64,000 bases of DNA, from IMG/VR virus record IMGVR_UViG_3300046665_000193, positions 1 through 64,000 of that record; one strand, given 5' to 3'. Origin of the DNA: a virus. A model generated the notes under the pieces. That model was not told the origin of the DNA. It made no database searches and saw only the letters and a list, made by a program, of their open reading frames with translations. How positions within the stretch are numbered: the stretch's first letter is position 1; each line of letters opens with the position of its first letter. A program made the translations under genes and the position numbers. Positions 1 to 64,000 of this stretch are shown piece after piece.

Positions 1-2
1 TC

Positions 3-2162
3 GGTCGCCTCACAGGCGGCGCAGACTTCAACGATCTCGTCACCTCCTACATCCGTAACACCGACCCGACGTTGGATTGGCATCCGGCTGTACAGCGGCT
101 CGGCGATCACATCGCAAAGATGAACCGCGAGAAGCTGCTCGACGCACAGAACCCGCTACGCCGTGAGGGCATGGTAGGGCGTCCGCTAAAGGGCTGGGAG
201 GAAATCCCAGAGAACCCGAACTACATGATGCGCATCTACGACGGCTTCAAGGTCAACCAGCTCATGGACGTTAGCCTCGGCAACGCCATCGGCCAGAAGG
301 GCTTGGAGACGTGGTTCAAGAACGCAATGCGCAAGGCGCAGACGTGGATGGACGAAGAGCTGCTCGACCGTATTGCGGCGGGCACCGTCAAGCGTCTCCG
401 CAACAAAGCCAACGGCATCGACGAAGCGATGAACATGATGCACTCCGGTTTCGATCTGGAGCACCTCAAGGGCATCCTCGTTGACGAGGGCCTGGACGAG
501 AAGCGCGTCGAGCAAGTGCTCGGCACTGTTCGCATCAACACGGAGACCGGCAAGGACGCTCGCGCCCGGCACCGTATCCTGTTGGATGAGACGCACGTTG
601 AGCGTGGCTATCGCACTGTCGATGGCAACACTCGCGACATCTCTCTCAGTGACTTCACCGTCACCGATGCGAAGCACCTCAGTGACATCTACTTCCGTCA
701 CATGAATGGTCGTATCGCTCTCGCTCGCGTTCGCATCAAGAACCCGACGACGGGTGAGATGCTCGTCAACGGCATCACGTCGGACACTGAGTTCGCAACG
801 CTGCGCACGAAGCTGCGTCAGTCGATGCTCGATAGTGGCATGTCGAAGGGGGAGATGGACAAGGCTACGGCCAACCTCGACTTCCTTTATGACCGCACTC
901 TCGGTCGCCCTGATCCTGCACAAAACGGTGCATGGGCAGACTGGCTGCGTCGCGTCCGCAAGTACAACTTCGTGCGGCAGGCTGGTTCGTTCGGTCTGGC
1001 TCAGCTTCCTGAAATGGCGATGATCCCGGCACAGCTCGGCGTCAAAGCGTTCATGCAGCACATGCCCGCGTTCAAGCGCATCATGACTACCGATGGCCGC
1101 ACTATCCTTAAGGATGGTCTGGCTGCTGAGTGGGAAGCTGCGTTCGGCAACGGCACTGACCGTATGCGCGGCATGCAGTTCTTCAAGAACGAAGAGCTGG
1201 GTGGCCACACGCAGGGCGCGGTCGGCAAGCTCGACAATGCTCTCGACTTCGCGCAGAACGCCGTGGCCGAAGCATCGGGCATGACGACGGTCAACACCAT
1301 GCTGCAGCGTACCACCGCGAAGGTGATCACGCAGAAGTTCGCAGACATGGCCCTCGATCCGTCGAAGATCAACATGAAGCGCATGGCCTCACTCGGCCTC
1401 AGCGATGAGATGCTCAAGCGCATCCTGTCGCAGACTAAGCACTTCACGAAAGAGGACGGTGTCCTGTTCGACGGCAAGGTCACTAAGATGAACCTTGACC
1501 GCTGGACGGATGCGGAAGCCCGCGCGGCTTTCGAGAACTCTGTCTTCCGTTGGTCGCGTCGCATCATCCAAGAGAACGACATCGGCAACATGCACCGCTG
1601 GGCCTCAGCTCCACTGTGGCAGATGCTCTTCCAGTTCCGCACGTTCTCGATCAACTCTTGGAACAAGCAGTTCATGCTGAACATGCACATGCGAGACATG
1701 ACCTCTTTCCACGTCATGACATACTCGCTCCTCGCGGGCGCGGGTGCTTACGCACTCCGTCAGCAGATCAACGCAGTGGGTCGCTCCGATAAGGACGACT
1801 TCCTCGCCAAGCGCCTGTCTCCCGACAAGCTCGCGCTCGGTGCATTCCAGAATACTGGATGGTCGTCGCTCATCCCCATGGGCATCGACACTGCAGGCTA
1901 TCTCACCGGCAACAGCCCGGTGTTCGACGCACGCACCTCAGGCAACGCCTCGGATGTCATCTTCGGTTCGCCCACTGTTGGCTTCATCGACGACATCGCA
2001 AAGGCAGCGAAGGGTGTTGTGCAGCCGATCAAGGATGGCCGCGAACGCTCGCAGTTCGAGTATCGCAACATCGCTGCGGTTGCACCGCTCAAGAACTGGG
2101 CACCATGGCAAGGGCTTCTGTCCTCCATGATCTCCGGTGCCCCTGAACGGCCACCGCGCTAA
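3..2162 (+). CDS. Internal virion protein D (gp16-like), C-terminal part, 5'-truncated
   Basis: Frame open from base 3 (GRLTGGADFNDLV...); close paralogue of the C-terminal half of 41113-45558. Confidence 0.85.
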   Translation, partial: GRLTGGADFNDLVTSYIRNTDPTLDWHPAVQRLGDHIAKMNREKLLDAQNPLRREGMVGRPLKGWEEIPENPNYMMRIYDGFKVNQLMDVSLGNAIGQKGLETWFKNAMRKAQTWMDEELLDRIAAGTVKRLRNKANGIDEAMNMMHSGFDLEHLKGILVDEGLDEKRVEQVLGTVRINTETGKDARARHRILLDETHVERGYRTVDGNTRDISLSDFTVTDAKHLSDIYFRHMNGRIALARVRIKNPTTGEMLVNGITSDTEFATLRTKLRQSMLDSGMSKGEMDKATANLDFLYDRTLGRPDPAQNGAWADWLRRVRKYNFVRQAGSFGLAQLPEMAMIPAQLGVKAFMQHMPAFKRIMTTDGRTILKDGLAAEWEAAFGNGTDRMRGMQFFKNEELGGHTQGAVGKLDNALDFAQNAVAEASGMTTVNTMLQRTTAKVITQKFADMALDPSKINMKRMASLGLSDEMLKRILSQTKHFTKEDGVLFDGKVTKMNLDRWTDAEARAAFENSVFRWSRRIIQENDIGNMHRWASAPLWQMLFQFRTFSINSWNKQFMLNMHMRDMTSFHVMTYSLLAGAGAYALRQQINAVGRSDKDDFLAKRLSPDKLALGAFQNTGWSSLIPMGIDTAGYLTGNSPVFDARTSGNASDVIFGSPTVGFIDDIAKAAKGVVQPIKDGRERSQFEYRNIAAVAPLKNWAPWQGLLSSMISGAPERPPR

Positions 2163-2220
2163 CACACATGCGGGGAGGTTGGGTTGCACTCCTACCTCCC
2201 TGCTTACATCAGAAAGAATA

Positions 2221-3564
2221 ATGGCAAGCTACGTCTTCTATCCGGGTGACGGAACCCAGACTGACTGGGCAGTTCCGTTTCCCTACCTCTCGACTGACCA
2301 CGTCAAGGTCTCTGTCGGCGGCGTCGCAAAGACGATCACTTGGCTCAACAGCGCTCTCGTGCGGATCACTCCCGCTGCTGCTGCAGGCACGGCGGTCCTC
2401 GTCCAGCGCGTCACCCAGAAGACGCCGATGACGGTCTTTGAGAATACCAACAACCTCACTGCAGAGAACCTGACGCTCGCCGAGACGCAGGCTCTGTTCA
2501 TTGCGGAAGAGGCCAGCGACCGCGCCTCTCTGTCTATCACCATCGACGACGGCACAGGCCAGTACAGCTTCCAAGGACGACGCGCGATCAACATGGCCGA
2601 CCCGGTCAATGATCAGGACGCCGTCACGAAGCACTGGGCCGAGACCGGCATGTCGTCCCAACTCCAACAGGCCACATCCGAGAAGTCTCAGGCTGTTACA
2701 GCTCGACAGGCCGCTGAGGCTGCGCGTGATGTCGCCATCGCTAAGGCTACGGCTACCAATGCCGATGCCGTCGCCACCGCTGCTGATCGCGTCCAGACTG
2801 GACTGGATCGTGTAGCTACCGCTGCTGATGTCGTCACCGTGGCGCAGGACCGTGCTGTAGTTCGCGCAGATCGCGTTGCTGTTGCTGACGACCGCTCGAC
2901 TGTCGCTTCAGACAAGGCGACCGTTGCTGCCGATAAGGCGACTGTAGCTGCCGATAAGGCAACTGTAGCTGCCGACAAGCAGACCACTCAGGGATACCGC
3001 GACACCGCGAAGACTCATCAGGACAATGCTGCTGCTTCGGCTGCGGCTGCTGCTGCGTCGGCTGGTAGCGTCAACGGCCCGAACCTCCTGACGAAGAGTG
3101 GCAATCTCGACGGCCTCGCCGACAAGGGCGCTTCTCGAACCAACCTCGGCCTCGGCGCTGCTTCGGTCAAGGAGGTGGCAACCAAAGCTGCCCTCGTAAG
3201 TGCATCCGGCAGTGACGTGATCGCGACCGACAAGGCGTGGGACGCGGCGAAGTGGGTACCGCTCGGCAATATCACCGGCGCTGTCACCATCGACGCCAAT
3301 ACGGGTACTCGCTTCTACGGTGTCCTGACGGGCAACGTCACGATCTCCGTAAGCAACCCCAAGGACGGCCAGCCTATCGAAGTCGTGCTGTATCAAGACG
3401 CGACGGGAGGCCGCACTGTCAGTTGGAACTCCCAGTTCGCTTGGCCTAGCGCTGCTGCGCCGGAAGTCTCTACGGCTGCAAACACCGTGGCAGTAGTCGT
3501 TACGGGCGTCTCCGCTTGGAACGCATCAACGATCTTCGCTGCAGGCTGGAAGGTGACAGCGTAA
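2221..3564 (+). CDS. Tail fibre protein (gp17-like N-terminal adaptor)
   Basis: N-terminus YPGDGTQTDWAVPFPYL resembles the T7 gp17 anchor; VAADKAT repeats; follows gp16; ATG 2221 matches the B copy. Confidence 0.85.
   Translation: MASYVFYPGDGTQTDWAVPFPYLSTDHVKVSVGGVAKTITWLNSALVRITPAAAAGTAVLVQRVTQKTPMTVFENTNNLTAENLTLAETQALFIAEEASDRASLSITIDDGTGQYSFQGRRAINMADPVNDQDAVTKHWAETGMSSQLQQATSEKSQAVTARQAAEAARDVAIAKATATNADAVATAADRVQTGLDRVATAADVVTVAQDRAVVRADRVAVADDRSTVASDKATVAADKATVAADKATVAADKQTTQGYRDTAKTHQDNAAASAAAAAASAGSVNGPNLLTKSGNLDGLADKGASRTNLGLGAASVKEVATKAALVSASGSDVIATDKAWDAAKWVPLGNITGAVTIDANTGTRFYGVLTGNVTISVSNPKDGQPIEVVLYQDATGGRTVSWNSQFAWPSAAAPEVSTAANTVAVVVTGVSAWNASTIFAAGWKVTA
2905..2978 (+). repeat. 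21-bp tandem repeats encoding VAADKAT heptads
   Basis: Repeated gc(c/t)ga(c/t)aaggc(g/a)ac(c/t)gt(a/t)gct units; related block in B at ~46280-46380. Confidence 0.8.
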
Positions 3565-4445
3565 TGCTGTTGCCTTTCCTCAAGGCACGCATCGGCGGCG
3601 CTGACATCGACATGCTACCCAACCCATTCTCGTTCGCGACAGTGGGTGGTCAGCCGCCCGGCACATGGGTGGCGTCTGCCGTAGTGCAGATCACAGGGAT
3701 CAGCGTCCCGGTGCCAGTCACAGTGAACACCGGCCAATTCCGCATCCTCGACGCCACGCAGACCATCGTCATTCAGGATTGGGCCACGTTGGGCTCAATC
3801 AAGAAGGGGCAGTGCATCCAGCTTCGCCAAATCTCTTCCGGCAGCTACAGCGGCACGGTTGCGATGGGTGTCAATGTCGGGAAGGCGTCCGTTGTCTGGT
3901 ACGTCACGACTGTATCGGTCACTGGCGGCTCCGCGTCTTGGGGCACGCCCGGCGTCTACTACTTCACCATCCCGTACTACAACCAGTTCAACGTCGATGT
4001 GTACGGTGCTGGGGGTGGTGGCGGCGGCATGGGCAACGATCAATACCCGATGGGCGGCGACGGCGGATACAGCTACTTCAACGCGCAAGACGGCAACGTC
4101 GTTGGCTACGGCGGCGGCGGTGGATGGGGTGGTCGGCAGTTCTATCCGTACAACGCTGGCGGACCCGGCGCTAACGGGACCGGCGTCAACGGCGCTGGCA
4201 ATATCACGGGCGGCGGCGCGGCTGGTGGCGCTCCCGGCGGCTATAGCGGCACCTTCTCTGTGTCCGGCTATCCCGGCGGCTATGGAGGCCGTGCTTATAA
4301 GAGTTGGTTTCAGGGCAGTGCCCTCGCGCCGGGATCAACCATCCAGATCGTTGTAGGCCAAGGTGGCCCTCCCGGCTCTATCGAGGGCGGCAACTACGGC
4401 GGCACATGGGGCGGCAATGGTGCCGTCTATGTTTCATGGGGTTAA
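3564..4445 (+). CDS. Glycine-rich tail-associated / putative receptor-binding protein
   Basis: ATG overlaps fibre stop (TAATG); GAGGGGG...GGNGAVYVSW Gly-rich domain; paralogue 46959-47906. Confidence 0.65.
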   Translation: MLLPFLKARIGGADIDMLPNPFSFATVGGQPPGTWVASAVVQITGISVPVPVTVNTGQFRILDATQTIVIQDWATLGSIKKGQCIQLRQISSGSYSGTVAMGVNVGKASVVWYVTTVSVTGGSASWGTPGVYYFTIPYYNQFNVDVYGAGGGGGGMGNDQYPMGGDGGYSYFNAQDGNVVGYGGGGGWGGRQFYPYNAGGPGANGTGVNGAGNITGGGAAGGAPGGYSGTFSVSGYPGGYGGRAYKSWFQGSALAPGSTIQIVVGQGGPPGSIEGGNYGGTWGGNGAVYVSWG

Positions 4446-4447
4446 CA

Positions 4448-4936
4448 ATGCAATATGTAGTTCAAGAAACTACTCCCGGTGCATTCGTCGAAGTTCCGTT
4501 CGGCGCAAGCATCTCTATAGGTGATGTGCTGCATCCGTGGCAGATCACCGAACTGTGGACTGACGCGGAGCTAGAAGCTATCGGCGTCTTCCGCGTTGAA
4601 CCTGCAGTGCCGCCGAATGAAAACGCGGTGGTCCTCGGTTACTCGTTCAGTCGAGTGGAAGGCAAGGTCTCTCAGCTACTCCAGCTTGAGTTCAAGGATG
4701 CACCTGAAGTTCGGGTGTCGCCACGACAGCTTCGGCTGGCAATGAACCAGATGGGATTGCGGGATCAGATTGAAGACTGGGTCGCTGCCCAGCCTCGCGA
4801 CATCCGGGATAGCTGGCAATACTCCACGGAGTTCTATGCCTCGCACCCGTTCGTCCAAGGCGCGAAGGTCGCACTCGGTAAGTCGGACACGGAGTTGGTG
4901 GCACTGTTTGCTGCTGCTTCCATGATCCCGACATGA
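4448..4936 (+). CDS. Hypothetical phage protein, possible tail fibre assembly factor
   Basis: Conserved with 47909-48397; VSPRQLRLA motif common in proteins next to fibre genes. Confidence 0.5.
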   Translation: MQYVVQETTPGAFVEVPFGASISIGDVLHPWQITELWTDAELEAIGVFRVEPAVPPNENAVVLGYSFSRVEGKVSQLLQLEFKDAPEVRVSPRQLRLAMNQMGLRDQIEDWVAAQPRDIRDSWQYSTEFYASHPFVQGAKVALGKSDTELVALFAAASMIPT

Positions 4937-5112
4937 ACCTTGAGCATGTAACGAACGGGACGGCAGTAGGCGCTATCACTAGCTACTTCTGGCTCCCGTC
5001 GTTCCACTCTATCTCGGCAGCATGCGCCGAAGTCGTGCCGGTCCTCGGTGCCCTGTGGCTCCTGATCCAGATCGGCTTCAAGTTCTATGATCGGTACTAC
5101 GGGCGACCGTGA
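4933..5112 (+). CDS. Small membrane protein, holin-like (gp17.5 position)
   Basis: 59 aa MNLEHVTNGTAVGAITSYFW...VLGALWLLIQIGFKFY read by hand; conserved in B at 48394-48573. Confidence 0.55.
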   Translation: MNLEHVTNGTAVGAITSYFWLPSFHSISAACAEVVPVLGALWLLIQIGFKFYDRYYGRP

Positions 5113-5534
5113 TCCGCATTCGTAAGGTGGACGGTTTCAAACACTCTCGGGTGCTTTGTGACCTCCACGACGAAACCTTCGGTGACAGCGCTCCGCAGCT
5201 CGATACGACCTACGGTCACTACTGGATCGCATACGACGAGGCCACTCCGGTCGGCTTCTGTTGGATGACACAATCCACCCTGGCACCCGACATTGGTTAC
5301 CTGAAACGCGCTGGCGTCCTCCCTGCATATCGCGGGCAGGGGATGCAGCTCCGTCTCCTTAAGGTCCGCGAAGCTGAGGCTAAGCGGCAGGGATGGACGC
5401 GCACGATCAGCGACACCGCATTCCACAACATCTCCTCCTCCAACAATCTGATCCGTGCTGGCTACAAGCTGTTCGAGCCGCCCCATCGCTGGGCGTTCGC
5501 CAGTGGCCTGTACTGGACGAAGGACCTCACATGA
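5109..5534 (+). CDS. GNAT family N-acetyltransferase
   Basis: Motif A VLPAYRGQGMQLRLL and N..S.NNLIRAGY. Confidence 0.85.
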   Translation: MIRIRKVDGFKHSRVLCDLHDETFGDSAPQLDTTYGHYWIAYDEATPVGFCWMTQSTLAPDIGYLKRAGVLPAYRGQGMQLRLLKVREAEAKRQGWTRTISDTAFHNISSSNNLIRAGYKLFEPPHRWAFASGLYWTKDLT

Positions 5535-5764
5535 GCAGCAATTCCGGCAAGGCATCGCTGGAGCTGATGGAGATACTCCACGGCATCCTCGCGACCTCGC
5601 TCGCCGACAAGATCAGGGACGGCACGGCCACTGCGGCTGACCTCTCGGTCGCCCGCCAGTTCCTTAAGGACAACGGCGTGGACGCTATCCCGACGAAGGG
5701 CAACGGCCTCGGCAAGCTGGCCGAACAGCTCCCATTCAAAGACACGGACGACGAAGACGAATGA
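5531..5764 (+). CDS. Terminase small subunit (gp18-like)
   Basis: ADLSVARQFLKDNG motif; position upstream of TerL. Confidence 0.8.
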   Translation: MSSNSGKASLELMEILHGILATSLADKIRDGTATAADLSVARQFLKDNGVDAIPTKGNGLGKLAEQLPFKDTDDEDE

Positions 5765-7203
5765 CACCCGACCTCATCTCGGTCTCTGTTGCTGACTTCC
5801 TCTGGAAGGCTGGCATCAAGAAGGCCGGGGCACTCTCCGCTGCCACGCGCAGTGATGACGGTAAGACCTTCACCGGGTCTGGCGTCAAGCCCGGCTCCAG
5901 CGTTGTGGTGCTCGTCAACGCAGCCAGCGTTGCCACCGTCACCGCCGACGCCTCGGGCAACTGGACTTACACCTTCACGACTGCTCCCGCTGCTGGCTCT
6001 GTTGTCGGCTGGGATGGCACCACGACTGCACCGACGCTGACCGTGCCGCAGGCTGCTGCGCCTCCGGTATCTAGCCTGCTCGATCTGCACTCGCGCATTG
6101 TCTACTTCGGCGACAGCATCACAGCCAACCGTGGCTTCTCAGGCTTCGCTGACTGGTGTCAGTTCTTCTCGCGCGGTCGCTACTTCGGCAAGGCCATCGG
6201 CTCCAACGGTCTCGGCCCCACGGGCTGGAACCAAGGCGTTGTAGGCGACACCACTGATAAGCTTATCGCTCGCATCCAGAATGTGATCGACGAAGCTCCG
6301 AAGGTCGTCTTCCTGCTCATCGGCACGAACGACATCGGCGCTGGCGGCAAGGACGCAGCTTACATCACCGCGCGGATGCGCATCATCATCGACACCCTGA
6401 AGGCCGCTGGCATCAAGGTGGTGATGGGCACGATCATCGCTCGTATCGCTTCCGGCTGGGGCTCTGCCCAGAACGCCGTGAAGGATGCGGTCAATGCGTG
6501 GATCAAGGCGCAGACGGACATTGTCGTCGCTGATACCGCCGCTGCGATCACCAACGCTGCAACGCAGCTCATGGCAGACGGTACGCACCCGAACGGCCTT
6601 GGCGCTCAGCCGATGGGCCGCGTCGCTGCGGACGCCATCAGCAGCCTGATCTCGACCAACGACATCCTCTACACGCTGCCGACAGCTCCTGCAGAGAACC
6701 TCTTCGCCAACCCGTTCTTCACGGGCGGCACCACGACGGCAACGTCATGGACGTTCTTCCAAGGCTCTAACGGCCTGACGAAGGCGGCGAGCAAGACCAC
6801 GCTCGATGGCTACGATGCACAGAAGATCGTGTGGAGTGGCACCGCGACTGCCGCTGTGGCGGACAACATCAACCAGAACGTCACGCCCGCTGGCGGCATC
6901 GCCGGAGATCTTTATGAGGCGTGGGTTGAGGTTCAGGTCAATCGCTTCACGGGCTTCCGTGGCATGGCGCTTGCGGCTGGCACCAACACCAGTGGCTTCA
7001 CCGCGATGTCGATCTCGGCTGTGGACACCATCGATCAGACGGCTCCGTTCCGGGGCGTGCTTCGCGCACCTCCGTCAGCACTCGCCACCAACGGCGGCAC
7101 TCTCGCCTCGCGCCTGTCATTCGTCCCCGCCAATGGCGCGGTGTGTGACGCCGAGGTGCTGATCCTCCGCTCTGGCTTCCGCCGAGTGCCGAACGGCCAA
7201 TAA
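5761..7203 (+). CDS. SGNH/GDSL hydrolase with N-terminal Ig-like domain
   Basis: FGDSIT, NQGVVG, IGTND and DGTHPN blocks; TVTADASGNWTYT Big-like segment; absent from B. Confidence 0.85.
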   Translation: MTPDLISVSVADFLWKAGIKKAGALSAATRSDDGKTFTGSGVKPGSSVVVLVNAASVATVTADASGNWTYTFTTAPAAGSVVGWDGTTTAPTLTVPQAAAPPVSSLLDLHSRIVYFGDSITANRGFSGFADWCQFFSRGRYFGKAIGSNGLGPTGWNQGVVGDTTDKLIARIQNVIDEAPKVVFLLIGTNDIGAGGKDAAYITARMRIIIDTLKAAGIKVVMGTIIARIASGWGSAQNAVKDAVNAWIKAQTDIVVADTAAAITNAATQLMADGTHPNGLGAQPMGRVAADAISSLISTNDILYTLPTAPAENLFANPFFTGGTTTATSWTFFQGSNGLTKAASKTTLDGYDAQKIVWSGTATAAVADNINQNVTPAGGIAGDLYEAWVEVQVNRFTGFRGMALAAGTNTSGFTAMSISAVDTIDQTAPFRGVLRAPPSALATNGGTLASRLSFVPANGAVCDAEVLILRSGFRRVPNGQ

Positions 7204-7214
7204 CGAAAGGATAC

Positions 7215-8966
7215 ATGGTCACAAAGACTAAGGCCCATCTTAAGGGGACAACCAGCCTAACCAACGCTGATCCCCTTAAGGCGGACTTCCGCAACTTCCT
7301 CTGGATGGTCTGGAAGCATCTCAATCTTCCTGAGCCGACACCAGTCCAGTATGACATCGCCAAGTTCTTGCAGCACGGCCCGCGCCGCTGCGTCATCGAA
7401 GCCTTCCGAGGCGTCGGCAAGAGCTGGGTCACTTCGGCCTTCGTATGCTGGTTGCTGTATTGCGACCCGCAGCTCAAGATCATGGTTGTCTCCGCGAGCA
7501 AGACCCGCGCCGACGACTTCTCGACCTTTACCCTGCGGCTCATCAACGACATCGAGCTGCTACACTTCCTTCGCCCGACTGGCGATCAGCGCAACTCCAA
7601 GATCGCCTTCGACGTTGGCCCAGCCCAGCCTGACCATTCGCCATCGGTGAAGTCGGTCGGCATCACCGGCCAGCTCACGGGCTCCCGCGCCAACTACATC
7701 ATCGCCGACGATATCGAGGTGGTGAACAACTCCGCGACGCAGGCCCTCCGCGATAAGCTGAGCGAGCTGGTCAAGGAGTTCGACGCAGTGCTCAAGCCGG
7801 GTGGTCGCGTGATCTACCTCGGCACTCCTCAGTGCGAGCAGTCGCTCTACAACTCACTTCCAGAACGCGGCTACGTCGTCCGCATCTGGCCCGCCCGCTA
7901 CCCGACGCCCGACAAGCGGGAGAAGTACGGGGCCAAGCTGGCACCCTTCATCGCCAACAAGCTGGACCTCGACGAGAGCCTAGCGTGGCAACCCACGGAC
8001 CCTGTGCGGTTCGACGACGAAGACCTCAGTGAGCGAGAGATGTCCTACGGGCGCTCTGGCTTTGCCCTTCAGTTCCAACTCGACACGAGCCTTTCAGATG
8101 CGGATCGATATCCTCTTCGCTTGCGCGATCTTGTTGTTCTCAGCCTTGATCCTCTACGCGCACCTTCGGACCTCGCGTGGGCCTCAGGGCCGGATCAGCT
8201 CTTCAACGAAGTCCCTGCTGTCGGACTTAACGGTGATCATTACTACCGGCCGATTTTCGTAAGTAAGGACTATCTGGAATACGAAGGTTCCGTCATGTTC
8301 GTCGATCCCTCGGGACGCGGCAAGGACGAGACCACCTACGCTGTCGTGAAGATGCTCCATGGGCGTCTGTTCCTCACGGACATCGGGGCGTTCCTCGGTG
8401 GCTATGACGACAAGACCCTCGGCGACATCTGCATGGCCGCGCGTCGGCAGCATGTGAACCTGATCCTCTGCGAGCCCAACTACGGCGGCGGCATGTTCAC
8501 CCAGCTTCTCTCGGCCAAGGCCCAGCAGGTCTACCCGGTCGAGGTGAAGGACGCTGAGTGGGCCAAGGTCCAGAAGGAGATGCGGATCATCGACACGCTG
8601 GAGCCGATCATGAACCAGCACCGGCTCGTGGTCTGCCCGAGTGTCATTCAGAAGGACTACAACTCCACCGAGTCCTACACTGCAGAGAACCAGCAGGCGT
8701 ACCGGCTGTTCTATCAGATGACCCGGATCACTCGTGACAGGGGCGCTCTAAAGCATGACGACAGGCTAGACGCGGTCGCTGGTGCCGTGGCGCACTGGAC
8801 CGAGTACATGAACCGGGACAGCGAGAAGGCGCACCTGACGGCTCGTGAGGCCGCTGTGGACGCGGAGCTGGAGAAGTTCATGTCTCAGGTCATTGGCCGG
8901 GATCGGTTCAACACCGGAACCGAGGATCGCTTCGCCAGCTCCATCATGAGTGGCAGACGCCGCTAA
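7215..8966 (+). CDS. Terminase large subunit (gp19-like)
   Basis: AFRGVGKS Walker A, IIADD Walker B, VDPSGRGKDE, HDDRLDA. Confidence 0.95.
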   Translation: MVTKTKAHLKGTTSLTNADPLKADFRNFLWMVWKHLNLPEPTPVQYDIAKFLQHGPRRCVIEAFRGVGKSWVTSAFVCWLLYCDPQLKIMVVSASKTRADDFSTFTLRLINDIELLHFLRPTGDQRNSKIAFDVGPAQPDHSPSVKSVGITGQLTGSRANYIIADDIEVVNNSATQALRDKLSELVKEFDAVLKPGGRVIYLGTPQCEQSLYNSLPERGYVVRIWPARYPTPDKREKYGAKLAPFIANKLDLDESLAWQPTDPVRFDDEDLSEREMSYGRSGFALQFQLDTSLSDADRYPLRLRDLVVLSLDPLRAPSDLAWASGPDQLFNEVPAVGLNGDHYYRPIFVSKDYLEYEGSVMFVDPSGRGKDETTYAVVKMLHGRLFLTDIGAFLGGYDDKTLGDICMAARRQHVNLILCEPNYGGGMFTQLLSAKAQQVYPVEVKDAEWAKVQKEMRIIDTLEPIMNQHRLVVCPSVIQKDYNSTESYTAENQQAYRLFYQMTRITRDRGALKHDDRLDAVAGAVAHWTEYMNRDSEKAHLTAREAAVDAELEKFMSQVIGRDRFNTGTEDRFASSIMSGRRR

Positions 8967-8986
8967 GGCACAACCCTAGCTTGGAA

Positions 8987-9002
8987 TAGGTTGCACTTCT
9001 AC
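8987..9002 (+). promoter_or_regulatory. Putative phage RNAP promoter TAGGTTGCACNYCTAC
   Basis: Motif also at 2180, 18614, 28546, 45577, 51248 and 63339, always at module starts. Confidence 0.6.
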
Positions 9003-9214
9003 ACTATGCGCTCCCCTCCGTTACCCTATAGGGACACTGAGGGGGGCTGTAGGTTCAGTGAAGGTTCTGGGAGGTACCTTAGGGGTCCCCAATAAGAATA
9101 GACCCATAAGAGGGTCCCCTTAGTACGGTACCCCTTAGAGGGTGACTGAGGGGGGTCCCATTCGAATAGGCCCACCTAAGGGATGACCGAGGGGGTTCGT
9201 GTCGAAGGGGGATG

Positions 9215-9560
9215 CGAGACCCGCCCTATAGCCTCGCTGACGCTCGGCTCCAGGGCGGAAGTATGGCAAGGCTCTCTAGGAAGCCCGTACAGTGCCCTTT
9301 CACCGGCACCCATCCTGACCTAGCGGGCCACCTCAAAAGACGCACCACGGGCCACGCCTGTTGATCCTATAGTGTCTATGAAGGGAAGGCGAAGGTGGGT
9401 TGCGGATAGTTGGTGCAAATCTCTGAAGTGGGGGCTCGAACCCTAAGGTGGCGCGTTTCCCCCGTGGCCCCCTCGATCTCTCGTGCATCGCAGGCGCATT
9501 GTCACCGCACCTTGTCACCACGCCACGCTAAGCCATTGATATCATTGACCATGCACTGGA
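9215..9560. other. Putative genome-end / packaging (terminal repeat) region of A
   Basis: Non-coding, between TerL and early promoter; strongly conserved with 51611-51940; IHF consensus at 9529-9541. Confidence 0.55.
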
Positions 9561-9679
9561 TGATGCATCCGCTTTGCCCATGAAATGCAGGGGGCGGGGC
9601 CTATGCGGGCAGTGCGGCGCGTCGCGTTAGTTGGCCTGTCTCTTCATATCAGTGTTTTTGTGGATGCAGCCCGCGCCCT

Positions 9680-9723
9680 CAGATGCACGTCACATGCACC
9701 TCACATGCACGTCAGATGCACGG
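9680..9723 (+). repeat. Four tandem 11-bp repeats CASATGCACST
   Basis: cagatgcacgt cacatgcacct cacatgcacgt cagatgcacgg. Confidence 0.8.
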
Positions 9724-10005
9724 GCAGGGCGCACAAGGTGACAGGGGCAGGCCGCGCGGATTGTCACCTATAGTGCACCTCACATGCACCTAGCGTGTGC
9801 CGTATGCCTTCCATTGGCCTGCAGCGTCATAGCGGCCACCGTTCGCACGGGTTGCACTGTCATTCCACGTTAGCAGGGCCATCACAGCCACTGCGATTGC
9901 ACCCAAGATGACGATTTGTTTGGCCTTCATAACTACACTTCGACTCCAAAAGAGGTGACAAAACAGTGGATTATAAAATTGTTCTGTCTACCCATATTTT
10001 TCTTG

Positions 10006-10035
10006 TTGACCTTCCAATCGTAGCAAGTCTATAAC
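10006..10035 (+). promoter_or_regulatory. Sigma70-type early promoter with embedded operator-like motif
   Basis: TTGACC-18 bp-TATAAC with AT-rich upstream tract; conserved in B at 52478-52507. Confidence 0.7.
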
Positions 10036-10396
10036 CGTAGCCACTGGACACAACGTAAGTGACCTTCGGGTTCGTCCAGCTACGGCGTAGCAGGCCACGC
10101 AAGAGCATAAAAACCTGCAGCACGGTTGCTCCGATCCAACCGCTCTATGATGCACCTACGCGATTGCGCAAGGCCATTCAAGGGCGCTGCAGGACGGGCG
10201 CGGTCTACCGGCGATACACTTCCCAAATCAAACACGGAACGCCGCGACGATCCGCGCCTAACTGCACTTAGCAAGGCGTGATGCCATTACCTGCAACCTG
10301 AGCCGGTCACTAGCGGCGTTCAAGTTTGGCTTGCTGGCCAAAGACTGCATCTGTTTTTTTTTGTCCTTCACACCTACCAATCGTAGAGGGTCTACA

Positions 10397-11143
10397 ATGT
10401 CTAACGGTTTCATCTTCTATCGTGGTCCGTCCATGCTTGACGGTTCTCCTATCATCGCTGTCGCAACTGGCGTTGAGCGTGGCTCACGCAATGGTAAGAC
10501 GGGCGGCGGATTGATCCAGACTTGGATCATGCGCGACGACATGACACCTACTGACGCTGTCAACACTGGCCGCGTCGCGGCGATCTGCGGCGCATGCCCG
10601 CACCGTGGCACGGTCGAGAACGGCAAGAACGTTGGCCGGTCCTGCTATGTGACCGTGTTCCAAGCGCCCTTGGTTGTCTGGAAGAGCGCCCAGCGCGGCC
10701 TATACGAAACCCTCAGTGCATCGCAGGCTGGCGCGGTTGTTGCTGGTCGCGCTGTCCGTCTGGGCAGCTATGGCGATCCTGCAGCGGTGCCTATGGCAGT
10801 CTGGAATGACTTGCTGGCGGCGGTAAGCGCTAAGGCTGGATACACTCATCAATGGGCACGCTTCCCAGAGCTGGCAGCGTATTGCATGGCAAGCTGTGAC
10901 ACTGCGGCGGATCATGCGGCAGCTAAGGCTGCAGGCTGGCGCACGTTCCGTGTGCGTCGCTCAACTGATCCGGTCATGCCCCGCGAAGTGATTTGCCCTG
11001 CATCTGCAGAGGCTGGCGCTAAGACGTCATGCGATGCCTGCAAGGCGTGCGGCGGACACACTGCCAAGGCAAAGGCCGATATCGTCATCGTTGCCCATGG
11101 GACTACATCTAAGGTGAATGCGTTCGCTCGTTTTGCGGCCTAG
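10397..11143 (+). CDS. Cys-rich early protein (putative metal/Fe-S binding)
   Basis: CGACPH...CYV, RLGSYGDP, GYTHQW, CPAS...CDACKAC; RBS gaggg before ATG 10397. Confidence 0.6.
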   Translation: MSNGFIFYRGPSMLDGSPIIAVATGVERGSRNGKTGGGLIQTWIMRDDMTPTDAVNTGRVAAICGACPHRGTVENGKNVGRSCYVTVFQAPLVVWKSAQRGLYETLSASQAGAVVAGRAVRLGSYGDPAAVPMAVWNDLLAAVSAKAGYTHQWARFPELAAYCMASCDTAADHAAAKAAGWRTFRVRRSTDPVMPREVICPASAEAGAKTSCDACKACGGHTAKAKADIVIVAHGTTSKVNAFARFAA

Positions 11144-11187
11144 TCACACTACGATTGTAGCATAACTACACAATACAGGAGAGTAAA

Positions 11188-11445
11188 ATGAGACTGTCAA
11201 ACGTAGCGCAGGTTACCTGCAAGCCAACCGCAACGAACACCTATTGCGGCCACTACACATTCCACAGGAAGGGCGGTGTGCTGCGCTTCCGAGGCCACAA
11301 GTTCTTCGAGGATCGCGACCATTTCGAGCGCTGTCTGGTGGCTTGGAACAAGTCGAATGACTGGCACTACGAGGCACGTCTGATGCCCGTCATGTCCATC
11401 GGTCAAGACGAGATCGACTACGCGCTGCAGTCGGAGGCCGCATGA
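11188..11445 (+). CDS. Hypothetical early protein
   Basis: RBS aggag; near-identical copy 54088-54345. Confidence 0.7.
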   Translation: MRLSNVAQVTCKPTATNTYCGHYTFHRKGGVLRFRGHKFFEDRDHFERCLVAWNKSNDWHYEARLMPVMSIGQDEIDYALQSEAA

Positions 11446-11522
11446 TGACGTGGGACCTCAAGTGCATGTTCGTTCTCGCATTCATCGGCGCGTTCGCCAT
11501 CCCGGTATGGGTGCTGCAGTGA
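11442..11522 (+). CDS. 26-aa hydrophobic peptide
   Basis: MMTWDLKCMFVLAFIGAFAIPVWVLQ; frame and length conserved in B (54342-54422). Confidence 0.55.
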   Translation: MMTWDLKCMFVLAFIGAFAIPVWVLQ

Positions 11523-11731
11523 ACGATCCGCAGAGCAAGGTGGAGCGCGTCAAGCACGGCGCACGCGAGACAACTACACATTTGGTGACGGTGGATGACT
11601 TGATTGTCTACCGCACGAAAGAGGGCGGGCTCTGTGTCGAGTTCGTTCGCTGTGATGCCAAGGGCAAGCCCGCTGAGGGCTACCGCGTCACGGTCTGTCC
11701 AGAGGATGCAGAGCGCATCCGCAAAGCCTGA
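11519..11731 (+). CDS. Hypothetical early protein
   Basis: GTG start here, ATG in B copy 54419-54631. Confidence 0.6.
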   Translation: MNDPQSKVERVKHGARETTTHLVTVDDLIVYRTKEGGLCVEFVRCDAKGKPAEGYRVTVCPEDAERIRKA

Positions 11732-11814
11732 ACTGATCCGAGGGGCGGGCGGGGGCCTGCCTCTCCAGTGAGTTCATGTGGACTCTACAACGCGCAACGG
11801 GACGGGGAAATTCT

Positions 11815-12930
11815 ATGCGCCTTCACTACAATCCATTTCGACAGGAATTTGAGCACTCCAAGGACTACGACGCACTCGACAGCTACCAGCGCGTTGTACT
11901 TCACAGCCGCGTTAGGGGCTGGTGCCGCGACTGGAATGGCCAGCGTGTGAATTTCTTCGCCTTGCCTAACCGGCCAGTGGTGAGGGCTCAGGCCGAGCCG
12001 CTGTCGCAGGACGTGAAGATGCACGCCGTCGAGGTGGTGCTCACTGAGCCACCAATTCCGGGGCGTCGCGAGAACGCGGAAGAGAAGGCACGTCGCGAGC
12101 TGGTGGACTTCGTGGCGAAGCAAGGCCGCTTGGCGTGGCCTATGCTGCGTCCCAATGCGTTCCTGCAGATGGCCGCTGGCAATGACCAGCCACCGCGCGA
12201 CTTCATGTTGCCCGCCGCGCAGCAGAAGGCCATGGCGGACATGAAGGCTTACTGTGTGGCCGACGTGAAGATGGCACAGATCGCCCTGGCCCCGCCGCTG
12301 ATCGACAACCCCAAGCCCGTCAAGCCACCGCTTGGCAAGCGCCCGAACCTCTCACGCTGGCAGGACGGCGACCACTTCGTAGAGCGCCTAAAGAAGCGTG
12401 GCTACAAGCTGCTAGGTGCTGGCTGCTTCTCTATGGTGCTGGCTAAGCCCGGCAGTGATCGCGTGATCAAAGTAAACTTCAAATCTGACAACTGGCTGGA
12501 CTATGTGGTCTGGGCAGCGAAGGTGGGGCAGGCGGGTAAGATGGCCCCGAAGGTCTACAGCTACCGCCGCTTCAACGAAGGCCGCCACGGTGAGTTCTAT
12601 GTGGCCATCATGGAGCGGATGGAATGCTGCATGGATGACCTCTACCGCAAGGACCCTCGCAAGTATGCCGCCTACAGCGCACTGCGGGAGTTCATCGACT
12701 TTAGCAGGGACGCTGAGGGCGTCGCCGCTGAGGTTGTGATCCCCGGCGCAATCGCGTTCGGCGTCATGCTCCGCAGCTCGTTCAAGGGTCAGCGTCTCGA
12801 CCTCCACGGCAACAACTGGATGGTCCGTAAGGACGGCACCATCGCTTGCACCGATCCGCTGTGTGACGGCAAGTCATCAGCCCCGTCGAGGATGCGTTCG
12901 CGCGACCTCGCTGCTCTTTCTGTTGCCTGA
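11815..12930 (+). CDS. Protein kinase (T7 gp0.7-like)
   Basis: LGAGCFSMV, RVIKV, DLHGNNWM, CTDP kinase motifs. Confidence 0.8.
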   Translation: MRLHYNPFRQEFEHSKDYDALDSYQRVVLHSRVRGWCRDWNGQRVNFFALPNRPVVRAQAEPLSQDVKMHAVEVVLTEPPIPGRRENAEEKARRELVDFVAKQGRLAWPMLRPNAFLQMAAGNDQPPRDFMLPAAQQKAMADMKAYCVADVKMAQIALAPPLIDNPKPVKPPLGKRPNLSRWQDGDHFVERLKKRGYKLLGAGCFSMVLAKPGSDRVIKVNFKSDNWLDYVVWAAKVGQAGKMAPKVYSYRRFNEGRHGEFYVAIMERMECCMDDLYRKDPRKYAAYSALREFIDFSRDAEGVAAEVVIPGAIAFGVMLRSSFKGQRLDLHGNNWMVRKDGTIACTDPLCDGKSSAPSRMRSRDLAALSVA

Positions 12931-12959
12931 TCACATACCATTCATAGGAAGTCTACGAG

Positions 12960-13148
12960 ATGAAGCGACGCATCTTTACGAGCATCAAGTCGGCACGCCG
13001 CGCAGGGCTGCAGGCTGTGACCGGGCGACACCTCCAGTTCAAGGTCGAGGCCGCTATCGTTTGGAATAGGGATCGTACCGCCGACATCGGTTGGTCGGTC
13101 TCGCTGTGGACCCCAGCGGGCAATATGAAGGGCTGGGTGAGGGGATGA
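12960..13148 (+). CDS. Hypothetical early protein
   Basis: Conserved with 55844-56032. Confidence 0.65.
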   Translation: MKRRIFTSIKSARRAGLQAVTGRHLQFKVEAAIVWNRDRTADIGWSVSLWTPAGNMKGWVRG

Positions 13149-13279
13149 GCTACGAACAAGCCTTCGATCTAGTCGGTGATCCGCCAGCGTGGGTGCTTCA
13201 GGGCATCATTGAGCGTCAGCCGCGCAGCTCCAGATATGCACGGGCTGCAATGCTGCTACTCAGGCGCAAAGCTGAGTGA
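13145..13279 (+). CDS. Small hypothetical protein
   Basis: MSYEQAFDLVGD...; conserved with 56029-56166. Confidence 0.55.
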   Translation: MSYEQAFDLVGDPPAWVLQGIIERQPRSSRYARAAMLLLRRKAE

Positions 13280-13492
13280 AAAGGTGAGGAGTTACAGTCT
13301 GGCGGTTGCGGTTATGAACAGGCAGTCAGAATGGAACGGCACAATTTTGTTGCTGACATTCATATCATAAAATATCTACTGCTGTAGTTAGTAACTGGCC
13401 CTAGCGAACTACTTCACTTCATAGCTAAATCACTTAAGGGATATATCCCTAGACAGGGAACGTGCGTTCATGCTACGTTCTCATGATCATTA

Positions 13493-13834
13493 ATGCCCTC
13501 AAAGGACCCTAACGAGATCATGCGCCATCTATTCGGAGTTACGGAGTTGCCAACAGAAGTCGAACCGGACCAACTCGTTTCATCGGACGTTCCCGAAGGT
13601 TACGAGACAGTAGCTGGCTGGTGGGCGACACGCGAGACTGCAGCGCTGGAGATGCTGAGCGATCCTATCGCAACGCTCTTTGACGACGAAGAACACCTGA
13701 TCACCATCGCGGACAAACTCAACATTCCTTGGAAGTGGGTGCCCGCACCTGCAGCCTACCAAGCGATGGGCTTCAAGATATCCAAAGCTTTTCCTTTAGA
13801 CTTATTGCAACAATTTTATCCGTTGCATCCGTAA
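13493..13834 (+). CDS. Hypothetical protein (lysogeny region)
   Basis: Protein conserved with 56395-56709 despite many synonymous changes; AT-richer codons. Confidence 0.7.
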   Translation: MPSKDPNEIMRHLFGVTELPTEVEPDQLVSSDVPEGYETVAGWWATRETAALEMLSDPIATLFDDEEHLITIADKLNIPWKWVPAPAAYQAMGFKISKAFPLDLLQQFYPLHP

Positions 13835-13876
13835 ATCAACTATATCTCCGGCGCACAATCAATGGAACTGCGCCGG

Positions 13877-13906
13877 TTGACGTGAGCGGAACTCCCTGCC
13901 TATAGT
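13877..13906 (+). promoter_or_regulatory. Putative sigma70 promoter for the wHTH-integrase-tRNA operon
   Basis: TTGACG-18 bp-TATAGT directly after hairpin ccggcgca...tgcgccgg. Confidence 0.55.
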
Positions 13907-13955
13907 AGAGTTCTTCGCACAGACGAATGACTACAACCGTACAGGAGCGCAGGCG

Positions 13956-14333
13956 ATGCCGACCAGAGGAACTATAAACGTGATGGGCGATAACACGGAG
14001 GAGAACGAGTGGGTTGACCGGCTTGCGCTGGTGATCGACGAGTTCCGGAAGATCAGTCAGGACATCACGGCCAATCAAATGCTGGTCCTGCTTCGCATAG
14101 GCCAGCAGCCCGGCATCACCCAGAACAAGCTAGGCGAACTCACGGGTCTCCGGGACGGCACCATCTCTCGCATCTGCGCACTGATGTCGGAGCGCGGTCA
14201 TCAGTCGCGTGAGGGCCTGAACGTTATCTCCATCAACCCAGTCCCCGGAGACTATCGCGCCAAGGGGCAGAAGCTCGTGGGCGACGGGCGACGCATGTTC
14301 AACAGCGTCAAGAACCTGATGACTTCGGACTAA
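13956..14333 (+). CDS. MarR-like winged-helix regulator (putative repressor)
   Basis: QMLVLLRIGQQPGITQNKLGELTGLRDGTISRI...DYRAK; directly upstream of integrase; start may be 13983. Confidence 0.75.
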   Translation: MPTRGTINVMGDNTEENEWVDRLALVIDEFRKISQDITANQMLVLLRIGQQPGITQNKLGELTGLRDGTISRICALMSERGHQSREGLNVISINPVPGDYRAKGQKLVGDGRRMFNSVKNLMTSD

Positions 14334-14352
14334 CCAGAAGGACAAGCCGCTT

Positions 14353-15468
14353 ATGGCGACCTACCCTAAAGGCAATAAGTTCATTACTAAATTTATGATC
14401 GACGGCGTCCGTCATACTAGGATGCATGATACAGAAGCTGAGGGCGAAGCGTGGGAGCTGCAAAGCCGCGCTAACCTAAAACTCGGTAAGGCTCTTCCAG
14501 TCGCCGAGAAGAAGATTGGCGGCAGCGACGCCGGTAACCTTGGAAACCTCCTCCGCGAGACGGCAACCCTTCACTGGGCCAAGGGCAAGGACAGCTCCAA
14601 GTGCGAGCTGAACGCCTCAACCTTTGTCAACTGGTGCGGCAAGGACATGCCGTCCCGCGATGCCTTTAAGCAGGCCAACATCGACGACTTCGTCGCATAC
14701 CTCATCAATGAGCGTGAGGTGAGTGGCTCGACGGTCAATCGGTACTGCTCGGCCATCCGGGTCATGGCCCAGCGGGTCATCAAGAAGGCTGACGAACTCC
14801 CCTCGTTCCCTAAGTATAAAGAGAGCAGGGGCCGCTTCCGGTTCTTCTCCCATGAGGAGGAGCAGCAGATCACCGCGCTCTGGACGATCTGGGAGCGGCA
14901 CGCTGAGCTGGACTTCCTCGTGTTCCTTATCGACACCGGAGCCCGCACCTACACCGAGGGTCAGGCCCTTAAGTGGGATGCCATCCACGCCGACCGCGCC
15001 ATCTTCTGGGACACCAAGAACGGCGGCTTCCGGGCGGTTCCTCTGTCCGAGAGGGCGAAGGCGGCGCTGGAGCGTCGGCGTAAACTAAAGGGTAACCAAG
15101 CCGGGCCGTTCTCCGATCTGGACAAGAGCCACATGCGTTGGCTCTGGGAGCGCACCCGTGCCCAGCTACCGCACCTTGAGGACGCCGTGCTGTACTGCAC
15201 CCGGCACACCTACGGGTCCCGCATGGTCATGAACGGTGTCCCGCTGTCGGTTCTCAAGAAGCTGATGGGCCACTCGGACATTAAGATGACTGAGCGCTAC
15301 GCCGTGTTCGAGGACAACGCGGCCTTCGCAGCCGCACTGACGGCCCTGAACGGCAACGGCTTTGCGCCCAAGGCCACACCCCTTTCGGTCGTGGTCGATA
15401 ACGGCCTGGCACCGGGTCCGATGGAGGTTCTCGCCAAGAACCTTGAACGGGCAGGGCAAGTGCAGTAG
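14353..15468 (+). CDS. int: Tyrosine integrase
   Basis: DTGAR, TKNG, YCTRHT, MGHSDIKMTERY catalytic motifs. Confidence 0.93.
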   Translation: MATYPKGNKFITKFMIDGVRHTRMHDTEAEGEAWELQSRANLKLGKALPVAEKKIGGSDAGNLGNLLRETATLHWAKGKDSSKCELNASTFVNWCGKDMPSRDAFKQANIDDFVAYLINEREVSGSTVNRYCSAIRVMAQRVIKKADELPSFPKYKESRGRFRFFSHEEEQQITALWTIWERHAELDFLVFLIDTGARTYTEGQALKWDAIHADRAIFWDTKNGGFRAVPLSERAKAALERRRKLKGNQAGPFSDLDKSHMRWLWERTRAQLPHLEDAVLYCTRHTYGSRMVMNGVPLSVLKKLMGHSDIKMTERYAVFEDNAAFAAALTALNGNGFAPKATPLSVVVDNGLAPGPMEVLAKNLERAGQVQ

Positions 15469-15500
15469 ACACCCCGGCCAGCGTCATATAGGTGCAAACC

Positions 15501-15554
15501 GAGTGACAAAACGGGTGACAATGGGGTGCCAAATGGCACCTCACTGGTGACAAT
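15501..15554 (+). repeat. att arm (P) GTGACA direct repeats of A
   Basis: GTGACA at 15503, 15515, 15547 and GTGCCA at 15526. Confidence 0.75.
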
Positions 15555-15639
15555 GCGGGCGTGGTGGAATTGGTAGACACAGCGGCTTTAGGTGCCGCCG
15601 CCGAAGGGTTTAGGGGTTCGAGTCCCTTCGCCCGCACCA
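15555..15639 (+). tRNA. tRNA-Leu(TAG), phage A-encoded
   Basis: 85 nt; acceptor GCGGGCG/CGCCCGC, anticodon arm GCGGC-TTTAGGT-GCCGC, long variable arm, GTTCGAGTC, CCA. Confidence 0.95.
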
Positions 15640-15651
15640 TCGTGAGAAGTG

Positions 15652-15660
15652 GATTTAGGT
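15652..15660 (+). other. att core at the A/B junction
   Basis: GATTTAGGT also at 58527-58535 and 59812-59820, each at a homology breakpoint. Confidence 0.85.
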
Positions 15661-15697
15661 TCCCGAGAGACTTACTCTACGATAGGCAACCTTCTAC

Positions 15698-15710
15698 TAA
15701 CATATTGATA
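15698..15710 (-). promoter_or_regulatory. IHF consensus site in att arm
   Basis: Reverse complement TATCAATATGTTA fits WATCAANNNNTTR. Confidence 0.55.
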
Positions 15711-15740
15711 GCAGTCCAGAAATGGGCTGCTTTTTCTTTT
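15711..15740 (+). terminator. Rho-independent terminator at prophage left end
   Basis: GCAGTCCA-GAAA-TGGGCTGC plus T tract; compensatory variant in C at 59870-59900. Confidence 0.8.
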
Positions 15741-15774
15741 GCCCAGTCATACTACGATATGAAGGTGGATATGG

Positions 15775-15817
15775 GTGACACCCGCTTTGGTGACAGTGGA
15801 GCGGTGACAAAGTGACA
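15775..15817 (+). repeat. att arm (P') GTGACA repeats of B
   Basis: GTGACA at 15775, 15790, 15804, 15812; identical block in C at 59935-59977. Confidence 0.75.
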
Positions 15818-16237
15818 AACGAGGAGAACAGACTGGAAACGAATGAAATCTGGGACTGGCAGTGCCGAATGCACCTCTGGTCCTGCTGGCTCTACGAGAT
15901 CGACGCCAAGCCCGCCCTCGACGACAGCGGCTACGACTGGCTCTGCAGGTTGCTCTCCAGCAACTACGGCAAGCTGCCCGACTGGTTCACCCAGCGCGTC
16001 ACCATGAGTGACCTCACCACCGGCACCGGCAGTGCCATCGCCAAGACCCTCACACCCGAAGAGATCGCAGCCGCCCGCTGGTGGCGCGACGAACACATAC
16101 CAGCCATGCAAAAGGAAGCTGATGAACGCCGCATTGAAATTGAGAGAAGAGCATCTGGAACAGCAGGCCCAGCACAAGGGCGCAAAGCGGGTAAGGGATC
16201 AGGTCGCAAAGGCAAAGGAACGCGGGCTCGGGGCTGA
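15812..16237 (+). CDS. Hypothetical protein resembling domain Ia of NAD-dependent DNA ligase
   Basis: LYEIDAKPALDDSGYDWLCRLL resembles YY..D.P.ISD.EYD.L; start uncertain (RBS gaggag precedes CTG 15833); overlaps RNAP start. Confidence 0.45.
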   Translation: MTNEENRLETNEIWDWQCRMHLWSCWLYEIDAKPALDDSGYDWLCRLLSSNYGKLPDWFTQRVTMSDLTTGTGSAIAKTLTPEEIAAARWWRDEHIPAMQKEADERRIEIERRASGTAGPAQGRKAGKGSGRKGKGTRARG

Positions 16238-18575
16238 CACTCCGGGTGGCGTCGCGCTCATGAAGCGGGCCATCGAGCCGCTCTCGACTGCCATCAAGAA
16301 CACGATCACCGATGCCCGGTCAGGCAAGGCCGGTCGCCGCCACGTTGCCATCGCCACTCTCGAAAAGATGGAACCCGACGTGATCGCCTACCTCACCACC
16401 CGCGAGGTGTTGAGCGGTGCCATGGATCAGGCCGGGCTCACCGCCACCGCCATCAAGATCGGCTCGGCGCTGGAAGAGGAACTGAGGCTGCAGGCGTTCG
16501 ATGAACAGCAGCCCGACCTCTACCACACCATCATGCGCCGCCTTAAGGAACGCGGAGCTGGGGCCGGGCATGCCCGCAAGGTGTTCGTGTTCGCGGCCAA
16601 CAAGCCCGACGCTCAGGTCGAGCTACCGCGCATCGTCAAGACCGAGAAGATGCACATCGGGGTGCGCCTGATCGAGCTGATGATCGAGGCCACCGGCTTC
16701 GTCGAGACGGTCACCGTGCGCGTCGGCAAGTCCAAGACCCGCTCCGTCATCCGCCCAACCGAGGCGGCAGCGAAATGGATGGAGGACAAGAACCTCCGCG
16801 CGGAACTGATCAGCCCGGCCTATGCGCCCATGGTGGTCCCGCCGCTGGACTGGGAGGGCGTCTCGGGCGGCGGCTACATCAGCCCATCGTTCAAGGCACT
16901 GCCGCTGGTCAAGAAGGCCAACAAGAAGCAGCACCGCGAGCTGCTGGAGCGGGCCGATCTGTCGCTTGTGCTGCGGGCTCTCAACGCCATCCAGCGCACG
17001 CCATGGCAGGTCAACCAGCAGGTTCTCGACGTGATGCAGGAGGTCTGGGACAAGAGCTACGACATCGCCATGCCGGGCCGAGAGGACAAGCTGCTGCCTC
17101 CGATGCCAGCCGGGCACGCCATCGCCGAGACCTCCGAGGAAGCGTGGGCGAACGTCAATCCCGATGCCAAGAAGGCATGGATGCGCGAAGCCCGCATGGT
17201 CTATGAGGGCAACGCCAGCTCCAAGGGCAAGCGGATGGGCATCAGCCAGATCATCCACACCGCGAAGGAACTGGCCGGGGAGCCTGAGATATACTTCCCC
17301 CACCAGCTCGACTTCCGGGGCCGGGCATACGCCGTGCCCATCGGGCTCAACCCGCAGGGCAGCGACCACGCCAAGGCGCTGCTGCACTTCGCACACGGCA
17401 AGGCGATCACCACGCCCCGCGCTGCGGGCTGGCTCGCGATCAACGGTGCCAACCTCTACGGCTTTGACAAGGCCGCGTTCGCCGACCGCATCGCATGGGT
17501 CGAGGAACGAGAGGAGCAGATCAAGTACACCGCAGAGAACCCTCTGGGCGACCTCTGGTGGACTGAGGCGGACAAGCCGTGGTGCTTCCTCGCGTGGTGT
17601 TTCGAGTATGCGAAATTCCTGGGGGAGGGTTACGGCTTTGTCTCGACCTACAACTGCTCGGTCGATGGAAGCTGCAACGGCCTGCAGCATTTCAGTGCCA
17701 TGCTCCGCGATCCTGTTGGTGGCGCTGCCGTCAACCTCGTGCCCGGCGATCTGCCTGCTGACATCTACCAGCGCGTGGCCAACCGCGTCATCGAGAAGCT
17801 TAAGGCCGAGGATGGCGACGACTGGGTGGCGCGGGGCTGGCTGGACTTCGGCATCAACCGCAAGATCACCAAGCGCCCGGTCATGGTGCTGCCCTACGGC
17901 GGCACGTTCAAGAGTTGCATGGAGTACGTTCGCGAGGCCGTAGGGGAACGCATCGCAGATGGTGCGGAGAACCCCTTCGGCGACGAGCTGGGCAAGACCA
18001 CGGCCACGCTCTCGCGCTTCGTATGGGACAGCATCGGCGACGTTGTCGTTGCTGCCCGCACGGCAATGGACTGGCTGCAGAAGTGTGCTCGCGTCGCGTC
18101 TAAGCATGGCGTGCCGCTGACATGGACGACGCCGTCAGGCTTCCCCGTGTTCCAGAGCTACATGGACATCACCCAGCGGCGCGTGAAGACCCGGCTGCAG
18201 GGCAGCTTGACGTACCTCTCCATTGCGGAGGAGGGCGACAAGATCGATGCGGGACGGCAGGCGCTGGCAGTGTCACCAAACTTCGTCCACTCCAAGGACG
18301 CGGCGGCAATGATGCTGACCATCGCACTGGCCCTCGACAATGGCGTCTCCGCGTTCGCCATGATCCATGACAGCTACGGCACCCACGCCGCCGACATGGA
18401 CATGCTCGCGGCCTGCCTGAGGCATGCGTTCGTTGACCTCTACGAGGAGCACAATGTCCTCGCCGAGTTCCTCGCCGCACTCCCTGATGCGGTACGGGCC
18501 GAGTGCCCGCCGCCACCACCGCTCGGATCGCTGGACATCCAAGGGGTGCTCCAGTCCGAGTTCTTTTTTGCCTAG
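16122..18575 (+). CDS. Single-subunit T7-like RNA polymerase
   Basis: DFRGRAY, DGSCNGLQH, RKITKRPVMVLPYG, IHDSYG; RBS aaggaag. Confidence 0.97.
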   Translation: MNAALKLREEHLEQQAQHKGAKRVRDQVAKAKERGLGADTPGGVALMKRAIEPLSTAIKNTITDARSGKAGRRHVAIATLEKMEPDVIAYLTTREVLSGAMDQAGLTATAIKIGSALEEELRLQAFDEQQPDLYHTIMRRLKERGAGAGHARKVFVFAANKPDAQVELPRIVKTEKMHIGVRLIELMIEATGFVETVTVRVGKSKTRSVIRPTEAAAKWMEDKNLRAELISPAYAPMVVPPLDWEGVSGGGYISPSFKALPLVKKANKKQHRELLERADLSLVLRALNAIQRTPWQVNQQVLDVMQEVWDKSYDIAMPGREDKLLPPMPAGHAIAETSEEAWANVNPDAKKAWMREARMVYEGNASSKGKRMGISQIIHTAKELAGEPEIYFPHQLDFRGRAYAVPIGLNPQGSDHAKALLHFAHGKAITTPRAAGWLAINGANLYGFDKAAFADRIAWVEEREEQIKYTAENPLGDLWWTEADKPWCFLAWCFEYAKFLGEGYGFVSTYNCSVDGSCNGLQHFSAMLRDPVGGAAVNLVPGDLPADIYQRVANRVIEKLKAEDGDDWVARGWLDFGINRKITKRPVMVLPYGGTFKSCMEYVREAVGERIADGAENPFGDELGKTTATLSRFVWDSIGDVVVAARTAMDWLQKCARVASKHGVPLTWTTPSGFPVFQSYMDITQRRVKTRLQGSLTYLSIAEEGDKIDAGRQALAVSPNFVHSKDAAAMMLTIALALDNGVSAFAMIHDSYGTHAADMDMLAACLRHAFVDLYEEHNVLAEFLAALPDAVRAECPPPPPLGSLDIQGVLQSEFFFA

Positions 18576-18653
18576 TCACCTTCAAAACGTAGAGTAGCTA
18601 TGCAAGGTAGGAATAGGTTGCACTCTCACCTAACCGAACGCTGAAAGGTTCAC

Positions 18654-18815
18654 ATGAAGCATTCACTGACCATCCGCATGGGCGCTGCCAACTGGGACGC
18701 TACGCTGTCCAACGGCACCCGCTTTGACTTCCGCTCGATGACCACCGCCGACCGCAAGAAGTGGTACGGGGCGTTCATGTCGTCGGTGCGCAAGATGTAC
18801 CGAGGGGCTCGCTGA
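18654..18815 (+). CDS. Small hypothetical protein
   Basis: MKHSLTIRMGAANWDA...; conserved in C at 63379-63540. Confidence 0.65.
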   Translation: MKHSLTIRMGAANWDATLSNGTRFDFRSMTTADRKKWYGAFMSSVRKMYRGAR

Positions 18816-19018
18816 TGCGGGAGACCCTGATCAACCTCGGCCTCTCAGTCGCACTGATGGGCATCACCATCATGGGCCTGCTGCTCCTCGGAGTGGAAGC
18901 CAAGACGATCCTGTCGTGGTTCGTCGTCATCTCCCTCGCGTCCGGCGTGGTCTGCGTCATCACCCTCGTGATGGAGTTCGTGGACACCATGCGGGCATGG
19001 CTCAACATCCTGCGGTGA
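18815..19018 (+). CDS. Small two-TM membrane protein
   Basis: Hydrophobic; coupled TGATG; diverged counterpart 63540-63743. Confidence 0.55.
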   Translation: MRETLINLGLSVALMGITIMGLLLLGVEAKTILSWFVVISLASGVVCVITLVMEFVDTMRAWLNILR

Positions 19019-19124
19019 CCGAGTTCATCTCGTTTCTCGCAGGCTTCGGGCTGGGGATCGGCGCGACCTCAGCCTTCGTCATCCGCGCAGCACTCAAGGA
19101 CATCAAGGAACTGTCTCAGCTCAC

Positions 19125-19388
19125 ATGATCAACCGTGACCAGATGACTAACGCCGACGCTCAGCTCGTTGCTGACGCTGGCATCGCCATCCTCGACCGGA
19201 TGCAGAACTACAAGCCGCACATCCAGCCACTGGCACTGTGCGCCGCGTTCCTCACTCTCGCCGCTCACATCCGCGTCCCTGCTCAGGACCTCTTCACGCT
19301 CACGACCAACATGCTGTCGGAGGAAGAGAACATCGCGGAGTTCAAGGCGCTGCGTGACTACGTCAAGTACGAGATCAAGCGTGCTTAG
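19125..19388 (+). CDS. Hypothetical phage protein
   Basis: Conserved with 63850 onward. Confidence 0.65.
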   Translation: MINRDQMTNADAQLVADAGIAILDRMQNYKPHIQPLALCAAFLTLAAHIRVPAQDLFTLTTNMLSEEENIAEFKALRDYVKYEIKRA

Positions 19389-19586
19389 GCTCTGGCCGGT
19401 CTGGCTGATCCTCGCCGCTGTCGTCATCGGGGCGCTGCCTCGCTGATGTCCCGCAACCTCTCACTCGCAATCCATATGTGGCGGCAGGGCTATCCAATCC
19501 CTGTTGATCTCCACACCGCACTCACCAACGAGGGGCTCAACGTGGCCCGCCTCGAACAGCGCTATCGCGCGTAAGGAATACACTGA

Positions 19587-20348
19587 ATGGCAAATGCAAA
19601 GCGTCCGCAGGCTCCCAAGGGCACGACCTTCAAGGGCATCTTCAAGTGGCCGAAGCTGACCGAACCTGACTACGGTTCGAAGGAGTTCCCCAAGCCCAAC
19701 GGCGAGTTCAGCACCAAGCTGGTCGGTCGCATGGATGATCCAGACGTGCAGGCGTTCATCGCCAAGTGGCAGCCGCTGCACGACGAAGCCATCGAGCGGG
19801 CCAAGGAAGAGTTCAAGGCCCTCAAGGTCGATGTCCGCAAGAAGCTCAAGGAAGTCACCGTCAACCCGCTCTACACTGAGCTGTACGACGAAGAGACCGA
19901 AGAGCCGACCGGCGAAGTCGAGTTCAAGTTCACGATGCAGTACAGCGGCGAATACAAGTCTGGTCCGAAGCAGGGCAAGAAGTGGTACCGCCGTCCCGGC
20001 ATCTTCGACGCCAAGGGCAACGAGATGAAGCCGACACCGTCCATCTGGGGCGGCACCAAGGGCCGCGTCGCGTTCGAGGTTGGCCTGAACAAAGAGAACA
20101 TGCCCGGCTACTTCATCCCCGGCACCGGCGCTGCGGGCCTGACCCTGCGTCTGCAGGCAGCTCGCATCCTCGAACTGGTCAGCGAAGGCCAGCGTGACGC
20201 CAACAGCTACGGCTTCGGCGAAGAGGAAGAGGGTTACGAATACGACCCGTCCTCGGTCGCATCGAACGACGACGCTGGCACCACCGATCAGACGGATGGT
20301 GAAGCGGGTGGCGAAGGCAACGACGCTGGCTCGAACCCCGACTTCTAA
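19587..20348 (+). CDS. Single-stranded DNA-binding protein (gp2.5-like)
   Basis: Acidic tail ending DF; LRLQAARILELV; position before endonuclease. Confidence 0.85.
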   Translation: MANAKRPQAPKGTTFKGIFKWPKLTEPDYGSKEFPKPNGEFSTKLVGRMDDPDVQAFIAKWQPLHDEAIERAKEEFKALKVDVRKKLKEVTVNPLYTELYDEETEEPTGEVEFKFTMQYSGEYKSGPKQGKKWYRRPGIFDAKGNEMKPTPSIWGGTKGRVAFEVGLNKENMPGYFIPGTGAAGLTLRLQAARILELVSEGQRDANSYGFGEEEEGYEYDPSSVASNDDAGTTDQTDGEAGGEGNDAGSNPDF

Positions 20349-20775
20349 GCTTCGGGGAATTGTTGAGGGCTACCGCAGCGGTCTTGAAGAGAAGGTCGCT
20401 GCGCAGCTCGCATCCCTTGAGGTGCCCGCTCACTACGAGCAGTACAAACTGAACTACGAAGTCCCGGCCCGTAAGGCCACCTACACTCCAGACTTCGTGC
20501 TCCCCAACGGGATCATCATCGAGACCAAGGGTCGCTTCGTCACCGCTGATCGCAAGAAGCATCAGCTCGTGAAGGCAAGTCACCCGCAGCTCGACATCCG
20601 GTTCGTGTTCTCGAACCCCAACAACCGCATCGGCAAGAAGAGCGAGACCACATACGGCATGTGGTGCAGCAAGCTCGGCTTCCTCTTCGCCAAAGCATTC
20701 ATCCCACGCGAGTGGGTGAACGAACCCGTGTGCCCGAAGCGGCTCGCGGCGAACGCAGCAGCGTTCAAGAAGTAA
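20296..20775 (+). CDS. Endonuclease I / Holliday junction resolvase (gp3-like)
   Basis: YRSGLEE, YTPDFVLPNGIIIETKGRF, LDIRFVF; start approximate. Confidence 0.92.
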   Translation: MVKRVAKATTLARTPTSKLRGIVEGYRSGLEEKVAAQLASLEVPAHYEQYKLNYEVPARKATYTPDFVLPNGIIIETKGRFVTADRKKHQLVKASHPQLDIRFVFSNPNNRIGKKSETTYGMWCSKLGFLFAKAFIPREWVNEPVCPKRLAANAAAFKK

Positions 20776-20844
20776 CGACCGGGGAGGGCACAGGCTCTCC
20801 CCACCATCTCAGCTCATAAGCATCCACTGGAAAGAGAACTACAC

Positions 20845-21264
20845 ATGACGAACAAGATCAATCAAGGCGACTGCGTTGAAGTGCTCGACACCTCTGACAA
20901 CCGCTCGTCCGCCACGTTCAAGACCAGCATCGGCAAGCGCTACATTGTCGATGAGGTTCGCGGCAACTTCCTCAGCCTGCGCGGCGTGAAGCGTAAGGGC
21001 TGGAGCATGAGCCGCTTCAAGGTCGTCTCACCGAACTATCCGAAGGCGGACGAGGTCGTCGTCGGCCAGTACATCATCATCCTCCGCGATGAGAACGGTG
21101 TGCTGCTCCCGGCAAAGAACCCGAAGGTCTACCTGACCGACACGCAAGCCATGAAGATCGGCGAGGTAATGGCCAAGAAGCACGGTGGCACCTTCCAAGT
21201 GTTCAAGGCCATCGGCGAATACGACATGCCGAAGATCACCACCCCGACCTTCCGCAAGCTCTGA
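20845..21264 (+). CDS. Hypothetical protein
   Basis: ORF with phage codon usage inside operon. Confidence 0.6.
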   Translation: MTNKINQGDCVEVLDTSDNRSSATFKTSIGKRYIVDEVRGNFLSLRGVKRKGWSMSRFKVVSPNYPKADEVVVGQYIIILRDENGVLLPAKNPKVYLTDTQAMKIGEVMAKKHGGTFQVFKAIGEYDMPKITTPTFRKL

Positions 21265-21312
21265 TCCCACCAACAGCTCACACAACAGCAACCTCTTAAG
21301 GAACCATCACAC

Positions 21313-21549
21313 ATGGCAAAAGACTTCCGCATGGTCGGCAACAAGCCCCAGACCCACATGCTCCTCGATCACTTCTCGGACAAGTCGTCCATCACTGCAG
21401 TCGAGGCGGCGGCGCTGTATCGCATCCGCTCGCTGTCCCGTCGCATCGTCGATCTGTCGAACGATGGCCACCGCTTCTCCAAGCAGCACAGTGTGGACCC
21501 GACCGGGCAGCGTTACGTTCGCTATCACTACCTCGGAGCGTCTGCCTAA
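21313..21549 (+). CDS. Small winged-helix DNA-binding protein
   Basis: SITAVEAAALYRIRSLSRRIVDL pattern. Confidence 0.6.
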   Translation: MAKDFRMVGNKPQTHMLLDHFSDKSSITAVEAAALYRIRSLSRRIVDLSNDGHRFSKQHSVDPTGQRYVRYHYLGASA

Positions 21550-22091
21550 TGTGGAAGCGCTTCACCGCACTGACCATCGCACTCTCCCTCGCTCTCGCCA
21601 CCACGGCGGGAGCACGGGCAGGCACCAGCAGCTTCTCCAGTTCGCGGAGTTCGTTCTCCAGCTCGTCGAGCTACCGGAGCACGCCAAGCTACTCCTCGCC
21701 GAATATGCGCGTCACGCCCAGCTACACCGCTCCGAAGGTGAGTGTGCCAAGCGTGCCCGCACCGAAGCTGAGCGGCACCGGCATCACGCCACCGGCAGCA
21801 GCACCCACCGTGCCGAGCAAGCCTGCCGATACCACGGCCTCGCGCCGCTGGTGGTCATCCTCGACGAGCACGCCAGCCAAGCCGACCTACACGCCATCGG
21901 CACCGGCAGCTCCAGCGCCCGTCGTGGTGCAGCAGAGCGGTAGCTCGTGGACGACGTGGCTCTTCGCATGGTGGCTCTTCTCCGATCACAAGAAGGCCGA
22001 GGCCAAGCCTGCAGAGGCAAAGGGCCAGGTCGAGAAGTGTGATCCCAAAGCGACCATCGCCGAGAAAGTCTGCAAGGAAGGAAGCAAGTAA
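21549..22091 (+). CDS. Signal-peptide, Ser/Pro-rich envelope protein
   Basis: MWKRFTALTIALSLALATTAGARA; WTTWLFAWWLF segment. Confidence 0.55.
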   Translation: MWKRFTALTIALSLALATTAGARAGTSSFSSSRSSFSSSSSYRSTPSYSSPNMRVTPSYTAPKVSVPSVPAPKLSGTGITPPAAAPTVPSKPADTTASRRWWSSSTSTPAKPTYTPSAPAAPAPVVVQQSGSSWTTWLFAWWLFSDHKKAEAKPAEAKGQVEKCDPKATIAEKVCKEGSK

Positions 22092-22094
22092 CGC

Positions 22095-22367
22095 ATGCGC
22101 TACAAAGAACTGACGGCAGCACTGAAAGCTGCAGGACATCTCGACGCCCTCAAGCTGGTCGAGGGCATGTACGTCAAGCAGAAGCGACGCCCGATGCGCA
22201 TGAGTGGTCGACACCTGACCATGGAGGATGCCGTTGCGATCCACAAACTGTATCGCTTCACGCGGCTGAACCATGGACAGATCGCCAATCAGCTCGGACT
22301 GAACATCGGTCAGGTGACGCACGTCCTGAATGCGGAAGCCTTCCCCGAGGCTGCGCAGCATGCATGA
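22095..22367 (+). CDS. Hypothetical HTH protein
   Basis: LNHGQIANQLGLNIGQVTHVL. Confidence 0.5.
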   Translation: MRYKELTAALKAAGHLDALKLVEGMYVKQKRRPMRMSGRHLTMEDAVAIHKLYRFTRLNHGQIANQLGLNIGQVTHVLNAEAFPEAAQHA

Positions 22368-22540
22368 CACCCACCGCGACCATCCCGCCCGACGCCTTCG
22401 CCCCCAACGGGTGAAGCTCGTCGAGTATCTCCTGCGCAAACGTGGTCGGTTCTACTACGGAGCCGCCGACGAGTTCATCGATCAGGTTGGCAAGTTTCAT
22501 CCTGACGTGCTGCGCGATGCCGACGCGATCCTAGAAGCGA

Positions 22541-24238
22541 TTGGTGTCTGACGACGACAGCGTCTTCGTCGCGAAGGAGCCATGCCCTGAGTGCGGCTCC
22601 CGCGACAACCTCGCTCGCTACTCCGATGGCCACGCCTTCTGCTTCGGTTGCTCTCACTGGGAGCCGCCGACAGACGGCAGCGGCGAGCGCCCCCAGCAAA
22701 CCGAAAGGAGACAAGTGTCAGGCTTGATTGATGCAGGCGACTTCATTGCGCTAGGCAAACGACAACTATCCGAAGAAGACTGCCGCAAGGCGGGCTACTC
22801 AGTCTCCACCTTCCGAGGACAGCCTGTCCAGATCGCGGCCATCAAGGACCCGATGACAGGCGAGACCATCGCCCAGAAGGTTAGGCTCCCCAACAAGGAC
22901 TTCCTGTATCTCGGTGAGACTAAGGATGATCCGTTCTATCTGCAGCACCTCTGGAAGGACGGCGGCAAGCGCGTCGTCATCACAGAAGGCGAAGTGGACG
23001 CGGTCACCGTCCTGAAAATTCAACAACACAAGTGGCCCGTCGTCTCCATCACGAAGGGCGTCAAGGGCGCTAAGAAGCAGATACAGCAGCAGCTCAAGTG
23101 GCTCGACAAGTTCGACGAAGTCGTCCTGATGTTCGACAACGACGAAGAGCACACGCGGCCAGATGGTACCAAGTGGTATCCCGGCCAAGACACTGCTATC
23201 GACTGCGCGTCGGTGTTCAAGCCCGGCAAGTGCAAGATCGCACGGCTCCCGCTCAAGGATGCCAGCGACATGCACACTGCAGGCCGCGACGATGAAGTCG
23301 TCACCGCGATCTGGAACGCCAAGACCTATCGCCCTGACGGTGTCGTCACCATCGCTGAGGTGCGTGATGCGGTGCTGCGGGACCCGGAGCAGGGCTTCCC
23401 ATGGTTCTCCGAGGAACTGACCAAGCAAACCTACGGTCGCCGCCTCGGTGAGATCAGCACGTTCGGCGCAGGCACAGGCGTCGGCAAGACCGACTTCCTG
23501 ACTGAGCAGATGCAGTTCGACATGGTGCAGCTCAGCCAGCCCATCGGCGTGTTCTCGCTCGAACAGCAGCCAGCGGAGACCGTCAAGCGGCTCGCCGGCA
23601 AACAGGCAGGCAAGCGTTTCCACATCCCGTCATCGGATGAGAACGCATGGTCGAAGGATGAGCTGATCGCATCGCTCGATGTGATGGAAGCTGGCGGCAA
23701 GCTGTTCATGTACGACAGCTTCGGTGCCACCGACTGGGGCATCATCCAGACCACCATCCGCTTCTTGCACCACAGCGAAGGCGTGAAGCTCTTCTACGTC
23801 GATCACCTCACCGGCCTCGCGGCTGCAGAGAGTGACGAGAAGACGGGCATCGAGCGCATCATGGCCGAGATGGCAGCGCTGGTGAAAGAGCTGAACATCC
23901 ACATCCATCTGGTGTCGCATCTCGCAACGCCAGAGGGCAAGCCACACGAAGAGGGCGGTCGCGTCATGATCCGTCACTTCAAGGGCTCGCGCTCGATTGG
24001 CTTCTGGAGCCACAGCATGTTCGGCATGGAGCGCGACCAGCAAGCCGAGAGTGAAGTGCTGCGGACCATCACCACGTTCCGCATCCTCAAGCACCGCCCC
24101 GATGGTTCGAAAGTCGGGAAGTGCGTCTACTTCGGATACGACAGCGAGATCGGACGATTGTTCGAGACCGAGTTACCCGAAGAGGTCAACGACAATCCAT
24201 TCCAAGGCAAAGCCGAAGGGAGCAATACCGATTTCTGA
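22541..24238 (+). CDS. DNA primase/helicase (gp4-like)
   Basis: CPECGSRD..CFGC Zn finger, TEGEVD/FDND TOPRIM, AGTGVGKT, VDHL. Confidence 0.95.
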   Translation: MVSDDDSVFVAKEPCPECGSRDNLARYSDGHAFCFGCSHWEPPTDGSGERPQQTERRQVSGLIDAGDFIALGKRQLSEEDCRKAGYSVSTFRGQPVQIAAIKDPMTGETIAQKVRLPNKDFLYLGETKDDPFYLQHLWKDGGKRVVITEGEVDAVTVLKIQQHKWPVVSITKGVKGAKKQIQQQLKWLDKFDEVVLMFDNDEEHTRPDGTKWYPGQDTAIDCASVFKPGKCKIARLPLKDASDMHTAGRDDEVVTAIWNAKTYRPDGVVTIAEVRDAVLRDPEQGFPWFSEELTKQTYGRRLGEISTFGAGTGVGKTDFLTEQMQFDMVQLSQPIGVFSLEQQPAETVKRLAGKQAGKRFHIPSSDENAWSKDELIASLDVMEAGGKLFMYDSFGATDWGIIQTTIRFLHHSEGVKLFYVDHLTGLAAAESDEKTGIERIMAEMAALVKELNIHIHLVSHLATPEGKPHEEGGRVMIRHFKGSRSIGFWSHSMFGMERDQQAESEVLRTITTFRILKHRPDGSKVGKCVYFGYDSEIGRLFETELPEEVNDNPFQGKAEGSNTDF

Positions 24239-24608
24239 CAAGTGCGAACCGCTTCACAAAGCTGGACCGCTGGACCTGCGCATCACTCGCGCGGGTCCGA
24301 TGATCCTGATCACCACCCTAGACGGCGACGAGGTTGTCGCTGAACAAGTCATCGCTCGCGATGGCGTCCCGTCATTCATCAAAGCATTGCGCGAGGTGGC
24401 CGGTGTCTAAGGTCCCCAACGTATTCGCGCTAAGCGCCCATGAGAACGTGCGCGTGGCTATCGACAACAACGATATCATCATCGGCGTCCCAGATCAGAA
24501 GGCCGTCGTGATCCCAGTCGTCCTGTTCGCGCACATCGTGCAGAGCATCGACGAACTCTGCATCGCAAACAACATCCTCATTGAAGAAGCGGCTCTGGTA
24601 ACTAAGCA

Positions 24609-26576
24609 TTGAGATATGACTTCGACTGCGAGACGGACGGCCTTCTTGAAGAGCTGACCGTTACCCACTCTCTGGTGCTCGGAGACATCGATAAGGGCAC
24701 CACACATTCCTTCTGCGACCAACCGAACTATCCCAAGGTTGACGAAGGTTTACGCGAGCTGATGGACGCGGACTTCATCTGCGGCCACAACGTCATCAAG
24801 TTCGACATCCCGGCACTGCAGAAAGTCTACCCGTGGTTCAAGCCGCGCGGTGAAGTGCAGGACACGCTGGTCCTGTCACGCCTCATCAAGGCGGACATCA
24901 AGGATGACGACTTCGCCTTCGCCAAGAAGATGGAGCGACGCGGCACTCCGCACTTGTTCCCCAAGCACATGATCGGCAAGCACTCGCTCGAAAGCTGGGG
25001 CTACCGCCTCGGTGAATGGAAGGGTGACTACTCCGATGCCCGCAAGAAGCTCGCGAAAGAGCAGGGCATCAAGGACAAGGCCGAGATCATGCGCTTCGTC
25101 TGGGGCTCATGGAATAAGGAGATGCAGGACTACTGCGAGCAGGACGTTGCCGTCACTCGCAAGCTGCGTGAGTTCTTCTGGGCCAAGCTGCAAGATGGAT
25201 GGGGCGAGCACTGCGTTGAGCTGGAGCACGAGGTTGCGTGGCTGATCGCACGGCAAGAACGCTACGGCGTCGGCTTCGACGAACCGGCTGCTGCCAAGTT
25301 CTACGCTACGCTCGTCGGCCACCAGCAGAAACTGGACAACGAGCTACAGCGCTCGTTCCCGCCGAAGACCGTCGAGACTGTGTTCATCCCCAAGGTGAAC
25401 AACAAGAAGATTGGCTATGTGAAGGGCCAGCCGTTCATCAAGCGGCAGGTCGTCCCGTTCAACCCCGGCTCCCGTCAGCAGCTCGCTGAGCGACTGGAGG
25501 CGCTGGGCTGGAAGCCACAGACCTACGGCAAGGACGGCATCCCGACCATCGACGACGAAGTGTTGAAGAGCCTGCCATATCCCGAAGTGGCTCCGCTCAA
25601 GGACTACTACGTTATCGAGAAGCGCCTCGGTGCACTCGCCAACGGCAAGCAGGCGTGGCTCAAGAATTGTCGCGGCGGTCGCATCTATCCTGAGGTGATC
25701 ACCAACGGCGCGGTCACCGGACGCATGACGCATCGCGTCGTGGTCAACGTCCCCGGCGCCATCGACAAGAAGACAGGCGAGAAGCAGCTCTACGGTCTCG
25801 AATGCCGTGCGCTGTTCATTCCAAAGAAGGGCAACATCCAAGTCGGCTGCGACGCTGACAGCTTGGAAGGCCGCGTCATGGGCCACTACATGGGCTTCTA
25901 TGACGGCGGCGCTTACGCCACCTCGCTGCTCTATGGCAACAAGGCCGAAGGCACCGACAACCACTCGCGCACTGCTGCGGCGCTGGCGAAGTGGAAGTGT
26001 CACCGCGAGACGGCGAAGACCTACTTCTATGCTCTGGTCTACGGTGCGTTCGACGCCAAGCTGGGTGAAATCCTCGGCGCGACCGGAAGCAAGAAGGCCA
26101 AGGAAGCTGTCGGCAAAGAAAGCCGTGAAGCTGTGATGAAGGGCATCCCCGGTCTCGACAGGCTGGTGAATGCGCTCACGTCGAAGGCCAAGGCCAACGG
26201 CTTCATCATGGGCCTCGACGGTCGCAAGCTCCGCGTCCGTTCGGCTCACGCCATCCTGAATACGCTGTTCCAGTCCGCTGGTGCCATCGTCATGAAGGAA
26301 GCTGCCATCATCCTCGACACCGAACTGTGCGGCGTGAAGCCAAGCGTGATCGGCAAGATGGGTGCGGAAGCGGCGACCAAGCTTCGCCCTGGCACCGACT
26401 ATGAGTTCATGTTGAACTACCATGACGAATGGCAGCTCGACGTTCCCCCTCACAACAAGGACACGGTAGCAACGGCGGCAACTGATGCCATCCGTAAAGC
26501 TGGCGAGTTCTACAAGTTCCGTTGCCCGCTCAAAGGCAACGCGGATATCGGCGATAGCTGGGCCGCAACGCACTGA
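24609..26576 (+). CDS. Family A DNA polymerase (gp5-like)
   Basis: FDCETD ExoI, GHNVIKFD, YCEQDV, CDADSLEGR, AKTYFYALVYG, YHDE. Confidence 0.95.
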   Translation: MRYDFDCETDGLLEELTVTHSLVLGDIDKGTTHSFCDQPNYPKVDEGLRELMDADFICGHNVIKFDIPALQKVYPWFKPRGEVQDTLVLSRLIKADIKDDDFAFAKKMERRGTPHLFPKHMIGKHSLESWGYRLGEWKGDYSDARKKLAKEQGIKDKAEIMRFVWGSWNKEMQDYCEQDVAVTRKLREFFWAKLQDGWGEHCVELEHEVAWLIARQERYGVGFDEPAAAKFYATLVGHQQKLDNELQRSFPPKTVETVFIPKVNNKKIGYVKGQPFIKRQVVPFNPGSRQQLAERLEALGWKPQTYGKDGIPTIDDEVLKSLPYPEVAPLKDYYVIEKRLGALANGKQAWLKNCRGGRIYPEVITNGAVTGRMTHRVVVNVPGAIDKKTGEKQLYGLECRALFIPKKGNIQVGCDADSLEGRVMGHYMGFYDGGAYATSLLYGNKAEGTDNHSRTAAALAKWKCHRETAKTYFYALVYGAFDAKLGEILGATGSKKAKEAVGKESREAVMKGIPGLDRLVNALTSKAKANGFIMGLDGRKLRVRSAHAILNTLFQSAGAIVMKEAAIILDTELCGVKPSVIGKMGAEAATKLRPGTDYEFMLNYHDEWQLDVPPHNKDTVATAATDAIRKAGEFYKFRCPLKGNADIGDSWAATH

Positions 26577-26985
26577 CCCGGAAGGGTTCGTGTACATCAT
26601 CACCAACCCGGCATGGCCATCCCACTGCAAGATCGGCAAGGCACTCGTCATGAAAGACCGCGTGAAGGTCTATCAGACGGGCTCGCCTTACCGTGACTAC
26701 AGGGTAGTCGCACATGCGTTCTTCGATGATCGCAAGGCGGCTGAGGCTGAACTGCACGAGCAACTAAGGGGCCACCGCGTCGGCAAGACAGAGTGGTTCT
26801 TCATCCATCCCGATGACGCCAGCGCGATGCTGCGTCGCATCTCCCGAAGGAAGAAACGACATGAGCGAACACGATCAACGCGAATGGTCAAACGACCTCC
26901 GAAACAAGTACGGCATCGCGGAACCAATCGAACCCGAAACACTCGCGGACCTGATCCAAGACGCACGAGACGAGGCAAAGCGTGA
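26485..26985 (+). CDS. GIY-YIG family (T5orf172-like) protein
   Basis: GFVYIITNPAW...KIGKA...R...YQTGSP...EWF; start and end uncertain. Confidence 0.7.
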   Translation: MPSVKLASSTSSVARSKATRISAIAGPQRTDPEGFVYIITNPAWPSHCKIGKALVMKDRVKVYQTGSPYRDYRVVAHAFFDDRKAAEAELHEQLRGHRVGKTEWFFIHPDDASAMLRRISRRKKRHERTRSTRMVKRPPKQVRHRGTNRTRNTRGPDPRRTRRGKA

Positions 26986-27173
26986 GAGCATCTGAACTAC
27001 ACAACAAGATCACCGCGAAGATCGTCTTCCACAACAAGGCGAAGGTTGACGCGGCGAAGCTGGCACGGCGCTACATGAACTGCCACGACTTCAATGAAGC
27101 TGCCCGCTGGGCTGATGCCGCGAAGGCGCATCGGTTCGCTGCAGACAGCCTGCGGGAATTGCTCGGTCAGTGA
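26982..27173 (+). CDS. Hypothetical protein
   Basis: Coupled to exonuclease start (GTGA). Confidence 0.5.
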   Translation: MRASELHNKITAKIVFHNKAKVDAAKLARRYMNCHDFNEAARWADAAKAHRFAADSLRELLGQ

Positions 27174-27919
27174 AGGCGAAGCTCACCGTCCTGATCGACG
27201 GAGACATCATCGCCTACAAGGCCGCATGCGTGAACCAACAGGACATCGATCTCGGCGACGGGATCATCTCCTCCAAGACCAACCTCAACGGTGCACTGGA
27301 AGATGCTGAACGCATCATCGACGGCATCGCCAACAAGCTGAACGCTGACAGCATCATCGTCGGGCTCACCGGCCCGCTGATGGAGATCAGCAACCGCAAC
27401 TTCCGCAAGGAGCTGCTGCCCACCTACAAGGGCAACCGCTCGGGGCCGAAGCCGATCCTGCTGGCCAGTGTCAAAGAACACATCCGGTCGGCATACGACA
27501 CCAAGATCAAGGATGGCTTAGAGGCGGACGATACGCTGGGCATCTTGCTCACGCATCCGACGCTGATCCCCGGCAAGCGTGTTCTCGTCTCCACCGACAA
27601 GGACCTCCTGCAGATACCGGGGCGACACTACAATCCCGACAAGGAAGCCAAGCGCATGGTCACCGAAGCGCAGGGTGACTACTTCCATCTACTGCAGACC
27701 ATCACAGGCGATCCCACGGACAACTACTCAGGCTGTCCCGGCATCGGCCCTAAGCGTGCACCCGCCATCGTCGATCAGGGCTGGCCGGGCATCGTGGCTG
27801 CTTACGAGAAGAAGGGCCTCACCGAGGACGACGCGCTCGTCCAAGCCCGCTGCGCTCGCATCCTCCGACACACCGACTACGACTTCAAACTCAAGGAACC
27901 CATTCTCTGGACCCCATGA
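27170..27919 (+). CDS. 5'-3' exonuclease (gp6-like)
   Basis: LIDGD, YKGNR, LEADD, DKDL, GDPTDNYSGCPGIG. Confidence 0.93.
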   Translation: MKAKLTVLIDGDIIAYKAACVNQQDIDLGDGIISSKTNLNGALEDAERIIDGIANKLNADSIIVGLTGPLMEISNRNFRKELLPTYKGNRSGPKPILLASVKEHIRSAYDTKIKDGLEADDTLGILLTHPTLIPGKRVLVSTDKDLLQIPGRHYNPDKEAKRMVTEAQGDYFHLLQTITGDPTDNYSGCPGIGPKRAPAIVDQGWPGIVAAYEKKGLTEDDALVQARCARILRHTDYDFKLKEPILWTP

Positions 27920-28494
27920 CAGCTCCTCTCATCGGCCTCTATTCCCCCCGCGCACAGTCGGGCAAGTCCACCTCCGCACGTCACATCGCCCATCGCGCCA
28001 AGGGCGTTACCATGTCCTTCGCAGACCCGATGCGTGCAGCCATCGTGCCCATCGCCGCGCCCTTTATGGAAGGCGGGGAGGCTGAGGTCTGGCAGTGGTT
28101 CGGCGACGAGCGCAAGGACAAGGCAAAGGTTCCGCAGCTCGACGTGACGCTGCGCTTCCTGTTGCAGACCCTCGGCACCGCATGGGGCCGGGAGACGATC
28201 CACCCGGATGTCTGGGAGATGATCGCCAAAGAGACCTCTCGCAAGCACCGCAAGCGCTGCGTCACCATCATCGACGACGTTCGGTTCGAGAACGAGTACG
28301 CCATGATCAAACGGGAAGGCGGACTGCTGTTCAAGATCGAGCGACCCGACGCGCCGGTCTCGGGCAACTTCTGGCACAAGTCAGAGGCCCGGCTGGAGAA
28401 CCTGCCGTTCGACGAGACGATCATGAACGTGGGCACCGAGGCTGCACTCGTGGCGCAGATCGACGACCTCGTATTCGACTACTTCGGAGTGTGA
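27916..28494 (+). CDS. Deoxynucleoside monophosphate kinase
   Basis: QSGKST, SFADPMR, LQTLGTAWGR, IDDVRFENE. Confidence 0.88.
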   Translation: MTAPLIGLYSPRAQSGKSTSARHIAHRAKGVTMSFADPMRAAIVPIAAPFMEGGEAEVWQWFGDERKDKAKVPQLDVTLRFLLQTLGTAWGRETIHPDVWEMIAKETSRKHRKRCVTIIDDVRFENEYAMIKREGGLLFKIERPDAPVSGNFWHKSEARLENLPFDETIMNVGTEAALVAQIDDLVFDYFGV

Positions 28495-28591
28495 CTACAA
28501 AGTGGCAAGACTGAACCGTAATCAAGGCGAGGAGGGCGGCGACAATAGGTTGCCCTCCTACCCAACCAATTCGCCTTCCGTTGCACCTGAG

Positions 28592-28816
28592 GTGACGACG
28601 GAGATCATCAACTATCTGAACGCCAAATTCCCCGACACGCTCCCTCCTGCGGGCTCTGCCTACACTGAGGTGGAGCGAGCATGGGGAAGGCGCGAGGTGA
28701 TCGAGCATTTGATCTGGCGTCAGAAACAGAACGAAGAAGAGAACAATGTGCTTCGGCGGCGGATCGACTCCCCCTCCAGCGCAGGCCCCGGCACCACCGC
28801 CGCCGCCTCCGGCTGA
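28592..28816 (+). CDS. Hypothetical protein (gp6.5 position)
   Basis: YLNAKFP...GRREVIEHL; downstream of promoter motif at 28546; start uncertain. Confidence 0.5.
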   Translation: MTTEIINYLNAKFPDTLPPAGSAYTEVERAWGRREVIEHLIWRQKQNEEENNVLRRRIDSPSSAGPGTTAAASG

Positions 28817-28982
28817 TACCCCTAGCGCCCCGGTCTACAACGAGAGCAACACCGATGCGAAGAACGCGAGTTCATCCATCGAGAACTCCCGGCGTGGACG
28901 CAGCTCGCTACTCATCAAGCGTAACACCTCAGGCACCTCGACCAGCAGCGCTGACACGAGCGGCTTGAACATCCCGACATAA
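28746..28982 (+). CDS. Small virion protein, gp6.7/7.3-like, copy 1
   Basis: MCFGGG...GRSSLLIKR...GLNIPT. Confidence 0.65.
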   Translation: MCFGGGSTPPPAQAPAPPPPPPADTPSAPVYNESNTDAKNASSSIENSRRGRSSLLIKRNTSGTSTSSADTSGLNIPT

Positions 28983-28984
28983 CC

Positions 28985-29311
28985 GTGTGCACTCTCTCGA
29001 TGCCGCGCGGCTCCTTCTCCCAGAGCCAGACCGCAATTGGTCAGGTGATCAATAGGGTGCAGGAGACGCAGTACGGCGCACGCGATGCCGCCAATGCTGC
29101 ACCATCCAGTCCTGCCGCTGCCCCTTCGCAGCCCGCTGCTGCTGCACCTCAGTCCGCTGCTCAGCTCGCTATGGCGAACGGCGGCGGGGTTGCTCCCGGC
29201 ATGCAGTCGGGTGGTGCGCCAAGTTCATTCAATATCCCGCGCAAGCGCTCCCGAGGTTCCGGCACTGCGTCCGTAGCTGGTGGCGGCGTTGGGCTCGGTA
29301 TTCCAACCTAA
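28985..29311 (+). CDS. Small virion protein, gp6.7/7.3-like, copy 2
   Basis: MCT...SSFNIPR...GLGIPT. Confidence 0.55.
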   Translation: MCTLSMPRGSFSQSQTAIGQVINRVQETQYGARDAANAAPSSPAAAPSQPAAAAPQSAAQLAMANGGGVAPGMQSGGAPSSFNIPRKRSRGSGTASVAGGGVGLGIPT

Positions 29312-29323
29312 GGACCCACCATC

Positions 29324-29569
29324 ATGTGTATGGGTGGGGGCGGATCATCCGCTCCGGTAACCACACCGATGCCAACGCAGGACGCAGGCAACTCCGCTAA
29401 TGGAGCTGCCGCTGTTGCTGCTGCACCGGCACCGACCAACTCGACTACCGACACGACCACTACGCCGACCGAGACCACCGACCGTGGCGTCTCCTCACTG
29501 CGCATCAAGCGTGGCCGAGGCGCAACTAGCGCTGGCTCTAGCGGCACCGGATTGAACATCCCGACGTGA
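29324..29569 (+). CDS. Small virion protein, gp6.7/7.3-like, copy 3
   Basis: MCMGGG...GVSSLRIKR...GLNIPT; directly before portal. Confidence 0.65.
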   Translation: MCMGGGGSSAPVTTPMPTQDAGNSANGAAAVAAAPAPTNSTTDTTTTPTETTDRGVSSLRIKRGRGATSAGSSGTGLNIPT

Positions 29570-31161
29570 CGGACGAACCCGATAAGGGAACGGCACAGTC
29601 GCGCTACTCACAGCTTGAGCCCCTTCGGCTCCCGTTCCTTACTCGGGCTCGTGACTGCGCTACGCTGACCGTCCCATACCTGATGCCCCCCGAGGGCATG
29701 ACCAGCACCACTACGCTGCCCACGCCGTACCAGAGCCTTGGCGCTCGCGGCATCAGGACCCTCTCGGCAAAACTATTGCTGAGCCTATTCCCGCCTAACA
29801 CGACCTTCTTCAAGTACAGCCTCGACGACTTCTTCCTGCAGAAACTGACAGGCAAGGATGACATGCGAGGTGAGGTCGAGAAGGCACTGTCGTCTCGTGA
29901 ACGCGCCACTCTCGATGAGATGGAAGGCGCACAGATGCGTCTCGGCGCTTCAATGGCGCTGCAGCACCTTCTGGTCGCTGGCAACTTCCTCATCCACGTT
30001 CCACCTCAGGGTCGCACTCGTGGCTTCCGTCTCGACCAATTCGTGGTCAAGCGCGATGCCTCAGGTAATGTCCTTGAGATCGTCGTCAAAGAGATCGTCA
30101 GCCCGACCGTGCTGCCCGATGCTGTTGCTGCTGCCGTCAAGGCGGATGCAGTCAAGAAGCATGGCGGCTCCGAAGACAAGTCGGCTGAACTCTACACGCA
30201 TATCATTCGGCATCAAGAACACTGGGAAGTGTATCAGGAAGCGGGCGGTCTTAAGATTGCCGATACAGATGGGACATACCCACTGGATCGTTGCCCGTGG
30301 CTTCCTCTGCGTCTCGCCACTCAACCCGGCGAAGACTATGGCCGGTCGTATTGTGAAGAGTTTCTCGGTGATCTGGACAGCCTTGAAGGTTTGTCCGAAA
30401 CGCTAGTCGAAGGTTCGGCTGCAGCAGCTCGTATCGTGTTCCTCGTAAAGCCGAACGGCGTCACTCAGGTGAAGGTCGTATCGAAAGCGAAGAACGGCGA
30501 CGTGGCTGTCGGTAACGCCGAAGACGTGACAGTGATCCAAGCGCAGAAGCAGGCCGACCTCGGTGTCGCGCAGAAGCAGGCGCAGGAGATCGCACAGCGT
30601 CTGTCTTACGCATTCATGCTCAACACTGCCATCCAGCGCAGCGCAGAGCGTGTCACTGCGGAAGAGATCAAGTACATGGCGCAGGAACTCGATGATGCCC
30701 TCGGCGGCATGTACGCGCTCCTCTCGGCTGAGTTTCAGCTCCCCGTCGTGCTCCTCTTTGAGGACCGCATGGAGAAGCTGCGTCAGGTCCCGCCGATGCC
30801 CAAGGGCGTCGTCAAGCCTACGATCACCACCGGCATGGCCGCGATTGGTCGGGGCATCGATCTGCGCAACCTCCGCGCATTCACAGCCGACATCGTTCAA
30901 ACCCTCGGTCCTGAGATCGCCTTCCGCTATCTCCAGCCGACCGAATACATCAAGCGTGCTGCCGCTGCCTATGGCATCGACACTGGTGGTCTCGTCAAGC
31001 CCGACGATCAGATCGCACAGGAAGAGCAGCTCGCTAAACTTGAAGCCCTCGCACAGAACCTTGGACCTCAGGCCCTCCAGCAAATGGGTGGCATGGGCAA
31101 GGAAGTCGTGAAGGGCGCAGTCCAACAGCAAGTAGGTAACAATGGCCAAAGCCCCAGCTAA
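29566..31161 (+). CDS. Portal / head-tail connector (gp8-like)
   Basis: PYQSLGARG, GEDYGRSY, RSAERVTAEEI. Confidence 0.95.
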   Translation: MTDEPDKGTAQSRYSQLEPLRLPFLTRARDCATLTVPYLMPPEGMTSTTTLPTPYQSLGARGIRTLSAKLLLSLFPPNTTFFKYSLDDFFLQKLTGKDDMRGEVEKALSSRERATLDEMEGAQMRLGASMALQHLLVAGNFLIHVPPQGRTRGFRLDQFVVKRDASGNVLEIVVKEIVSPTVLPDAVAAAVKADAVKKHGGSEDKSAELYTHIIRHQEHWEVYQEAGGLKIADTDGTYPLDRCPWLPLRLATQPGEDYGRSYCEEFLGDLDSLEGLSETLVEGSAAAARIVFLVKPNGVTQVKVVSKAKNGDVAVGNAEDVTVIQAQKQADLGVAQKQAQEIAQRLSYAFMLNTAIQRSAERVTAEEIKYMAQELDDALGGMYALLSAEFQLPVVLLFEDRMEKLRQVPPMPKGVVKPTITTGMAAIGRGIDLRNLRAFTADIVQTLGPEIAFRYLQPTEYIKRAAAAYGIDTGGLVKPDDQIAQEEQLAKLEALAQNLGPQALQQMGGMGKEVVKGAVQQQVGNNGQSPS

Positions 31162-31287
31162 CGCCGGTTCGGAAGCCTCCTCGGTAAAGATCGAGGAAGG
31201 CACTGAAACCCCGGCAACCCCGAACACCATCGCGAAGCCGAAGACCGTCTCGACGGACAACTTCGGTAATCAGATCGAAGAGGCTTA

Positions 31288-32127
31288 ATGAGCACCGCCT
31301 CGGTCTCATTCCAGACGGCACCGACCGGCGCAGAAGCCCCGGCAGCGGACCCGACGAAGGACATCAATGCGCAAGCAACGAACCCCGCCGCGCCTGCTGA
31401 AGGGTCCAATCCCGACCGGCCTGAGTGGCTCCCGCAAAACTTCGCGACCGTCGAAGACTACGTCAAGTCCAACAACGAAGCGCGAGGAGAACTCACCCGT
31501 GCGCAGCAGGAACTCGCTAAGCTCCGAAAGAGTGACAGCGAGCAGCCCGGCGCGGGGGCAGAACAGTCTTCGCAGACCCCGGCTGAGAGAGCGGCCAACG
31601 AAGCCGTAACCAACGCTGGCCTCGACGTTTCGACGTGGCAGGCTGAGTTCAACGAGACCCGTGATGTGTCCGAAGAGGGCCGTGCGGCAATCGCTAAGGG
31701 TCTCGAAAAGCAGTTCGGCAAGGACGCTCGCGCCCTCGTGGACGACTTCATCGAAGGCCAGAAGATGCGCCTCTCCAACGTGGAGAATCAGGTGCATCAG
31801 CAGGCTGGTGGCAAGGATCAGTACGCTGCAATGATGCAGTGGGCTTCGACGAATATGTCGGCTCAGGAGATCGCTGCCTACAACACTGCCATGGGCACTG
31901 GTGACTTCAACTCGATGTCGCTCGCTGTCGATGGCTTGAAGTCTCGCTTCACCAAGGCTGTCGGCTCCGCACCGAAGCTGCTCAGCGGTGACAACTCCAT
32001 CGCCAACAACAGTGGTGGCTTCGGCTCCACGTTCGAGATGACGCAGGCCATGAAGGACCCGCGCTATCGCACCGACCCGGTCTACCGTAAGGGCGTCGAA
32101 CAGCGGGCGATGAAGTCCAACTTCTAA
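31288..32127 (+). CDS. Capsid scaffolding protein (gp9-like)
   Basis: RPEWLP, AGGKDQYAAMMQWA, AMKDPRY..DP.YR. Confidence 0.9.
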   Translation: MSTASVSFQTAPTGAEAPAADPTKDINAQATNPAAPAEGSNPDRPEWLPQNFATVEDYVKSNNEARGELTRAQQELAKLRKSDSEQPGAGAEQSSQTPAERAANEAVTNAGLDVSTWQAEFNETRDVSEEGRAAIAKGLEKQFGKDARALVDDFIEGQKMRLSNVENQVHQQAGGKDQYAAMMQWASTNMSAQEIAAYNTAMGTGDFNSMSLAVDGLKSRFTKAVGSAPKLLSGDNSIANNSGGFGSTFEMTQAMKDPRYRTDPVYRKGVEQRAMKSNF

Positions 32128-32924
32128 TGCTCCAGGGCGATTATTCTCAGCTATCGCCCAAGGCACTCGACACTTCCTTCTACGCTGTCAATCCGCACAC
32201 CTTCGGTAACTATCGCGCAGGCTACATGACCTTGTGGTCGCGCATGTCGGTTACCAAGGTGAGCGAGGCGTCGAAGCAAGTCCGCCTCGTGGTCGCTCAT
32301 CAGGATGTCTATAAGGGCATCGAAGCGGCCACGGGGGTGCCGTGGGCAGCAATCGCAATGCTGCATCTCCGCGAAGCCGGTCCTCAGGACGTAGGCCGCT
32401 GGGAATGCACACTGCACAACGGCGAACGCATCATCGGCAAGGGCACCAAGACCAAGCTCGTTCCGAAGGGCGTCGGCCCGTTCAAGTCATTCAAGGAAGC
32501 CGCCATCCATGCCATCCGGCAGGAAGGGCTCGATAAGATCGATTGGGCTAAGGACGGCATCGCGTATCTCGCGTTCGCCTCCGAGACCTTCAACGGCTTC
32601 GGCTATCGCAACAAGGGCATCCCGTCCCCGTACCTTTGGGGCGGCTCGTCCGTCCAGCAGAAGGGCAAGTACGTCAAGGATGGCGTGTTCGACCGTAACA
32701 CCATGGACCCGCAGATCGGCACCATGCCGCTCCTCAAGGTCCTCATGGACACCACCGGATACACCTTTGGCAAAACTCCTGCTGCTGCTGTGGCTGCACC
32801 TCAGCCAACCCCAGTCCCGTCCAGTCCCTCGACCCCCAGCGGCATTGATCCGCAGCGTGGGGTAGGGGCGATCCTGAACGTGGTCTATACCGCCATCCAA
32901 GCGGTTCTCAAACGAAAGAGCTAA
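32127..32924 (+). CDS. Lysozyme-family peptidoglycan hydrolase (putative endolysin)
   Basis: TGVPWAAIAMLHLREA, LHNG, FNGFGY, PSPYLWGG, GKYVKDG motifs (COG5526-like). Confidence 0.8.
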   Translation: MLQGDYSQLSPKALDTSFYAVNPHTFGNYRAGYMTLWSRMSVTKVSEASKQVRLVVAHQDVYKGIEAATGVPWAAIAMLHLREAGPQDVGRWECTLHNGERIIGKGTKTKLVPKGVGPFKSFKEAAIHAIRQEGLDKIDWAKDGIAYLAFASETFNGFGYRNKGIPSPYLWGGSSVQQKGKYVKDGVFDRNTMDPQIGTMPLLKVLMDTTGYTFGKTPAAAVAAPQPTPVPSSPSTPSGIDPQRGVGAILNVVYTAIQAVLKRKS

Positions 32925-32926
32925 CC

Positions 32927-33172
32927 ATGTATCGTCGCATCCTGCGGCGGTGCGGGCGGCTTCCCCTGTTCCGCCTCGGTGCGGCACTGGTCATCTTGAG
33001 CCAGATCATTGAGGCCCTCGACGCACTGGTCGGTCTCGACCTCGCGTCCATCCTCCCGGCGCACTACAACGTCGCCGCTATTGTCACGGCCATCGGCCTG
33101 CTCAAGATCGTCCTTAGGGGCCTCTTCGTTGTCGCTTCAATGTTCCAAACCAAACCGGAGGAGGGCAGCTAA
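32927..33172 (+). CDS. Small membrane protein (lysis-associated?)
   Basis: Two hydrophobic segments, follows endolysin. Confidence 0.5.
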   Translation: MYRRILRRCGRLPLFRLGAALVILSQIIEALDALVGLDLASILPAHYNVAAIVTAIGLLKIVLRGLFVVASMFQTKPEEGS

Positions 33173-33573
33173 TGTGGCTGCTCACCTTCGCACTCAATCT
33201 CTTCTCCAGTCCCATACTCGGCAAAGTCGCCGACTACCTCACGAAGCGCTCCAACGACCAAGCCGTCATGCACGGCCAAGACATGACCGCAGCCACGTCC
33301 ATCGTGGTCGCGCAAATCCAAGCGGAGATCGCAGCCCGTCAAGCCCAGCTCGCGTTCTCCTCGCGTCACGACAAACTCGTGGCATGGATCGTCGCGCCGT
33401 TCATCCTTCATGTGTGGATGCTCGTGCTCGACAGATGCTTCCATCTCAACTGGAACATCGAGATGCTACCCGACCCACTCAACGACTGGGAAGGTCGCAT
33501 CCTTCTATCGTTCTTCATCCTCTCGCCCGCAGCTAACCTTGCAAAGGCGGCTCTCGGGCTGGTGAAGAAGTAG
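33172..33573 (+). CDS. Membrane protein, holin-like
   Basis: Multiple hydrophobic segments; coupled TAATG. Confidence 0.5.
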   Translation: MWLLTFALNLFSSPILGKVADYLTKRSNDQAVMHGQDMTAATSIVVAQIQAEIAARQAQLAFSSRHDKLVAWIVAPFILHVWMLVLDRCFHLNWNIEMLPDPLNDWEGRILLSFFILSPAANLAKAALGLVKK

Positions 33574-33804
33574 CAACATGGCCGGTGCCTCTACAGCCTC
33601 ATCAACTGTACGCGCCGGTCCTCGCTCCATAGCGGAAAGCAACGTGCCCCTTTTAAGGGGGCGTTCAGGTCCAAGACCACCGACTAGACGAAGCCTCTTG
33701 GCTCACTCTTGATGCATCTGCGGATGCACTGAGCGTGAATAACCTTTTGCGTCTTCCGATGGCGGGTTCGAGGCCACTTCCTCAATCCACTATGGAGACT
33801 ACCA

Positions 33805-34743
33805 ATGACCGACACCGTCGTGTCCCGCACCGGCCAAGTTAACCACACTGGCGATGCACTCGCACTATTCCTCAAGGTGTTCTCGGGTGAAGTTCTCACC
33901 GAGTTCGAGCGCACCACGCTGTTCACCGACAAGCACTTCATCCGACAGATCACGTCGGGCAAGTCGGCGCAGTTCCCGCTGATCGGTAAGGCGTCCAGCC
34001 GTTACCATGTTCCCGGTCAGTGGATCGATGGCACCGTCATCGACCACGCCGAGAAGGTGATCACCATCGACGATCTGCTGATCGCTGATACGTTCATCGC
34101 CAACATCGACGAAGCCATGAACCACTACGACGTTCGCGGTCCCTACTCGCAGGAGCTGGGTCGTGAGTTGGCTCAGGCATTCGACACCAACGTCGCCCGC
34201 GTCATGGTTCTGGCGGCTCGCGCCTCCAACCCTCTGGCTGGTCGCGCTGGCGGCACCCGCATCTCCAACGCCAACATGGACACCGACAAGGACGCTCTGC
34301 GTACCTCGCTGTTCTCGGCTGCTCAGAAGCTCGATGAGAAGAACGTCCCCGCCGAAGATCGCACCGCGTTCTTCCGCCCGGCTCAGTTCTACATCATGGC
34401 TCAGGACACCACGCTCATCAACAAGTTCTACGGTGAGACGGGTGGCGATCTGGGCAAGGGCTCGCTGGAGACCGTCGCTGGCTTCCCGATTGTGAAGTCG
34501 AACAACGTGCCGTCCGCCGATGACACGCTGAACACGAACGTCCACGCCAAGTATCGCTCGGACTTCAGCAAGACCGTGGGCGTCATCTCGAACAAGATGG
34601 CCGCTGGCACCGTCAAGCTGATGGACCTCGCGATGGACGCTCAGTACGAGCCCCGCCGTCAGGGCACCTTCATGGTCGCCAAGTACGCGGTCGGCCACGA
34701 CTGGCTGCGCCCTGAGTGCGCGGTCGAACTCTACAAGGCGTAA
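33805..34743 (+). CDS. Major capsid protein (gp10-like)
   Basis: LALFLKVFSGEVLT, GKSAQFP, ITIDDLL, LRPECAVEL. Confidence 0.96.
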   Translation: MTDTVVSRTGQVNHTGDALALFLKVFSGEVLTEFERTTLFTDKHFIRQITSGKSAQFPLIGKASSRYHVPGQWIDGTVIDHAEKVITIDDLLIADTFIANIDEAMNHYDVRGPYSQELGRELAQAFDTNVARVMVLAARASNPLAGRAGGTRISNANMDTDKDALRTSLFSAAQKLDEKNVPAEDRTAFFRPAQFYIMAQDTTLINKFYGETGGDLGKGSLETVAGFPIVKSNNVPSADDTLNTNVHAKYRSDFSKTVGVISNKMAAGTVKLMDLAMDAQYEPRRQGTFMVAKYAVGHDWLRPECAVELYKA

Positions 34744-34755
34744 GCCTTCAACCCA

Positions 34756-34785
34756 GCCGGGGACCTTCGGGTCTCCGGTTTTTTC
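34756..34785 (+). terminator. T-phi-like terminator after capsid gene
   Basis: gccggggacc-ttcg-ggtctccggt plus T tract. Confidence 0.85.
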
Positions 34786-34799
34786 ATTCAAGGATCACA

Positions 34800-35396
34800 A
34801 TGGATACCACTGCGCTCGCTCCCATGACGGAGCTTGAGGCCATCAACGATATGCTCTCGCTCATCTCTGAGAGCCCGGTGGCCTCCCTTGACGAGGCATC
34901 ACGGGTCGCTGATGCACAGACTGCGGTGCAGATACTGCGCCGACAACTACGCGACACACAGGCCCGTAACTGGGACTGGAACACCGAGAGCGGTATGTGG
35001 CTCGCGCCGGATATGGACGGCAACATCGTCCTCCCGCGCAACTGCATCAAGGTCGATCCGACCGACCCGCGTCTCGACTATGTGCGCCGGGGCGACAAGC
35101 TCTGGGATCGCACCAACCACACATTCAACATCGGCAAGAAGGTCCAGCTCGACCTCGTCATGCTGCTCCCATTTGAGGACATCCCTGAGACCGCGCGTCG
35201 CTACATCAGCATCGCAGCCGGTCGCAAGTTCGAGAACCGAATGATCGGTGACGGACAGTCTCACACGATCAACGAAGCTGACGTGATGCAGGCATGGGCC
35301 ATCCTGTTGCAGGAGGAGTGTGAGAACGCCGAACTCAACGTAGTGAAGGACAGCTCCACGGTGCGCAACATTTCGCATGGTCGCTATCGGCGGTAA
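34800..35396 (+). CDS. Tail tubular protein A (gp11-like)
   Basis: TELEAINDMLSLISESPV; position after capsid. Confidence 0.9.
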   Translation: MDTTALAPMTELEAINDMLSLISESPVASLDEASRVADAQTAVQILRRQLRDTQARNWDWNTESGMWLAPDMDGNIVLPRNCIKVDPTDPRLDYVRRGDKLWDRTNHTFNIGKKVQLDLVMLLPFEDIPETARRYISIAAGRKFENRMIGDGQSHTINEADVMQAWAILLQEECENAELNVVKDSSTVRNISHGRYRR

Positions 35397-37780
35397 TGAC
35401 TAAGCCTGCCTCTGGCACAATTCCAAACCTCGTCAACGGCGTATCACAACAGGCCCCCGCACTCCGTCTCCCCACGCAGGGTGAGCTACAGGACAACTAC
35501 TACTCGACAATCGTCGAGGGCTTGAAAGATCGACCGCCGACCGAACATATCGCCAAAATCCTCGACTCTCTTCCCGGCAACGTCTTCACTCACATCATCA
35601 ACCGCGACATCAACGAGAAGTATCTCGTGGTGTTCGACCCGGAAGATGGCATCGTGCGCGTCTTCGACTTCAACGGCGAAGAGCGGGAGGTCTTCTATCC
35701 GCGCGGCTTTGGCTACATCGAACATGCCGACAGCACCATGCTGCGGGCGGTCACCGTGGCCGACTACACTTTCATCACGAACACGACCGTGGCAACCGCC
35801 ATGGACACTGAGGTGCAGCCTACGCGCAAGCCCGAGGCACTGATCAACGTCCTCGCAGGCAACTACGGCAAGACCTACGCCATCCGTATCAACGGCGTGC
35901 TCGCGGCCCAGTACATCACTCCCGATGGCGACGTGGCCTCTGAAGCGTCATTCATCGACACGGTCTACATCGCTTCGCAGCTCGATGCGTCGCTCACGGC
36001 CAACGGCTTCAATGCTGGCGGCTGGCACTCCAACCGCTACGGCAACGCCATCCACATCTTCCACGAGCTGGGCACCCAGTTCAGCGTCGAGGTGCAGGAC
36101 GGCTACAACGGCAACGCCATGAAGGCGGCGAAGGGCAGCGTCCAACGCTTCTCCGATCTGCCGTCGTTCGGCCCTGATGGCTTCACCATCGAGATCGCAG
36201 GCGACAGCGGTAACACCGGCGACAACTACTACGTCCAGTTCCAGAAGGGCGTGGACGGTCCCGGCGTTTGGAAGGAGAGTGTGAAGCCCGGCACCAAGCT
36301 GTATCTCAAAGCAGCGACGATGCCGCATGCACTGATCTCTGAAGCGGACGGCACGTTCACCTTTGACGAGATCGAGTGGGACCCACGCAAGTGCGGCGAC
36401 AGCGACAGCTCGCCTGACCCGTCGTTCGTAGGCGACTATATCGAGGATGTGTTCTTCCACCGCAACAGGCTGGGCCTGCTGTCTGGTGAGAACTCCATCA
36501 TGAGCCGCAACGGGTCGTTCTTCGACTTCTTCCGCACCACTGCCACGGCTGTGCTCGACGATGATCCCATCGACGTTGGCGCGTCGCACGTCAAGGTGTC
36601 CCTGCTCAAGCATGCGGTGCCGTATCAGGACCAGCTCGTGCTCTTCTCGGAGCAGACGCAGTTCACTGTGAGCGGCAACGATCTGCTGACGCCGAAGACC
36701 GTGTCAATCCGGCCCCAGACTGAATACGTCTGCGATGGCAACGTGCGCCCGGTCGGCCTCGGTCAGTCCATCTTCTTCGCCGCACGGCGAGGGGACTACA
36801 GCTCGATCTGGGAATACACTATCGACAAGGTCTCGCAGACCGCCTCGGCCAGTGAGGTAACCGCGCATGTCCCGGCCTATGTGCCGAAGGGCGTGTTCAA
36901 GATGGCCGGAACGTCCAACGAGAGCGTCCTCGCGATGCTCGCGTCCAGCGACCCCACGCGCATCTACATCTACCGCTTCTACACATCCTCGGATGGGCAG
37001 AGGCTGCAGGCAGCGTGGCAGAAGTGGTCATTGCCGGGCGACCCGAAGATACTGAACGTGGAGTTCATCGAGAGTGACATGTTCGTCGTCGCACAGCGCG
37101 AGGACGGCGTCTATCTTGAGAAGATCAGGATGCAGCCAAACGCCTTCGACGAGGGCCTCGGCTTCCTTGTGCGGCTCGACCGTCGCATCCACTCGACCGA
37201 TCTTCCGGCCCCGGCCTACAGCGCTGCATTTGGTTACACTGTCTACACCCTCCCTTACATGCCGTCCGAGAACATCGTGGCGGTTACGTCTCCGGGCGGG
37301 AACACACTGCCAGCCATCGAGCTGCCAATCGAGGTCATCAGCGGCACCGGCCTACAGGTCGCCCTCCGTGGCGATACCCGTGGTGCGAAGGTCTGGTTCG
37401 GTGAACCTTACGAGCGCCGCTATCGGTTCTCCAAGTTCTTCCTGAGGCAACAGTCGGCGAACGGCGGCAGCACGGCGGTCCAGACTGGGCGGCTCCAGCT
37501 CCGTCAGATGACGCTGGCCTACAACAACTCGTCCTACTTCCGGGTCGAGGTCACCCCCGAGGGTCGTCAAACCTACGTCTATGAAATGACCGGGCGCACC
37601 TTGGGCAACGCTCAGAACATCCTCGGCCACATCCCGCTTCGGTCTGGCAAAATGTCGATCCCGATCATGTCGCGCAACGACCGGGTCACCATCGACCTCA
37701 GCTCCGATAGTTGGATGCCATCGGCATTCATCAACGCGGAATGGCAGGGGACACACAACGAGAAGGCAAGAGAGCTTTAA
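35396..37780 (+). CDS. Tail tubular protein B (gp12-like)
   Basis: IPNLVNGVSQQ, PSFVG, FFHRNRLG, DDDPID. Confidence 0.93.
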   Translation: MTKPASGTIPNLVNGVSQQAPALRLPTQGELQDNYYSTIVEGLKDRPPTEHIAKILDSLPGNVFTHIINRDINEKYLVVFDPEDGIVRVFDFNGEEREVFYPRGFGYIEHADSTMLRAVTVADYTFITNTTVATAMDTEVQPTRKPEALINVLAGNYGKTYAIRINGVLAAQYITPDGDVASEASFIDTVYIASQLDASLTANGFNAGGWHSNRYGNAIHIFHELGTQFSVEVQDGYNGNAMKAAKGSVQRFSDLPSFGPDGFTIEIAGDSGNTGDNYYVQFQKGVDGPGVWKESVKPGTKLYLKAATMPHALISEADGTFTFDEIEWDPRKCGDSDSSPDPSFVGDYIEDVFFHRNRLGLLSGENSIMSRNGSFFDFFRTTATAVLDDDPIDVGASHVKVSLLKHAVPYQDQLVLFSEQTQFTVSGNDLLTPKTVSIRPQTEYVCDGNVRPVGLGQSIFFAARRGDYSSIWEYTIDKVSQTASASEVTAHVPAYVPKGVFKMAGTSNESVLAMLASSDPTRIYIYRFYTSSDGQRLQAAWQKWSLPGDPKILNVEFIESDMFVVAQREDGVYLEKIRMQPNAFDEGLGFLVRLDRRIHSTDLPAPAYSAAFGYTVYTLPYMPSENIVAVTSPGGNTLPAIELPIEVISGTGLQVALRGDTRGAKVWFGEPYERRYRFSKFFLRQQSANGGSTAVQTGRLQLRQMTLAYNNSSYFRVEVTPEGRQTYVYEMTGRTLGNAQNILGHIPLRSGKMSIPIMSRNDRVTIDLSSDSWMPSAFINAEWQGTHNEKAREL

Positions 37781-38250
37781 TGGGTTACGTCCAGCGGGCA
37801 ACCGTTGAAGACGTTACGTTCATCTCCAGGAATTTGAGGCAGGCCGACCGCGACGAGTGCGATGCTACACTAGCAACGCGCCCTGAGCTGATCCTGCCTC
37901 AATGCGTGACTCCCGGTCGGGATGTGTGGACCTTCCACCTGAACGACGGGACGCCCGTTGGAGTGTTCGGCGTCGATAGAACACCAGACCCGGATGTCGG
38001 CATCGTGTGGATGCTTTCGACTGACGAGATCAAACTACACAAACGAGAGTTTCTCGTAGAGAGCAAGCCGTATGTGCTCGCGCTCAATGACGACTTCCCA
38101 ATCATCACCAACATGGTGGATGCGCGGAACACCCTTCATCACCGCTGGCTCAAGTGGCTCGGCTTCTCCTTCCTTCGCAGGATCGAACGATGGGGTGCAC
38201 GCAGCGTCCCCTTCTATGAGTTCGCAAGGATGAAACAGACATGTGCATAA
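37780..38250 (+). CDS. Internal virion protein A (gp13-like)
   Basis: NMVDARN...RWLKWLGF; synteny. Confidence 0.8.
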   Translation: MGYVQRATVEDVTFISRNLRQADRDECDATLATRPELILPQCVTPGRDVWTFHLNDGTPVGVFGVDRTPDPDVGIVWMLSTDEIKLHKREFLVESKPYVLALNDDFPIITNMVDARNTLHHRWLKWLGFSFLRRIERWGARSVPFYEFARMKQTCA

Positions 38251-38798
38251 TGGCACTGGGCGCACTCGCGCCTATCCTCGGCATGATCAGCAGCATCGGC
38301 TCCGCTGTCGTCGGCTATGCCGCGCAGAAGCAGCAGGCTGATCAGCAGAACGCTTACTACGCCCAGAACGCTCGGGCGGCTCAGATGGCTGCTGTCAACC
38401 AGTATGCCAACCAGCAGAACCAGATCATCCAGAAGCGCAACGCTGCGGGGCAACAGGTCGAAGAGACCCACATCGCAGCGCTTAAGGCGCGAGGTACGGC
38501 GCACGTTGCGTCGGGTGAAGCTGGCGTTACCGGCCTGTCGGTCGATGCCCTCATTGACGACTTCTACGGTCGCGAGGGGCGGCGCGTCGATAGCATCGAT
38601 CAGAACTACGAGATGGACCGCGACTACATGCGGGCCAACATGGAAAGCACTGAGGCTCAGGCCCAGCAGCGCATCAACAGTGTCCGTCAAGCAGCCGAAC
38701 CGTCGTTCGCCGACGCCGCCATCCGCATTCTCGGAGGTGTCGCAGGGGGCCTCGGGGGCATGGCTAAGGGCGGCATGACACAGGAGTTCGCGAGCTAA
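38241..38798 (+). CDS. Internal virion protein B (gp14-like)
   Basis: MC start, SGEAGVTGLSVD; synteny. Confidence 0.8.
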   Translation: MCIMALGALAPILGMISSIGSAVVGYAAQKQQADQQNAYYAQNARAAQMAAVNQYANQQNQIIQKRNAAGQQVEETHIAALKARGTAHVASGEAGVTGLSVDALIDDFYGREGRRVDSIDQNYEMDRDYMRANMESTEAQAQQRINSVRQAAEPSFADAAIRILGGVAGGLGGMAKGGMTQEFAS

Positions 38799-41056
38799 TG
38801 GCGCGACAAGGACGAGTACAGGTTGAGGAGCTGGCAGGGCCGGTTCCTCTTCAAGCGGCACCACTGCCGGGCGACACCTTCACGGGTGCCGCTCAGGCCC
38901 CAATCGACAACAGCCTCACGCGCATTGCGGATGCACTGAGCAGCTTCAACACCTCGCTGTCCAGCTTCGGCACCGCCGCCAAGCAGGCTCAGCTCAAGCA
39001 GCTCGACGAGGCCGAGGGCGCACGCGCCAACAAGATGATCGCAGGCTGGACGCCGGATCAGGCTATCGAGGCTGTACAGAATGGCACGCTGGCCAACTTC
39101 CAGCACCCGCATTGGAAGGCCGCAGTCGAGAAGAACAGCGGTCAGGCTTACGGCGAGCGGATCATGGGCGGCGTCCAGAACATGATCAAGACGGGTCAGA
39201 TCGACCTTAGCTCCGAAACGGACAACATCTCCGACATCGTCACGAAGGCGACTAACGACGAGCTGCAGAATGTGCCGCCGTGGTTTCAGGCTTCCAAGGC
39301 TGGCATGGCCGGTCTCATGCAGCGCATTGAAGCGGGTCGCGACCAGCTCATCCGTGCCCAGACCGAGCAGCGTGCTGCCGCCTTCACGCGCAAGCAGGAA
39401 GGTGTGGTCTACGATCAGTTCAGCAAGATGTTCGATGTCACCCAAGGCGACAACGCGGAGATCACGCAGAGCAAGATCAGGGGCGTCTATGCCGACCTCG
39501 GCAACAGCAAGTTCCTACGCAACGATCAGGTCGATAAGGTTCTGATTGACGTGCTCCGCAACAAGGCCGCTGACCCGAACTCAGTCGAGGCTGTGGTGCA
39601 TGCGCTGAGCATTGATCGCGTCGGCAAGGATGGCGAGAAGGTCCCGGCGCTGGGCGCGAACCCGCGCTATGTGCAGGACATCACCCAGATCAGGGATACA
39701 GCCCGCGCCACGCTGACCAAGAAGTACGACGAGACCGCCGAAGCTACCGCGAAGAAGAACGTGCGGGACGCCATCGATCGACAGGACGGCTCTGTCTGGA
39801 CGATGAACTCGACCAGTTATGAGAACCCGTATGCGAAGGGCGACAAGACCCGCACCATCGACATGTCCAAGACCAAGGACGCGGCGGCTGTGGACTACCT
39901 GACGTGGAGCAAGCAGCTCGCAGGCTCGCGACGTGAAAGCCCAGAGAACCAGTATCAGCGCGAATGGAACACCATGACCGCGAACAACATGCCGAACCCG
40001 GCGTGGACTGAGATGCTGTCGAGCCCGTCCAAGGCGTTCGCCAATCCGCAGTCGCTTACCAACCCGGTACAGCGGCAGCAGGCTATCGCGTCTGGCGAGC
40101 TGTTCATGCGGATGTCGGAAGCGAACTATCCGTATGTGAAGAACACGCTCAAGCTCGACAAGAACGCGCTCGACTTCAATCAGGTCTATCAGGTTGCACG
40201 TCAACTGGGTAAGAACGAGGACCAGTCTCTCGACATGGCGGCGGCTGCAATCCGCACTCCCGACAACGAGAACGACATGGCGGTTCGCTCCCAGCGGGCG
40301 AAGGATGTCGAGGCCAAGGTCAAGTCTATGGACTTCGGCACTGGTTGGCAGAGCTACATCCCGTTCAACAACAGCAACGCCAAGAACAGCGGCGCGGTGC
40401 AGAAGCGCATCCTCGACGTGGCTACCGTCCTCGTTCGCGTCCCCGGCATGTCGCTGGACGATGCGGTGAAGGGCGCTGCCGAGATGGTGCAGAAGCGCTC
40501 GGTCTATGTGAATGGTCACGTCGTGGCCGACAACGGCTACATGCCGCCGAAGCAGCTCACCGGCAACATCGAGAAGGCGCTCGCCGACTACCATGCCCAG
40601 TACGGCAAGAAGGAAGCCGTTGGCTCTGCCAGCGATCTCTCCATCGAGCCCATGGGCGGTGGCACGTTCCGCATCATCGACGCCTCGCAGGAGGGCGGTA
40701 AGCCGCTCTACGCGCAGGACGCCAAGGGCCGTGTGATCCCCGCTACGATCACGATGGCGCAGCTCACACGCATGCAGAAGAACACCGAGGCTGACACTGA
40801 GGTGACCCGAGAAGCTGCACAGGTTGAGAACCGGAGGGCCGCAGAGGCCGCTGATGCTGCCCGCATCCGCAACACCCCGGATCGTCTCCTGTCACCAGCC
40901 CAGCGCGAGACAAAGCGTGCTCTCGGTCCCGATCCGGCGCTCGACGCCTTCACGAACCTCAACGGCGGCGGGGAGATGATCCCGCCACAGCAGTTCGAGG
41001 ACACCTTCAAGAAGCTCTTCCAGCGGCCCCACGGGCGTCTGGGCAAGCAGAACTAA
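38798..41056 (+). CDS. Internal virion protein C (gp15-like)
   Basis: 752-aa helical protein between gp14 and gp16 positions. Confidence 0.7.
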   Translation: MARQGRVQVEELAGPVPLQAAPLPGDTFTGAAQAPIDNSLTRIADALSSFNTSLSSFGTAAKQAQLKQLDEAEGARANKMIAGWTPDQAIEAVQNGTLANFQHPHWKAAVEKNSGQAYGERIMGGVQNMIKTGQIDLSSETDNISDIVTKATNDELQNVPPWFQASKAGMAGLMQRIEAGRDQLIRAQTEQRAAAFTRKQEGVVYDQFSKMFDVTQGDNAEITQSKIRGVYADLGNSKFLRNDQVDKVLIDVLRNKAADPNSVEAVVHALSIDRVGKDGEKVPALGANPRYVQDITQIRDTARATLTKKYDETAEATAKKNVRDAIDRQDGSVWTMNSTSYENPYAKGDKTRTIDMSKTKDAAAVDYLTWSKQLAGSRRESPENQYQREWNTMTANNMPNPAWTEMLSSPSKAFANPQSLTNPVQRQQAIASGELFMRMSEANYPYVKNTLKLDKNALDFNQVYQVARQLGKNEDQSLDMAAAAIRTPDNENDMAVRSQRAKDVEAKVKSMDFGTGWQSYIPFNNSNAKNSGAVQKRILDVATVLVRVPGMSLDDAVKGAAEMVQKRSVYVNGHVVADNGYMPPKQLTGNIEKALADYHAQYGKKEAVGSASDLSIEPMGGGTFRIIDASQEGGKPLYAQDAKGRVIPATITMAQLTRMQKNTEADTEVTREAAQVENRRAAEAADAARIRNTPDRLLSPAQRETKRALGPDPALDAFTNLNGGGEMIPPQQFEDTFKKLFQRPHGRLGKQN

Positions 41057-41112
41057 CCCATCAACCGGCGAGGGGAGAGCTGAGGCTCTCTCCCGCTCAT
41101 TAGGATATTTCA

Positions 41113-44100
41113 ATGGATGAACTCCAGCAGCAGCCTATCGTCCCTGAGGGTGACGTTGTCGTTGCACCCGAAGTCAAGGAAGAGGTTGCCAAGCCAGCCG
41201 TCGAGGCCGCTCCGTCACCGGACGCCGCGCAGCCGGTAGCCAACAGCCAGGTCGAAGCGCAGCCCATTGCGCCCGTACCTGACGATGCACTTCTCAAGGG
41301 TCTCGAGACTGCAGCGCCGTTGCCCGTGCAGGAGAAGCGGTCACCCGTCGTCTCCACCGCCGTGCAGCAGCTCACGCCTTATCTGGGCGCGGGCAAGGAC
41401 ACCTCGCATCTCTCAGGGATGCAGGACGTTCTCGCTGACCGTCTCTCCCGCCTCGTGAACGAAGCCCCGCCGTCTGTGCGTGAGGGCTTCAAGATCAACT
41501 CGGGCTATCGTTCGAACGAGCGTCAGGCTCAAATCTTCAAAGAGGCCGTGGCCAAGTATGGCTCCGAGGAAGCCGCCCGCAAGTGGGCTGCACCTCCCGG
41601 CAAGTCGAACCACAATCACGGCAACGCCGCCGACATCGGCTTCCAGACCGAAGAGGCCCGCGCATACTTCCACGCCAACGCCGCTCGCTATGACCTCGCG
41701 TTCCCCATGGCGCACGAGCCGTGGCACATCGAGACTCGTGAAGCTCGCATGAAGCGTCCTGTCGTGGACGTGCCGGGCCATATCCGGGGCTATATCGACG
41801 AAGCAGTCGAGCGTTCGGGCACGCCGCTCAACGTGATGCTCGCTATCGGTAAGCAGGAGAGCGACTTCGGTCGGAACCTCAAGAACACCTCCAGCTCCGC
41901 TAAGGGCATCTACCAGTTCATCGACGGCACATGGACGCAGATGGTGTCCAGCAGCGCTGCGATCTACGGCCTGCCGACTACGGTCAAGGTCGATGACGAA
42001 CGCGCCAACGTGCTGATGGCTGGCGAGTATATGCGCCAGAACAAGATCGCATTCGAGAAGGCACTTCAGCGCCCCCAGAAGGACGGTGAGATGTACATCT
42101 CGCACTTCATGGGCACACAGGGCGGCATCGACTTCGTGAAGGCATGGGAACAGAACCCCGGCCAGAACGCGGCGGCTGCATTCCCGAAGGCTGCGAACGC
42201 CAACAAGACGATCTTCTACAACGACAACGGCACGCCGCGCTCGATGGCTCAGGTCTACAGCAAGCTGTCTGCGTATGTTGACGGCAATACCGACTACAAG
42301 ACCTCAACCGGCCCGGCCAACTTCGCGGCTCCTGTAGCTCCGGCCAATATGCTCCCGGCTCGTCCTGCTTCAACGCAGAAGGAGACGATGGACATGAACG
42401 AGGCCATGGCGAAGCGCGAAGCTGAGATGCCGTGGTATCAGGGCGTGGCCGATGCGGTGAGCCAGAACTCGATCACCGCCCGCATCCTGCAGCAGAACCC
42501 GCACTTCACTCCCGACAGCTCCTTTGTGCTCACGCCGCAGACGCAGCAGCAGCTCCAGAAGGACTACCAGCTCACACCGGACATGATGCCGAGGCTGGAG
42601 AAGGCGGTGTCCGCGAACCACGCTGAATACATCGCCGCACAGGCGCAGCGTGATCAGCAGGCGCAGGAGCATCTCAGCAACATGGGCTGGAGCGGCGCGG
42701 GCCTCTCGCTCGCAACGGCACTGCTCGATCCGGTCGCACTCGGCGTTGGCATCGGCTCTGGTGGCCTCGCGGATGTCGCGGCGGTCGCTATGGGTGCCGG
42801 TCGCGTTGGCCGTATGGCGATGCAGGCAGGCGCTGGTGCCGGGGCTAACGTCGGCCTTGAGATGGCTGAACGTGCCACGGGCGGTCCTGAGGGCCACAGC
42901 CTTCTGATGACTGCAGCCATGGGTGCAATGTTCGGCGGTGCCTACGGCCTGCTGTCTCGCAACCCGGCCACGCTGGAGGAAGCCCGTAAGCTGGCGAACC
43001 TCGGCAAGTCCATGAAGGACGATCTACAGAACGGCACCTCGCTGTCGTCTGGCAACCTTGGCGCTGCGGGTAACCCCAACGCGACCGAAGCCTTCCTGAA
43101 CGACAAGGCATTCATTGCCACGCAGGACAAGGATGTTGCCTACACGGTCAACTCCATCATGGGCGTCAAGACCGGGCGCTTCGATAGCGTCGGCCAGTTG
43201 AAGTCCGTGAAGGACCCCAACACCCGTCTCGTCGGGGGCGCACTCGGTGAGGACGCAGTCGGCAACGCAGACCACTCGCTCAACTCGTTCTCCGCAACGG
43301 AGGACATGGAGCGGATGCACCGCGCCGATCTGGCGCAGCTCAATCAGATGTGGGCTCCCGCTGCGTCGGAGTGGGCGAAGGACAATGGCTTCCGCCTCGG
43401 TCGACTTACGGGCGGCGCGGAGTTCAACGACCTCGTCACGAGCTACATCCGCAACACCGACAAGACACTGGAGTGGCACCCCGCTGTGAAGCGCTTGGGT
43501 GACCACATCGCTGCGATGAACCGCGAGAAGCTTCTCGATGCCCAGAACCCGCTACGCCGTGAAGGCATGGTAGGTCGCCCGCTCAAGGGCTGGGAAGAGA
43601 TACCAGAGAACCCGAACTACATGATGCGCATCTATGACGGCTTCAAGGTCAACCAGTTGATCGACGACAGCCTCGAAAATGCAATCGGTCAGCGAGGGCT
43701 GGAGACTTGGTTCAAGAACGCGATGCGCAAGGCGCAGACGTGGATGGACGAAGAGCTGCTCGACAAGATCGCAGTCGGCACCGTGAAGCGCCTTCGCAAT
43801 AAGGCCAACGGCATCGACGAAGCGATGAACATGATGCACTCCGGGTTCGACCTCGATCACTTGAAGTCGATCCTCGTGGAGGAGGGGATGGACGAGAAGC
43901 GCCTTGAACAGGTGCTCGGCACTGTTCGCCTCAACACGGAGCGGGGCGTAGACGCTCGCGCTCGCCATCGTATCTTGCTTGATGAGACGCACGTCGAACG
44001 TGGCTACCGTACTATCAACGGGCAGACCCGCGACATCGCACTCAGTGACTTCACCGTCACCGATGCGAAGCAGCTCAGCGACATCTACTTCCGTCACATG

Positions 44101-45558
44101 AACGGTCGTATCGCACTGGCTCGCGTCCGCATCCAGAACCCGACCACGGGTGAGATGCTGGTGAACGGCATCACGTCGGACACCGAGTGGGCAACGCTGC
44201 GCACCAAGCTGCGGCAGTCCATGCTCGATAGCGGCATGTCGCGAGGGGAGCTTGACAAGGCTACGGCCAACCTCGACTTCCTCTATGACCGCACTCTCGG
44301 TCGCCCTGATCCCGGCCAGAACGGGCAGTGGGCCGATTGGCTCCGTCGCGTTCGCAAGTACAACTTCGTGCGACAGGCGGGCGGCTTCGGTCTCGCGCAG
44401 CTCCCTGAAATGGCGATGATCCCGGCACAGCTCGGCGTCAAAGCGTTCATGCAGCACATGCCCGCGTTCAAGCGCATCGTCACCACCGATGGTCGGACAA
44501 TCCTCAAGGATGGTCTGGCTGCTGAGTGGGAAGCGGCGTTCGGCAACGGCACTGACCGTATGCGCGGCATGCAGTTCTTCAAGAACGAAGAGCTGGGCTA
44601 TCACTCGCAAGGCGCGATGGGCAAGCTCGACAACGCGCTCGACTTCGCACAGAACGCCGTCGCAGAAGCATCGGGCATGACGACGATCAACACCATGCTG
44701 CAGCGTACCACCGCGAAGGTGATCACGCAGAAGTTCGCAGACATGGCACTCGATGCCTCCCAAATCAACATGAAGCGCATGGCCTCCCTCGGCCTCAGCG
44801 ACGCGATGCTCAAGCGCATCCTCGCCCAGACTAAGCACTTCACGAAGGAGGACGGCATCCTGTTCGACGGCAAGGTCACCAAGATGAACCTTGATAAGTG
44901 GGACGACATGGGTGCCCGTGCGGCATTCGAGAACTCCGTCTTCCGCTGGTCGCGTCGGATCATTCAAGAGAACGACATCGGCAACATGCATCGCTGGGCG
45001 AGCGGCCCTCTGTGGCAGATGCTCTTCCAGTTCCGCACCTTCTCGATCAACTCTTGGAACAAGCAGTTCATGCTGAACATGCACATGAAGGACATGACCT
45101 CGTTCCACGTCATGACGTTCTCGCTCCTCGCTGGTGCGGGCGCGTATGCAATGCGGACACAGATCAACGCTGTTGGTCGCTCCGACCGTGAGGACTTCCT
45201 CGCGAAACGGCTGTCACCTGAGAAGCTCGCAGCCGGGGCATTCCAGAACACTGGCTGGTCCTCGCTCATCCCCATGGGCATCGACACGGCAGGCTACCTC
45301 ACGGGCAACAGCCCCGTGTTCGACGCACGAACGTCAGGCAACGCTTCGGACATCATCTTTGGATCACCCACCGTGGGCTTCATCGACGACATCTCCAAGG
45401 CTGCGAAGGGCGTTGTGCAGCCGATGAAGGATGGCCGCGAACGATCTCAGTTTGAGTATCGCAACATCGCAGCGGTCGCGCCTCTCAAGAACTGGGCACC
45501 ATGGCAAGGGCTTCTGTCCTCCATGATCTCCGGTGCCCCTGAAAGGCCCCCGCGCTAA
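41113..45558 (+). CDS. Internal virion protein D (gp16-like) with M15 peptidase and lytic transglycosylase-like domains
   Basis: SGYRS...PGKSNHNHGNAADI...EPWH; KQESDFG...SAKGIYQFIDGTW. Confidence 0.85.
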   Translation: MDELQQQPIVPEGDVVVAPEVKEEVAKPAVEAAPSPDAAQPVANSQVEAQPIAPVPDDALLKGLETAAPLPVQEKRSPVVSTAVQQLTPYLGAGKDTSHLSGMQDVLADRLSRLVNEAPPSVREGFKINSGYRSNERQAQIFKEAVAKYGSEEAARKWAAPPGKSNHNHGNAADIGFQTEEARAYFHANAARYDLAFPMAHEPWHIETREARMKRPVVDVPGHIRGYIDEAVERSGTPLNVMLAIGKQESDFGRNLKNTSSSAKGIYQFIDGTWTQMVSSSAAIYGLPTTVKVDDERANVLMAGEYMRQNKIAFEKALQRPQKDGEMYISHFMGTQGGIDFVKAWEQNPGQNAAAAFPKAANANKTIFYNDNGTPRSMAQVYSKLSAYVDGNTDYKTSTGPANFAAPVAPANMLPARPASTQKETMDMNEAMAKREAEMPWYQGVADAVSQNSITARILQQNPHFTPDSSFVLTPQTQQQLQKDYQLTPDMMPRLEKAVSANHAEYIAAQAQRDQQAQEHLSNMGWSGAGLSLATALLDPVALGVGIGSGGLADVAAVAMGAGRVGRMAMQAGAGAGANVGLEMAERATGGPEGHSLLMTAAMGAMFGGAYGLLSRNPATLEEARKLANLGKSMKDDLQNGTSLSSGNLGAAGNPNATEAFLNDKAFIATQDKDVAYTVNSIMGVKTGRFDSVGQLKSVKDPNTRLVGGALGEDAVGNADHSLNSFSATEDMERMHRADLAQLNQMWAPAASEWAKDNGFRLGRLTGGAEFNDLVTSYIRNTDKTLEWHPAVKRLGDHIAAMNREKLLDAQNPLRREGMVGRPLKGWEEIPENPNYMMRIYDGFKVNQLIDDSLENAIGQRGLETWFKNAMRKAQTWMDEELLDKIAVGTVKRLRNKANGIDEAMNMMHSGFDLDHLKSILVEEGMDEKRLEQVLGTVRLNTERGVDARARHRILLDETHVERGYRTINGQTRDIALSDFTVTDAKQLSDIYFRHMNGRIALARVRIQNPTTGEMLVNGITSDTEWATLRTKLRQSMLDSGMSRGELDKATANLDFLYDRTLGRPDPGQNGQWADWLRRVRKYNFVRQAGGFGLAQLPEMAMIPAQLGVKAFMQHMPAFKRIVTTDGRTILKDGLAAEWEAAFGNGTDRMRGMQFFKNEELGYHSQGAMGKLDNALDFAQNAVAEASGMTTINTMLQRTTAKVITQKFADMALDASQINMKRMASLGLSDAMLKRILAQTKHFTKEDGILFDGKVTKMNLDKWDDMGARAAFENSVFRWSRRIIQENDIGNMHRWASGPLWQMLFQFRTFSINSWNKQFMLNMHMKDMTSFHVMTFSLLAGAGAYAMRTQINAVGRSDREDFLAKRLSPEKLAAGAFQNTGWSSLIPMGIDTAGYLTGNSPVFDARTSGNASDIIFGSPTVGFIDDISKAAKGVVQPMKDGRERSQFEYRNIAAVAPLKNWAPWQGLLSSMISGAPERPPR

Positions 45559-45618
45559 CACACATGTGGGGAGGGTTAGGTTGTACGCCTACCCTCCCTG
45601 CTCAACATTGAAAGAGAT

Positions 45619-46959
45619 ATGGCAAGCTACGTCTTCTATCCGGGGGATGGAACTCAGACCGACTGGTCCGTTCCGTTTCCCTACCTCTCGACCGACCACG
45701 TCTATGTCTCAGTAGCGGGCGTCGAGCAAACGATCACTTGGTTGAACTCCGCACTCATCCGCATCACCCCGGCAGCTCCCGCTGGCACGGCTCTGCTCTT
45801 GCAGCGTGTGACCCAGAAGACGCCGATGACTGTGTTCGAGAACACCAACAACCTTACCGCTGAGAACCTGACCCTCGCCGAGACGCAGGCGCTGTTCATC
45901 GCGGAGGAGGCCAGCGACCGCGCTGCGCTCTCTATCGCCATCGACAATGCGACCGGGCAGTACAACTTCCAAGGTCGTCGAGCCATCAATGTCGCCGACC
46001 CTGTCGATGCACAGGATGCGGTGACGAAGAACTGGGCCGAGACCGGCATGTCGTCGCAGCTCACGCAGGCGACCTCTCAGAAGGATCAGGCTGTAACTGC
46101 CCGCATAGCGGCTGAGGCTGCTCGCGATCTGGCGATCTCCAAGGCTGCTGCCACGGCGGCGGACTCACTGACGACTGCTGCTGATCGTGTCCAGACCGGA
46201 CTGGATCGTGTGGCTACCGCTGCTGATCGCGTACAGACCGGCGCAGATCGCGTTGCGACCGGACAGGACCGTTCGACCGTTGCAGCCGACAAGGCCACTG
46301 TAGCTGCCGATAAGGCGACTGTAGCTGCCGATAAGGGCACCGTGGCTTCAGACCGGATCACCGTGGCGACGGACAAGGCGACCACGCAGAACTATCGCGA
46401 CACCGCGAAGACGCATCAGGACAACGCTGCGGCCTCCGCTGCTGCGGCTGCTGCCTCCGCTGCGTCAGTTGATGGTCCGAACCTCCTTACGAAGTCTGGC
46501 AACCTTACGGGCCTTGCTGACAAGGCGGCGTCTCGGACCAACCTCGGCCTCGGCGGTTCTGCCGTCAAGGATGTGGCAACGGCTGCGGAGCTGCGCTCGA
46601 ACACCAACACTGGCGTCGTCTCTGTCGATAAGGCGTGGGATGCTGCTGCGTGGGTGCCGCTTGGCAATATCACGGGTGCTGTGACCATCGACGCCAGCAC
46701 TGGCGCTCGCTTTCGCGCCACGCTTGTAGGCAACGTCACCATTGACGTGAGCAATCTGAAGGATGGTGCGCCATTCGAGCTGGCCTTCCTGCAGGATGCC
46801 ACAGGTGGCCGCACGGTTAGTTGGAATGCGAAGTTCAAGTGGCCCAGCGCTGCCGCTCCTGAGGTGGCAACTACCGCCAGTGGCTACGCTGTCATCGTGA
46901 CGAGTGTAGGCGCTTGGAACGGAGACATCATCGCGGCGGGTTGGAAGGTGACAGCGTAA
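45619..46959 (+). CDS. Tail fibre protein (gp17-like)
   Basis: Paralogue of 2221-3564. Confidence 0.85.
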   Translation: MASYVFYPGDGTQTDWSVPFPYLSTDHVYVSVAGVEQTITWLNSALIRITPAAPAGTALLLQRVTQKTPMTVFENTNNLTAENLTLAETQALFIAEEASDRAALSIAIDNATGQYNFQGRRAINVADPVDAQDAVTKNWAETGMSSQLTQATSQKDQAVTARIAAEAARDLAISKAAATAADSLTTAADRVQTGLDRVATAADRVQTGADRVATGQDRSTVAADKATVAADKATVAADKGTVASDRITVATDKATTQNYRDTAKTHQDNAAASAAAAAASAASVDGPNLLTKSGNLTGLADKAASRTNLGLGGSAVKDVATAAELRSNTNTGVVSVDKAWDAAAWVPLGNITGAVTIDASTGARFRATLVGNVTIDVSNLKDGAPFELAFLQDATGGRTVSWNAKFKWPSAAAPEVATTASGYAVIVTSVGAWNGDIIAAGWKVTA

Positions 46960-47906
46960 TGCTGTTCCCATTCCTGAAGTCGCGCATCGGCGGCGCTGAC
47001 ATCGACATGATGCCGAACCCGTTCTCGTTCCCGACCGTAGCAGGTCAGGCACCGAACGTGCTGGTCGCATCTTCCGTCGTGCAGATCACGGGGATCAGCG
47101 TGCCTGTTCCCGTCAGTGTTAGTGCGGGCCAATTCCGCATCCTCGACGCCACGCAGACGATAGTCATTCAAGACTGGGCCACGTTCGGCATCATCAAGAA
47201 GGGGCAGTGCGTCCACCTTCGCATCACCTCGTCGAATGCCTTCAGCGGCACGGTCAGCATGACTGCCTACGTCGGTAAAGGTAGTGCGACTTGGTCCGTC
47301 ACGACGGTCGCCGTTTCTGGTGGCTCCGCTGGCTGGGGCACTCCTGGGCAGTATGCCGTCGTGATCCCGTACCACAACTCGTTCAACTTCGATGTCTACG
47401 GAGCCGGTGCAGGAGCGGGAGGCTTCATCGGGTTGTCCGATGGCCCGAGCTATAACGCCGGCGCCGCCGGAAATGGCGGCGGCTACTCGCAGATTTATGA
47501 CGAGGAAACCGGCGGCGGGAAGGTGAACGTCATCGGCTGGACGGGCGGGGGCGGTCCCGGTCAATACTTCAATGGCGGGGGCTTTGTCGTCGATGGCAAC
47601 GGAGCGGCTGGTGGAGCGCAGGGCGGCGACGGAAACGTGCCGGGCGGTGGTGCCGGTGGCGGCGGGGCGGGCTACTCCTACTGGAGCTACAATCCGGGAC
47701 AGCCTTTCTGGGGCAGTGCTGGTGGCCCCGGCGGTCGCGCTTATCGGAGCATCGGGCGCGGCCTTCTTACGCCCGGCACCCGCCTGATCATCAACGTTGG
47801 AGCCGCAGGCGGTCGTGGCGGCAATGGTTACAACCCGTATGGCGATCCTTTGTACGCCTACGGCGGCGAAGCCGGTAACGGCGCCTGTTACATTTCATGG
47901 GGTTAA
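46959..47906 (+). CDS. Glycine-rich tail-associated protein
   Basis: Paralogue of 3564-4445 with divergent C-terminal half. Confidence 0.65.
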   Translation: MLFPFLKSRIGGADIDMMPNPFSFPTVAGQAPNVLVASSVVQITGISVPVPVSVSAGQFRILDATQTIVIQDWATFGIIKKGQCVHLRITSSNAFSGTVSMTAYVGKGSATWSVTTVAVSGGSAGWGTPGQYAVVIPYHNSFNFDVYGAGAGAGGFIGLSDGPSYNAGAAGNGGGYSQIYDEETGGGKVNVIGWTGGGGPGQYFNGGGFVVDGNGAAGGAQGGDGNVPGGGAGGGGAGYSYWSYNPGQPFWGSAGGPGGRAYRSIGRGLLTPGTRLIINVGAAGGRGGNGYNPYGDPLYAYGGEAGNGACYISWG

Positions 47907-47908
47907 CA

Positions 47909-48397
47909 ATGCAATATGTAGTTCAAGAAACTACTCCCGGTGCATTCGTCGAAGTACAGTTCGGCGAAAGCATCTCTATTGGCGAAGTGCTACATCCGTG
48001 GCAGATCACCGAACTATGGGCTGACGCGGAGCTGGAGGCCATTGGCGTCTTCCGCGTTGACCCTGCTGTACCACCGAATGAGAACGCAGTGGTCATCGAC
48101 TACTCGTTCAGTCGTGTGGAAGGGAAGGTCGTTCAGCTTCTCAATCTCGAATTTCGAGACCCACCGCCGCTCAAGGTTTCACCTCGGCAGCTTCGCCTCG
48201 CAATGAACGAGCTAGGGCTCCGCGACGAGATCGAAGAGTATGTGGCCTCACAGTCTCGCGACGTGAAGGATAGCTGGCAATACTCCACGGAGTTCTACGC
48301 CACGCATCCCTTCGTTCAGGGCGCGAAGGAGCAGCTCAACAAATCGGACGAGGAGCTGGCGTTTCTGTTCGCCACCGCTTCCATGATCCCGACGTGA
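47909..48397 (+). CDS. Hypothetical protein, possible fibre assembly factor
   Basis: Paralogue of 4448-4936. Confidence 0.5.
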   Translation: MQYVVQETTPGAFVEVQFGESISIGEVLHPWQITELWADAELEAIGVFRVDPAVPPNENAVVIDYSFSRVEGKVVQLLNLEFRDPPPLKVSPRQLRLAMNELGLRDEIEEYVASQSRDVKDSWQYSTEFYATHPFVQGAKEQLNKSDEELAFLFATASMIPT

Positions 48398-48573
48398 ACC
48401 TTGAGAACGTAACGAACGGGACGGCAGTAGGCGCTGTCACCAGCTACTTCTGGCTCCCGACGTTTCACTCACTCTCGGCGGCGTGCGCTGAGATCGTGCC
48501 GGTCCTCGGTGCCCTTTGGCTCCTGATCCAGATCGGCTTCAAGTTCTATGATCGGTACAGCGGCAAGCCGTGA
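48394..48573 (+). CDS. Holin-like small membrane protein
   Basis: Paralogue of 4933-5112. Confidence 0.55.
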   Translation: MNLENVTNGTAVGAVTSYFWLPTFHSLSAACAEIVPVLGALWLLIQIGFKFYDRYSGKP

Positions 48574-48995
48574 TCCGTATTCGTAAGGTGGACGGTCGCA
48601 AGCACTCTCGTGTTCTTTGCGATCTCCACGATGCGACATTCGAGGGCACCGCACCCGCCGTTGATACATCCGAGGGCTACTGGTGGCTCGCGTATGACGA
48701 GGGCGTTCCGGTCGGCTTCTCAGGCGTCATCCAGTCCACGCTGGCTGATGGCGTACTATACTTCAAGCGCGTTGGTGTTCTCGCATCACATCGCGGGCAG
48801 GGGCTCCAAGCGAAGCTCCTCCGTGCGTGTGAACTCTGGGCCAAGCGTGAAGGCTGGGACAGGATCATCAGCGACACGACGTTCGACAACATCGCATCCG
48901 CAAACTCATTCATCCGTGCAGGCTACCGGCTATTCGAGCCGCCCAATCGCTGGGCGTTCAAGACCGGGCTGTACTGGAGCAAGGACATCACATGA
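48570..48995 (+). CDS. GNAT family N-acetyltransferase
   Basis: VLASHRGQGLQAKLL, NIASANSFIRAGY. Confidence 0.85.
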   Translation: MIRIRKVDGRKHSRVLCDLHDATFEGTAPAVDTSEGYWWLAYDEGVPVGFSGVIQSTLADGVLYFKRVGVLASHRGQGLQAKLLRACELWAKREGWDRIISDTTFDNIASANSFIRAGYRLFEPPNRWAFKTGLYWSKDIT

Positions 48996-49222
48996 GCAAT
49001 CAGGGCAAGGCATCGCAGGAGGTCATGGAAATTCTCCACGGCATCCTCGCCACGTCGCTCGCCGACAAGATCAAGGACGGTACGGCCACTGCGGCTGACC
49101 TCTCGGTCGCTCGCCAGTTCCTCAAGGACAACGGCATCGACAGCATCCCAACCAAGGGCAACGGCATCGGCAAACTTGCCGAGCAGCTCCCATTCCAAGA
49201 CACGGAAGACGAAGACGAATGA
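48992..49222 (+). CDS. Terminase small subunit
   Basis: Paralogue of 5531-5764. Confidence 0.8.
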   Translation: MSNQGKASQEVMEILHGILATSLADKIKDGTATAADLSVARQFLKDNGIDSIPTKGNGIGKLAEQLPFQDTEDEDE

Positions 49223-49485
49223 TGACATTCAGTCAGGCACTACACTTCATCAAGCTGGGCCATCGCGTTGCCCGCTCGGGTTGGAACGGGAAGGGCATGT
49301 TCCTCTTCCTCGTCAACGGCTCGACCTTCACGGTCAACCGCCCGCCGCTCCTCGGCATCTACCCCGAGGGCACTGAGGTGAAGTATCACGCCCACATCGA
49401 CATGAAGACTGCGCAGGGCGACGTGGTGCCTTGGGTGGCGTCCCAATCAGATCTTCTGAGCAACGACTGGGCGCTCGTTGACTAA
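49219..49485 (+). CDS. DUF2829 / Tad2-like protein (putative anti-defence nucleotide sponge)
   Basis: MTFSQAL..IK.G.RVARSGWNGKGMF...PWVASQSDLLSNDW signature. Confidence 0.8.
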   Translation: MMTFSQALHFIKLGHRVARSGWNGKGMFLFLVNGSTFTVNRPPLLGIYPEGTEVKYHAHIDMKTAQGDVVPWVASQSDLLSNDWALVD

Positions 49486-51229
49486 GTCGACTAAGGCCCA
49501 CCTTAAGGGGACGACCAGCCTCACTAACGCTGATCCCCTTAAGGCGGACTTCCGCAACTTCCTTTGGATGGTCTGGAAGCATCTCAATCTTCCTGAGCCC
49601 ACACCAGTCCAGTATGACATCGCCAAGTTCCTGCAGCACGGCCCGCGCCGCTGCGTCATCGAAGCCTTCCGGGGCGTCGGCAAGAGCTGGGTGACCTCGG
49701 CATTCGTATGTTGGTTGCTGTATTGCGACCCGCAGCTCAAGATCATGGTCGTCTCCGCGAGCAAGACCCGCGCTGATGACTTCTCCACATTCACTCTGCG
49801 GCTGATCAACGATATCGAGCTGCTGCACTTCCTGCGCCCGCAGGCTGACCAGCGCAACTCCAAGATCGCGTTCGACGTTGGCCCGGCCCAGCCAGACCAC
49901 TCGCCCTCGGTGAAGTCGGTCGGCATCACCGGCCAGCTCACGGGCTCCCGCGCCAACTACATCATCGCCGACGATATCGAGGTGGTGAACAACTCAGCGA
50001 CACAGGCCCTCCGCGATAAGCTGAGCGAGCTGGTCAAAGAGTTCGACGCTGTGCTCAAGCCGGGCGGTCGCGTGATCTACCTCGGCACTCCTCAGTGCGA
50101 GCAGTCGCTCTACAACTCGCTTCCCGAACGCGGCTACGTCGTCCGCATCTGGCCCGCTCGTTATCCGACGCCCGATAAGCGGGACAAGTACGGTGCCAAG
50201 CTCGCGCCCTTCATCAGCAACAAGCTGGACATGGACGAGACGCTGGCGTGGCAACCCACGGACCCGATCCGGTTCGACGACGAAGACCTCACCGAGCGAG
50301 AGTTGTCCTACGGGCGCTCTGGCTTTGCCCTCCAGTTCCAACTCGACACGAGCCTCTCAGATGCGGATCGATATCCTCTTCGCTTGCGCGATCTTGTTGT
50401 TCTCAGCCTTGATCCTCTACGCGCACCTTCGGACCTCGCGTGGGCCTCAGGGCCGGACCAGCTCTTCAGTGAAGTCCCTGCTGTCGGACTTAACGGCGAT
50501 CATTATTACCGTCCGATCTTCGTAAGTAAGGACTATCTGGAATACGAAGGCTCCGTCATGTTCGTCGATCCCTCGGGACGCGGCAAGGACGAGACCACCT
50601 ACGCTGTCGTGAAGATGCTCCATGGGCGTCTGTTCCTCACGGACATCGGGGCGTTCCTCGGCGGCTACGACGACAAGACCCTCGGCGACATCTGCATGGC
50701 CGCGCGTCGGCAGCACGTCAATCTGATCCTGTGCGAGCCCAACTACGGCGGCGGCATGTTCACCCAGCTCCTCTCGGCCAAGGCCCAACAGGTCTACCCG
50801 GTCGAGGTGAAGGACGCTGAATGGGCCAAGGTCCAGAAGGAAGCCCGGATCATCGACACGCTGGAGCCGATCATGAACCAGCACCGGCTCATCGTCTGCC
50901 CGAGTGTCATCCAGAAGGACTACAACTCCACCGAGTCTTACACGGCAGATAGCCAGCAGGCATATCGGCTGTTCTATCAGATGACCCGGATCACCCGTGA
51001 CAGGGGCGCTCTGAAGCACGACGACAGGCTGGACGCGGTCGCTGGTGCGGTGGCGCACTGGACCGAGTACATGAACCGCGACAGCGAGAAGGCGCACCTG
51101 ACGGCTCGTGAGGCCGCTGTGGACGCCGAGCTGCAGAAGTTCATGGATCAGGTCATCGGGCGGGACCGCTTCAACACCGGCACCGAGGACCGCTTCGCCA
51201 GCTCAATCATGAGTGGAAGGCGACGCTGA
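49478..51229 (+). CDS. Terminase large subunit
   Basis: Near-identical to 7215-8966. Confidence 0.95.
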   Translation: MTKSTKAHLKGTTSLTNADPLKADFRNFLWMVWKHLNLPEPTPVQYDIAKFLQHGPRRCVIEAFRGVGKSWVTSAFVCWLLYCDPQLKIMVVSASKTRADDFSTFTLRLINDIELLHFLRPQADQRNSKIAFDVGPAQPDHSPSVKSVGITGQLTGSRANYIIADDIEVVNNSATQALRDKLSELVKEFDAVLKPGGRVIYLGTPQCEQSLYNSLPERGYVVRIWPARYPTPDKRDKYGAKLAPFISNKLDMDETLAWQPTDPIRFDDEDLTERELSYGRSGFALQFQLDTSLSDADRYPLRLRDLVVLSLDPLRAPSDLAWASGPDQLFSEVPAVGLNGDHYYRPIFVSKDYLEYEGSVMFVDPSGRGKDETTYAVVKMLHGRLFLTDIGAFLGGYDDKTLGDICMAARRQHVNLILCEPNYGGGMFTQLLSAKAQQVYPVEVKDAEWAKVQKEARIIDTLEPIMNQHRLIVCPSVIQKDYNSTESYTADSQQAYRLFYQMTRITRDRGALKHDDRLDAVAGAVAHWTEYMNRDSEKAHLTAREAAVDAELQKFMDQVIGRDRFNTGTEDRFASSIMSGRRR

Positions 51230-51402
51230 CGTTGCAACTTCCCCGATAAGGTTGCACGTCTACTATTATGCTCCCCTCCGTTTACCTAATAGGTCCACTG
51301 AGGGGAGCCTGAGGTGAGGTTAAGGTTCACTGACCATCCTTGGGGTCCCCAGTAAGGATGAGACCCTAAGCAAGACCATGTGATGGTGAGACCGAGGTTG
51401 CC

Positions 51403-51609
51403 ATGCCGTTGCCTACTCCGAAGCCTTACACCCATGTCCGCCTTATGGATGAACCGGGGACTATGGATCGATACGAGATCAGGGTGTCCACCTTCATCGA
51501 GTACGACGACAATCCGGGGAGGAGGGCTATCAACGGGAAGCCCACCAAGGAGCAGGCTCTGCAGATGGCCAAGGAGATCGCCCGGCAGAAGCGGATCGAG
51601 TATCCGTGA
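51403..51609 (+). CDS. Small hypothetical protein, B-specific
   Basis: RBS gaggt, 68 aa; A has non-coding short repeats at this position. Confidence 0.55.
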   Translation: MPLPTPKPYTHVRLMDEPGTMDRYEIRVSTFIEYDDNPGRRAINGKPTKEQALQMAKEIARQKRIEYP

Positions 51610-51610
51610 C

Positions 51611-51940
51611 CGAGACCCGCCCCATAGCCTCGCTGACGCTCGGCTCCAGGGCGGAAGTAGGGCAAGGCTCTCTAGGAGGCCCGTACAGTGCCCTTTCACC
51701 GGCACCCTCACTGACCCTGCTGTGCACCTCAAAGAGCGCACCCTGAGCCACGCCTGCTGACCGTAGAGTGTCTCCGAAGTGCATGTGAGGTGGGTTGCGG
51801 ATAGTTGGTGAAAATCTCTGAAGTGGGGGCTCGAACCCTAAGGTGGCGCGTTTCCCCCGTGGCCCCTCGCGATCCACACGCATTGCAGGGCGATTGGCAC
51901 CGCACCTTGTCACCGCACCATGCTAAGCCATTGATATGAC
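51611..51940. other. Putative genome-end / packaging region of B
   Basis: Conserved with 9215-9545; IHF consensus at 51924-51936. Confidence 0.55.
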
Positions 51941-52477
51941 TCAGGTCGCACGGGATGATGCATCCACATTGCCCATGAAATGCAGGGGCGGGGCGCTATC
52001 GGGGCAGTGCAAGGCGTTGCGGTTCGTCCGCCTTCATCTTCATATCAGTGTATTTGCGATTGCAGCCCGCACCTTCAATGCACCTCAACAGCACGTCAGA
52101 GGCACGTTAGCGCCACGCCAGCGCAACGGCAGTGCCACCATGGGCCGCGTCTATAGTGCACGTCAGGTGCGCATGAGGTGACAGGGGCAGGGCGCTTGCA
52201 TTGTCACCACACGCCGCACCCACGTTGTCACCTCAGTGCACCTCAGATGCACGGGCAGGGCGCTATCGTGTGCCGTATGGCTTCCATTGTCCTGCAGCGT
52301 CATAGCGCCCGCCGTCACTGCGCACCTTGCCGTCATTCCACGTTAGCAGGGCCATTACAGCCACTGCGATTGCACCCAAGATAACGATTTGCTTGGCCTT
52401 CATAACTACACTTCGACTCCGAAAGCGGTGACAAAACAGTGGATTATAAAATTGTTCTGTCTACCTGCATTTTATTG

Positions 52478-52507
52478 TTGACCTTCCAAACGTAGCAAGT
52501 CTATAAC
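52478..52507 (+). promoter_or_regulatory. Sigma70-type early promoter of B with operator-like motif
   Basis: TTGACC-18 bp-TATAAC. Confidence 0.7.
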
Positions 52508-52878
52508 TGGCCACAGTCGAGGCAAGGCATGCGATGCCTGCCACCGCTAAGGTGGTCTCGATCTACGGCAAGGCGGGCTCTGCAAGAGCATACGAAACCC
52601 GCAGCACGGTTGCTCCGATCCAACCGCCCTATGATGCACCTACGCGAAAGCGCAAGGCCACTCAAGGGCGCTGCAGGGCGGGCGCGGTCTACCGGCAATA
52701 CACTCTCCCAATTCAAACACAGAGCGCTGCACTGCATCCGCGACAACCCGCAACATGCAAGGCCGCTGGCCACTACCGCGAACCGATCCGGTTTGCTGCA
52801 GCGCTCAAGTTTGGCTTGCTGGCCAATGTCCCCATCTGTTTTTTTGTCAACTCACCTACCAATCATAGAGGGTCTACC

Positions 52879-53652
52879 ATGTCTAACTATCCGGTTTCGA
52901 ACGGCTATCGCTTGCTGTCCCCATCCAATCCCAAGATCAATAAGGGTCGCGCCGTAGGGTATCAGACATTCATCCTGCATCTCGCTCCAGCCAAGCTTGC
53001 TGGCTTCAATACCTGCCCGATGGCGACCGCTGGCTGTAAGGCCGCTTGCCTCAACACTGCAGGGCGGGGCGGGATCATGGCCGGTCACGGTATCCTCACT
53101 GAACGCGATGTGGCCGCTGGCATTCACAATCAAATTCAGGCCGCTCGCATCCGCAAGACCAAGGCATTCTTCACTGACCGCGAAGGGTTCATGAAGGTGC
53201 TGCACAAGGACATTGCGAAGGCCATCCGCGTCGCTCGCTCCAATGGCTTCATTCCCGTGTTTCGCCTCAACGGCACGTCTGATATTCGCTGGGAAAGCAT
53301 CCCGGTTGAAGGTCACGCCAGCATCTTCGCAGCGTTCCCTGACGTGCAATTCTACGACTACACGAAGATTGCCAACCGCAAGAACCTGCCAGCTAACTAC
53401 GCTGTGACGTTCTCGCTCGCCGATGGCAACGATAAGCAGGCCGCTGCAGCGCTCGCTAATGGCCTGAACGTGGCCGCTGTGTTTCGGACGAAGGAAGCCG
53501 TGGCGCGGGTTGAGGCTGCAGGCTTCATGGGCCATCCCGTGTTCAATGGCGATGAAAGCGATCTGCGCTTCCTCGACCCTGCGCACCACGTCATTGCGCT
53601 CTACGCCAAGGGCAACGCCAAGCGCGACACACTTGGGTTTGTGCGTGACTGA
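52879..53652 (+). CDS. GP88-like Cys-motif early protein
   Basis: CPMATAGCKAACL, RLNGTSDIRWE, QFYDYTK, GDESDLRFLDP. Confidence 0.65.
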   Translation: MSNYPVSNGYRLLSPSNPKINKGRAVGYQTFILHLAPAKLAGFNTCPMATAGCKAACLNTAGRGGIMAGHGILTERDVAAGIHNQIQAARIRKTKAFFTDREGFMKVLHKDIAKAIRVARSNGFIPVFRLNGTSDIRWESIPVEGHASIFAAFPDVQFYDYTKIANRKNLPANYAVTFSLADGNDKQAAAALANGLNVAAVFRTKEAVARVEAAGFMGHPVFNGDESDLRFLDPAHHVIALYAKGNAKRDTLGFVRD

Positions 53653-53755
53653 TCACCTTCCAGTCATAGCCTAACTACACAAGGCAAGCTTATCGACACA
53701 GGGCATCGCAAGTGCCCTGCACGATGCGCTCATGCATCTTTGTGGAGGTTCTACC

Positions 53756-54091
53756 GTGACACGCCGCAACTACAATGCCGCTGCAGTGGATGCAGCCATT
53801 GCTCAGAGCAACCGCTCAGGCTGCAAGATCAATGGCCGCGAAGCGAAGGCAATCCACGCGCTGCTGCAGGGCAGGGCACCGCGCCCTTACTACACATTGG
53901 CCGTTCGCTATGACGGAAGATGGAGCTGCGAATTTGGCGACTATGCCCGCGACGTTGTCGAGCAAGAGCTGCAGGACGTTCGCGACAACTCAGGCATCCG
54001 CAAAGCGGACTTGAAAATCATCACCACGGGTTCGTCACAGGCCGCAATTGATGCGGCGATCACTGCACTCAACGAGGTATCGGGCAAATGA
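53756..54091 (+). CDS. Hypothetical early protein, B-specific
   Basis: RBS ggaggt before GTG; coupled to next gene. Confidence 0.55.
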   Translation: MTRRNYNAAAVDAAIAQSNRSGCKINGREAKAIHALLQGRAPRPYYTLAVRYDGRWSCEFGDYARDVVEQELQDVRDNSGIRKADLKIITTGSSQAAIDAAITALNEVSGK

Positions 54092-54345
54092 GACTTCCAA
54101 ACGTAGCGCAGGTCACCTGCAAGCCAACCGCAACGACCACCTATTGCGGCCACTACACATTCAACCGGAAGGGCGGCGTGCTGCGCTTCCATGGTCATAA
54201 GTTCTTCGAGGATCGTGACCATTTCGAGCGCTGTCTGGTGGCGTGGAACAAGTCGAATGACTGGCACTACGAGGCACGTCTGATGCCCGTTATGTCCATC
54301 GGTCAGGATGAGATCGACTACGCGCTGCAGTCGGAGGCCGCATGA
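54088..54345 (+). CDS. Hypothetical early protein
   Basis: Paralogue of 11188-11445. Confidence 0.7.
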   Translation: MRLPNVAQVTCKPTATTTYCGHYTFNRKGGVLRFHGHKFFEDRDHFERCLVAWNKSNDWHYEARLMPVMSIGQDEIDYALQSEAA

Positions 54346-54418
54346 TGACGTGGGACCTCAAGTGCATGTTCGCCCTCGCGTTCATCGGCTCGTTCGCCAT
54401 CCCGGTCTGGGTGCTGCA

Positions 54419-54631
54419 ATGAACGATCCGCAGAGCATGGTGGAGCGCGTCAAGCACGGCACACGCGAGACAACTACACATCTGGTGACGGTGGATGACC
54501 TGATCATCTACCGCACGAAAGAGGGCGGGCTCTGTGTCGAGTTCGTTCGCTGCGATGCCAAGGGCAAGCCCGCTGAGGGCTACCGCATCACAGTCTGCCC
54601 AGAGGATGCAGGGCGCATCCGCAAAGCTTGA
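54419..54631 (+). CDS. Hypothetical early protein
   Basis: Paralogue of 11519-11731. Confidence 0.6.
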   Translation: MNDPQSMVERVKHGTRETTTHLVTVDDLIIYRTKEGGLCVEFVRCDAKGKPAEGYRITVCPEDAGRIRKA

Positions 54632-54709
54632 ACTAATCCGAGGGGCTTCACGGCCCCTCCAGTGAGTTCAATCGGGCTCTTCAACGCGCAACCGGGACGG
54701 GGATATTTC

Positions 54710-55813
54710 ATGCGCCTTCGATACGATCCTTTCAGGCAACAGTTTGAACATTCGCGCGAATACGATTGCCTCAACAGTTACGAGCGCAAGGTGCTGCTCG
54801 ACCACGTTAAGCGCTGGTGCCGGGACTGGGATGGCCAGCGGACGCGAGAGATCGCGTTGCCACTTAAGCCGCGCGTGATGGTCCGCCCGCCGTCCATGCC
54901 ACACCGCATGGTGAAGATGAGGCGCGTCGAGGTGATCCTGACTGAGCCGGTCATTCCCGGTCGGCGCGAGAATGCCGAAGAGAAGGCACGCCGCGAGCTG
55001 ATGCAGTTCATGGCACACGCCAACCTTATGAACCCAGCGCAGTTCCTTCGCCCGAATAAGTTCGCTGCCATGGTAGGCAACGACAGGCCACCGCGCGACT
55101 TCATCCTGCCCGCCGCGCAGCAGAAGGCCATGGCGGACATGAAGGCTTACTGTGTGGCCGACGTGAAGATGGCACAGATCGCCCTGGCCCCTCCGGTGAT
55201 CGATAAGCCGGTACAGTCCGCAATCGGCCCGCTCAGCCGCTGGGATCATGGTGAGGACTTCATCGTGGCGCTGCGCAAGAGGGGCTACGAAGAACTGGGC
55301 CGGGGCTGCTTCTCCGCAGTGCTCGCCAAGAAGAACAGCAGGCGCGTGATCAAGGTCAACTTCCGCGCCGACCCGTGGCTGGACTATGTGGTCTGGGCTG
55401 CGAAGGCGGGGCAGGCGGGGAAGTTCGCTCCGAAGGTGTTTAGCTATCGACGCTTCAACATCGGGCGCGGCAGTGAGTTTTATGTCGCTGTCATGGAGCG
55501 GTTGAACGGCAACGCCTACGAGCTGGCCCATACCAACCGGCCACGACACCGGGCGTACCTAGCGCTCACTCAGTTCATGCGCAACCGCGACGATGCGAAG
55601 GGTGTCACTGCAGAGCGCGAGCTGCCGGGCGCCATCACCTTCGCGGTCTTGTTCAGGACGGCCTTCCAAGGCAAGCGCTTCGACCTTCACGAGGGCAACT
55701 TCATGCAGCGCGAGGATGGAACCTTGGTCTGCACTGATCCGCTTTCGGACGGGACCACCACCGCACCGTCGAGGATGCGTCACCGCGACCTCGCCGCCCT
55801 TCACGCTGCCTAA
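54710..55813 (+). CDS. Protein kinase (gp0.7-like)
   Basis: LGRGCFSAV, RVIKV, DLHEGNFM, CTDP. Confidence 0.8.
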   Translation: MRLRYDPFRQQFEHSREYDCLNSYERKVLLDHVKRWCRDWDGQRTREIALPLKPRVMVRPPSMPHRMVKMRRVEVILTEPVIPGRRENAEEKARRELMQFMAHANLMNPAQFLRPNKFAAMVGNDRPPRDFILPAAQQKAMADMKAYCVADVKMAQIALAPPVIDKPVQSAIGPLSRWDHGEDFIVALRKRGYEELGRGCFSAVLAKKNSRRVIKVNFRADPWLDYVVWAAKAGQAGKFAPKVFSYRRFNIGRGSEFYVAVMERLNGNAYELAHTNRPRHRAYLALTQFMRNRDDAKGVTAERELPGAITFAVLFRTAFQGKRFDLHEGNFMQREDGTLVCTDPLSDGTTTAPSRMRHRDLAALHAA

Positions 55814-55843
55814 TAACCTTCCATGCATAGGTAGACTACACAA

Positions 55844-56032
55844 ATGAAGCGACGCATTTTCACTAGCATCAAGTCAGCACGCCACGCAGGGCTGCAGGCT
55901 GTCACGGGCAGGGCGCTCCAGTTCAAGATCGAGGCCACTGTCATCTGGAACAAGGATCGCTCTGCCGACATCGGTTGGCAGGTTTCGCTCTGGAGCCCTG
56001 TGGGTAACTTGAAGGGCTGGGTGCGCGGATGA
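55844..56032 (+). CDS. Hypothetical early protein
   Basis: Paralogue of 12960-13148. Confidence 0.65.
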   Translation: MKRRIFTSIKSARHAGLQAVTGRALQFKIEATVIWNKDRSADIGWQVSLWSPVGNLKGWVRG

Positions 56033-56394
56033 GTTATGAACAGGCAATCGATCTCGTCGGCGATGCACCGGCTTGGGTGCTGGAGGGGATCATCGAGCGA
56101 CAGCCGAAAAGGTCGCGTTATGCACAGGCCGCTTGGGTGCTTTTGAAGAAGAAAGTGGGAGCCTGAAAACAGTAATCATTCCCGCAACGTTTCGTGCACC
56201 AAGTCATGTTCCCGCCTCAATAATTTGTTGCTGACCTTCCAATCATAAAATATCCCGTGACGTAGTTGGTGAGCGATTGGAAGATTAGCTTGCAGACAAA
56301 GCTATTGAACGGAAGGACATTATCCCTAGACAAGGGGCTCTGTTCTCGCTACGTTCTAATAATCAGAAACGCACTAAAGGACTTCACTTACATC

Positions 56395-56709
56395 ATGCGC
56401 CACCTGTTTGGAGTTATCGAACTACCGACGGAAGTCGAGCCTGACCAACTCGTTTCTCCCGACTTGCCCAACGGATATGAGACCGTAGCCGGTTGGTGGG
56501 CGACGCGAGAAACCGCTGCGCTGGAGATGCTTAGCGACCCTATAGCAACGCTTTTCGAAGACGAGGAGCATCTAATAACCATCGCGGACAAGCTTGAGGT
56601 TTTGTGGAAGTGGGTAACCGCTCCCCCGGCGTTTCAGGCAATGGGATTTAAAGTTTCGAAAGCTTTTCCCTTAGATTTGCTTCAACAATTCTATCCCCTT
56701 CACCCTTAA
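56395..56709 (+). CDS. Hypothetical protein (lysogeny region)
   Basis: Paralogue of 13493-13834; start uncertain. Confidence 0.65.
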   Translation: MRHLFGVIELPTEVEPDQLVSPDLPNGYETVAGWWATRETAALEMLSDPIATLFEDEEHLITIADKLEVLWKWVTAPPAFQAMGFKVSKAFPLDLLQQFYPLHP

Positions 56710-56834
56710 TCAGCTAAATATCCCGGCGCGGGGACGATCAATGCGCCGGGTTGCAGGGACGGGAACCAAAACTACTTGCCAAGAGTAGTTAATCTCGTTA
56801 TGGCGAATAACCAGCAACCGTAGGAGCGTACAAA

Positions 56835-57215
56835 ATGCCGACCAGAGGGACTACAACCACAATGAGTAACGTGACGAACATTGAGGACAGCGAGTGGGTT
56901 GAGAAGCTCGCTCTGGTCATAGATGAGTTTCGCAAGATCAGTCAGGACATCACAGCAAACCAAATGCTGGTCCTCCTTCGCATCGGCGAGCACCCCGGCA
57001 TCACGCAGAACAAGCTCGCGGAGAGCACGGGCCTTCGTGACGGCACCATCTCGCGCATCTGCGCCATGATGTCGGAGCGTGGGCATCAGGGCCGAGAAGG
57101 GCTCAGCGTCATATCGATCAACCCCGTCCCAAATGACTATCGCGCGAAGGGCCAGGAACTGATCGGCAACGGCAAGCGCATGTACACCAGCATCAAGAAG
57201 CTGATGAGCAAGTAA
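56835..57215 (+). CDS. MarR-like winged-helix regulator (putative repressor)
   Basis: Paralogue of 13956-14333. Confidence 0.75.
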   Translation: MPTRGTTTTMSNVTNIEDSEWVEKLALVIDEFRKISQDITANQMLVLLRIGEHPGITQNKLAESTGLRDGTISRICAMMSERGHQGREGLSVISINPVPNDYRAKGQELIGNGKRMYTSIKKLMSK

Positions 57216-57227
57216 GAGGAGCCGCAG

Positions 57228-58343
57228 TTGGCGACCTATCCTAAGGGAAACAAATTCATCACCAAGTTCATGATCGACGGGGTTCGACATACCCGGATGC
57301 ATGACACAGAAGCCGAAGGCGAAGCGTGGGAGCTGCAAAGCCGCGCGAACCTCAAACTAGGCAAAGCTATTCCAGTCGCCGAAAAGAAGATCGGTGGCAG
57401 CGACGCTGGAGCGCTCGGCAACCTTCTCCGCGAAACCGCAACCCTCCACTGGGCCAAGGGCAAGGACAGCTCAAAGTGTGAGCTGAATGCCACCACCTTC
57501 GTCAATTGGTGCGGCAAGGACATGCCCTCCCGCGACGCCTTCAAGCAGGACAACATCGACGACTTCGTCGCCTACCTCATCAACGAGCGTGAGGTATCCG
57601 GCTCGACGGTCAATCGTTACTGTTCCGCCATCCGGGTCATGGCTCAGCGGATCATCAAAAAGTCCGAAGACCTCCCCACGTTCCCAAAGTATAAAGAGAG
57701 CAGGGGCCGGTTCCGGTTCTTCTCCCATGAGGAGGAGCGGCAGATCACCGCGCTCTGGACCCTCTGGGAGCGGTACGCTGAGCTGGACTTCCTCATCTTC
57801 CTGATCGACACCGGAGCCCGCACCTACACCGAGGGACAGGCACTTAAGTGGGTCGATATCCACGCCGACCGGGCCATCTTCTGGGAGACCAAGAACGGCG
57901 GGTTCCGTGCGGTTCCGCTAAGCGAGCGGGCCAAGGCTGCTCTGGAGCGCCGCCGTAAACTAAAGGGTAACCAAGCCGGGCCGTTCAGCGACCTCGACAA
58001 GAGCCACATGCGCTGGCTCTGGGAGAAGACCCGTGGCCAGTTACCGCACCTTGAGGATGCCGTCCTGTATTGCACCCGGCACACCTACGGTTCCCGAATG
58101 GTCATGAACGGGGTGCCCCTGTCGGTCCTCAAGAAGCTGATGGGCCACTCGGACATTAAGATGACTGAGCGCTACGCCGTGTTCGAGGACAACGCCGCCT
58201 TCGCCGCAGCGCTCACCGCCCTCAACAGCAACGGCTTTGCCCCCAAGGCCGCGCCCTTGTCGGTCGTGGTCGATAACGAACCGGCACCGGGTCCCATGGA
58301 GGTTCTGGCCAAGAACCTTGAACGGGCAGGGCAAGTGCAGTAG
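57228..58343 (+). CDS. int: Tyrosine integrase
   Basis: Same catalytic motifs and length (371 aa) as 14353-15468. Confidence 0.93.
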   Translation: MATYPKGNKFITKFMIDGVRHTRMHDTEAEGEAWELQSRANLKLGKAIPVAEKKIGGSDAGALGNLLRETATLHWAKGKDSSKCELNATTFVNWCGKDMPSRDAFKQDNIDDFVAYLINEREVSGSTVNRYCSAIRVMAQRIIKKSEDLPTFPKYKESRGRFRFFSHEEERQITALWTLWERYAELDFLIFLIDTGARTYTEGQALKWVDIHADRAIFWETKNGGFRAVPLSERAKAALERRRKLKGNQAGPFSDLDKSHMRWLWEKTRGQLPHLEDAVLYCTRHTYGSRMVMNGVPLSVLKKLMGHSDIKMTERYAVFEDNAAFAAALTALNSNGFAPKAAPLSVVVDNEPAPGPMEVLAKNLERAGQVQ

Positions 58344-58429
58344 ACACCCCGGCCATGTCGTTCGGTCGCGAGACCGGGTGACAATGCGGGTGACAAAGGG
58401 GTGCGAAATGGCACCTCTTTGGTGACAAT

Positions 58430-58514
58430 GCGGGCGTGGCGGAATTGGTAGACGCAGCGGCTTTAGGTGCCGCCGCCGTAAGGTTTAGGGGTTCGAGTCC
58501 CTTCGCCCGCACCA
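58430..58514 (+). tRNA. tRNA-Leu(TAG), phage B-encoded
   Basis: 85 nt cloverleaf, GCGGC-TTTAGGT-GCCGC, CCA; compensatory D-stem change relative to A. Confidence 0.95.
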
Positions 58515-58687
58515 TCGAAGCCACGGGATTTAGGTGTTGGTGCCAAATCCTCTAGCTTTCGCAGGTGATACGCCCCGTTTCGCCGACTTCCCAAGTTGCT
58601 TCAATCACATCAGTAGATCAGTAATCTACTGCGCTTGGCAGGTTATTTTCCTGACAGGTCAAAAGGTGACAATAAGAGGTGACAAAT

Positions 58688-59514
58688 TCACCTATCGACG
58701 AGCGCTTCTGGCTGATTTGTGGATTTGGCCAGTCGCTTCAACTCATTGATCGTTTCGATTACTCGATCCATCGGCTCGACGACTGTGTATCCTGAGTTGT
58801 GTCGTCGTTGACTTACCTCTTGACGATCAACTGAGCTATACAGCTTCTCGACAAATCCGATATTTCTGATTGCGACTCCGACGGAGTGTCGATCCTCGGC
58901 CCTCAGCACCAAGCCACCACTGTTACCGGGATAGGTTGGACAATCGATGATGATCTTGTTGCTCGGCGGCTTGCCAGCTACGATACCCGAGCGCAGCAGC
59001 GGGTATCCTCGGTCAAGCGCATCTTCCTTTTCAGCGAGTGAGGTTGGGTAGCCCATCATGAAGATCGGCTCCCCCGGTATCACCGACGCATACAAGGCGG
59101 TCATGCTAAGAGGCGTACCTTGCAGGTATGTCGCCGGGTCGTAACCAATTTGAGTGACGCCTTCGACGAGGTCCATTCGATACCGATTAACCCCCGCATC
59201 AGGCTGAGGTCTCATCGTTCCAATTCGACAGACGGCCACATCGGTGAGACCATCGGGATGCCTGCAAAAATTACCGTCTGCAAAAAGCCTCGGACTGTCG
59301 AGCGAATGCTTGACTGTCTTAGTGAGCGTTACACTATCGAGTGCGGTGATTATCACCGGATCAGTGAAGAGTTCTAATTTGTTTTTTAACAGAACATGCG
59401 CTGCCGAAACGAGATAGACGTTCTCGTTGTCGTAGAGATGGACCCGCTTCCTGTTGTGCCTTTTATCTCGATGAGGGCTGGGTAAGATAAGTAGTTGAGG
59501 TCCCTATTCGGCAC
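58688..59514 (-). pseudogene. Trypsin-like serine protease, frameshifted at 59443-59445 (or sequencing error)
   Basis: YLVSAAHVL (His), TDVAV (Asp), PGNSGG (Ser) in one frame; N-terminus GTG 59514 ...IEIKGTTGSG in another frame, joined by adding one G. Confidence 0.75.
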
Positions 59515-59530
59515 GAGTACGCCCCCAAAA

Positions 59531-59615
59531 TGGTGCCCGGCGAGGGACTCGAACCCCCACACCTTTCAGCGACGGTACCTAAAACCGTTGCGTCTACCAA
59601 TTCCGCCAGCCGGGC
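59531..59615 (-). tRNA. tRNA-Leu(TAG) of element X
   Basis: Acceptor GCCCGGC/GCCGGGC, anticodon arm ACGGT-TTTAGGT-ACCGT, GTTCGAGTC, CCA. Confidence 0.95.
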
Positions 59616-59869
59616 ACGGGGCATTCCGATACACAATTGAGCGGTGGATGTCTCGACATAATCCACTGTTCGTCGTATTGGCGTCACCGGGTGACAAATC
59701 AGGTGTGAAATGGGTGACATTTTGCACCTGATGATGACAGTGCAGGTATCGCCGATCTAAATAAGCTCAGCGATTACGGGAGCTTAGGCGTCTCACGGTT
59801 TTGCGCCACGAGATTTAGGTTCCCGCGTCACTTATACTACGATTAGCAACTACATACTAACATATTGAG

Positions 59870-59900
59870 GGCAGTGCAGAAATGCGCTGCCTTTTCTTTT
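59870..59900 (+). terminator. Rho-independent terminator at C left end
   Basis: GGCAGTGCA-GAAA-TGCGCTGCC plus T tract. Confidence 0.8.
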
Positions 59901-59990
59901 GCGTGCTCATACTACGATAAGAAGGTGGATATGGGTGACACCCGCTTTGGTGACAGTGGAGCGGTGACAAAGTGACAATCAGGAGAACAC

Positions 59991-60677
59991 ATGCAGAACT
60001 ACACAAAGGCCCGCGAGTGGAACGGCAAGGCGCTTAAGGGCGCGTGGGAATGCACCATCAAGATCGATGGCTGGCGTCTGCTTTGGAACGGTAACGAATG
60101 GGTGAGCAGGGCCAACAAGCCCATTCCGAACATCCCGCCGTGGCTCCCCGGCATGGCCACCGACTTCGAAGTGTTCCTCGGATCGCTCGCGCTGACCTCT
60201 CGCGCCTGCAAGACGAAGCACCTCAAGCCCGACACGCCGCGCGTCAAATACGACCACCTCTACAGTCTGGTTCCGCTGGACCCTCGGCTGGTCATGCCCG
60301 GCCTGATCGACCCGACCGCTGAGCAAATCGCCGAGCTGCTGGCTGACGTGAACCGGCGCGGGTTCGAGGGGCTGGTGCTCCGACAAGGCGACCGCTGGAT
60401 CAAAGTGAAGCCAGCCCAGACCCACGATGTGCTGATCACCGGCTACGGCGCTGGCGAGGGTAAGCATGAGGGTCGGCTCGGCTACCTGACCTCCGCGTTC
60501 GGCGACGTGGGCACCGGCTTCACCGACGAAGAGCGCGAAGAGCTGTGGGCCGAGGCGCTGGCCGGGACGCTGGTTGGCCAGACCATGGAGGTCGGCTGCA
60601 TGCACCTGACCGAGGACGGCCAGTTCCGACACCCGCGCTTTGAGCGCATCCGCCATGACAAAATCGCAGAGCGATGA
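59991..60677 (+). CDS. Compact ATP-dependent DNA ligase
   Basis: TIKIDGWR motif I, FEGLVLR motif IV, WIKVK motif V, OB fold VGTGFTDEER...RHPRF. Confidence 0.85.
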   Translation: MQNYTKAREWNGKALKGAWECTIKIDGWRLLWNGNEWVSRANKPIPNIPPWLPGMATDFEVFLGSLALTSRACKTKHLKPDTPRVKYDHLYSLVPLDPRLVMPGLIDPTAEQIAELLADVNRRGFEGLVLRQGDRWIKVKPAQTHDVLITGYGAGEGKHEGRLGYLTSAFGDVGTGFTDEEREELWAEALAGTLVGQTMEVGCMHLTEDGQFRHPRFERIRHDKIAER

Positions 60678-60850
60678 CGCGCTGGCAGGACGAGGCGAAC
60701 GCGCACTGGGACCGGATACGGGAGCGCATCAGGGCCAACCCAACGATCATCAAACCACAGCGGCTTGCTCACGAGGAAGCCGAAGACCTTCGCCGCCAAC
60801 TGCAGGCGGCACACGCCGAGATCAACAGACTACGCAAGGGGACCGCATGA
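60674..60850 (+). CDS. Small coiled-coil hypothetical protein
   Basis: MTRWQDEANAHW..., ATGA-coupled at both ends; read by hand. Confidence 0.5.
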   Translation: MTRWQDEANAHWDRIRERIRANPTIIKPQRLAHEEAEDLRRQLQAAHAEINRLRKGTA

Positions 60851-63300
60851 CGGCAGCAGCAGTGCAACTGAGGGAAGAAGACCTCGAACATCAGGCCCAG
60901 TTCAAGGGCGCAAAGCGGGTAAGGGATCAGGTCGCAAAGGCAAAGCAGCGCGGGCTGGGGGCTGACACTCCGGGCGGCGTGGCGCTTATGAAGCGGGCAG
61001 TCCAGCCGCTCGCCAAGCTGATCGAGCAGACCATCCTCGACGCCCGGTCAGGCAAGGCGGGTCGCCGCCACATCGCCATCGCCACCATGGAGAAGCTGCC
61101 CGCCGAGGTGCTGGCCTATCTGACGGTGCGCGAGTGCATCAGCGCGGCCATCCAGATCGCGCCGCTGACGAACACCGGGCTCAAGCTGGGCAGTTCCATT
61201 GAGGAGGAGCTGCGGCTGCAGGCGTTCGATGAGCAGGCACCGGACCTCTACCACACCATCATGCGCCGCCTTAAGGAACGTGGCGCTGGCGCTGGGCATG
61301 CCCGCAAGGTGTTCGTGTTCGCGGCCAACAAGCCCGACACCAACGTCGAGCTGCCGACCATCGCCAAGACGGACAAGCTGCACATCGGCATCCGCTTGAT
61401 CGAGCTGCTGATCGAGGCCACCGGGTTCATCGAGCCGGTCACCGTCCGCATGGGCAAGACCAAGACCCGCACCATCATCCGCCCGACCGAGACCGTGGCG
61501 AAATGGATGGAGGACCGGAACCTCACCGCCGAGCTGCTGAGCCCTCACTATGCGCCCATGGTGGTGCCTCCGAAGGACTGGGAAGGCGTGAAGGGTGGCG
61601 GCTACATCAGCCCCGACTTCAAGCAACTCTCGCTGGTCAAGCGGTGCACCAAGAAGCAGCACAAGGAGGTGATGGCGCGGGCTGACCTGTCACAGGTGCT
61701 GCGTGCCCTCAACGCCGTCCAGCGCACCGCGTGGGCGATCAACACCGACGTGCTCGATGTCATGAACGAGGTCTGGGACAAGAGCTACGAGGTGGCGATG
61801 CCCAGCCGGGACGATCTGCTGGTGCCACCGTATCCTGCCGGTCACGTCGTCGCCGAGACGCCGGAAGAGGCATGGGCCAACGTCCACCCCGACGCCAAGA
61901 AGGCTTGGATGCGCGGCGCTCGCAAGGTCTACGAAGGCAATGCGTCGAGCCGTGGCAAGCGCATGGGCATCTCGCAGATCATCCACACCGCCAAGACGCT
62001 GGCCGGTGAGCCTGAGGTGTTCTTCCCGCACCAGCTCGACTTCCGGGGCCGGGCCTACGCAGTGCCCATCGGGCTCAACCCACAGGGCAGTGACCACGCC
62101 AAGGCGCTGCTGCACTTTGCGCACGGCAAAGCGATCACCACGCCCCGCGCTGCGGGCTGGCTCGCGATCAACGGTGCCAACCTCTACGGTTACGACAAGG
62201 CCGCGTTCGCCGACCGCATCGCATGGGTCGAGGAGCGAGAGGAGCAGATCAAGTACACTGCACGGTGCCCGCTGGCTGACCTCTGGTGGACTGATGCGGA
62301 CAAGCCGTGGTGCTTCCTCGCTTGGATTTTCGAGTATGCGAAATTCCTGGGGGAAGGTTATGGGTTCGTCTCGCGGTTCGTCTGCAGTGTGGACGGCTCG
62401 TGCAACGGGCTGCAGCACTTCTCGGCCATGCTGCGTGATCCCATCGGCGGCGCTGCCGTCAACCTCGTGCCCGGTGAGCTGCCTGCTGACATCTACCAGC
62501 GCGTGGCTGATCGCGTCATCGAGAAGCTGAAAGAGGAGGGCGATGAGTGGGTGCCCCGTGGCTGGCTGGACTTCGGCATCAACCGCAAGACCACCAAGCG
62601 CCCGGTCATGGTGCTGCCCTACGGGGGCACGTTCAAGAGCTGCATGGAGTACGTCCGCGAGGCCGTAGGTGAGCAGATCAATGACGGCAAGGAGAACCCG
62701 TTCGGTGATGAGCTGGGCAAGGCAACCGCCACGCTGGCTCGCAACGTATGGGACAGCATCGGCGACGTTGTCGTGGCCGCTCGCACGGCGATGGACTGGT
62801 TCCAAAAGTGTGCCCGCGTCGCGGCTAAGGCTGGGGTGCCGCTGATCTGGACGACACCGTCAGGCTTCCCCGTGTTCCAGAGCTACATGGACACGACCAG
62901 CCGCCGCGTGAAGACTCGGCTGCAGGGCTCGCTCGTCTTCCTGTCGCTGTCCGAGGACACTGACAAGATCGACGCCGGGCGGCAGGCGCTGGCTGTATCG
63001 CCCAACGCGGTGCACTCGCTCGATGCCTCGGCCATGGTGCTGACCATCAACCTCTGCCTCGACAACGCCGTCGAGCAGTTCGCTATGGTGCACGACAGCT
63101 ATGGCACCGTCGCCGCCGACATGGACATGCTCGCCGCCTGCCTCAGGCATGCGTTCGTTGACATGTACGTGGAACATGACGTGCTCGCCGAGTTCCTCGC
63201 CGGGCTCCCCGAAGAGGTGAGGGCGCAGTGCCCGCCACCACCGCCCAAGGGTTCGCTGGACATCCGCAAGGTGATCGACAGCGAGTTCTTCTTTGCCTAG
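60847..63300 (+). CDS. Single-subunit T7-like RNA polymerase
   Basis: DGSCNGLQH, RKTTKRPVMVLPYG, VHDSYG; start aligned to B copy. Confidence 0.97.
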   Translation: MTAAAVQLREEDLEHQAQFKGAKRVRDQVAKAKQRGLGADTPGGVALMKRAVQPLAKLIEQTILDARSGKAGRRHIAIATMEKLPAEVLAYLTVRECISAAIQIAPLTNTGLKLGSSIEEELRLQAFDEQAPDLYHTIMRRLKERGAGAGHARKVFVFAANKPDTNVELPTIAKTDKLHIGIRLIELLIEATGFIEPVTVRMGKTKTRTIIRPTETVAKWMEDRNLTAELLSPHYAPMVVPPKDWEGVKGGGYISPDFKQLSLVKRCTKKQHKEVMARADLSQVLRALNAVQRTAWAINTDVLDVMNEVWDKSYEVAMPSRDDLLVPPYPAGHVVAETPEEAWANVHPDAKKAWMRGARKVYEGNASSRGKRMGISQIIHTAKTLAGEPEVFFPHQLDFRGRAYAVPIGLNPQGSDHAKALLHFAHGKAITTPRAAGWLAINGANLYGYDKAAFADRIAWVEEREEQIKYTARCPLADLWWTDADKPWCFLAWIFEYAKFLGEGYGFVSRFVCSVDGSCNGLQHFSAMLRDPIGGAAVNLVPGELPADIYQRVADRVIEKLKEEGDEWVPRGWLDFGINRKTTKRPVMVLPYGGTFKSCMEYVREAVGEQINDGKENPFGDELGKATATLARNVWDSIGDVVVAARTAMDWFQKCARVAAKAGVPLIWTTPSGFPVFQSYMDTTSRRVKTRLQGSLVFLSLSEDTDKIDAGRQALAVSPNAVHSLDASAMVLTINLCLDNAVEQFAMVHDSYGTVAADMDMLAACLRHAFVDMYVEHDVLAEFLAGLPEEVRAQCPPPPPKGSLDIRKVIDSEFFFA

Positions 63301-63378
63301 TCACCTTCTAAACGTAGAGTAGCTATGCACGGTAGGAATAGGTAGCACACCTACTCCACCAAACGCTGAAAGGTTCAC

Positions 63379-63540
63379 ATGAAGCATTCACTGACCATCC
63401 GCATGGGCGCTGCCAACTGGGACGCTACCGTCACCAACGGCCCGCGCTTCGACTTCCGAACCATGACGACCCCGCAGCGCAAGCAGTGGTACGGCGCGTT
63501 CATGTCGTCGGTTCGCAAGATGTATCGGGGCGCTCGCTAA
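63379..63540 (+). CDS. Small hypothetical protein
   Basis: Paralogue of 18654-18815. Confidence 0.65.
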   Translation: MKHSLTIRMGAANWDATVTNGPRFDFRTMTTPQRKQWYGAFMSSVRKMYRGAR

Positions 63541-63743
63541 TGCGGAACACCCTGACCAACCTGAGCCTCGCGCTCGCCACCCTGATCGTCGCCGCACTGC
63601 TGATGCTGCTCTTCGGAGTACAGGCCGCAACCGTGCTGGCAATCTTCCTGCTGCTCGCCATCGTCTCGGGGACCGCCAACATCCTCTGCTTCCTGATGGA
63701 GATCATCGACAGCATCCGAGGCTGGATGGGCTGGCTTCGGTGA
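63540..63743 (+). CDS. Small membrane protein
   Basis: Counterpart of 18815-19018. Confidence 0.55.
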   Translation: MRNTLTNLSLALATLIVAALLMLLFGVQAATVLAIFLLLAIVSGTANILCFLMEIIDSIRGWMGWLR

Positions 63744-63849
63744 CCGAGTTCGTCTGCTTCCTCGCAGGCTTCGGGCTGGGGGTCGGCGCAACCTCAGCCT
63801 TCGTCATTCGCGCAGCACTTAAGGACATCAAGGAACTGTCTCAGCTCAC

Positions 63850-64000
63850 ATGATCAATCGTGACCAGATGACCAACGCCGACGCTCAGCTCGTTGCTGAC
63901 GCTGGCATCGCCATCCTCGACAGGATGCAGAACTACAAACCGCACATCCAGCCACTGGCACTGTGCGCCGCGTTCCTCACTCTCGCCGCTCACATCCGCG
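63850..64000 (+). CDS. Hypothetical protein, 3'-truncated
   Basis: Near-identical to start of 19125-19388. Confidence 0.65.
   Translation, partial: MINRDQMTNADAQLVADAGIAILDRMQNYKPHIQPLALCAAFLTLAAHIR

What the first reader, a model, noticed from the sequence alone, without database searches (positions are those of the whole stretch)
15501..15665. Complete replacement tRNA-Leu(TAG) embedded inside attP, with a recoded anticodon stem
Seen: A and B place a full 85-nt tRNA between the arm repeats and the core, and X carries a third, differently recoded one. The core is GA-TTTAGGT-TCC, while the carried tRNAs have GCGGC-TTTAGGT-GCCGC and ACGGT-TTTAGGT-ACCGT. No tRNA 3' half follows any core. Known: many tyrosine integrases cross over in the 7-bp anticodon loop and normally restore the gene with a duplicated fragment. 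From memory, alphaproteobacterial tRNA-Leu(TAG) often has CTGGA-TTTAGGT-TCCAG. Inference: these elements break the host tRNA and complement it with an integration-resistant copy, which could make the host dependent on keeping at least one unit.
Basis: partly seen in the sequence, partly recalled or inferred. Interest (0 to 1): 0.78.

Follow-up and report, generated by a model that had tools for sequence, protein, structure and literature searches.

The report
Phage attP carrying replacement tRNA-Leu
A T7-like temperate phage of soil alphaproteobacteria inserts into the anticodon loop of the host's leucine tRNA(UAG) gene, cuts it in two without repairing it, and brings its own complete copy next to the insertion site; this trick ("tRNA-dependent lysogeny") was published in 2024, also for this phage group, so this is a clear new example, not a new principle.

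Summary
At 15555-15639 a complete 85-nt tRNA-Leu(TAG) lies between three GTGACAA repeats and a 13-bp core, GGATTTAGGTTCC (15652-15664). That core equals the anticodon stem-loop of native alphaproteobacterial tRNA-Leu(TAG). A second copy lies at 58430-58514. A third, different copy lies inverted in the integrase-less cassette X (59531-59615). No tRNA half follows any core in the window.

Relatives show what happens on integration. Split native tRNA halves flank the element in Rhodopseudomonas palustris XCP (a TAA variant), in genome G337, in an isolate assembly and in several metagenome or virus contigs. No tRNA is rebuilt at these junctions. In 26 loci the carried tRNA's anticodon loop (TAG, TAA or CAA) recurs as the core.

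This is tRNA-dependent lysogeny (Guerrero-Bustamante & Hatfull 2024). It is already reported for Lo5R7ANS-like prophages of Sinorhizobium meliloti (PMC11476347). This scan has also noted the phenomenon in more than 150 other genomes.

The "recoded stem gives integration resistance" idea is not supported as a rule: some relatives carry tRNAs that share 11-13 bp with their own core. Host dependence is supported, because integrase-less cassettes hold the only intact tRNA-Leu(TAG) found in G337.

Whether the contig is a chromosomal prophage array or an assembly walk over co-occurring phage genomes cannot be decided.

The parts
13956..14333 (+). MarR-family regulator gene directly upstream of the integrase, in the same order as in phages Lo5R7ANS and RHEph01
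   Evidence: Pfam MarR_2, E 3.8e-8; synteny
14353..15468 (+). Tyrosine integrase of unit A (371 aa)
   Evidence: Pfam Phage_integrase, E 1.2e-12; 30% identical to the Lo5R7ANS integrase
15503..15553 (+). P-arm: three GTGACAA repeats (15503, 15515, 15547), putative arm-type integrase sites at -151, -139 and -107 from the core loop
   Evidence: the same offsets in unit B, L015 and L016, and near-identical offsets in Lo5R7ANS
15555..15639 (+). Complete carried tRNA-Leu(TAG), 85 nt, anticodon stem GCGGC/GCCGC
   Evidence: ARAGORN; Rfam tRNA 53 bits; cloverleaf kept through compensatory changes among 13 carried tRNAs
15652..15664 (+). attP common core GGATTTAGGTTCC, which equals the anticodon stem-loop of native tRNA-Leu(TAG); the loop TTTAGGT is 15654-15660
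   Evidence: junctions in relatives break here
15710..15741 (+). Terminator-like hairpin with a T-run in the P' arm, conserved in unit C and in the R. palustris attL
   Evidence: (z -2.46)
15775..15818 (+). P'-arm: four GTGACA(A) repeats at +121, +136, +150 and +158 from the core loop
   Evidence: identical offsets in Lo5R7ANS, L048, L015, L016 and unit C; +121 and +149 in the R. palustris attL
16008..18575 (+). T7-type single-subunit RNA polymerase, the first gene of unit B after attP
   Evidence: Pfam RNA_pol, E 1.8e-106
57228..58343 (+). Tyrosine integrase of unit B
   Evidence: Pfam; 94% identical to integrase A
58378..58428 (+). P-arm GTGACAA repeats of unit B
58430..58514 (+). Carried tRNA-Leu(TAG) of unit B
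58527..58536 (+). Core at the B|X junction (GGATTTAGGT); the sequence to its right switches to the X-type P' arm
   Evidence: in run X1 a contig joins 58526 directly to 59812 without X
58537..59811 (.). Cassette X, without an integrase. It has a left arm with GTGACAA at +137 and +150, ORF 58688-59356 (-) with a weak trypsin-like / PDC-S45 match, tRNA-Leu(TAG) 59531-59615 (-), and a right arm with GTGACA at -123 and -100.
   Evidence: the same X (0 mismatches, 1 gap) lies between native tRNA-Leu halves in an isolate assembly; a variant is in G337
59812..59823 (+). Core at the X|C junction (GATTTAGGTTCC), followed by the P' arm of unit C

Best explanation
The stretch is the attP region of a temperate T7-like (Autographiviridae-type) phage of Rhizobiales-like alphaproteobacteria that uses tRNA-dependent lysogeny. 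The tyrosine integrase recombines a 9-14 bp core, identical to the anticodon loop and adjoining stem bases of the host's tRNA-Leu(UAG) gene, with that gene. attP holds neither a 5' nor a 3' tRNA half, so integration leaves the host gene in two dead pieces. One piece is at attL and the other at attR, about 43 kb apart. A complete cognate tRNA-Leu(UAG) sits 12 bp from the core, between the P-arm integrase sites and the core. It ends up at attR and takes over decoding. Shown here: the anatomy; the split, unrepaired host genes in relatives; and the strict match between the carried anticodon loop and the core. Inferred: that the carried tRNA is expressed and needed for lysogen survival, and that the GTGACAA repeats bind the integrase.
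For: (1) Anatomy in the window.
(2) The cultured phages Lo5R7ANS and RHEph01 have the same layout: MarR, integrase, GTGACA repeats, tRNA-Leu(tag), core AGATTTAGGTT, RNA polymerase.
(3) In 26 loci with a tRNA-Leu beside an integrase homologue, the tRNA's own 7-nt anticodon loop recurs 1-210 nt downstream. This holds for four different loops: TTTAGGT, CTTAGGA, CTTAAAA and CTCAAAA.
(4) Host junctions. In R. palustris XCP the native tRNA-Leu(TAA) 5' half lies at attL and the 3' half at attR, 42.3 kb apart. ARAGORN calls no tRNA at attL, and the only full-length tRNA-Leu(TAA) found in that genome is the prophage's. L003 (integrase 77% identical), L024, L025 and L044 show a native 3' half directly after the core. 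L147 shows a native 5' half fused at the core to a P' arm homologous to window 15665-15830.
(5) G337 and an isolate assembly hold integrase-less X-type cassettes between the two native halves. The other Leu tRNAs found in G337 are GAG, CAG and CAA.
(6) Thirteen carried tRNAs keep the cloverleaf, with compensatory changes in 17 of 23 pairs.
(7) GTGACA sites keep fixed offsets from the core across integrases only 30-44% identical.
(8) Published precedent: PMC10865867 (experimental, actinobacteriophages) and PMC11476347 (Lo5R7ANS-like prophages inactivate and replace tRNA-Leu(UAG) in S. meliloti AK21 and RU11/001).
Against: The window's own contig (78,980 bp) never reaches host DNA, so the integration of these particular units is inferred from relatives and from L147. 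No expression or essentiality data exist for this phage group. A search for an attR holding the exact A/B-type tRNA end plus a native 3' half found nothing in metagenome or virus contigs. The genome-wide check for other tRNA-Leu copies was a BLAST-type search, not a full tRNA scan.
Confidence: 0.85

Rival explanations
1. The carried tRNA's anticodon stem has been recoded so that the integrase cannot use it as attB. This would protect the replacement gene from superinfecting or resident elements.
For: In 17 of 28 rows the carried tRNA shares only the 7-nt loop with its own core, with both flanking bases differing. Among TAG-type lineages about 7 of 9 lack the A-T closing pair that the core has, whereas 18 of 29 native genes have it. 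All three carried tRNAs in the window are intact although several integrases are encoded nearby.
Against: For random stems, 0/0 flanking identity is expected about three times in four, so 17 of 28 is not an excess. L037 and L039 (13 bp), L089 (12 bp, a native-type CTGGA/TCCAG stem), L021 (12 bp) and L045 (11 bp) share as much with their own core as real attP/attB pairs do. GCGGC/GCCGC and CCGGC/GCCGG stems occur in chromosomal-looking genes (L131, L103), so capture from another host explains the difference equally well. PMC11476347 found the carried gene 97.6% identical to an Octadecabacter gene. The lineages are few and not independent.
Confidence: 0.3
2. The tRNA is carried mainly for lytic growth, either for codon supply or as a decoy or replacement against host anticodon nucleases. 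On this reading its closeness to attP is incidental.
For: Many lytic phages carry tRNA-Leu genes. Lo5R7ANS has RNA-ligase genes annotated as 'tRNA splicing ligase' right after the core. PMC10865867 raises the anti-defence idea.
Against: CTA makes up only 2.8% of Leu codons in 17 large ORFs of unit B. The carried anticodon loop always matches the core, across TAG, TAA and CAA, which codon supply does not predict. Integrase-less remnants keep the tRNA while all lytic genes are gone.
Confidence: 0.08
3. On the setting, not the tRNA. The contig is not a chromosomal tandem prophage array. It is a walk of the assembler, or a real concatemer, over co-occurring related phage genomes. The A|B junction is then simply a free phage's attP, and B|X|C is a phage attP that has picked up X.
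For: Unit B is a mosaic. Window 15840-33623 is 99% identical to the DTR-complete virus genome G382. From about 33626 onward the sequence is 96-100% identical to G383. The A|B arms equal G382's attP (L015), and the B and C arms equal G383's attP (L016), which lacks X. Run X1 has the X-less junction at the same depth as its flanks. None of the four runs laid shows the B|X junction.
Against: The B|X and X|C junctions share only 9-13 bp with other forms. That is too short for a k-mer assembler to invent, so molecules with X between phage arms must exist. Tandem polylysogens and recombinant prophages are also natural. The data do not discriminate between the two readings.
Confidence: 0.45

Closest known systems
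Lo5R7ANS-like intact prophages in Sinorhizobium meliloti AK21 and RU11/001 (PMC11476347, 2024; restated in PMC12429752)
   Same: The same phage group (T7-like, MarR-integrase-tRNA-RNA polymerase), the same target (the central part of tRNA-Leu(UAG)), the host gene inactivated, and a prophage-borne tRNA-Leu(UAG) that is unlike the host's gene.
   Different: The integrase is only 30% identical. The likely host family differs: the native halves equal those of R. palustris and G337. That paper did not describe the core, the arm sites, the tRNA's place inside attP, the TAA and CAA variants or integrase-less cassettes, as far as the passages I read show.
tRNA-dependent lysogeny of actinobacteriophages (Fionnbharth K4, LeBron L1, Cain K6, Gaia X, Gordonia CQ2/DL; PMC10865867)
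   Same: A tyrosine integrase, an attB inside a tRNA gene, an 8-17 bp common core in the anticodon region, no tRNA rebuilt, and a cognate phage tRNA. Gaia also targets a tRNA-Leu (CAA).
   Different: Those are siphoviruses of Actinobacteria. In Fionnbharth the tRNA overlaps gene 37, away from attP. Here it lies 12 bp from the core, inside the arm-site span. The need for the tRNA was shown there by experiment and not here.
Canonical tRNA-targeting phage integration that rebuilds the gene (e.g. mycobacteriophages Boilgate and Omega in PMC10865867; P-SSP7 and HTVC019P-type T7-like phages, from my own knowledge)
   Same: A tyrosine integrase, a crossover in or near the anticodon loop, and T7-like temperate phages that target tRNA-Leu.
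   Different: Those attP sites carry the 3' part of the tRNA (cores of about 40-50 bp). Here there is none: only 13 bp match, and no T-arm follows any core.
Cis-mobilizable elements (CIMEs) and site-specific accretion next to integrative elements (from my own knowledge; compare PMC13651849, phage-ICE tandems, abstract only)
   Same: X has att-type ends and arm sites but no integrase. It is found both alone in a host attB and between the arms of a phage attP.
   Different: X's defining cargo is the replacement tRNA itself. Its mobilisation has not been shown.

Membership tests
tRNA-dependent lysogeny (Guerrero-Bustamante & Hatfull 2024) | Phage-encoded tyrosine integrase next to attP | tested here: met
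   Pfam Phage_integrase for 14353-15468 and 57228-58343
tRNA-dependent lysogeny (Guerrero-Bustamante & Hatfull 2024) | attB overlaps a host tRNA gene | tested here: met
   The core equals the native tRNA-Leu(TAG) stem-loop. L147 attL carries the window-type P' arm. There are further attR and attL junctions in L003, L004, L006, L024, L025, L044 and G337. For the window's own units this is inferred, because the contig holds no host flank.
tRNA-dependent lysogeny (Guerrero-Bustamante & Hatfull 2024) | A short common core, so that no functional tRNA is rebuilt at attL or attR | tested here: met
   The identity with the native gene is 13-14 bp. ARAGORN calls no tRNA at attL of L006 or L147, nor at the G337 junctions, and no second tRNA at the attR of L003, L024, L025 or L044.
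tRNA-dependent lysogeny (Guerrero-Bustamante & Hatfull 2024) | [quoted passage not shown] | tested here: met
   TAG with TAG, TAA with TAA and CAA with CAA, in 26 loci
tRNA-dependent lysogeny (Guerrero-Bustamante & Hatfull 2024) | The phage tRNA is required for viable lysogens | not testable with these tools
   Indirect only: the element's copy is the only intact tRNA-Leu(TAA) found in R. palustris XCP and the only intact tRNA-Leu(TAG) found in G337.
Temperate T7-like phages of the Lo5R7ANS / RHEph01 kind (Autographiviridae) | A single-subunit RNA polymerase, with MarR-integrase-tRNA-Leu upstream of it | tested here: met
Canonical tRNA-rebuilding attP | attP contains the tRNA segment that is displaced on integration | tested here: not met
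   There is no T-arm or acceptor sequence beside any core.
Cis-mobilizable integrase-less element (for X) | att sites at both ends, no recombinase of its own, moved by a helper's integrase | tested here: inconclusive
   The ends and the lack of an integrase are shown. The same X occurs in two settings. Movement by a helper's integrase was not tested.

The most novel reading that the evidence does not exclude
Integrase, arm sites, tRNA and core are packed within about 300 bp. The system therefore works as a ratchet. Once a phage has split the host's only tRNA-Leu(UAG) gene, the host must keep the carried copy. Decaying prophages then shrink to integrase-less att-tRNA-att cassettes such as X. 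These cassettes permanently replace the native gene, keep working att sites, serve as landing pads for new phages, and can ride along with them (X is found between the arms of a phage attP). This would make T7-like phages a driver of tRNA-Leu gene turnover in Rhizobiales.
Probability: 0.4. Interest if true: 0.7.

Novelty: new member of a known kind. Interest (0 to 1): 0.45.

Why it matters
The finding extends tRNA-dependent lysogeny, proven by experiment only in actinobacteriophages, to a whole clade of T7-like temperate phages of soil and rhizosphere alphaproteobacteria. It comes with an unusually clean comparative signal: the carried anticodon always equals the core. It explains why these phages carry a single tRNA-Leu. 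It predicts that deleting the tRNA makes them obligately lytic, which matters for anyone engineering rhizobiophages or building integration vectors from them. It also shows, through the integrase-less cassettes, how a phage can leave a bacterium permanently dependent on foreign tRNA DNA.

Tried and rejected
The large-contig homologues P0018, P0019 and P0022 could therefore not be fetched that way.
- A literature search for 'Lo5R7ANS' at word start found nothing. The relevant paper surfaced through the term 'tRNA-dependent lysogeny'.
- The pattern for an attR with the exact A/B-type tRNA end plus a native 3' half gave 0 hits in metagenome and virus contigs. The attL pattern gave 0 hits in virus contigs.
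- In one search, hits L148, L149 and L151 are intact native tRNAs. L150 is a tRNA-Leu split by some other insert.
- The G078 'half tRNA' hit proved to be an intact, divergent tRNA-Leu(TAG).
- Minimum-free-energy folds of the single tRNAs do not differ from shuffles (z -0.7 to -1.1) and were not used.
- Laying four runs did not recover the B|X junction. Parts without cover in those runs are not evidence.
- The idea that the core is only a leftover of a duplicated carried tRNA, with integration happening elsewhere, was rejected because of the attL and attR junctions.
- L101 (genome G041, flagged as unpublished) was left out of every analysis.

Full report
**What is in the window.** The window is the first 64 kb of a 78,980-bp virus record. 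ARAGORN finds three tRNA-Leu(tag) genes, at 15555-15639 (+), 58430-58514 (+) and 59531-59615 (-). All three pass the Rfam tRNA model (53, 53.8 and 51.4 bits against a gathering score of 29).

The first two each follow the same set of features:
- a MarR-type gene;
- a 371-aa tyrosine integrase (14353-15468 and 57228-58343);
- three GTGACAA repeats.

Each is followed after 12 nt by GGATTTAGGT(TCC). Beyond the first core come four more GTGACA(A) repeats and a T7-type RNA polymerase gene (16008-18575).

The window thus holds three related units of about 43 kb: the end of unit A, all of unit B and the start of unit C. They are 75-95% identical to each other. Between B and C lies a 1.27-kb stretch without an integrase, X (58537-59811), bounded by the same core on both sides.

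The tRNAs of A and B differ at four positions. X's tRNA differs from them by paired changes in the acceptor stem and the anticodon stem. GTGACAA is over-represented: 23 copies against 7.0 expected, and no shuffle reaches 23. No T-arm motif occurs outside the three tRNAs, so no tRNA half follows any core. The one nuance is that at the B|X junction the core is kept only up to GGATTTAGGT.

**What kind of element it is.** The integrase's nearest named relatives are those of temperate T7-like phages: Mesorhizobium phage Lo5R7ANS, Rhizobium phages RHEph01, RHEph21, Pasto and TRX32-1, Pseudomonas phage LUZ100, roseophages and pelagiphages.

Lo5R7ANS has the same layout base for base. It has GTGACAA repeats, a full tRNA-Leu(tag), then the core CAGATTTAGGTTCC 17 nt on, then GTGACAA repeats, with the RNA polymerase gene about 1.7 kb further on after two RNA-ligase genes. 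RHEph01 has the tRNA inverted and upstream of the integrase, as in X, and the core GCAGATTTAGGTTG downstream.

The GTGACA sites keep fixed offsets from the core: -151, -139 and -107, and +121, +136, +150 and +158. This holds in the window, Lo5R7ANS, L048, L015 and L016, and in part in R. palustris, X and G337, although the integrases are only 30-44% identical. That is what arm-type integrase sites would show. The tRNA (-99 to -15) therefore really does lie inside attP. A second GTGACAA cluster lies in a non-coding region near 9.5 kb and 52 kb, so a role as operator for the MarR protein cannot be excluded.

**What happens on integration.** The contig itself never reaches host DNA, so I looked at relatives.

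*R. palustris XCP.* In locus L004 a 44%-identical integrase is followed by:
- three GTGACAA repeats;
- a full tRNA-Leu(TAA);
- the core CTTAAAATCC;
- directly after the core, the 3' half of a second tRNA-Leu(TAA).

The matching 5' half lies 42.3 kb away. It is fused at the core to a P' arm homologous to window 15665-15830, and ARAGORN calls no tRNA there. No other full-length tRNA-Leu(TAA) was found in that genome.

*Other junctions.*
- L003 (a MAG contig; integrase 77% identical to A's) and the virus contigs L024 and L044 show GATTTAGGTTCC followed at once by AGTG..., the T-arm and the acceptor end of a native tRNA-Leu(TAG).
- L025 shows the same for TAA.
- The metagenome contig L147 is the mirror image: a native 5' half joined through the core to a P' arm of the window's own type, with no tRNA called.

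The host gene is therefore split and not regenerated at either end.

**Anticodon and core vary together.** In all 26 loci where a tRNA-Leu lies beside an integrase homologue, the tRNA's own 7-nt anticodon loop recurs once more just downstream. This holds for TTTAGGT and CTTAGGA (TAG), CTTAAAA (TAA) and CTCAAAA (CAA). When the clade changes target isoacceptor, the carried tRNA changes with it. This is the strongest comparative argument that the carried gene is there to replace the target. Thirteen carried tRNAs keep the cloverleaf through compensatory changes in 17 of 23 pairs, so the genes are under selection. CTA is only 2.8% of Leu codons in unit B, which speaks against a codon-supply role.

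**X and host dependence.** Laying public runs on 56500-61500 gave two results.

In a rhizosphere metagenome (X1), a contig joins 58526 straight to 59812. That is B's P arm, the core and C's P' arm, without X, at the same depth as the flanks.

In a run of isolate size ("organism A", 6.9 Mb of contigs), a 166,630-nt contig holds X with 0 mismatches and 1 gap. On its left is GCGGGCGTGGCGGAATTGGTAGACGCGCT. On its right are AGTGACGAAAGTTGTG, the T-arm and the acceptor end. These are the two halves of a native tRNA-Leu(TAG) identical to that of R. palustris.

A species-representative genome of the same family, G337, has a shorter X-type cassette of about 780 bp. Its tRNA and P arm are 99% identical to X, and it sits in the same place with the same downstream flank. 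The only other Leu tRNAs found in G337 are GAG, CAG and CAA.

These hosts therefore appear to depend on the cassette's tRNA, with no integrase left to restore the native gene. X's P arm is homologous to that of L003. X lies both alone in a host attB and between the two arms of a phage attP. It therefore either served as a landing site for phages or moves with them. I could not tell which.

**The recoding idea.** The carried stems (GCGGC/GCCGC, ACGGT/ACCGT, CTTGG/CCAAG, TCAGG/CCTGA and others) mostly differ from the bases that flank the loop in the core. In 17 of 28 rows only the 7-nt loop is shared. But a random stem would do this about three times in four.

Five lineages share 11-13 bp with their own core, as much as true attP/attB pairs: L037 and L039 with 13 bp, L089 with 12 bp and a native-type CTGGA/TCCAG stem, L021 with 12 bp, and L045 with 11 bp.

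Native alphaproteobacterial stems vary as well. CTGGA/TCCAG occurs in 8 of 29 genes and an A-T closing pair in 18 of 29. CCGGC/GCCGG (L103) and GCGGC/GCCGC (L131) occur in chromosomal-looking genes.

Against the native A-T frequency, the roughly 7 of 9 TAG lineages without A-T are a weak excess. That is my own binomial estimate, about 0.02, from few and related lineages. Capture of the tRNA from another host, as PMC11476347 reports (97.6% identity to Octadecabacter genes), explains the differences as well. I rate integration resistance by recoding as possible but unproven, about 0.3.

**Is the contig a prophage array?** Unit B is a mosaic. Window 15840-33623 is 99% identical to the DTR-complete virus genome G382. 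From about 33626 onward the best match, at 96-100%, is another complete genome, G383. The A|B junction has G382's attP arms (L015). The B and C arms are those of G383's attP (L016), which has no X.

The contig could be a real tandem, recombinant polylysogen. It could also be a walk over co-occurring circular or concatemeric genomes. The B|X and X|C joints share too few bases with other forms to be assembler inventions, so molecules with X between phage arms do exist. Whether they lie in a chromosome is open. This does not affect the reading of the tRNA and attP.

**Comparison with what is known.** The mechanism is tRNA-dependent lysogeny, defined and proven by experiment in actinobacteriophages (PMC10865867). 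Its features are a tyrosine integrase, an 8-17 bp core in a tRNA gene, no reconstruction, and a cognate phage tRNA needed for viable lysogens. For this phage group, PMC11476347 already reports two Lo5R7ANS-like prophages in S. meliloti. They inactivate tRNA-Leu(UAG) by integrating in its central part and carry a replacement gene. PMC12429752 restates this. This scan itself holds at least 165 notes on similar elements in other genomes.

- the clade-wide rule that the carried anticodon equals the core, including TAA and CAA variants;
- the tRNA's position inside attP, between the arm sites and the core, whereas in Fionnbharth it lies several genes away;
- the integrase-less cassettes;
- a test of the recoding idea.

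**Verdict.** I class it as a new member of a known kind.

Noticed in passing
window 58537-59811; L124 (G337:C16:203272-206565): The integrase-less cassette X occurs, with 0 mismatches and 1 gap, alone between native tRNA-Leu(TAG) halves in an isolate-size assembly. A ~780-bp variant with a different small ORF is in species-representative genome G337. It looks like the minimal remnant of a decayed prophage, kept because it holds the only tRNA-Leu(TAG).
   Followed up: partly
window ~33620-33630: Unit B switches here from 99% identity with the complete virus genome G382 to 96-100% identity with another complete genome, G383. B is therefore either a natural recombinant or an assembly chimera.
   Followed up: partly
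window 9499-9961 and 51907-52434: There are extra GTGACAA clusters, mostly on the minus strand, in a non-coding region rich in other short repeats (ATGCACGTCAC and ATGCACCTCAC). It lies near the putative phage genome end and early region. The motif may therefore also, or instead, be an operator.
   Followed up: no
window 58688-59356 (-): The only ORF of X (222 aa) has weak matches to Trypsin_2 (E 1.4e-5, just below the Pfam cut-off) and to the PADLOC defence candidate PDC-S45 (E 1.5e-7). It may be a defence cargo.
   Followed up: partly
contig 78522-78605 (beyond the window's end): ARAGORN reports a tRNA-like gene with a four-base 'anticodon' (tcga) in unit C only.
   Followed up: no
L131 (G149:C1:1119374-1122451): A chromosomal-looking tRNA-Leu(TAG) has the same GCGGC/GCCGC anticodon stem as the tRNA carried by units A and B, with no second core within 1.5 kb. 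It may be the source of the phage gene, or an old replacement that has become 'native'.
   Followed up: no
L150 (Ga0316206_1015142, 759-785): A tRNA-Leu(TAG) 5' half is joined at the same core to a quite different sequence, and no tRNA is called. This seems to be a different element using the same site.
   Followed up: no
L001 (Lo5R7ANS 7233-10050): Lo5R7ANS carries a restriction-modification pair between the integrase and the tRNA, and two genes annotated 'tRNA splicing ligase' right after the core. The attP neighbourhood is thus a cargo slot, possibly linked to tRNA damage and repair.
   Followed up: no
window 15710-15741; 59870-59900: A conserved terminator-like hairpin lies in the P' arm. 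After integration it would sit just behind the orphaned native 5' half at attL.
   Followed up: partly

Follow-up and report, generated by a model that had tools for sequence, protein, structure and literature searches.

Element X, ~1.3 kb in length, is a genuine insertion that interrupts the tRNA-Leu gene of a soil bacterium within its anticodon loop. It is probably a CIME-like cassette derived from a phage, one that the integrase and excisionase of the phage family may excise, letting it travel with a phage. It lies in a window of 64 kb, the whole stretch of DNA that was analyzed, which forms the first part of a 78,980-bp record that contains no host DNA. X (~1.3 kb) extends from 58527 to 59820 when both cores are included and from 58536 to 59811 between them. 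The core, GATTTAGGT, occurs three times in the window (at 15652, 58527, and 59812) versus a chance expectation of 0.08, and the proposal of a preliminary description of this DNA, that X is bounded by the core of the prophages, is thereby confirmed. At the left core (58527–58535, + strand), the P side of phage B is joined to X; at the right core (59812–59820, + strand), X is joined to the P′ side of phage C. The GC content of X is 52%, versus 60% in the phages. Its sole real ORF, on the – strand, encodes a Trypsin_2 protease, and its remaining ORFs have no Pfam match. A survey of the ORFs and Pfam matches of X found no recombinase, integration, excision, or transfer genes, nor any remaining fragments of phage genes; the protease is thus the only gene, and X had rightly been described as lacking a recombinase. 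The element is also compact: the stop codon of the protease is 8 nt or less from the last P′ site.

The insertion is seen most plainly where no phage adjoins it. Logan contigs of four runs, one of isolate size (6.9 Mb) and three from soil or plant metagenomes, were aligned on positions 56500–61500 of the window. A 166,630-bp contig of the isolate carries 58526–59823 with no mismatch and with one extra A, which repairs the reading frame of the protease. In this contig, X has neither prophage B nor prophage C beside it; instead, it lies between the two halves of a tRNA-Leu(TAG), the 5′ half preceding the left core and the 3′ half following the right one. The left flank ends in ...GCGGGCGTGGCGGAATTGGTAGACGCGCT, and on the right GATTTAGGTTCC is followed by 16 nt and then by the T arm and the acceptor end. 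Deletion of X and one core from the contig yields an 85-nt tRNA-Leu(TAG) that is accepted by ARAGORN. Because its removal restores a perfect tRNA, X is an integrated element, and ancestral host DNA is excluded. Pieces of X were also found at 100% identity in the three soil or plant metagenomes. Among the assembled contigs of the four runs, neither a circle joint (...CCACGAGATTTAGGTGTTGG...) nor an empty-site joint was listed; such contigs drop rare forms, and those of the metagenomes leave 59673–59839 uncovered. L043, considered as a candidate for the empty B-C junction, proved to be the attP of a free C-type phage and was rejected.

Two alternatives to a mobile cassette had been named at the outset: that X is fixed DNA in prophage-free relatives, and that its homologues always belong to a larger, integrase-bearing island. 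The results were mixed. X does occur in a genome that lacks a prophage at the site, yet it is inserted there, splitting the tRNA, and is not ancestral. One homologue, of its protease, resides inside an integrase-bearing prophage.

The 22-nt stretch composed of the tRNA 5′ half and the core is also the left junction of the related T7-like prophages L051 and L072 and of the unrelated L058 and L059. In the latter two, which are isolate viral records (L058:1426 and L059:378), the same anticodon-loop core forms the left junction of another element family, the arms of which consist of repeated CGCAAnnGCAGAC-type motifs, not GTGACA. Since the arms differ at a shared core, it appears that several unrelated integrases target the loop of tRNA-Leu(TAG).

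In the window, X is embedded in a phage array. Unit A, which precedes the core at 15652, is the right part of a T7-like phage and has an integrase, a P arm, and a tRNA-Leu(TAG) at its end. Unit B is a full unit of 42.9 kb; its portion adjoining X (57228–58514, + strand) comprises the integrase (57228–58343), the P arm, and a phage-borne tRNA-Leu(TAG) (58430–58514). Unit C, after X, is the left 19 kb of another phage unit, with its P′ arm at 59821–59985 (+ strand). The three units are 78–92% identical to one another. They can be related to G001 and G002, complete phage records that are bounded by DTRs and have a terminal repeat of 127 nt each: positions 1–33623 are of the G002 type (93–99% identity, with 15840–33623 at 99%, the L044 type), 33626–58535 are of the G001 type (the L043 type; 97–99% identity, continuing across the terminal-repeat junction at 34740–34865), and 59805–78980 are of the G001 type at 99.3% identity. 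The two copies of G001 segment 42494–42858 in the record are just 95.6% alike. The non-identity of the units favors a tandem prophage array over a clonal concatemer. In either case, X is joined to phage DNA at its left and right ends, as would be expected had phages accreted at the two att sites of a resident CIME. Within unit B, the switch from G002 to G001 occurs at 33623–33626, where a variable stretch of ~100 nt is missing. The 127-nt terminal repeat is present once inside this unit (34740–34865), as expected if the genome circularized through its repeats before integration.

The arms of X were compared with those of the phages. The P′ arm (58536–58687, + strand) has an atypical GTTGG start and three arm-type sites: CCTGACAGG at 58650–58658, which is degenerate, GGTGACAAT at 58665–58673, and GGTGACAAA at 58678–58686. 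The last of these is a hairpin just past the stop codon of the protease. Measured from the core, TGACA is found at +125, +140, and +153 in X and at +124, +139, +153, and +161 in B and C; the spacing of (C/G)TGACA in the left arm had been said to match that of B and C, and it does so within 1 nt. The positions of the P′ sites are also the same within 1 nt in the distant relatives L046–L048, L051, and L072, among which identity falls to 72% for DNA or 44% for the integrase. The arm consensus, GGTGACAA, occurs 19 times in the window (1.7 expected), and three of these occurrences are inside X. When the whole P′ length (180 nt) was considered, the likeness between X and the phages was no better than that of shuffled sequence; only the ~60-nt block of sites aligns. 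The GTTGG half-site to the right of the left core had been offered as a caveat, and it is indeed atypical: all of the T7-like relatives begin with T at this point (TCC, TCT, TTC, or TGT). Additional clusters of GGTGACAA, with four sites each on both strands, were observed far from att at 9499–9961 and 51907–52434, in the early regions of A and B; they may be sites for the arm-binding domain of the integrase or for a regulator.

The P arm of X (59686–59745, + strand) contains three sites, GGTGACAAA at 59690–59698, GGTGACATT at 59713–59721, and GATGACAGT at 59733–59741, and an inverted repeat (59698–59712 and 59718–59732). It is colinear, with zero net indels, with the P arms of A, B, L044, and L046–L048, in agreement with the alignment reported earlier. 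However, its sites are located at –120, –97, and –77 from the core, versus –148, –136, and –104 in A, B, and C. The arm is thus 27–28 nt nearer to the core, and out of helical phase, because the phages have their 85-nt tRNA in this interval and X has an unrelated 66-nt spacer. This spacer (59746–59811, + strand) ends in GCCACGA as in B (GCCACGaGATTTAGGT vs. GCCACGgGATTTAGGT), a likeness that had been pointed out before; the phages have 97 nt (the tRNA and 12 nt) in its stead. The notion that the spacer (~66–70 nt) is a decayed phage tRNA on the + strand was rejected: its alignment equaled those of shuffled controls (z ~0), and an Rfam match was absent. Overall, X has two degenerate sites among its six, lacks the fourth P′ site, and shows only GGTGTGAAA at the middle P-site position of the phages; of the arm sites that do not vary among the active phages, three out of four are perfect in it. 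The claim that X copies the architecture of the phage attP is supported for the core and both blocks of arm sites; the distance between the P arm and the core is a correction to it.

X carries a replacement tRNA-Leu(TAG) at 59531–59615 (– strand), which had been correctly placed on the opposite strand. It is well formed, scoring 51.4 bits versus the Rfam tRNA model; that of phage B scores 53.8 bits. Its anticodon stem-loop, ACGGT-TTTAGGT-ACCGT, is missing the bases that flank the att core. With the tRNA of the Rhizobium phage RHEph01 it shares 84% identity, its orientation, a GCCC... acceptor stem, and the type of variable arm, whereas the tRNAs of phages A and B copy the acceptor stem of the host. 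In these phage replacement tRNAs (15555–15639 and 58430–58514), the host acceptor sequence GCGGGCG is accompanied by an anticodon stem recoded to GCGGC/GCCGC; the recoding removes the bases flanking the core, in line with the account of Paadamvirus phages by Ford et al. Between the 5′ end of the X tRNA and the P arm is a spacer (59616–59685, no strand assigned) that is presumed to be the promoter region of the tRNA and that is indel-free in the relative represented by P0128 (see below).

The trypsin-like serine protease gene (PF13365) occupies 58688–59514 on the – strand, with a GTG start codon at 59514–59512 and its stop at 58688. In the window, the loss of 1 nt near 59441 (TT to T, read on the coding strand) shifts the frame of this gene; the loss is either a sequencing indel or a true mutation that inactivates the gene. 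Neither the isolate contig nor a contig from a leaf-litter metagenome shows it. The intact protein is the 275-aa P0003, recorded on a 3.6-Mb contig; it scores 33.5 bits against PF13365, above the cut-off of 27.6, while the 222-aa ORF of the window scores 26.3 bits, below it. The protease assigned to the – strand in the preliminary description is thus a Trypsin_2 protease, but the 222-aa ORF is only the tail of the 275-aa gene. His40, Asp92, and Ser199 are invariant in the homologues. The protein matches weakly to a candidate single-gene defense family, PDC-S45 (4e-8), and to an unannotated PHROG; a role in defense or exclusion is a guess.

Two homologues place this gene in context. One, 39% identical (E 3e-54), is located in a T7-like provirus of Bradyrhizobium sp. 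83012, directly downstream of int and on the opposite strand. The other end of that provirus is an attL in the same half of the tRNA, with P′ sites exactly at the positions found in X (L049, L051). The other homologue, P0128, was called as a gene on a Logan contig of 1452 bp; its protease is only 43% identical to that of X. Residues 1–37 result from reading through the P arm, the spacer, and the tRNA, and 26 of these 37 match the corresponding reading of X without an indel. This match implies ~85–88% DNA identity in a non-coding stretch next to a gene that has diverged strongly; the arm module is thus far better conserved than the cargo. The shared conservation could reflect the tRNA promoter or a recent exchange of the module.

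Further relatives of X were sought with a protease profile and by other means. In genome contigs, the best match to the profile had 41% identity and no tRNA nearby; viral contigs returned nothing, or the Bradyrhizobium provirus alone; and in metagenome contigs the identities did not exceed 43%. A tblastn search of plasmids and phage records for X-like cassettes had no match, and a search with a degenerate P-arm pattern found none. An exact search of viral contigs with an 18-mer of the left junction gave two matches, both attributable to chance. The pseudo-ORF over the P′ arm had no homologue, and the one over the P arm and tRNA had P0128 as its sole real one. That homologues are often on contigs of 1.3–1.6 kb was not taken as evidence, as the contigs of this collection are short anyway. 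Distant homologues of the protease (31–36% identity) are found just downstream of a tRNA-Arg(TCG) in two soil metagenome contigs (L019:1444–3133 and L027:144–1502), and the family may often be cargo of tRNA-linked islands.

Each part of X (the arms, the type and orientation of the tRNA, and the protease) has a counterpart in a full phage, and X therefore looks like a reduced phage. Its ancestor would have been a temperate T7-like phage, related to Paadamvirus, that integrated into tRNA-Leu(TAG) and was reduced to its att arms and terminal cargo, i.e., the replacement tRNA-Leu(TAG) and the protease gene. X would be such a phage minus all that lay between the P′ arm and the protease, the integrase included. 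Situated in the anticodon loop of the host tRNA-Leu(TAG) and flanked by 9-bp core repeats, it would supply its own tRNA in place of the split host gene. The core at both of its junctions would allow incoming phages to integrate on either side (accretion), giving rise to the array ...A-B-X-C.... Lacking an integrase, X moves, if at all, only by the enzyme of a neighboring phage. Presumably, the family integrase, together with an excisionase, would excise X alone or with the neighboring prophage, and X would then travel with the phage. The mobility of X is plausible. The reading of X as a CIME-like reduced phage is favored by the geometry of its P′ sites, which is kept within 1 nt though the integrases are only 44% identical. 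Against its mobility are the GTTGG half-site, the shifted P arm, the degeneracy of two of the six sites, and the absence of the fourth P′ site. That X is 100% identical in the isolate and in all three metagenomes would suit a fixed resident of the chromosome as well.

The main rival to the CIME-like reading is that X is an inert scar of a prophage that decayed in place and was retained for its working tRNA-Leu(TAG) and perhaps for a useful protease. Its arms would then survive by chance or youth, with no recombination, and phages would use the leftover cores as attB-like targets. The scar is a possibility that we rate as fairly unlikely. It would accommodate the atypical GTTGG beside the left core, the shifted P arm, the degenerate and missing sites, the identical sequence in the isolate and the three metagenomes, the frameshift in the window copy of the protease, and the homologue that adjoins int inside a full prophage. 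However, a random deletion of ~40 kb would rarely stop just a few bases short of the last arm site without leaving any debris of genes; of the four sites that do not vary among active phages, X has three in perfect form; and a relative whose protease is just 43% identical shows no indel in the P arm and spacer. At the other extreme, X may be an active minimal hitchhiker, which would leave with an adjacent prophage or enter a phage attP, be packaged as a phage::X cointegrate, and be delivered to new hosts. The cointegrate would be ~3% longer than the phage genome, and X would stay in tRNA-Leu when the phage exits alone; its spare tRNA would make the disruption of the host gene harmless, and the protease may serve in defense or exclusion. 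We consider so active a lifestyle doubtful.

Two further explanations concern the record itself. X could be a passenger in the attP of a G001-type phage, with the cointegrate replicated and packaged, such that the contig represents replicative or concatemeric phage DNA. Indeed, 34740–78980 is colinear with complete G001 (1 to 42858), with X exactly at attP; this segment is preceded by the right end of G001 and the 127-nt terminal repeat; and the 79-kb record has no host DNA. Such an origin is nevertheless improbable: the copies of G001 segment 42494–42858 are 95.6% alike, identity to G001 is 97–98.7% before X and 99.3% after it, and unit B is a G002/G001 mosaic, so that the non-identical units suit tandem prophages better. 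Finally, X could be a piece of ancestral host DNA that lies between a pair of distinct attB sites, or the B-X-C joints could be assembly artifacts; both are extremely improbable. The low GC content of X (52% vs. 60% in the phages) and the absence of host flanks from the record would be in keeping with these ideas. However, host DNA is contradicted by the isolate, where X interrupts a tRNA gene that its removal makes perfect, and by the phage type of the arms of X; as for artifacts, an assembler would not be misled by a core of only 9 bp, and X was independently confirmed at 100% identity.

T7-like phages are known from textbooks as lytic viruses; temperate ones that integrate into tRNA-Leu have been described only recently. 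The occurrence of X both alone and in a phage array shows that the att system of these phages supports accretion, and possibly cis-mobilization, as in ICEs and CIMEs, and that a unit of 1.3 kb suffices for the permanent replacement of a tRNA gene of the host. A mobile X would rank among the smallest phage hitchhikers and offer a simple test system, with just one gene, one tRNA, and a pair of att sites. An immobile X would be a clean example of a prophage scar fixed through the dependence of the host on its tRNA.

How does X compare with known systems? The phage satellites P4, PICI, PLE, and cf-PICI are elements of 5–20 kb that encode an integrase and regulators of their own, as well as functions in packaging or interference. 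X resembles them in its phage-type att site and in that it may depend on a helper phage; in contrast to them, it has no integrase and no genes for regulation, packaging, or interference. CALINs and MITEs are non-autonomous "hitchers" that arise by loss of the recombinase (PMC11389934). Like X, they keep their cis sites, have lost the gene for the enzyme, and need the enzyme of a relative. However, they use attC/IntI or transposase ends, whereas X has lambda-type core-plus-arm sites: its ends are a 9-bp core and directly repeated GTGACA arm sites, not the attC of an integron cassette or CALIN.

The att system of X has a closer parallel in Paadamvirus. In the Rhizobium phages vB_RleA_TRX32-1 and RHEph01, the att core is the 12-bp CAGATTTAGGTT in tRNA-Leu, and these phages bring a complete replacement tRNA-Leu without the att motif (PMC8631192). 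The order in RHEph01 is MarR, tRNA-Leu(TAG) (–), integrase (+), three GTGACAC repeats, GATTTAGGT, P′ repeats, and RNA polymerase; the portion from the tRNA through the integrase and GTGACAC arms to GATTTAGGT equals the right half of X with an integrase added. X and the Paadamvirus attP thus share the core GATTTAGGT in tRNA-Leu, which in X lies in the anticodon loop and is repeated at both ends, a full replacement tRNA-Leu(TAG) without the core-flanking bases, a tRNA strand opposite to the att arms, and GTGACA-type repeats on both sides. They differ in that X has no phage genes and no integrase by its attP, there being just 70 nt between its tRNA and P arm, and in that its arm consensus, GGTGACAA, is of the type of the window phages, versus GTGACAC in RHEph01.

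CIMEs and their tandem accretion were defined for ICESt1/ICESt3-type elements of streptococci (PMC5704250). Like X, CIMEs have lost the integrase and transfer genes but kept attL and attR, derive from an autonomous element of the same site, and form tandems with incoming autonomous elements that integrate into their att sites. X correspondingly has attL and attR flanks, has no integration, excision, or transfer genes of its own, and stands in tandem with the integrase-bearing B and with phage C. It differs from CIMEs in its putative helper, which is a temperate T7-like phage and not an ICE or IME, and in its target, which is a tRNA anticodon loop and not the 3′ end of a gene, and for which it carries the required complete replacement tRNA. 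The preliminary description had presented X as a discrete, non-autonomous cassette of a new class. The cassette is integrase-less, has the core and both arms, and stands alone in a split tRNA-Leu; it is not a new class, however, as X fits the published framework of CIMEs and accretion (PMC5704250) combined with the att system of Paadamvirus (PMC8631192). The most suitable classification of X is that of a CIME-like variant associated with temperate T7-like phages; its novel features are that its putative helper is T7-like, that its target is an anticodon loop, and that it brings a full replacement tRNA.
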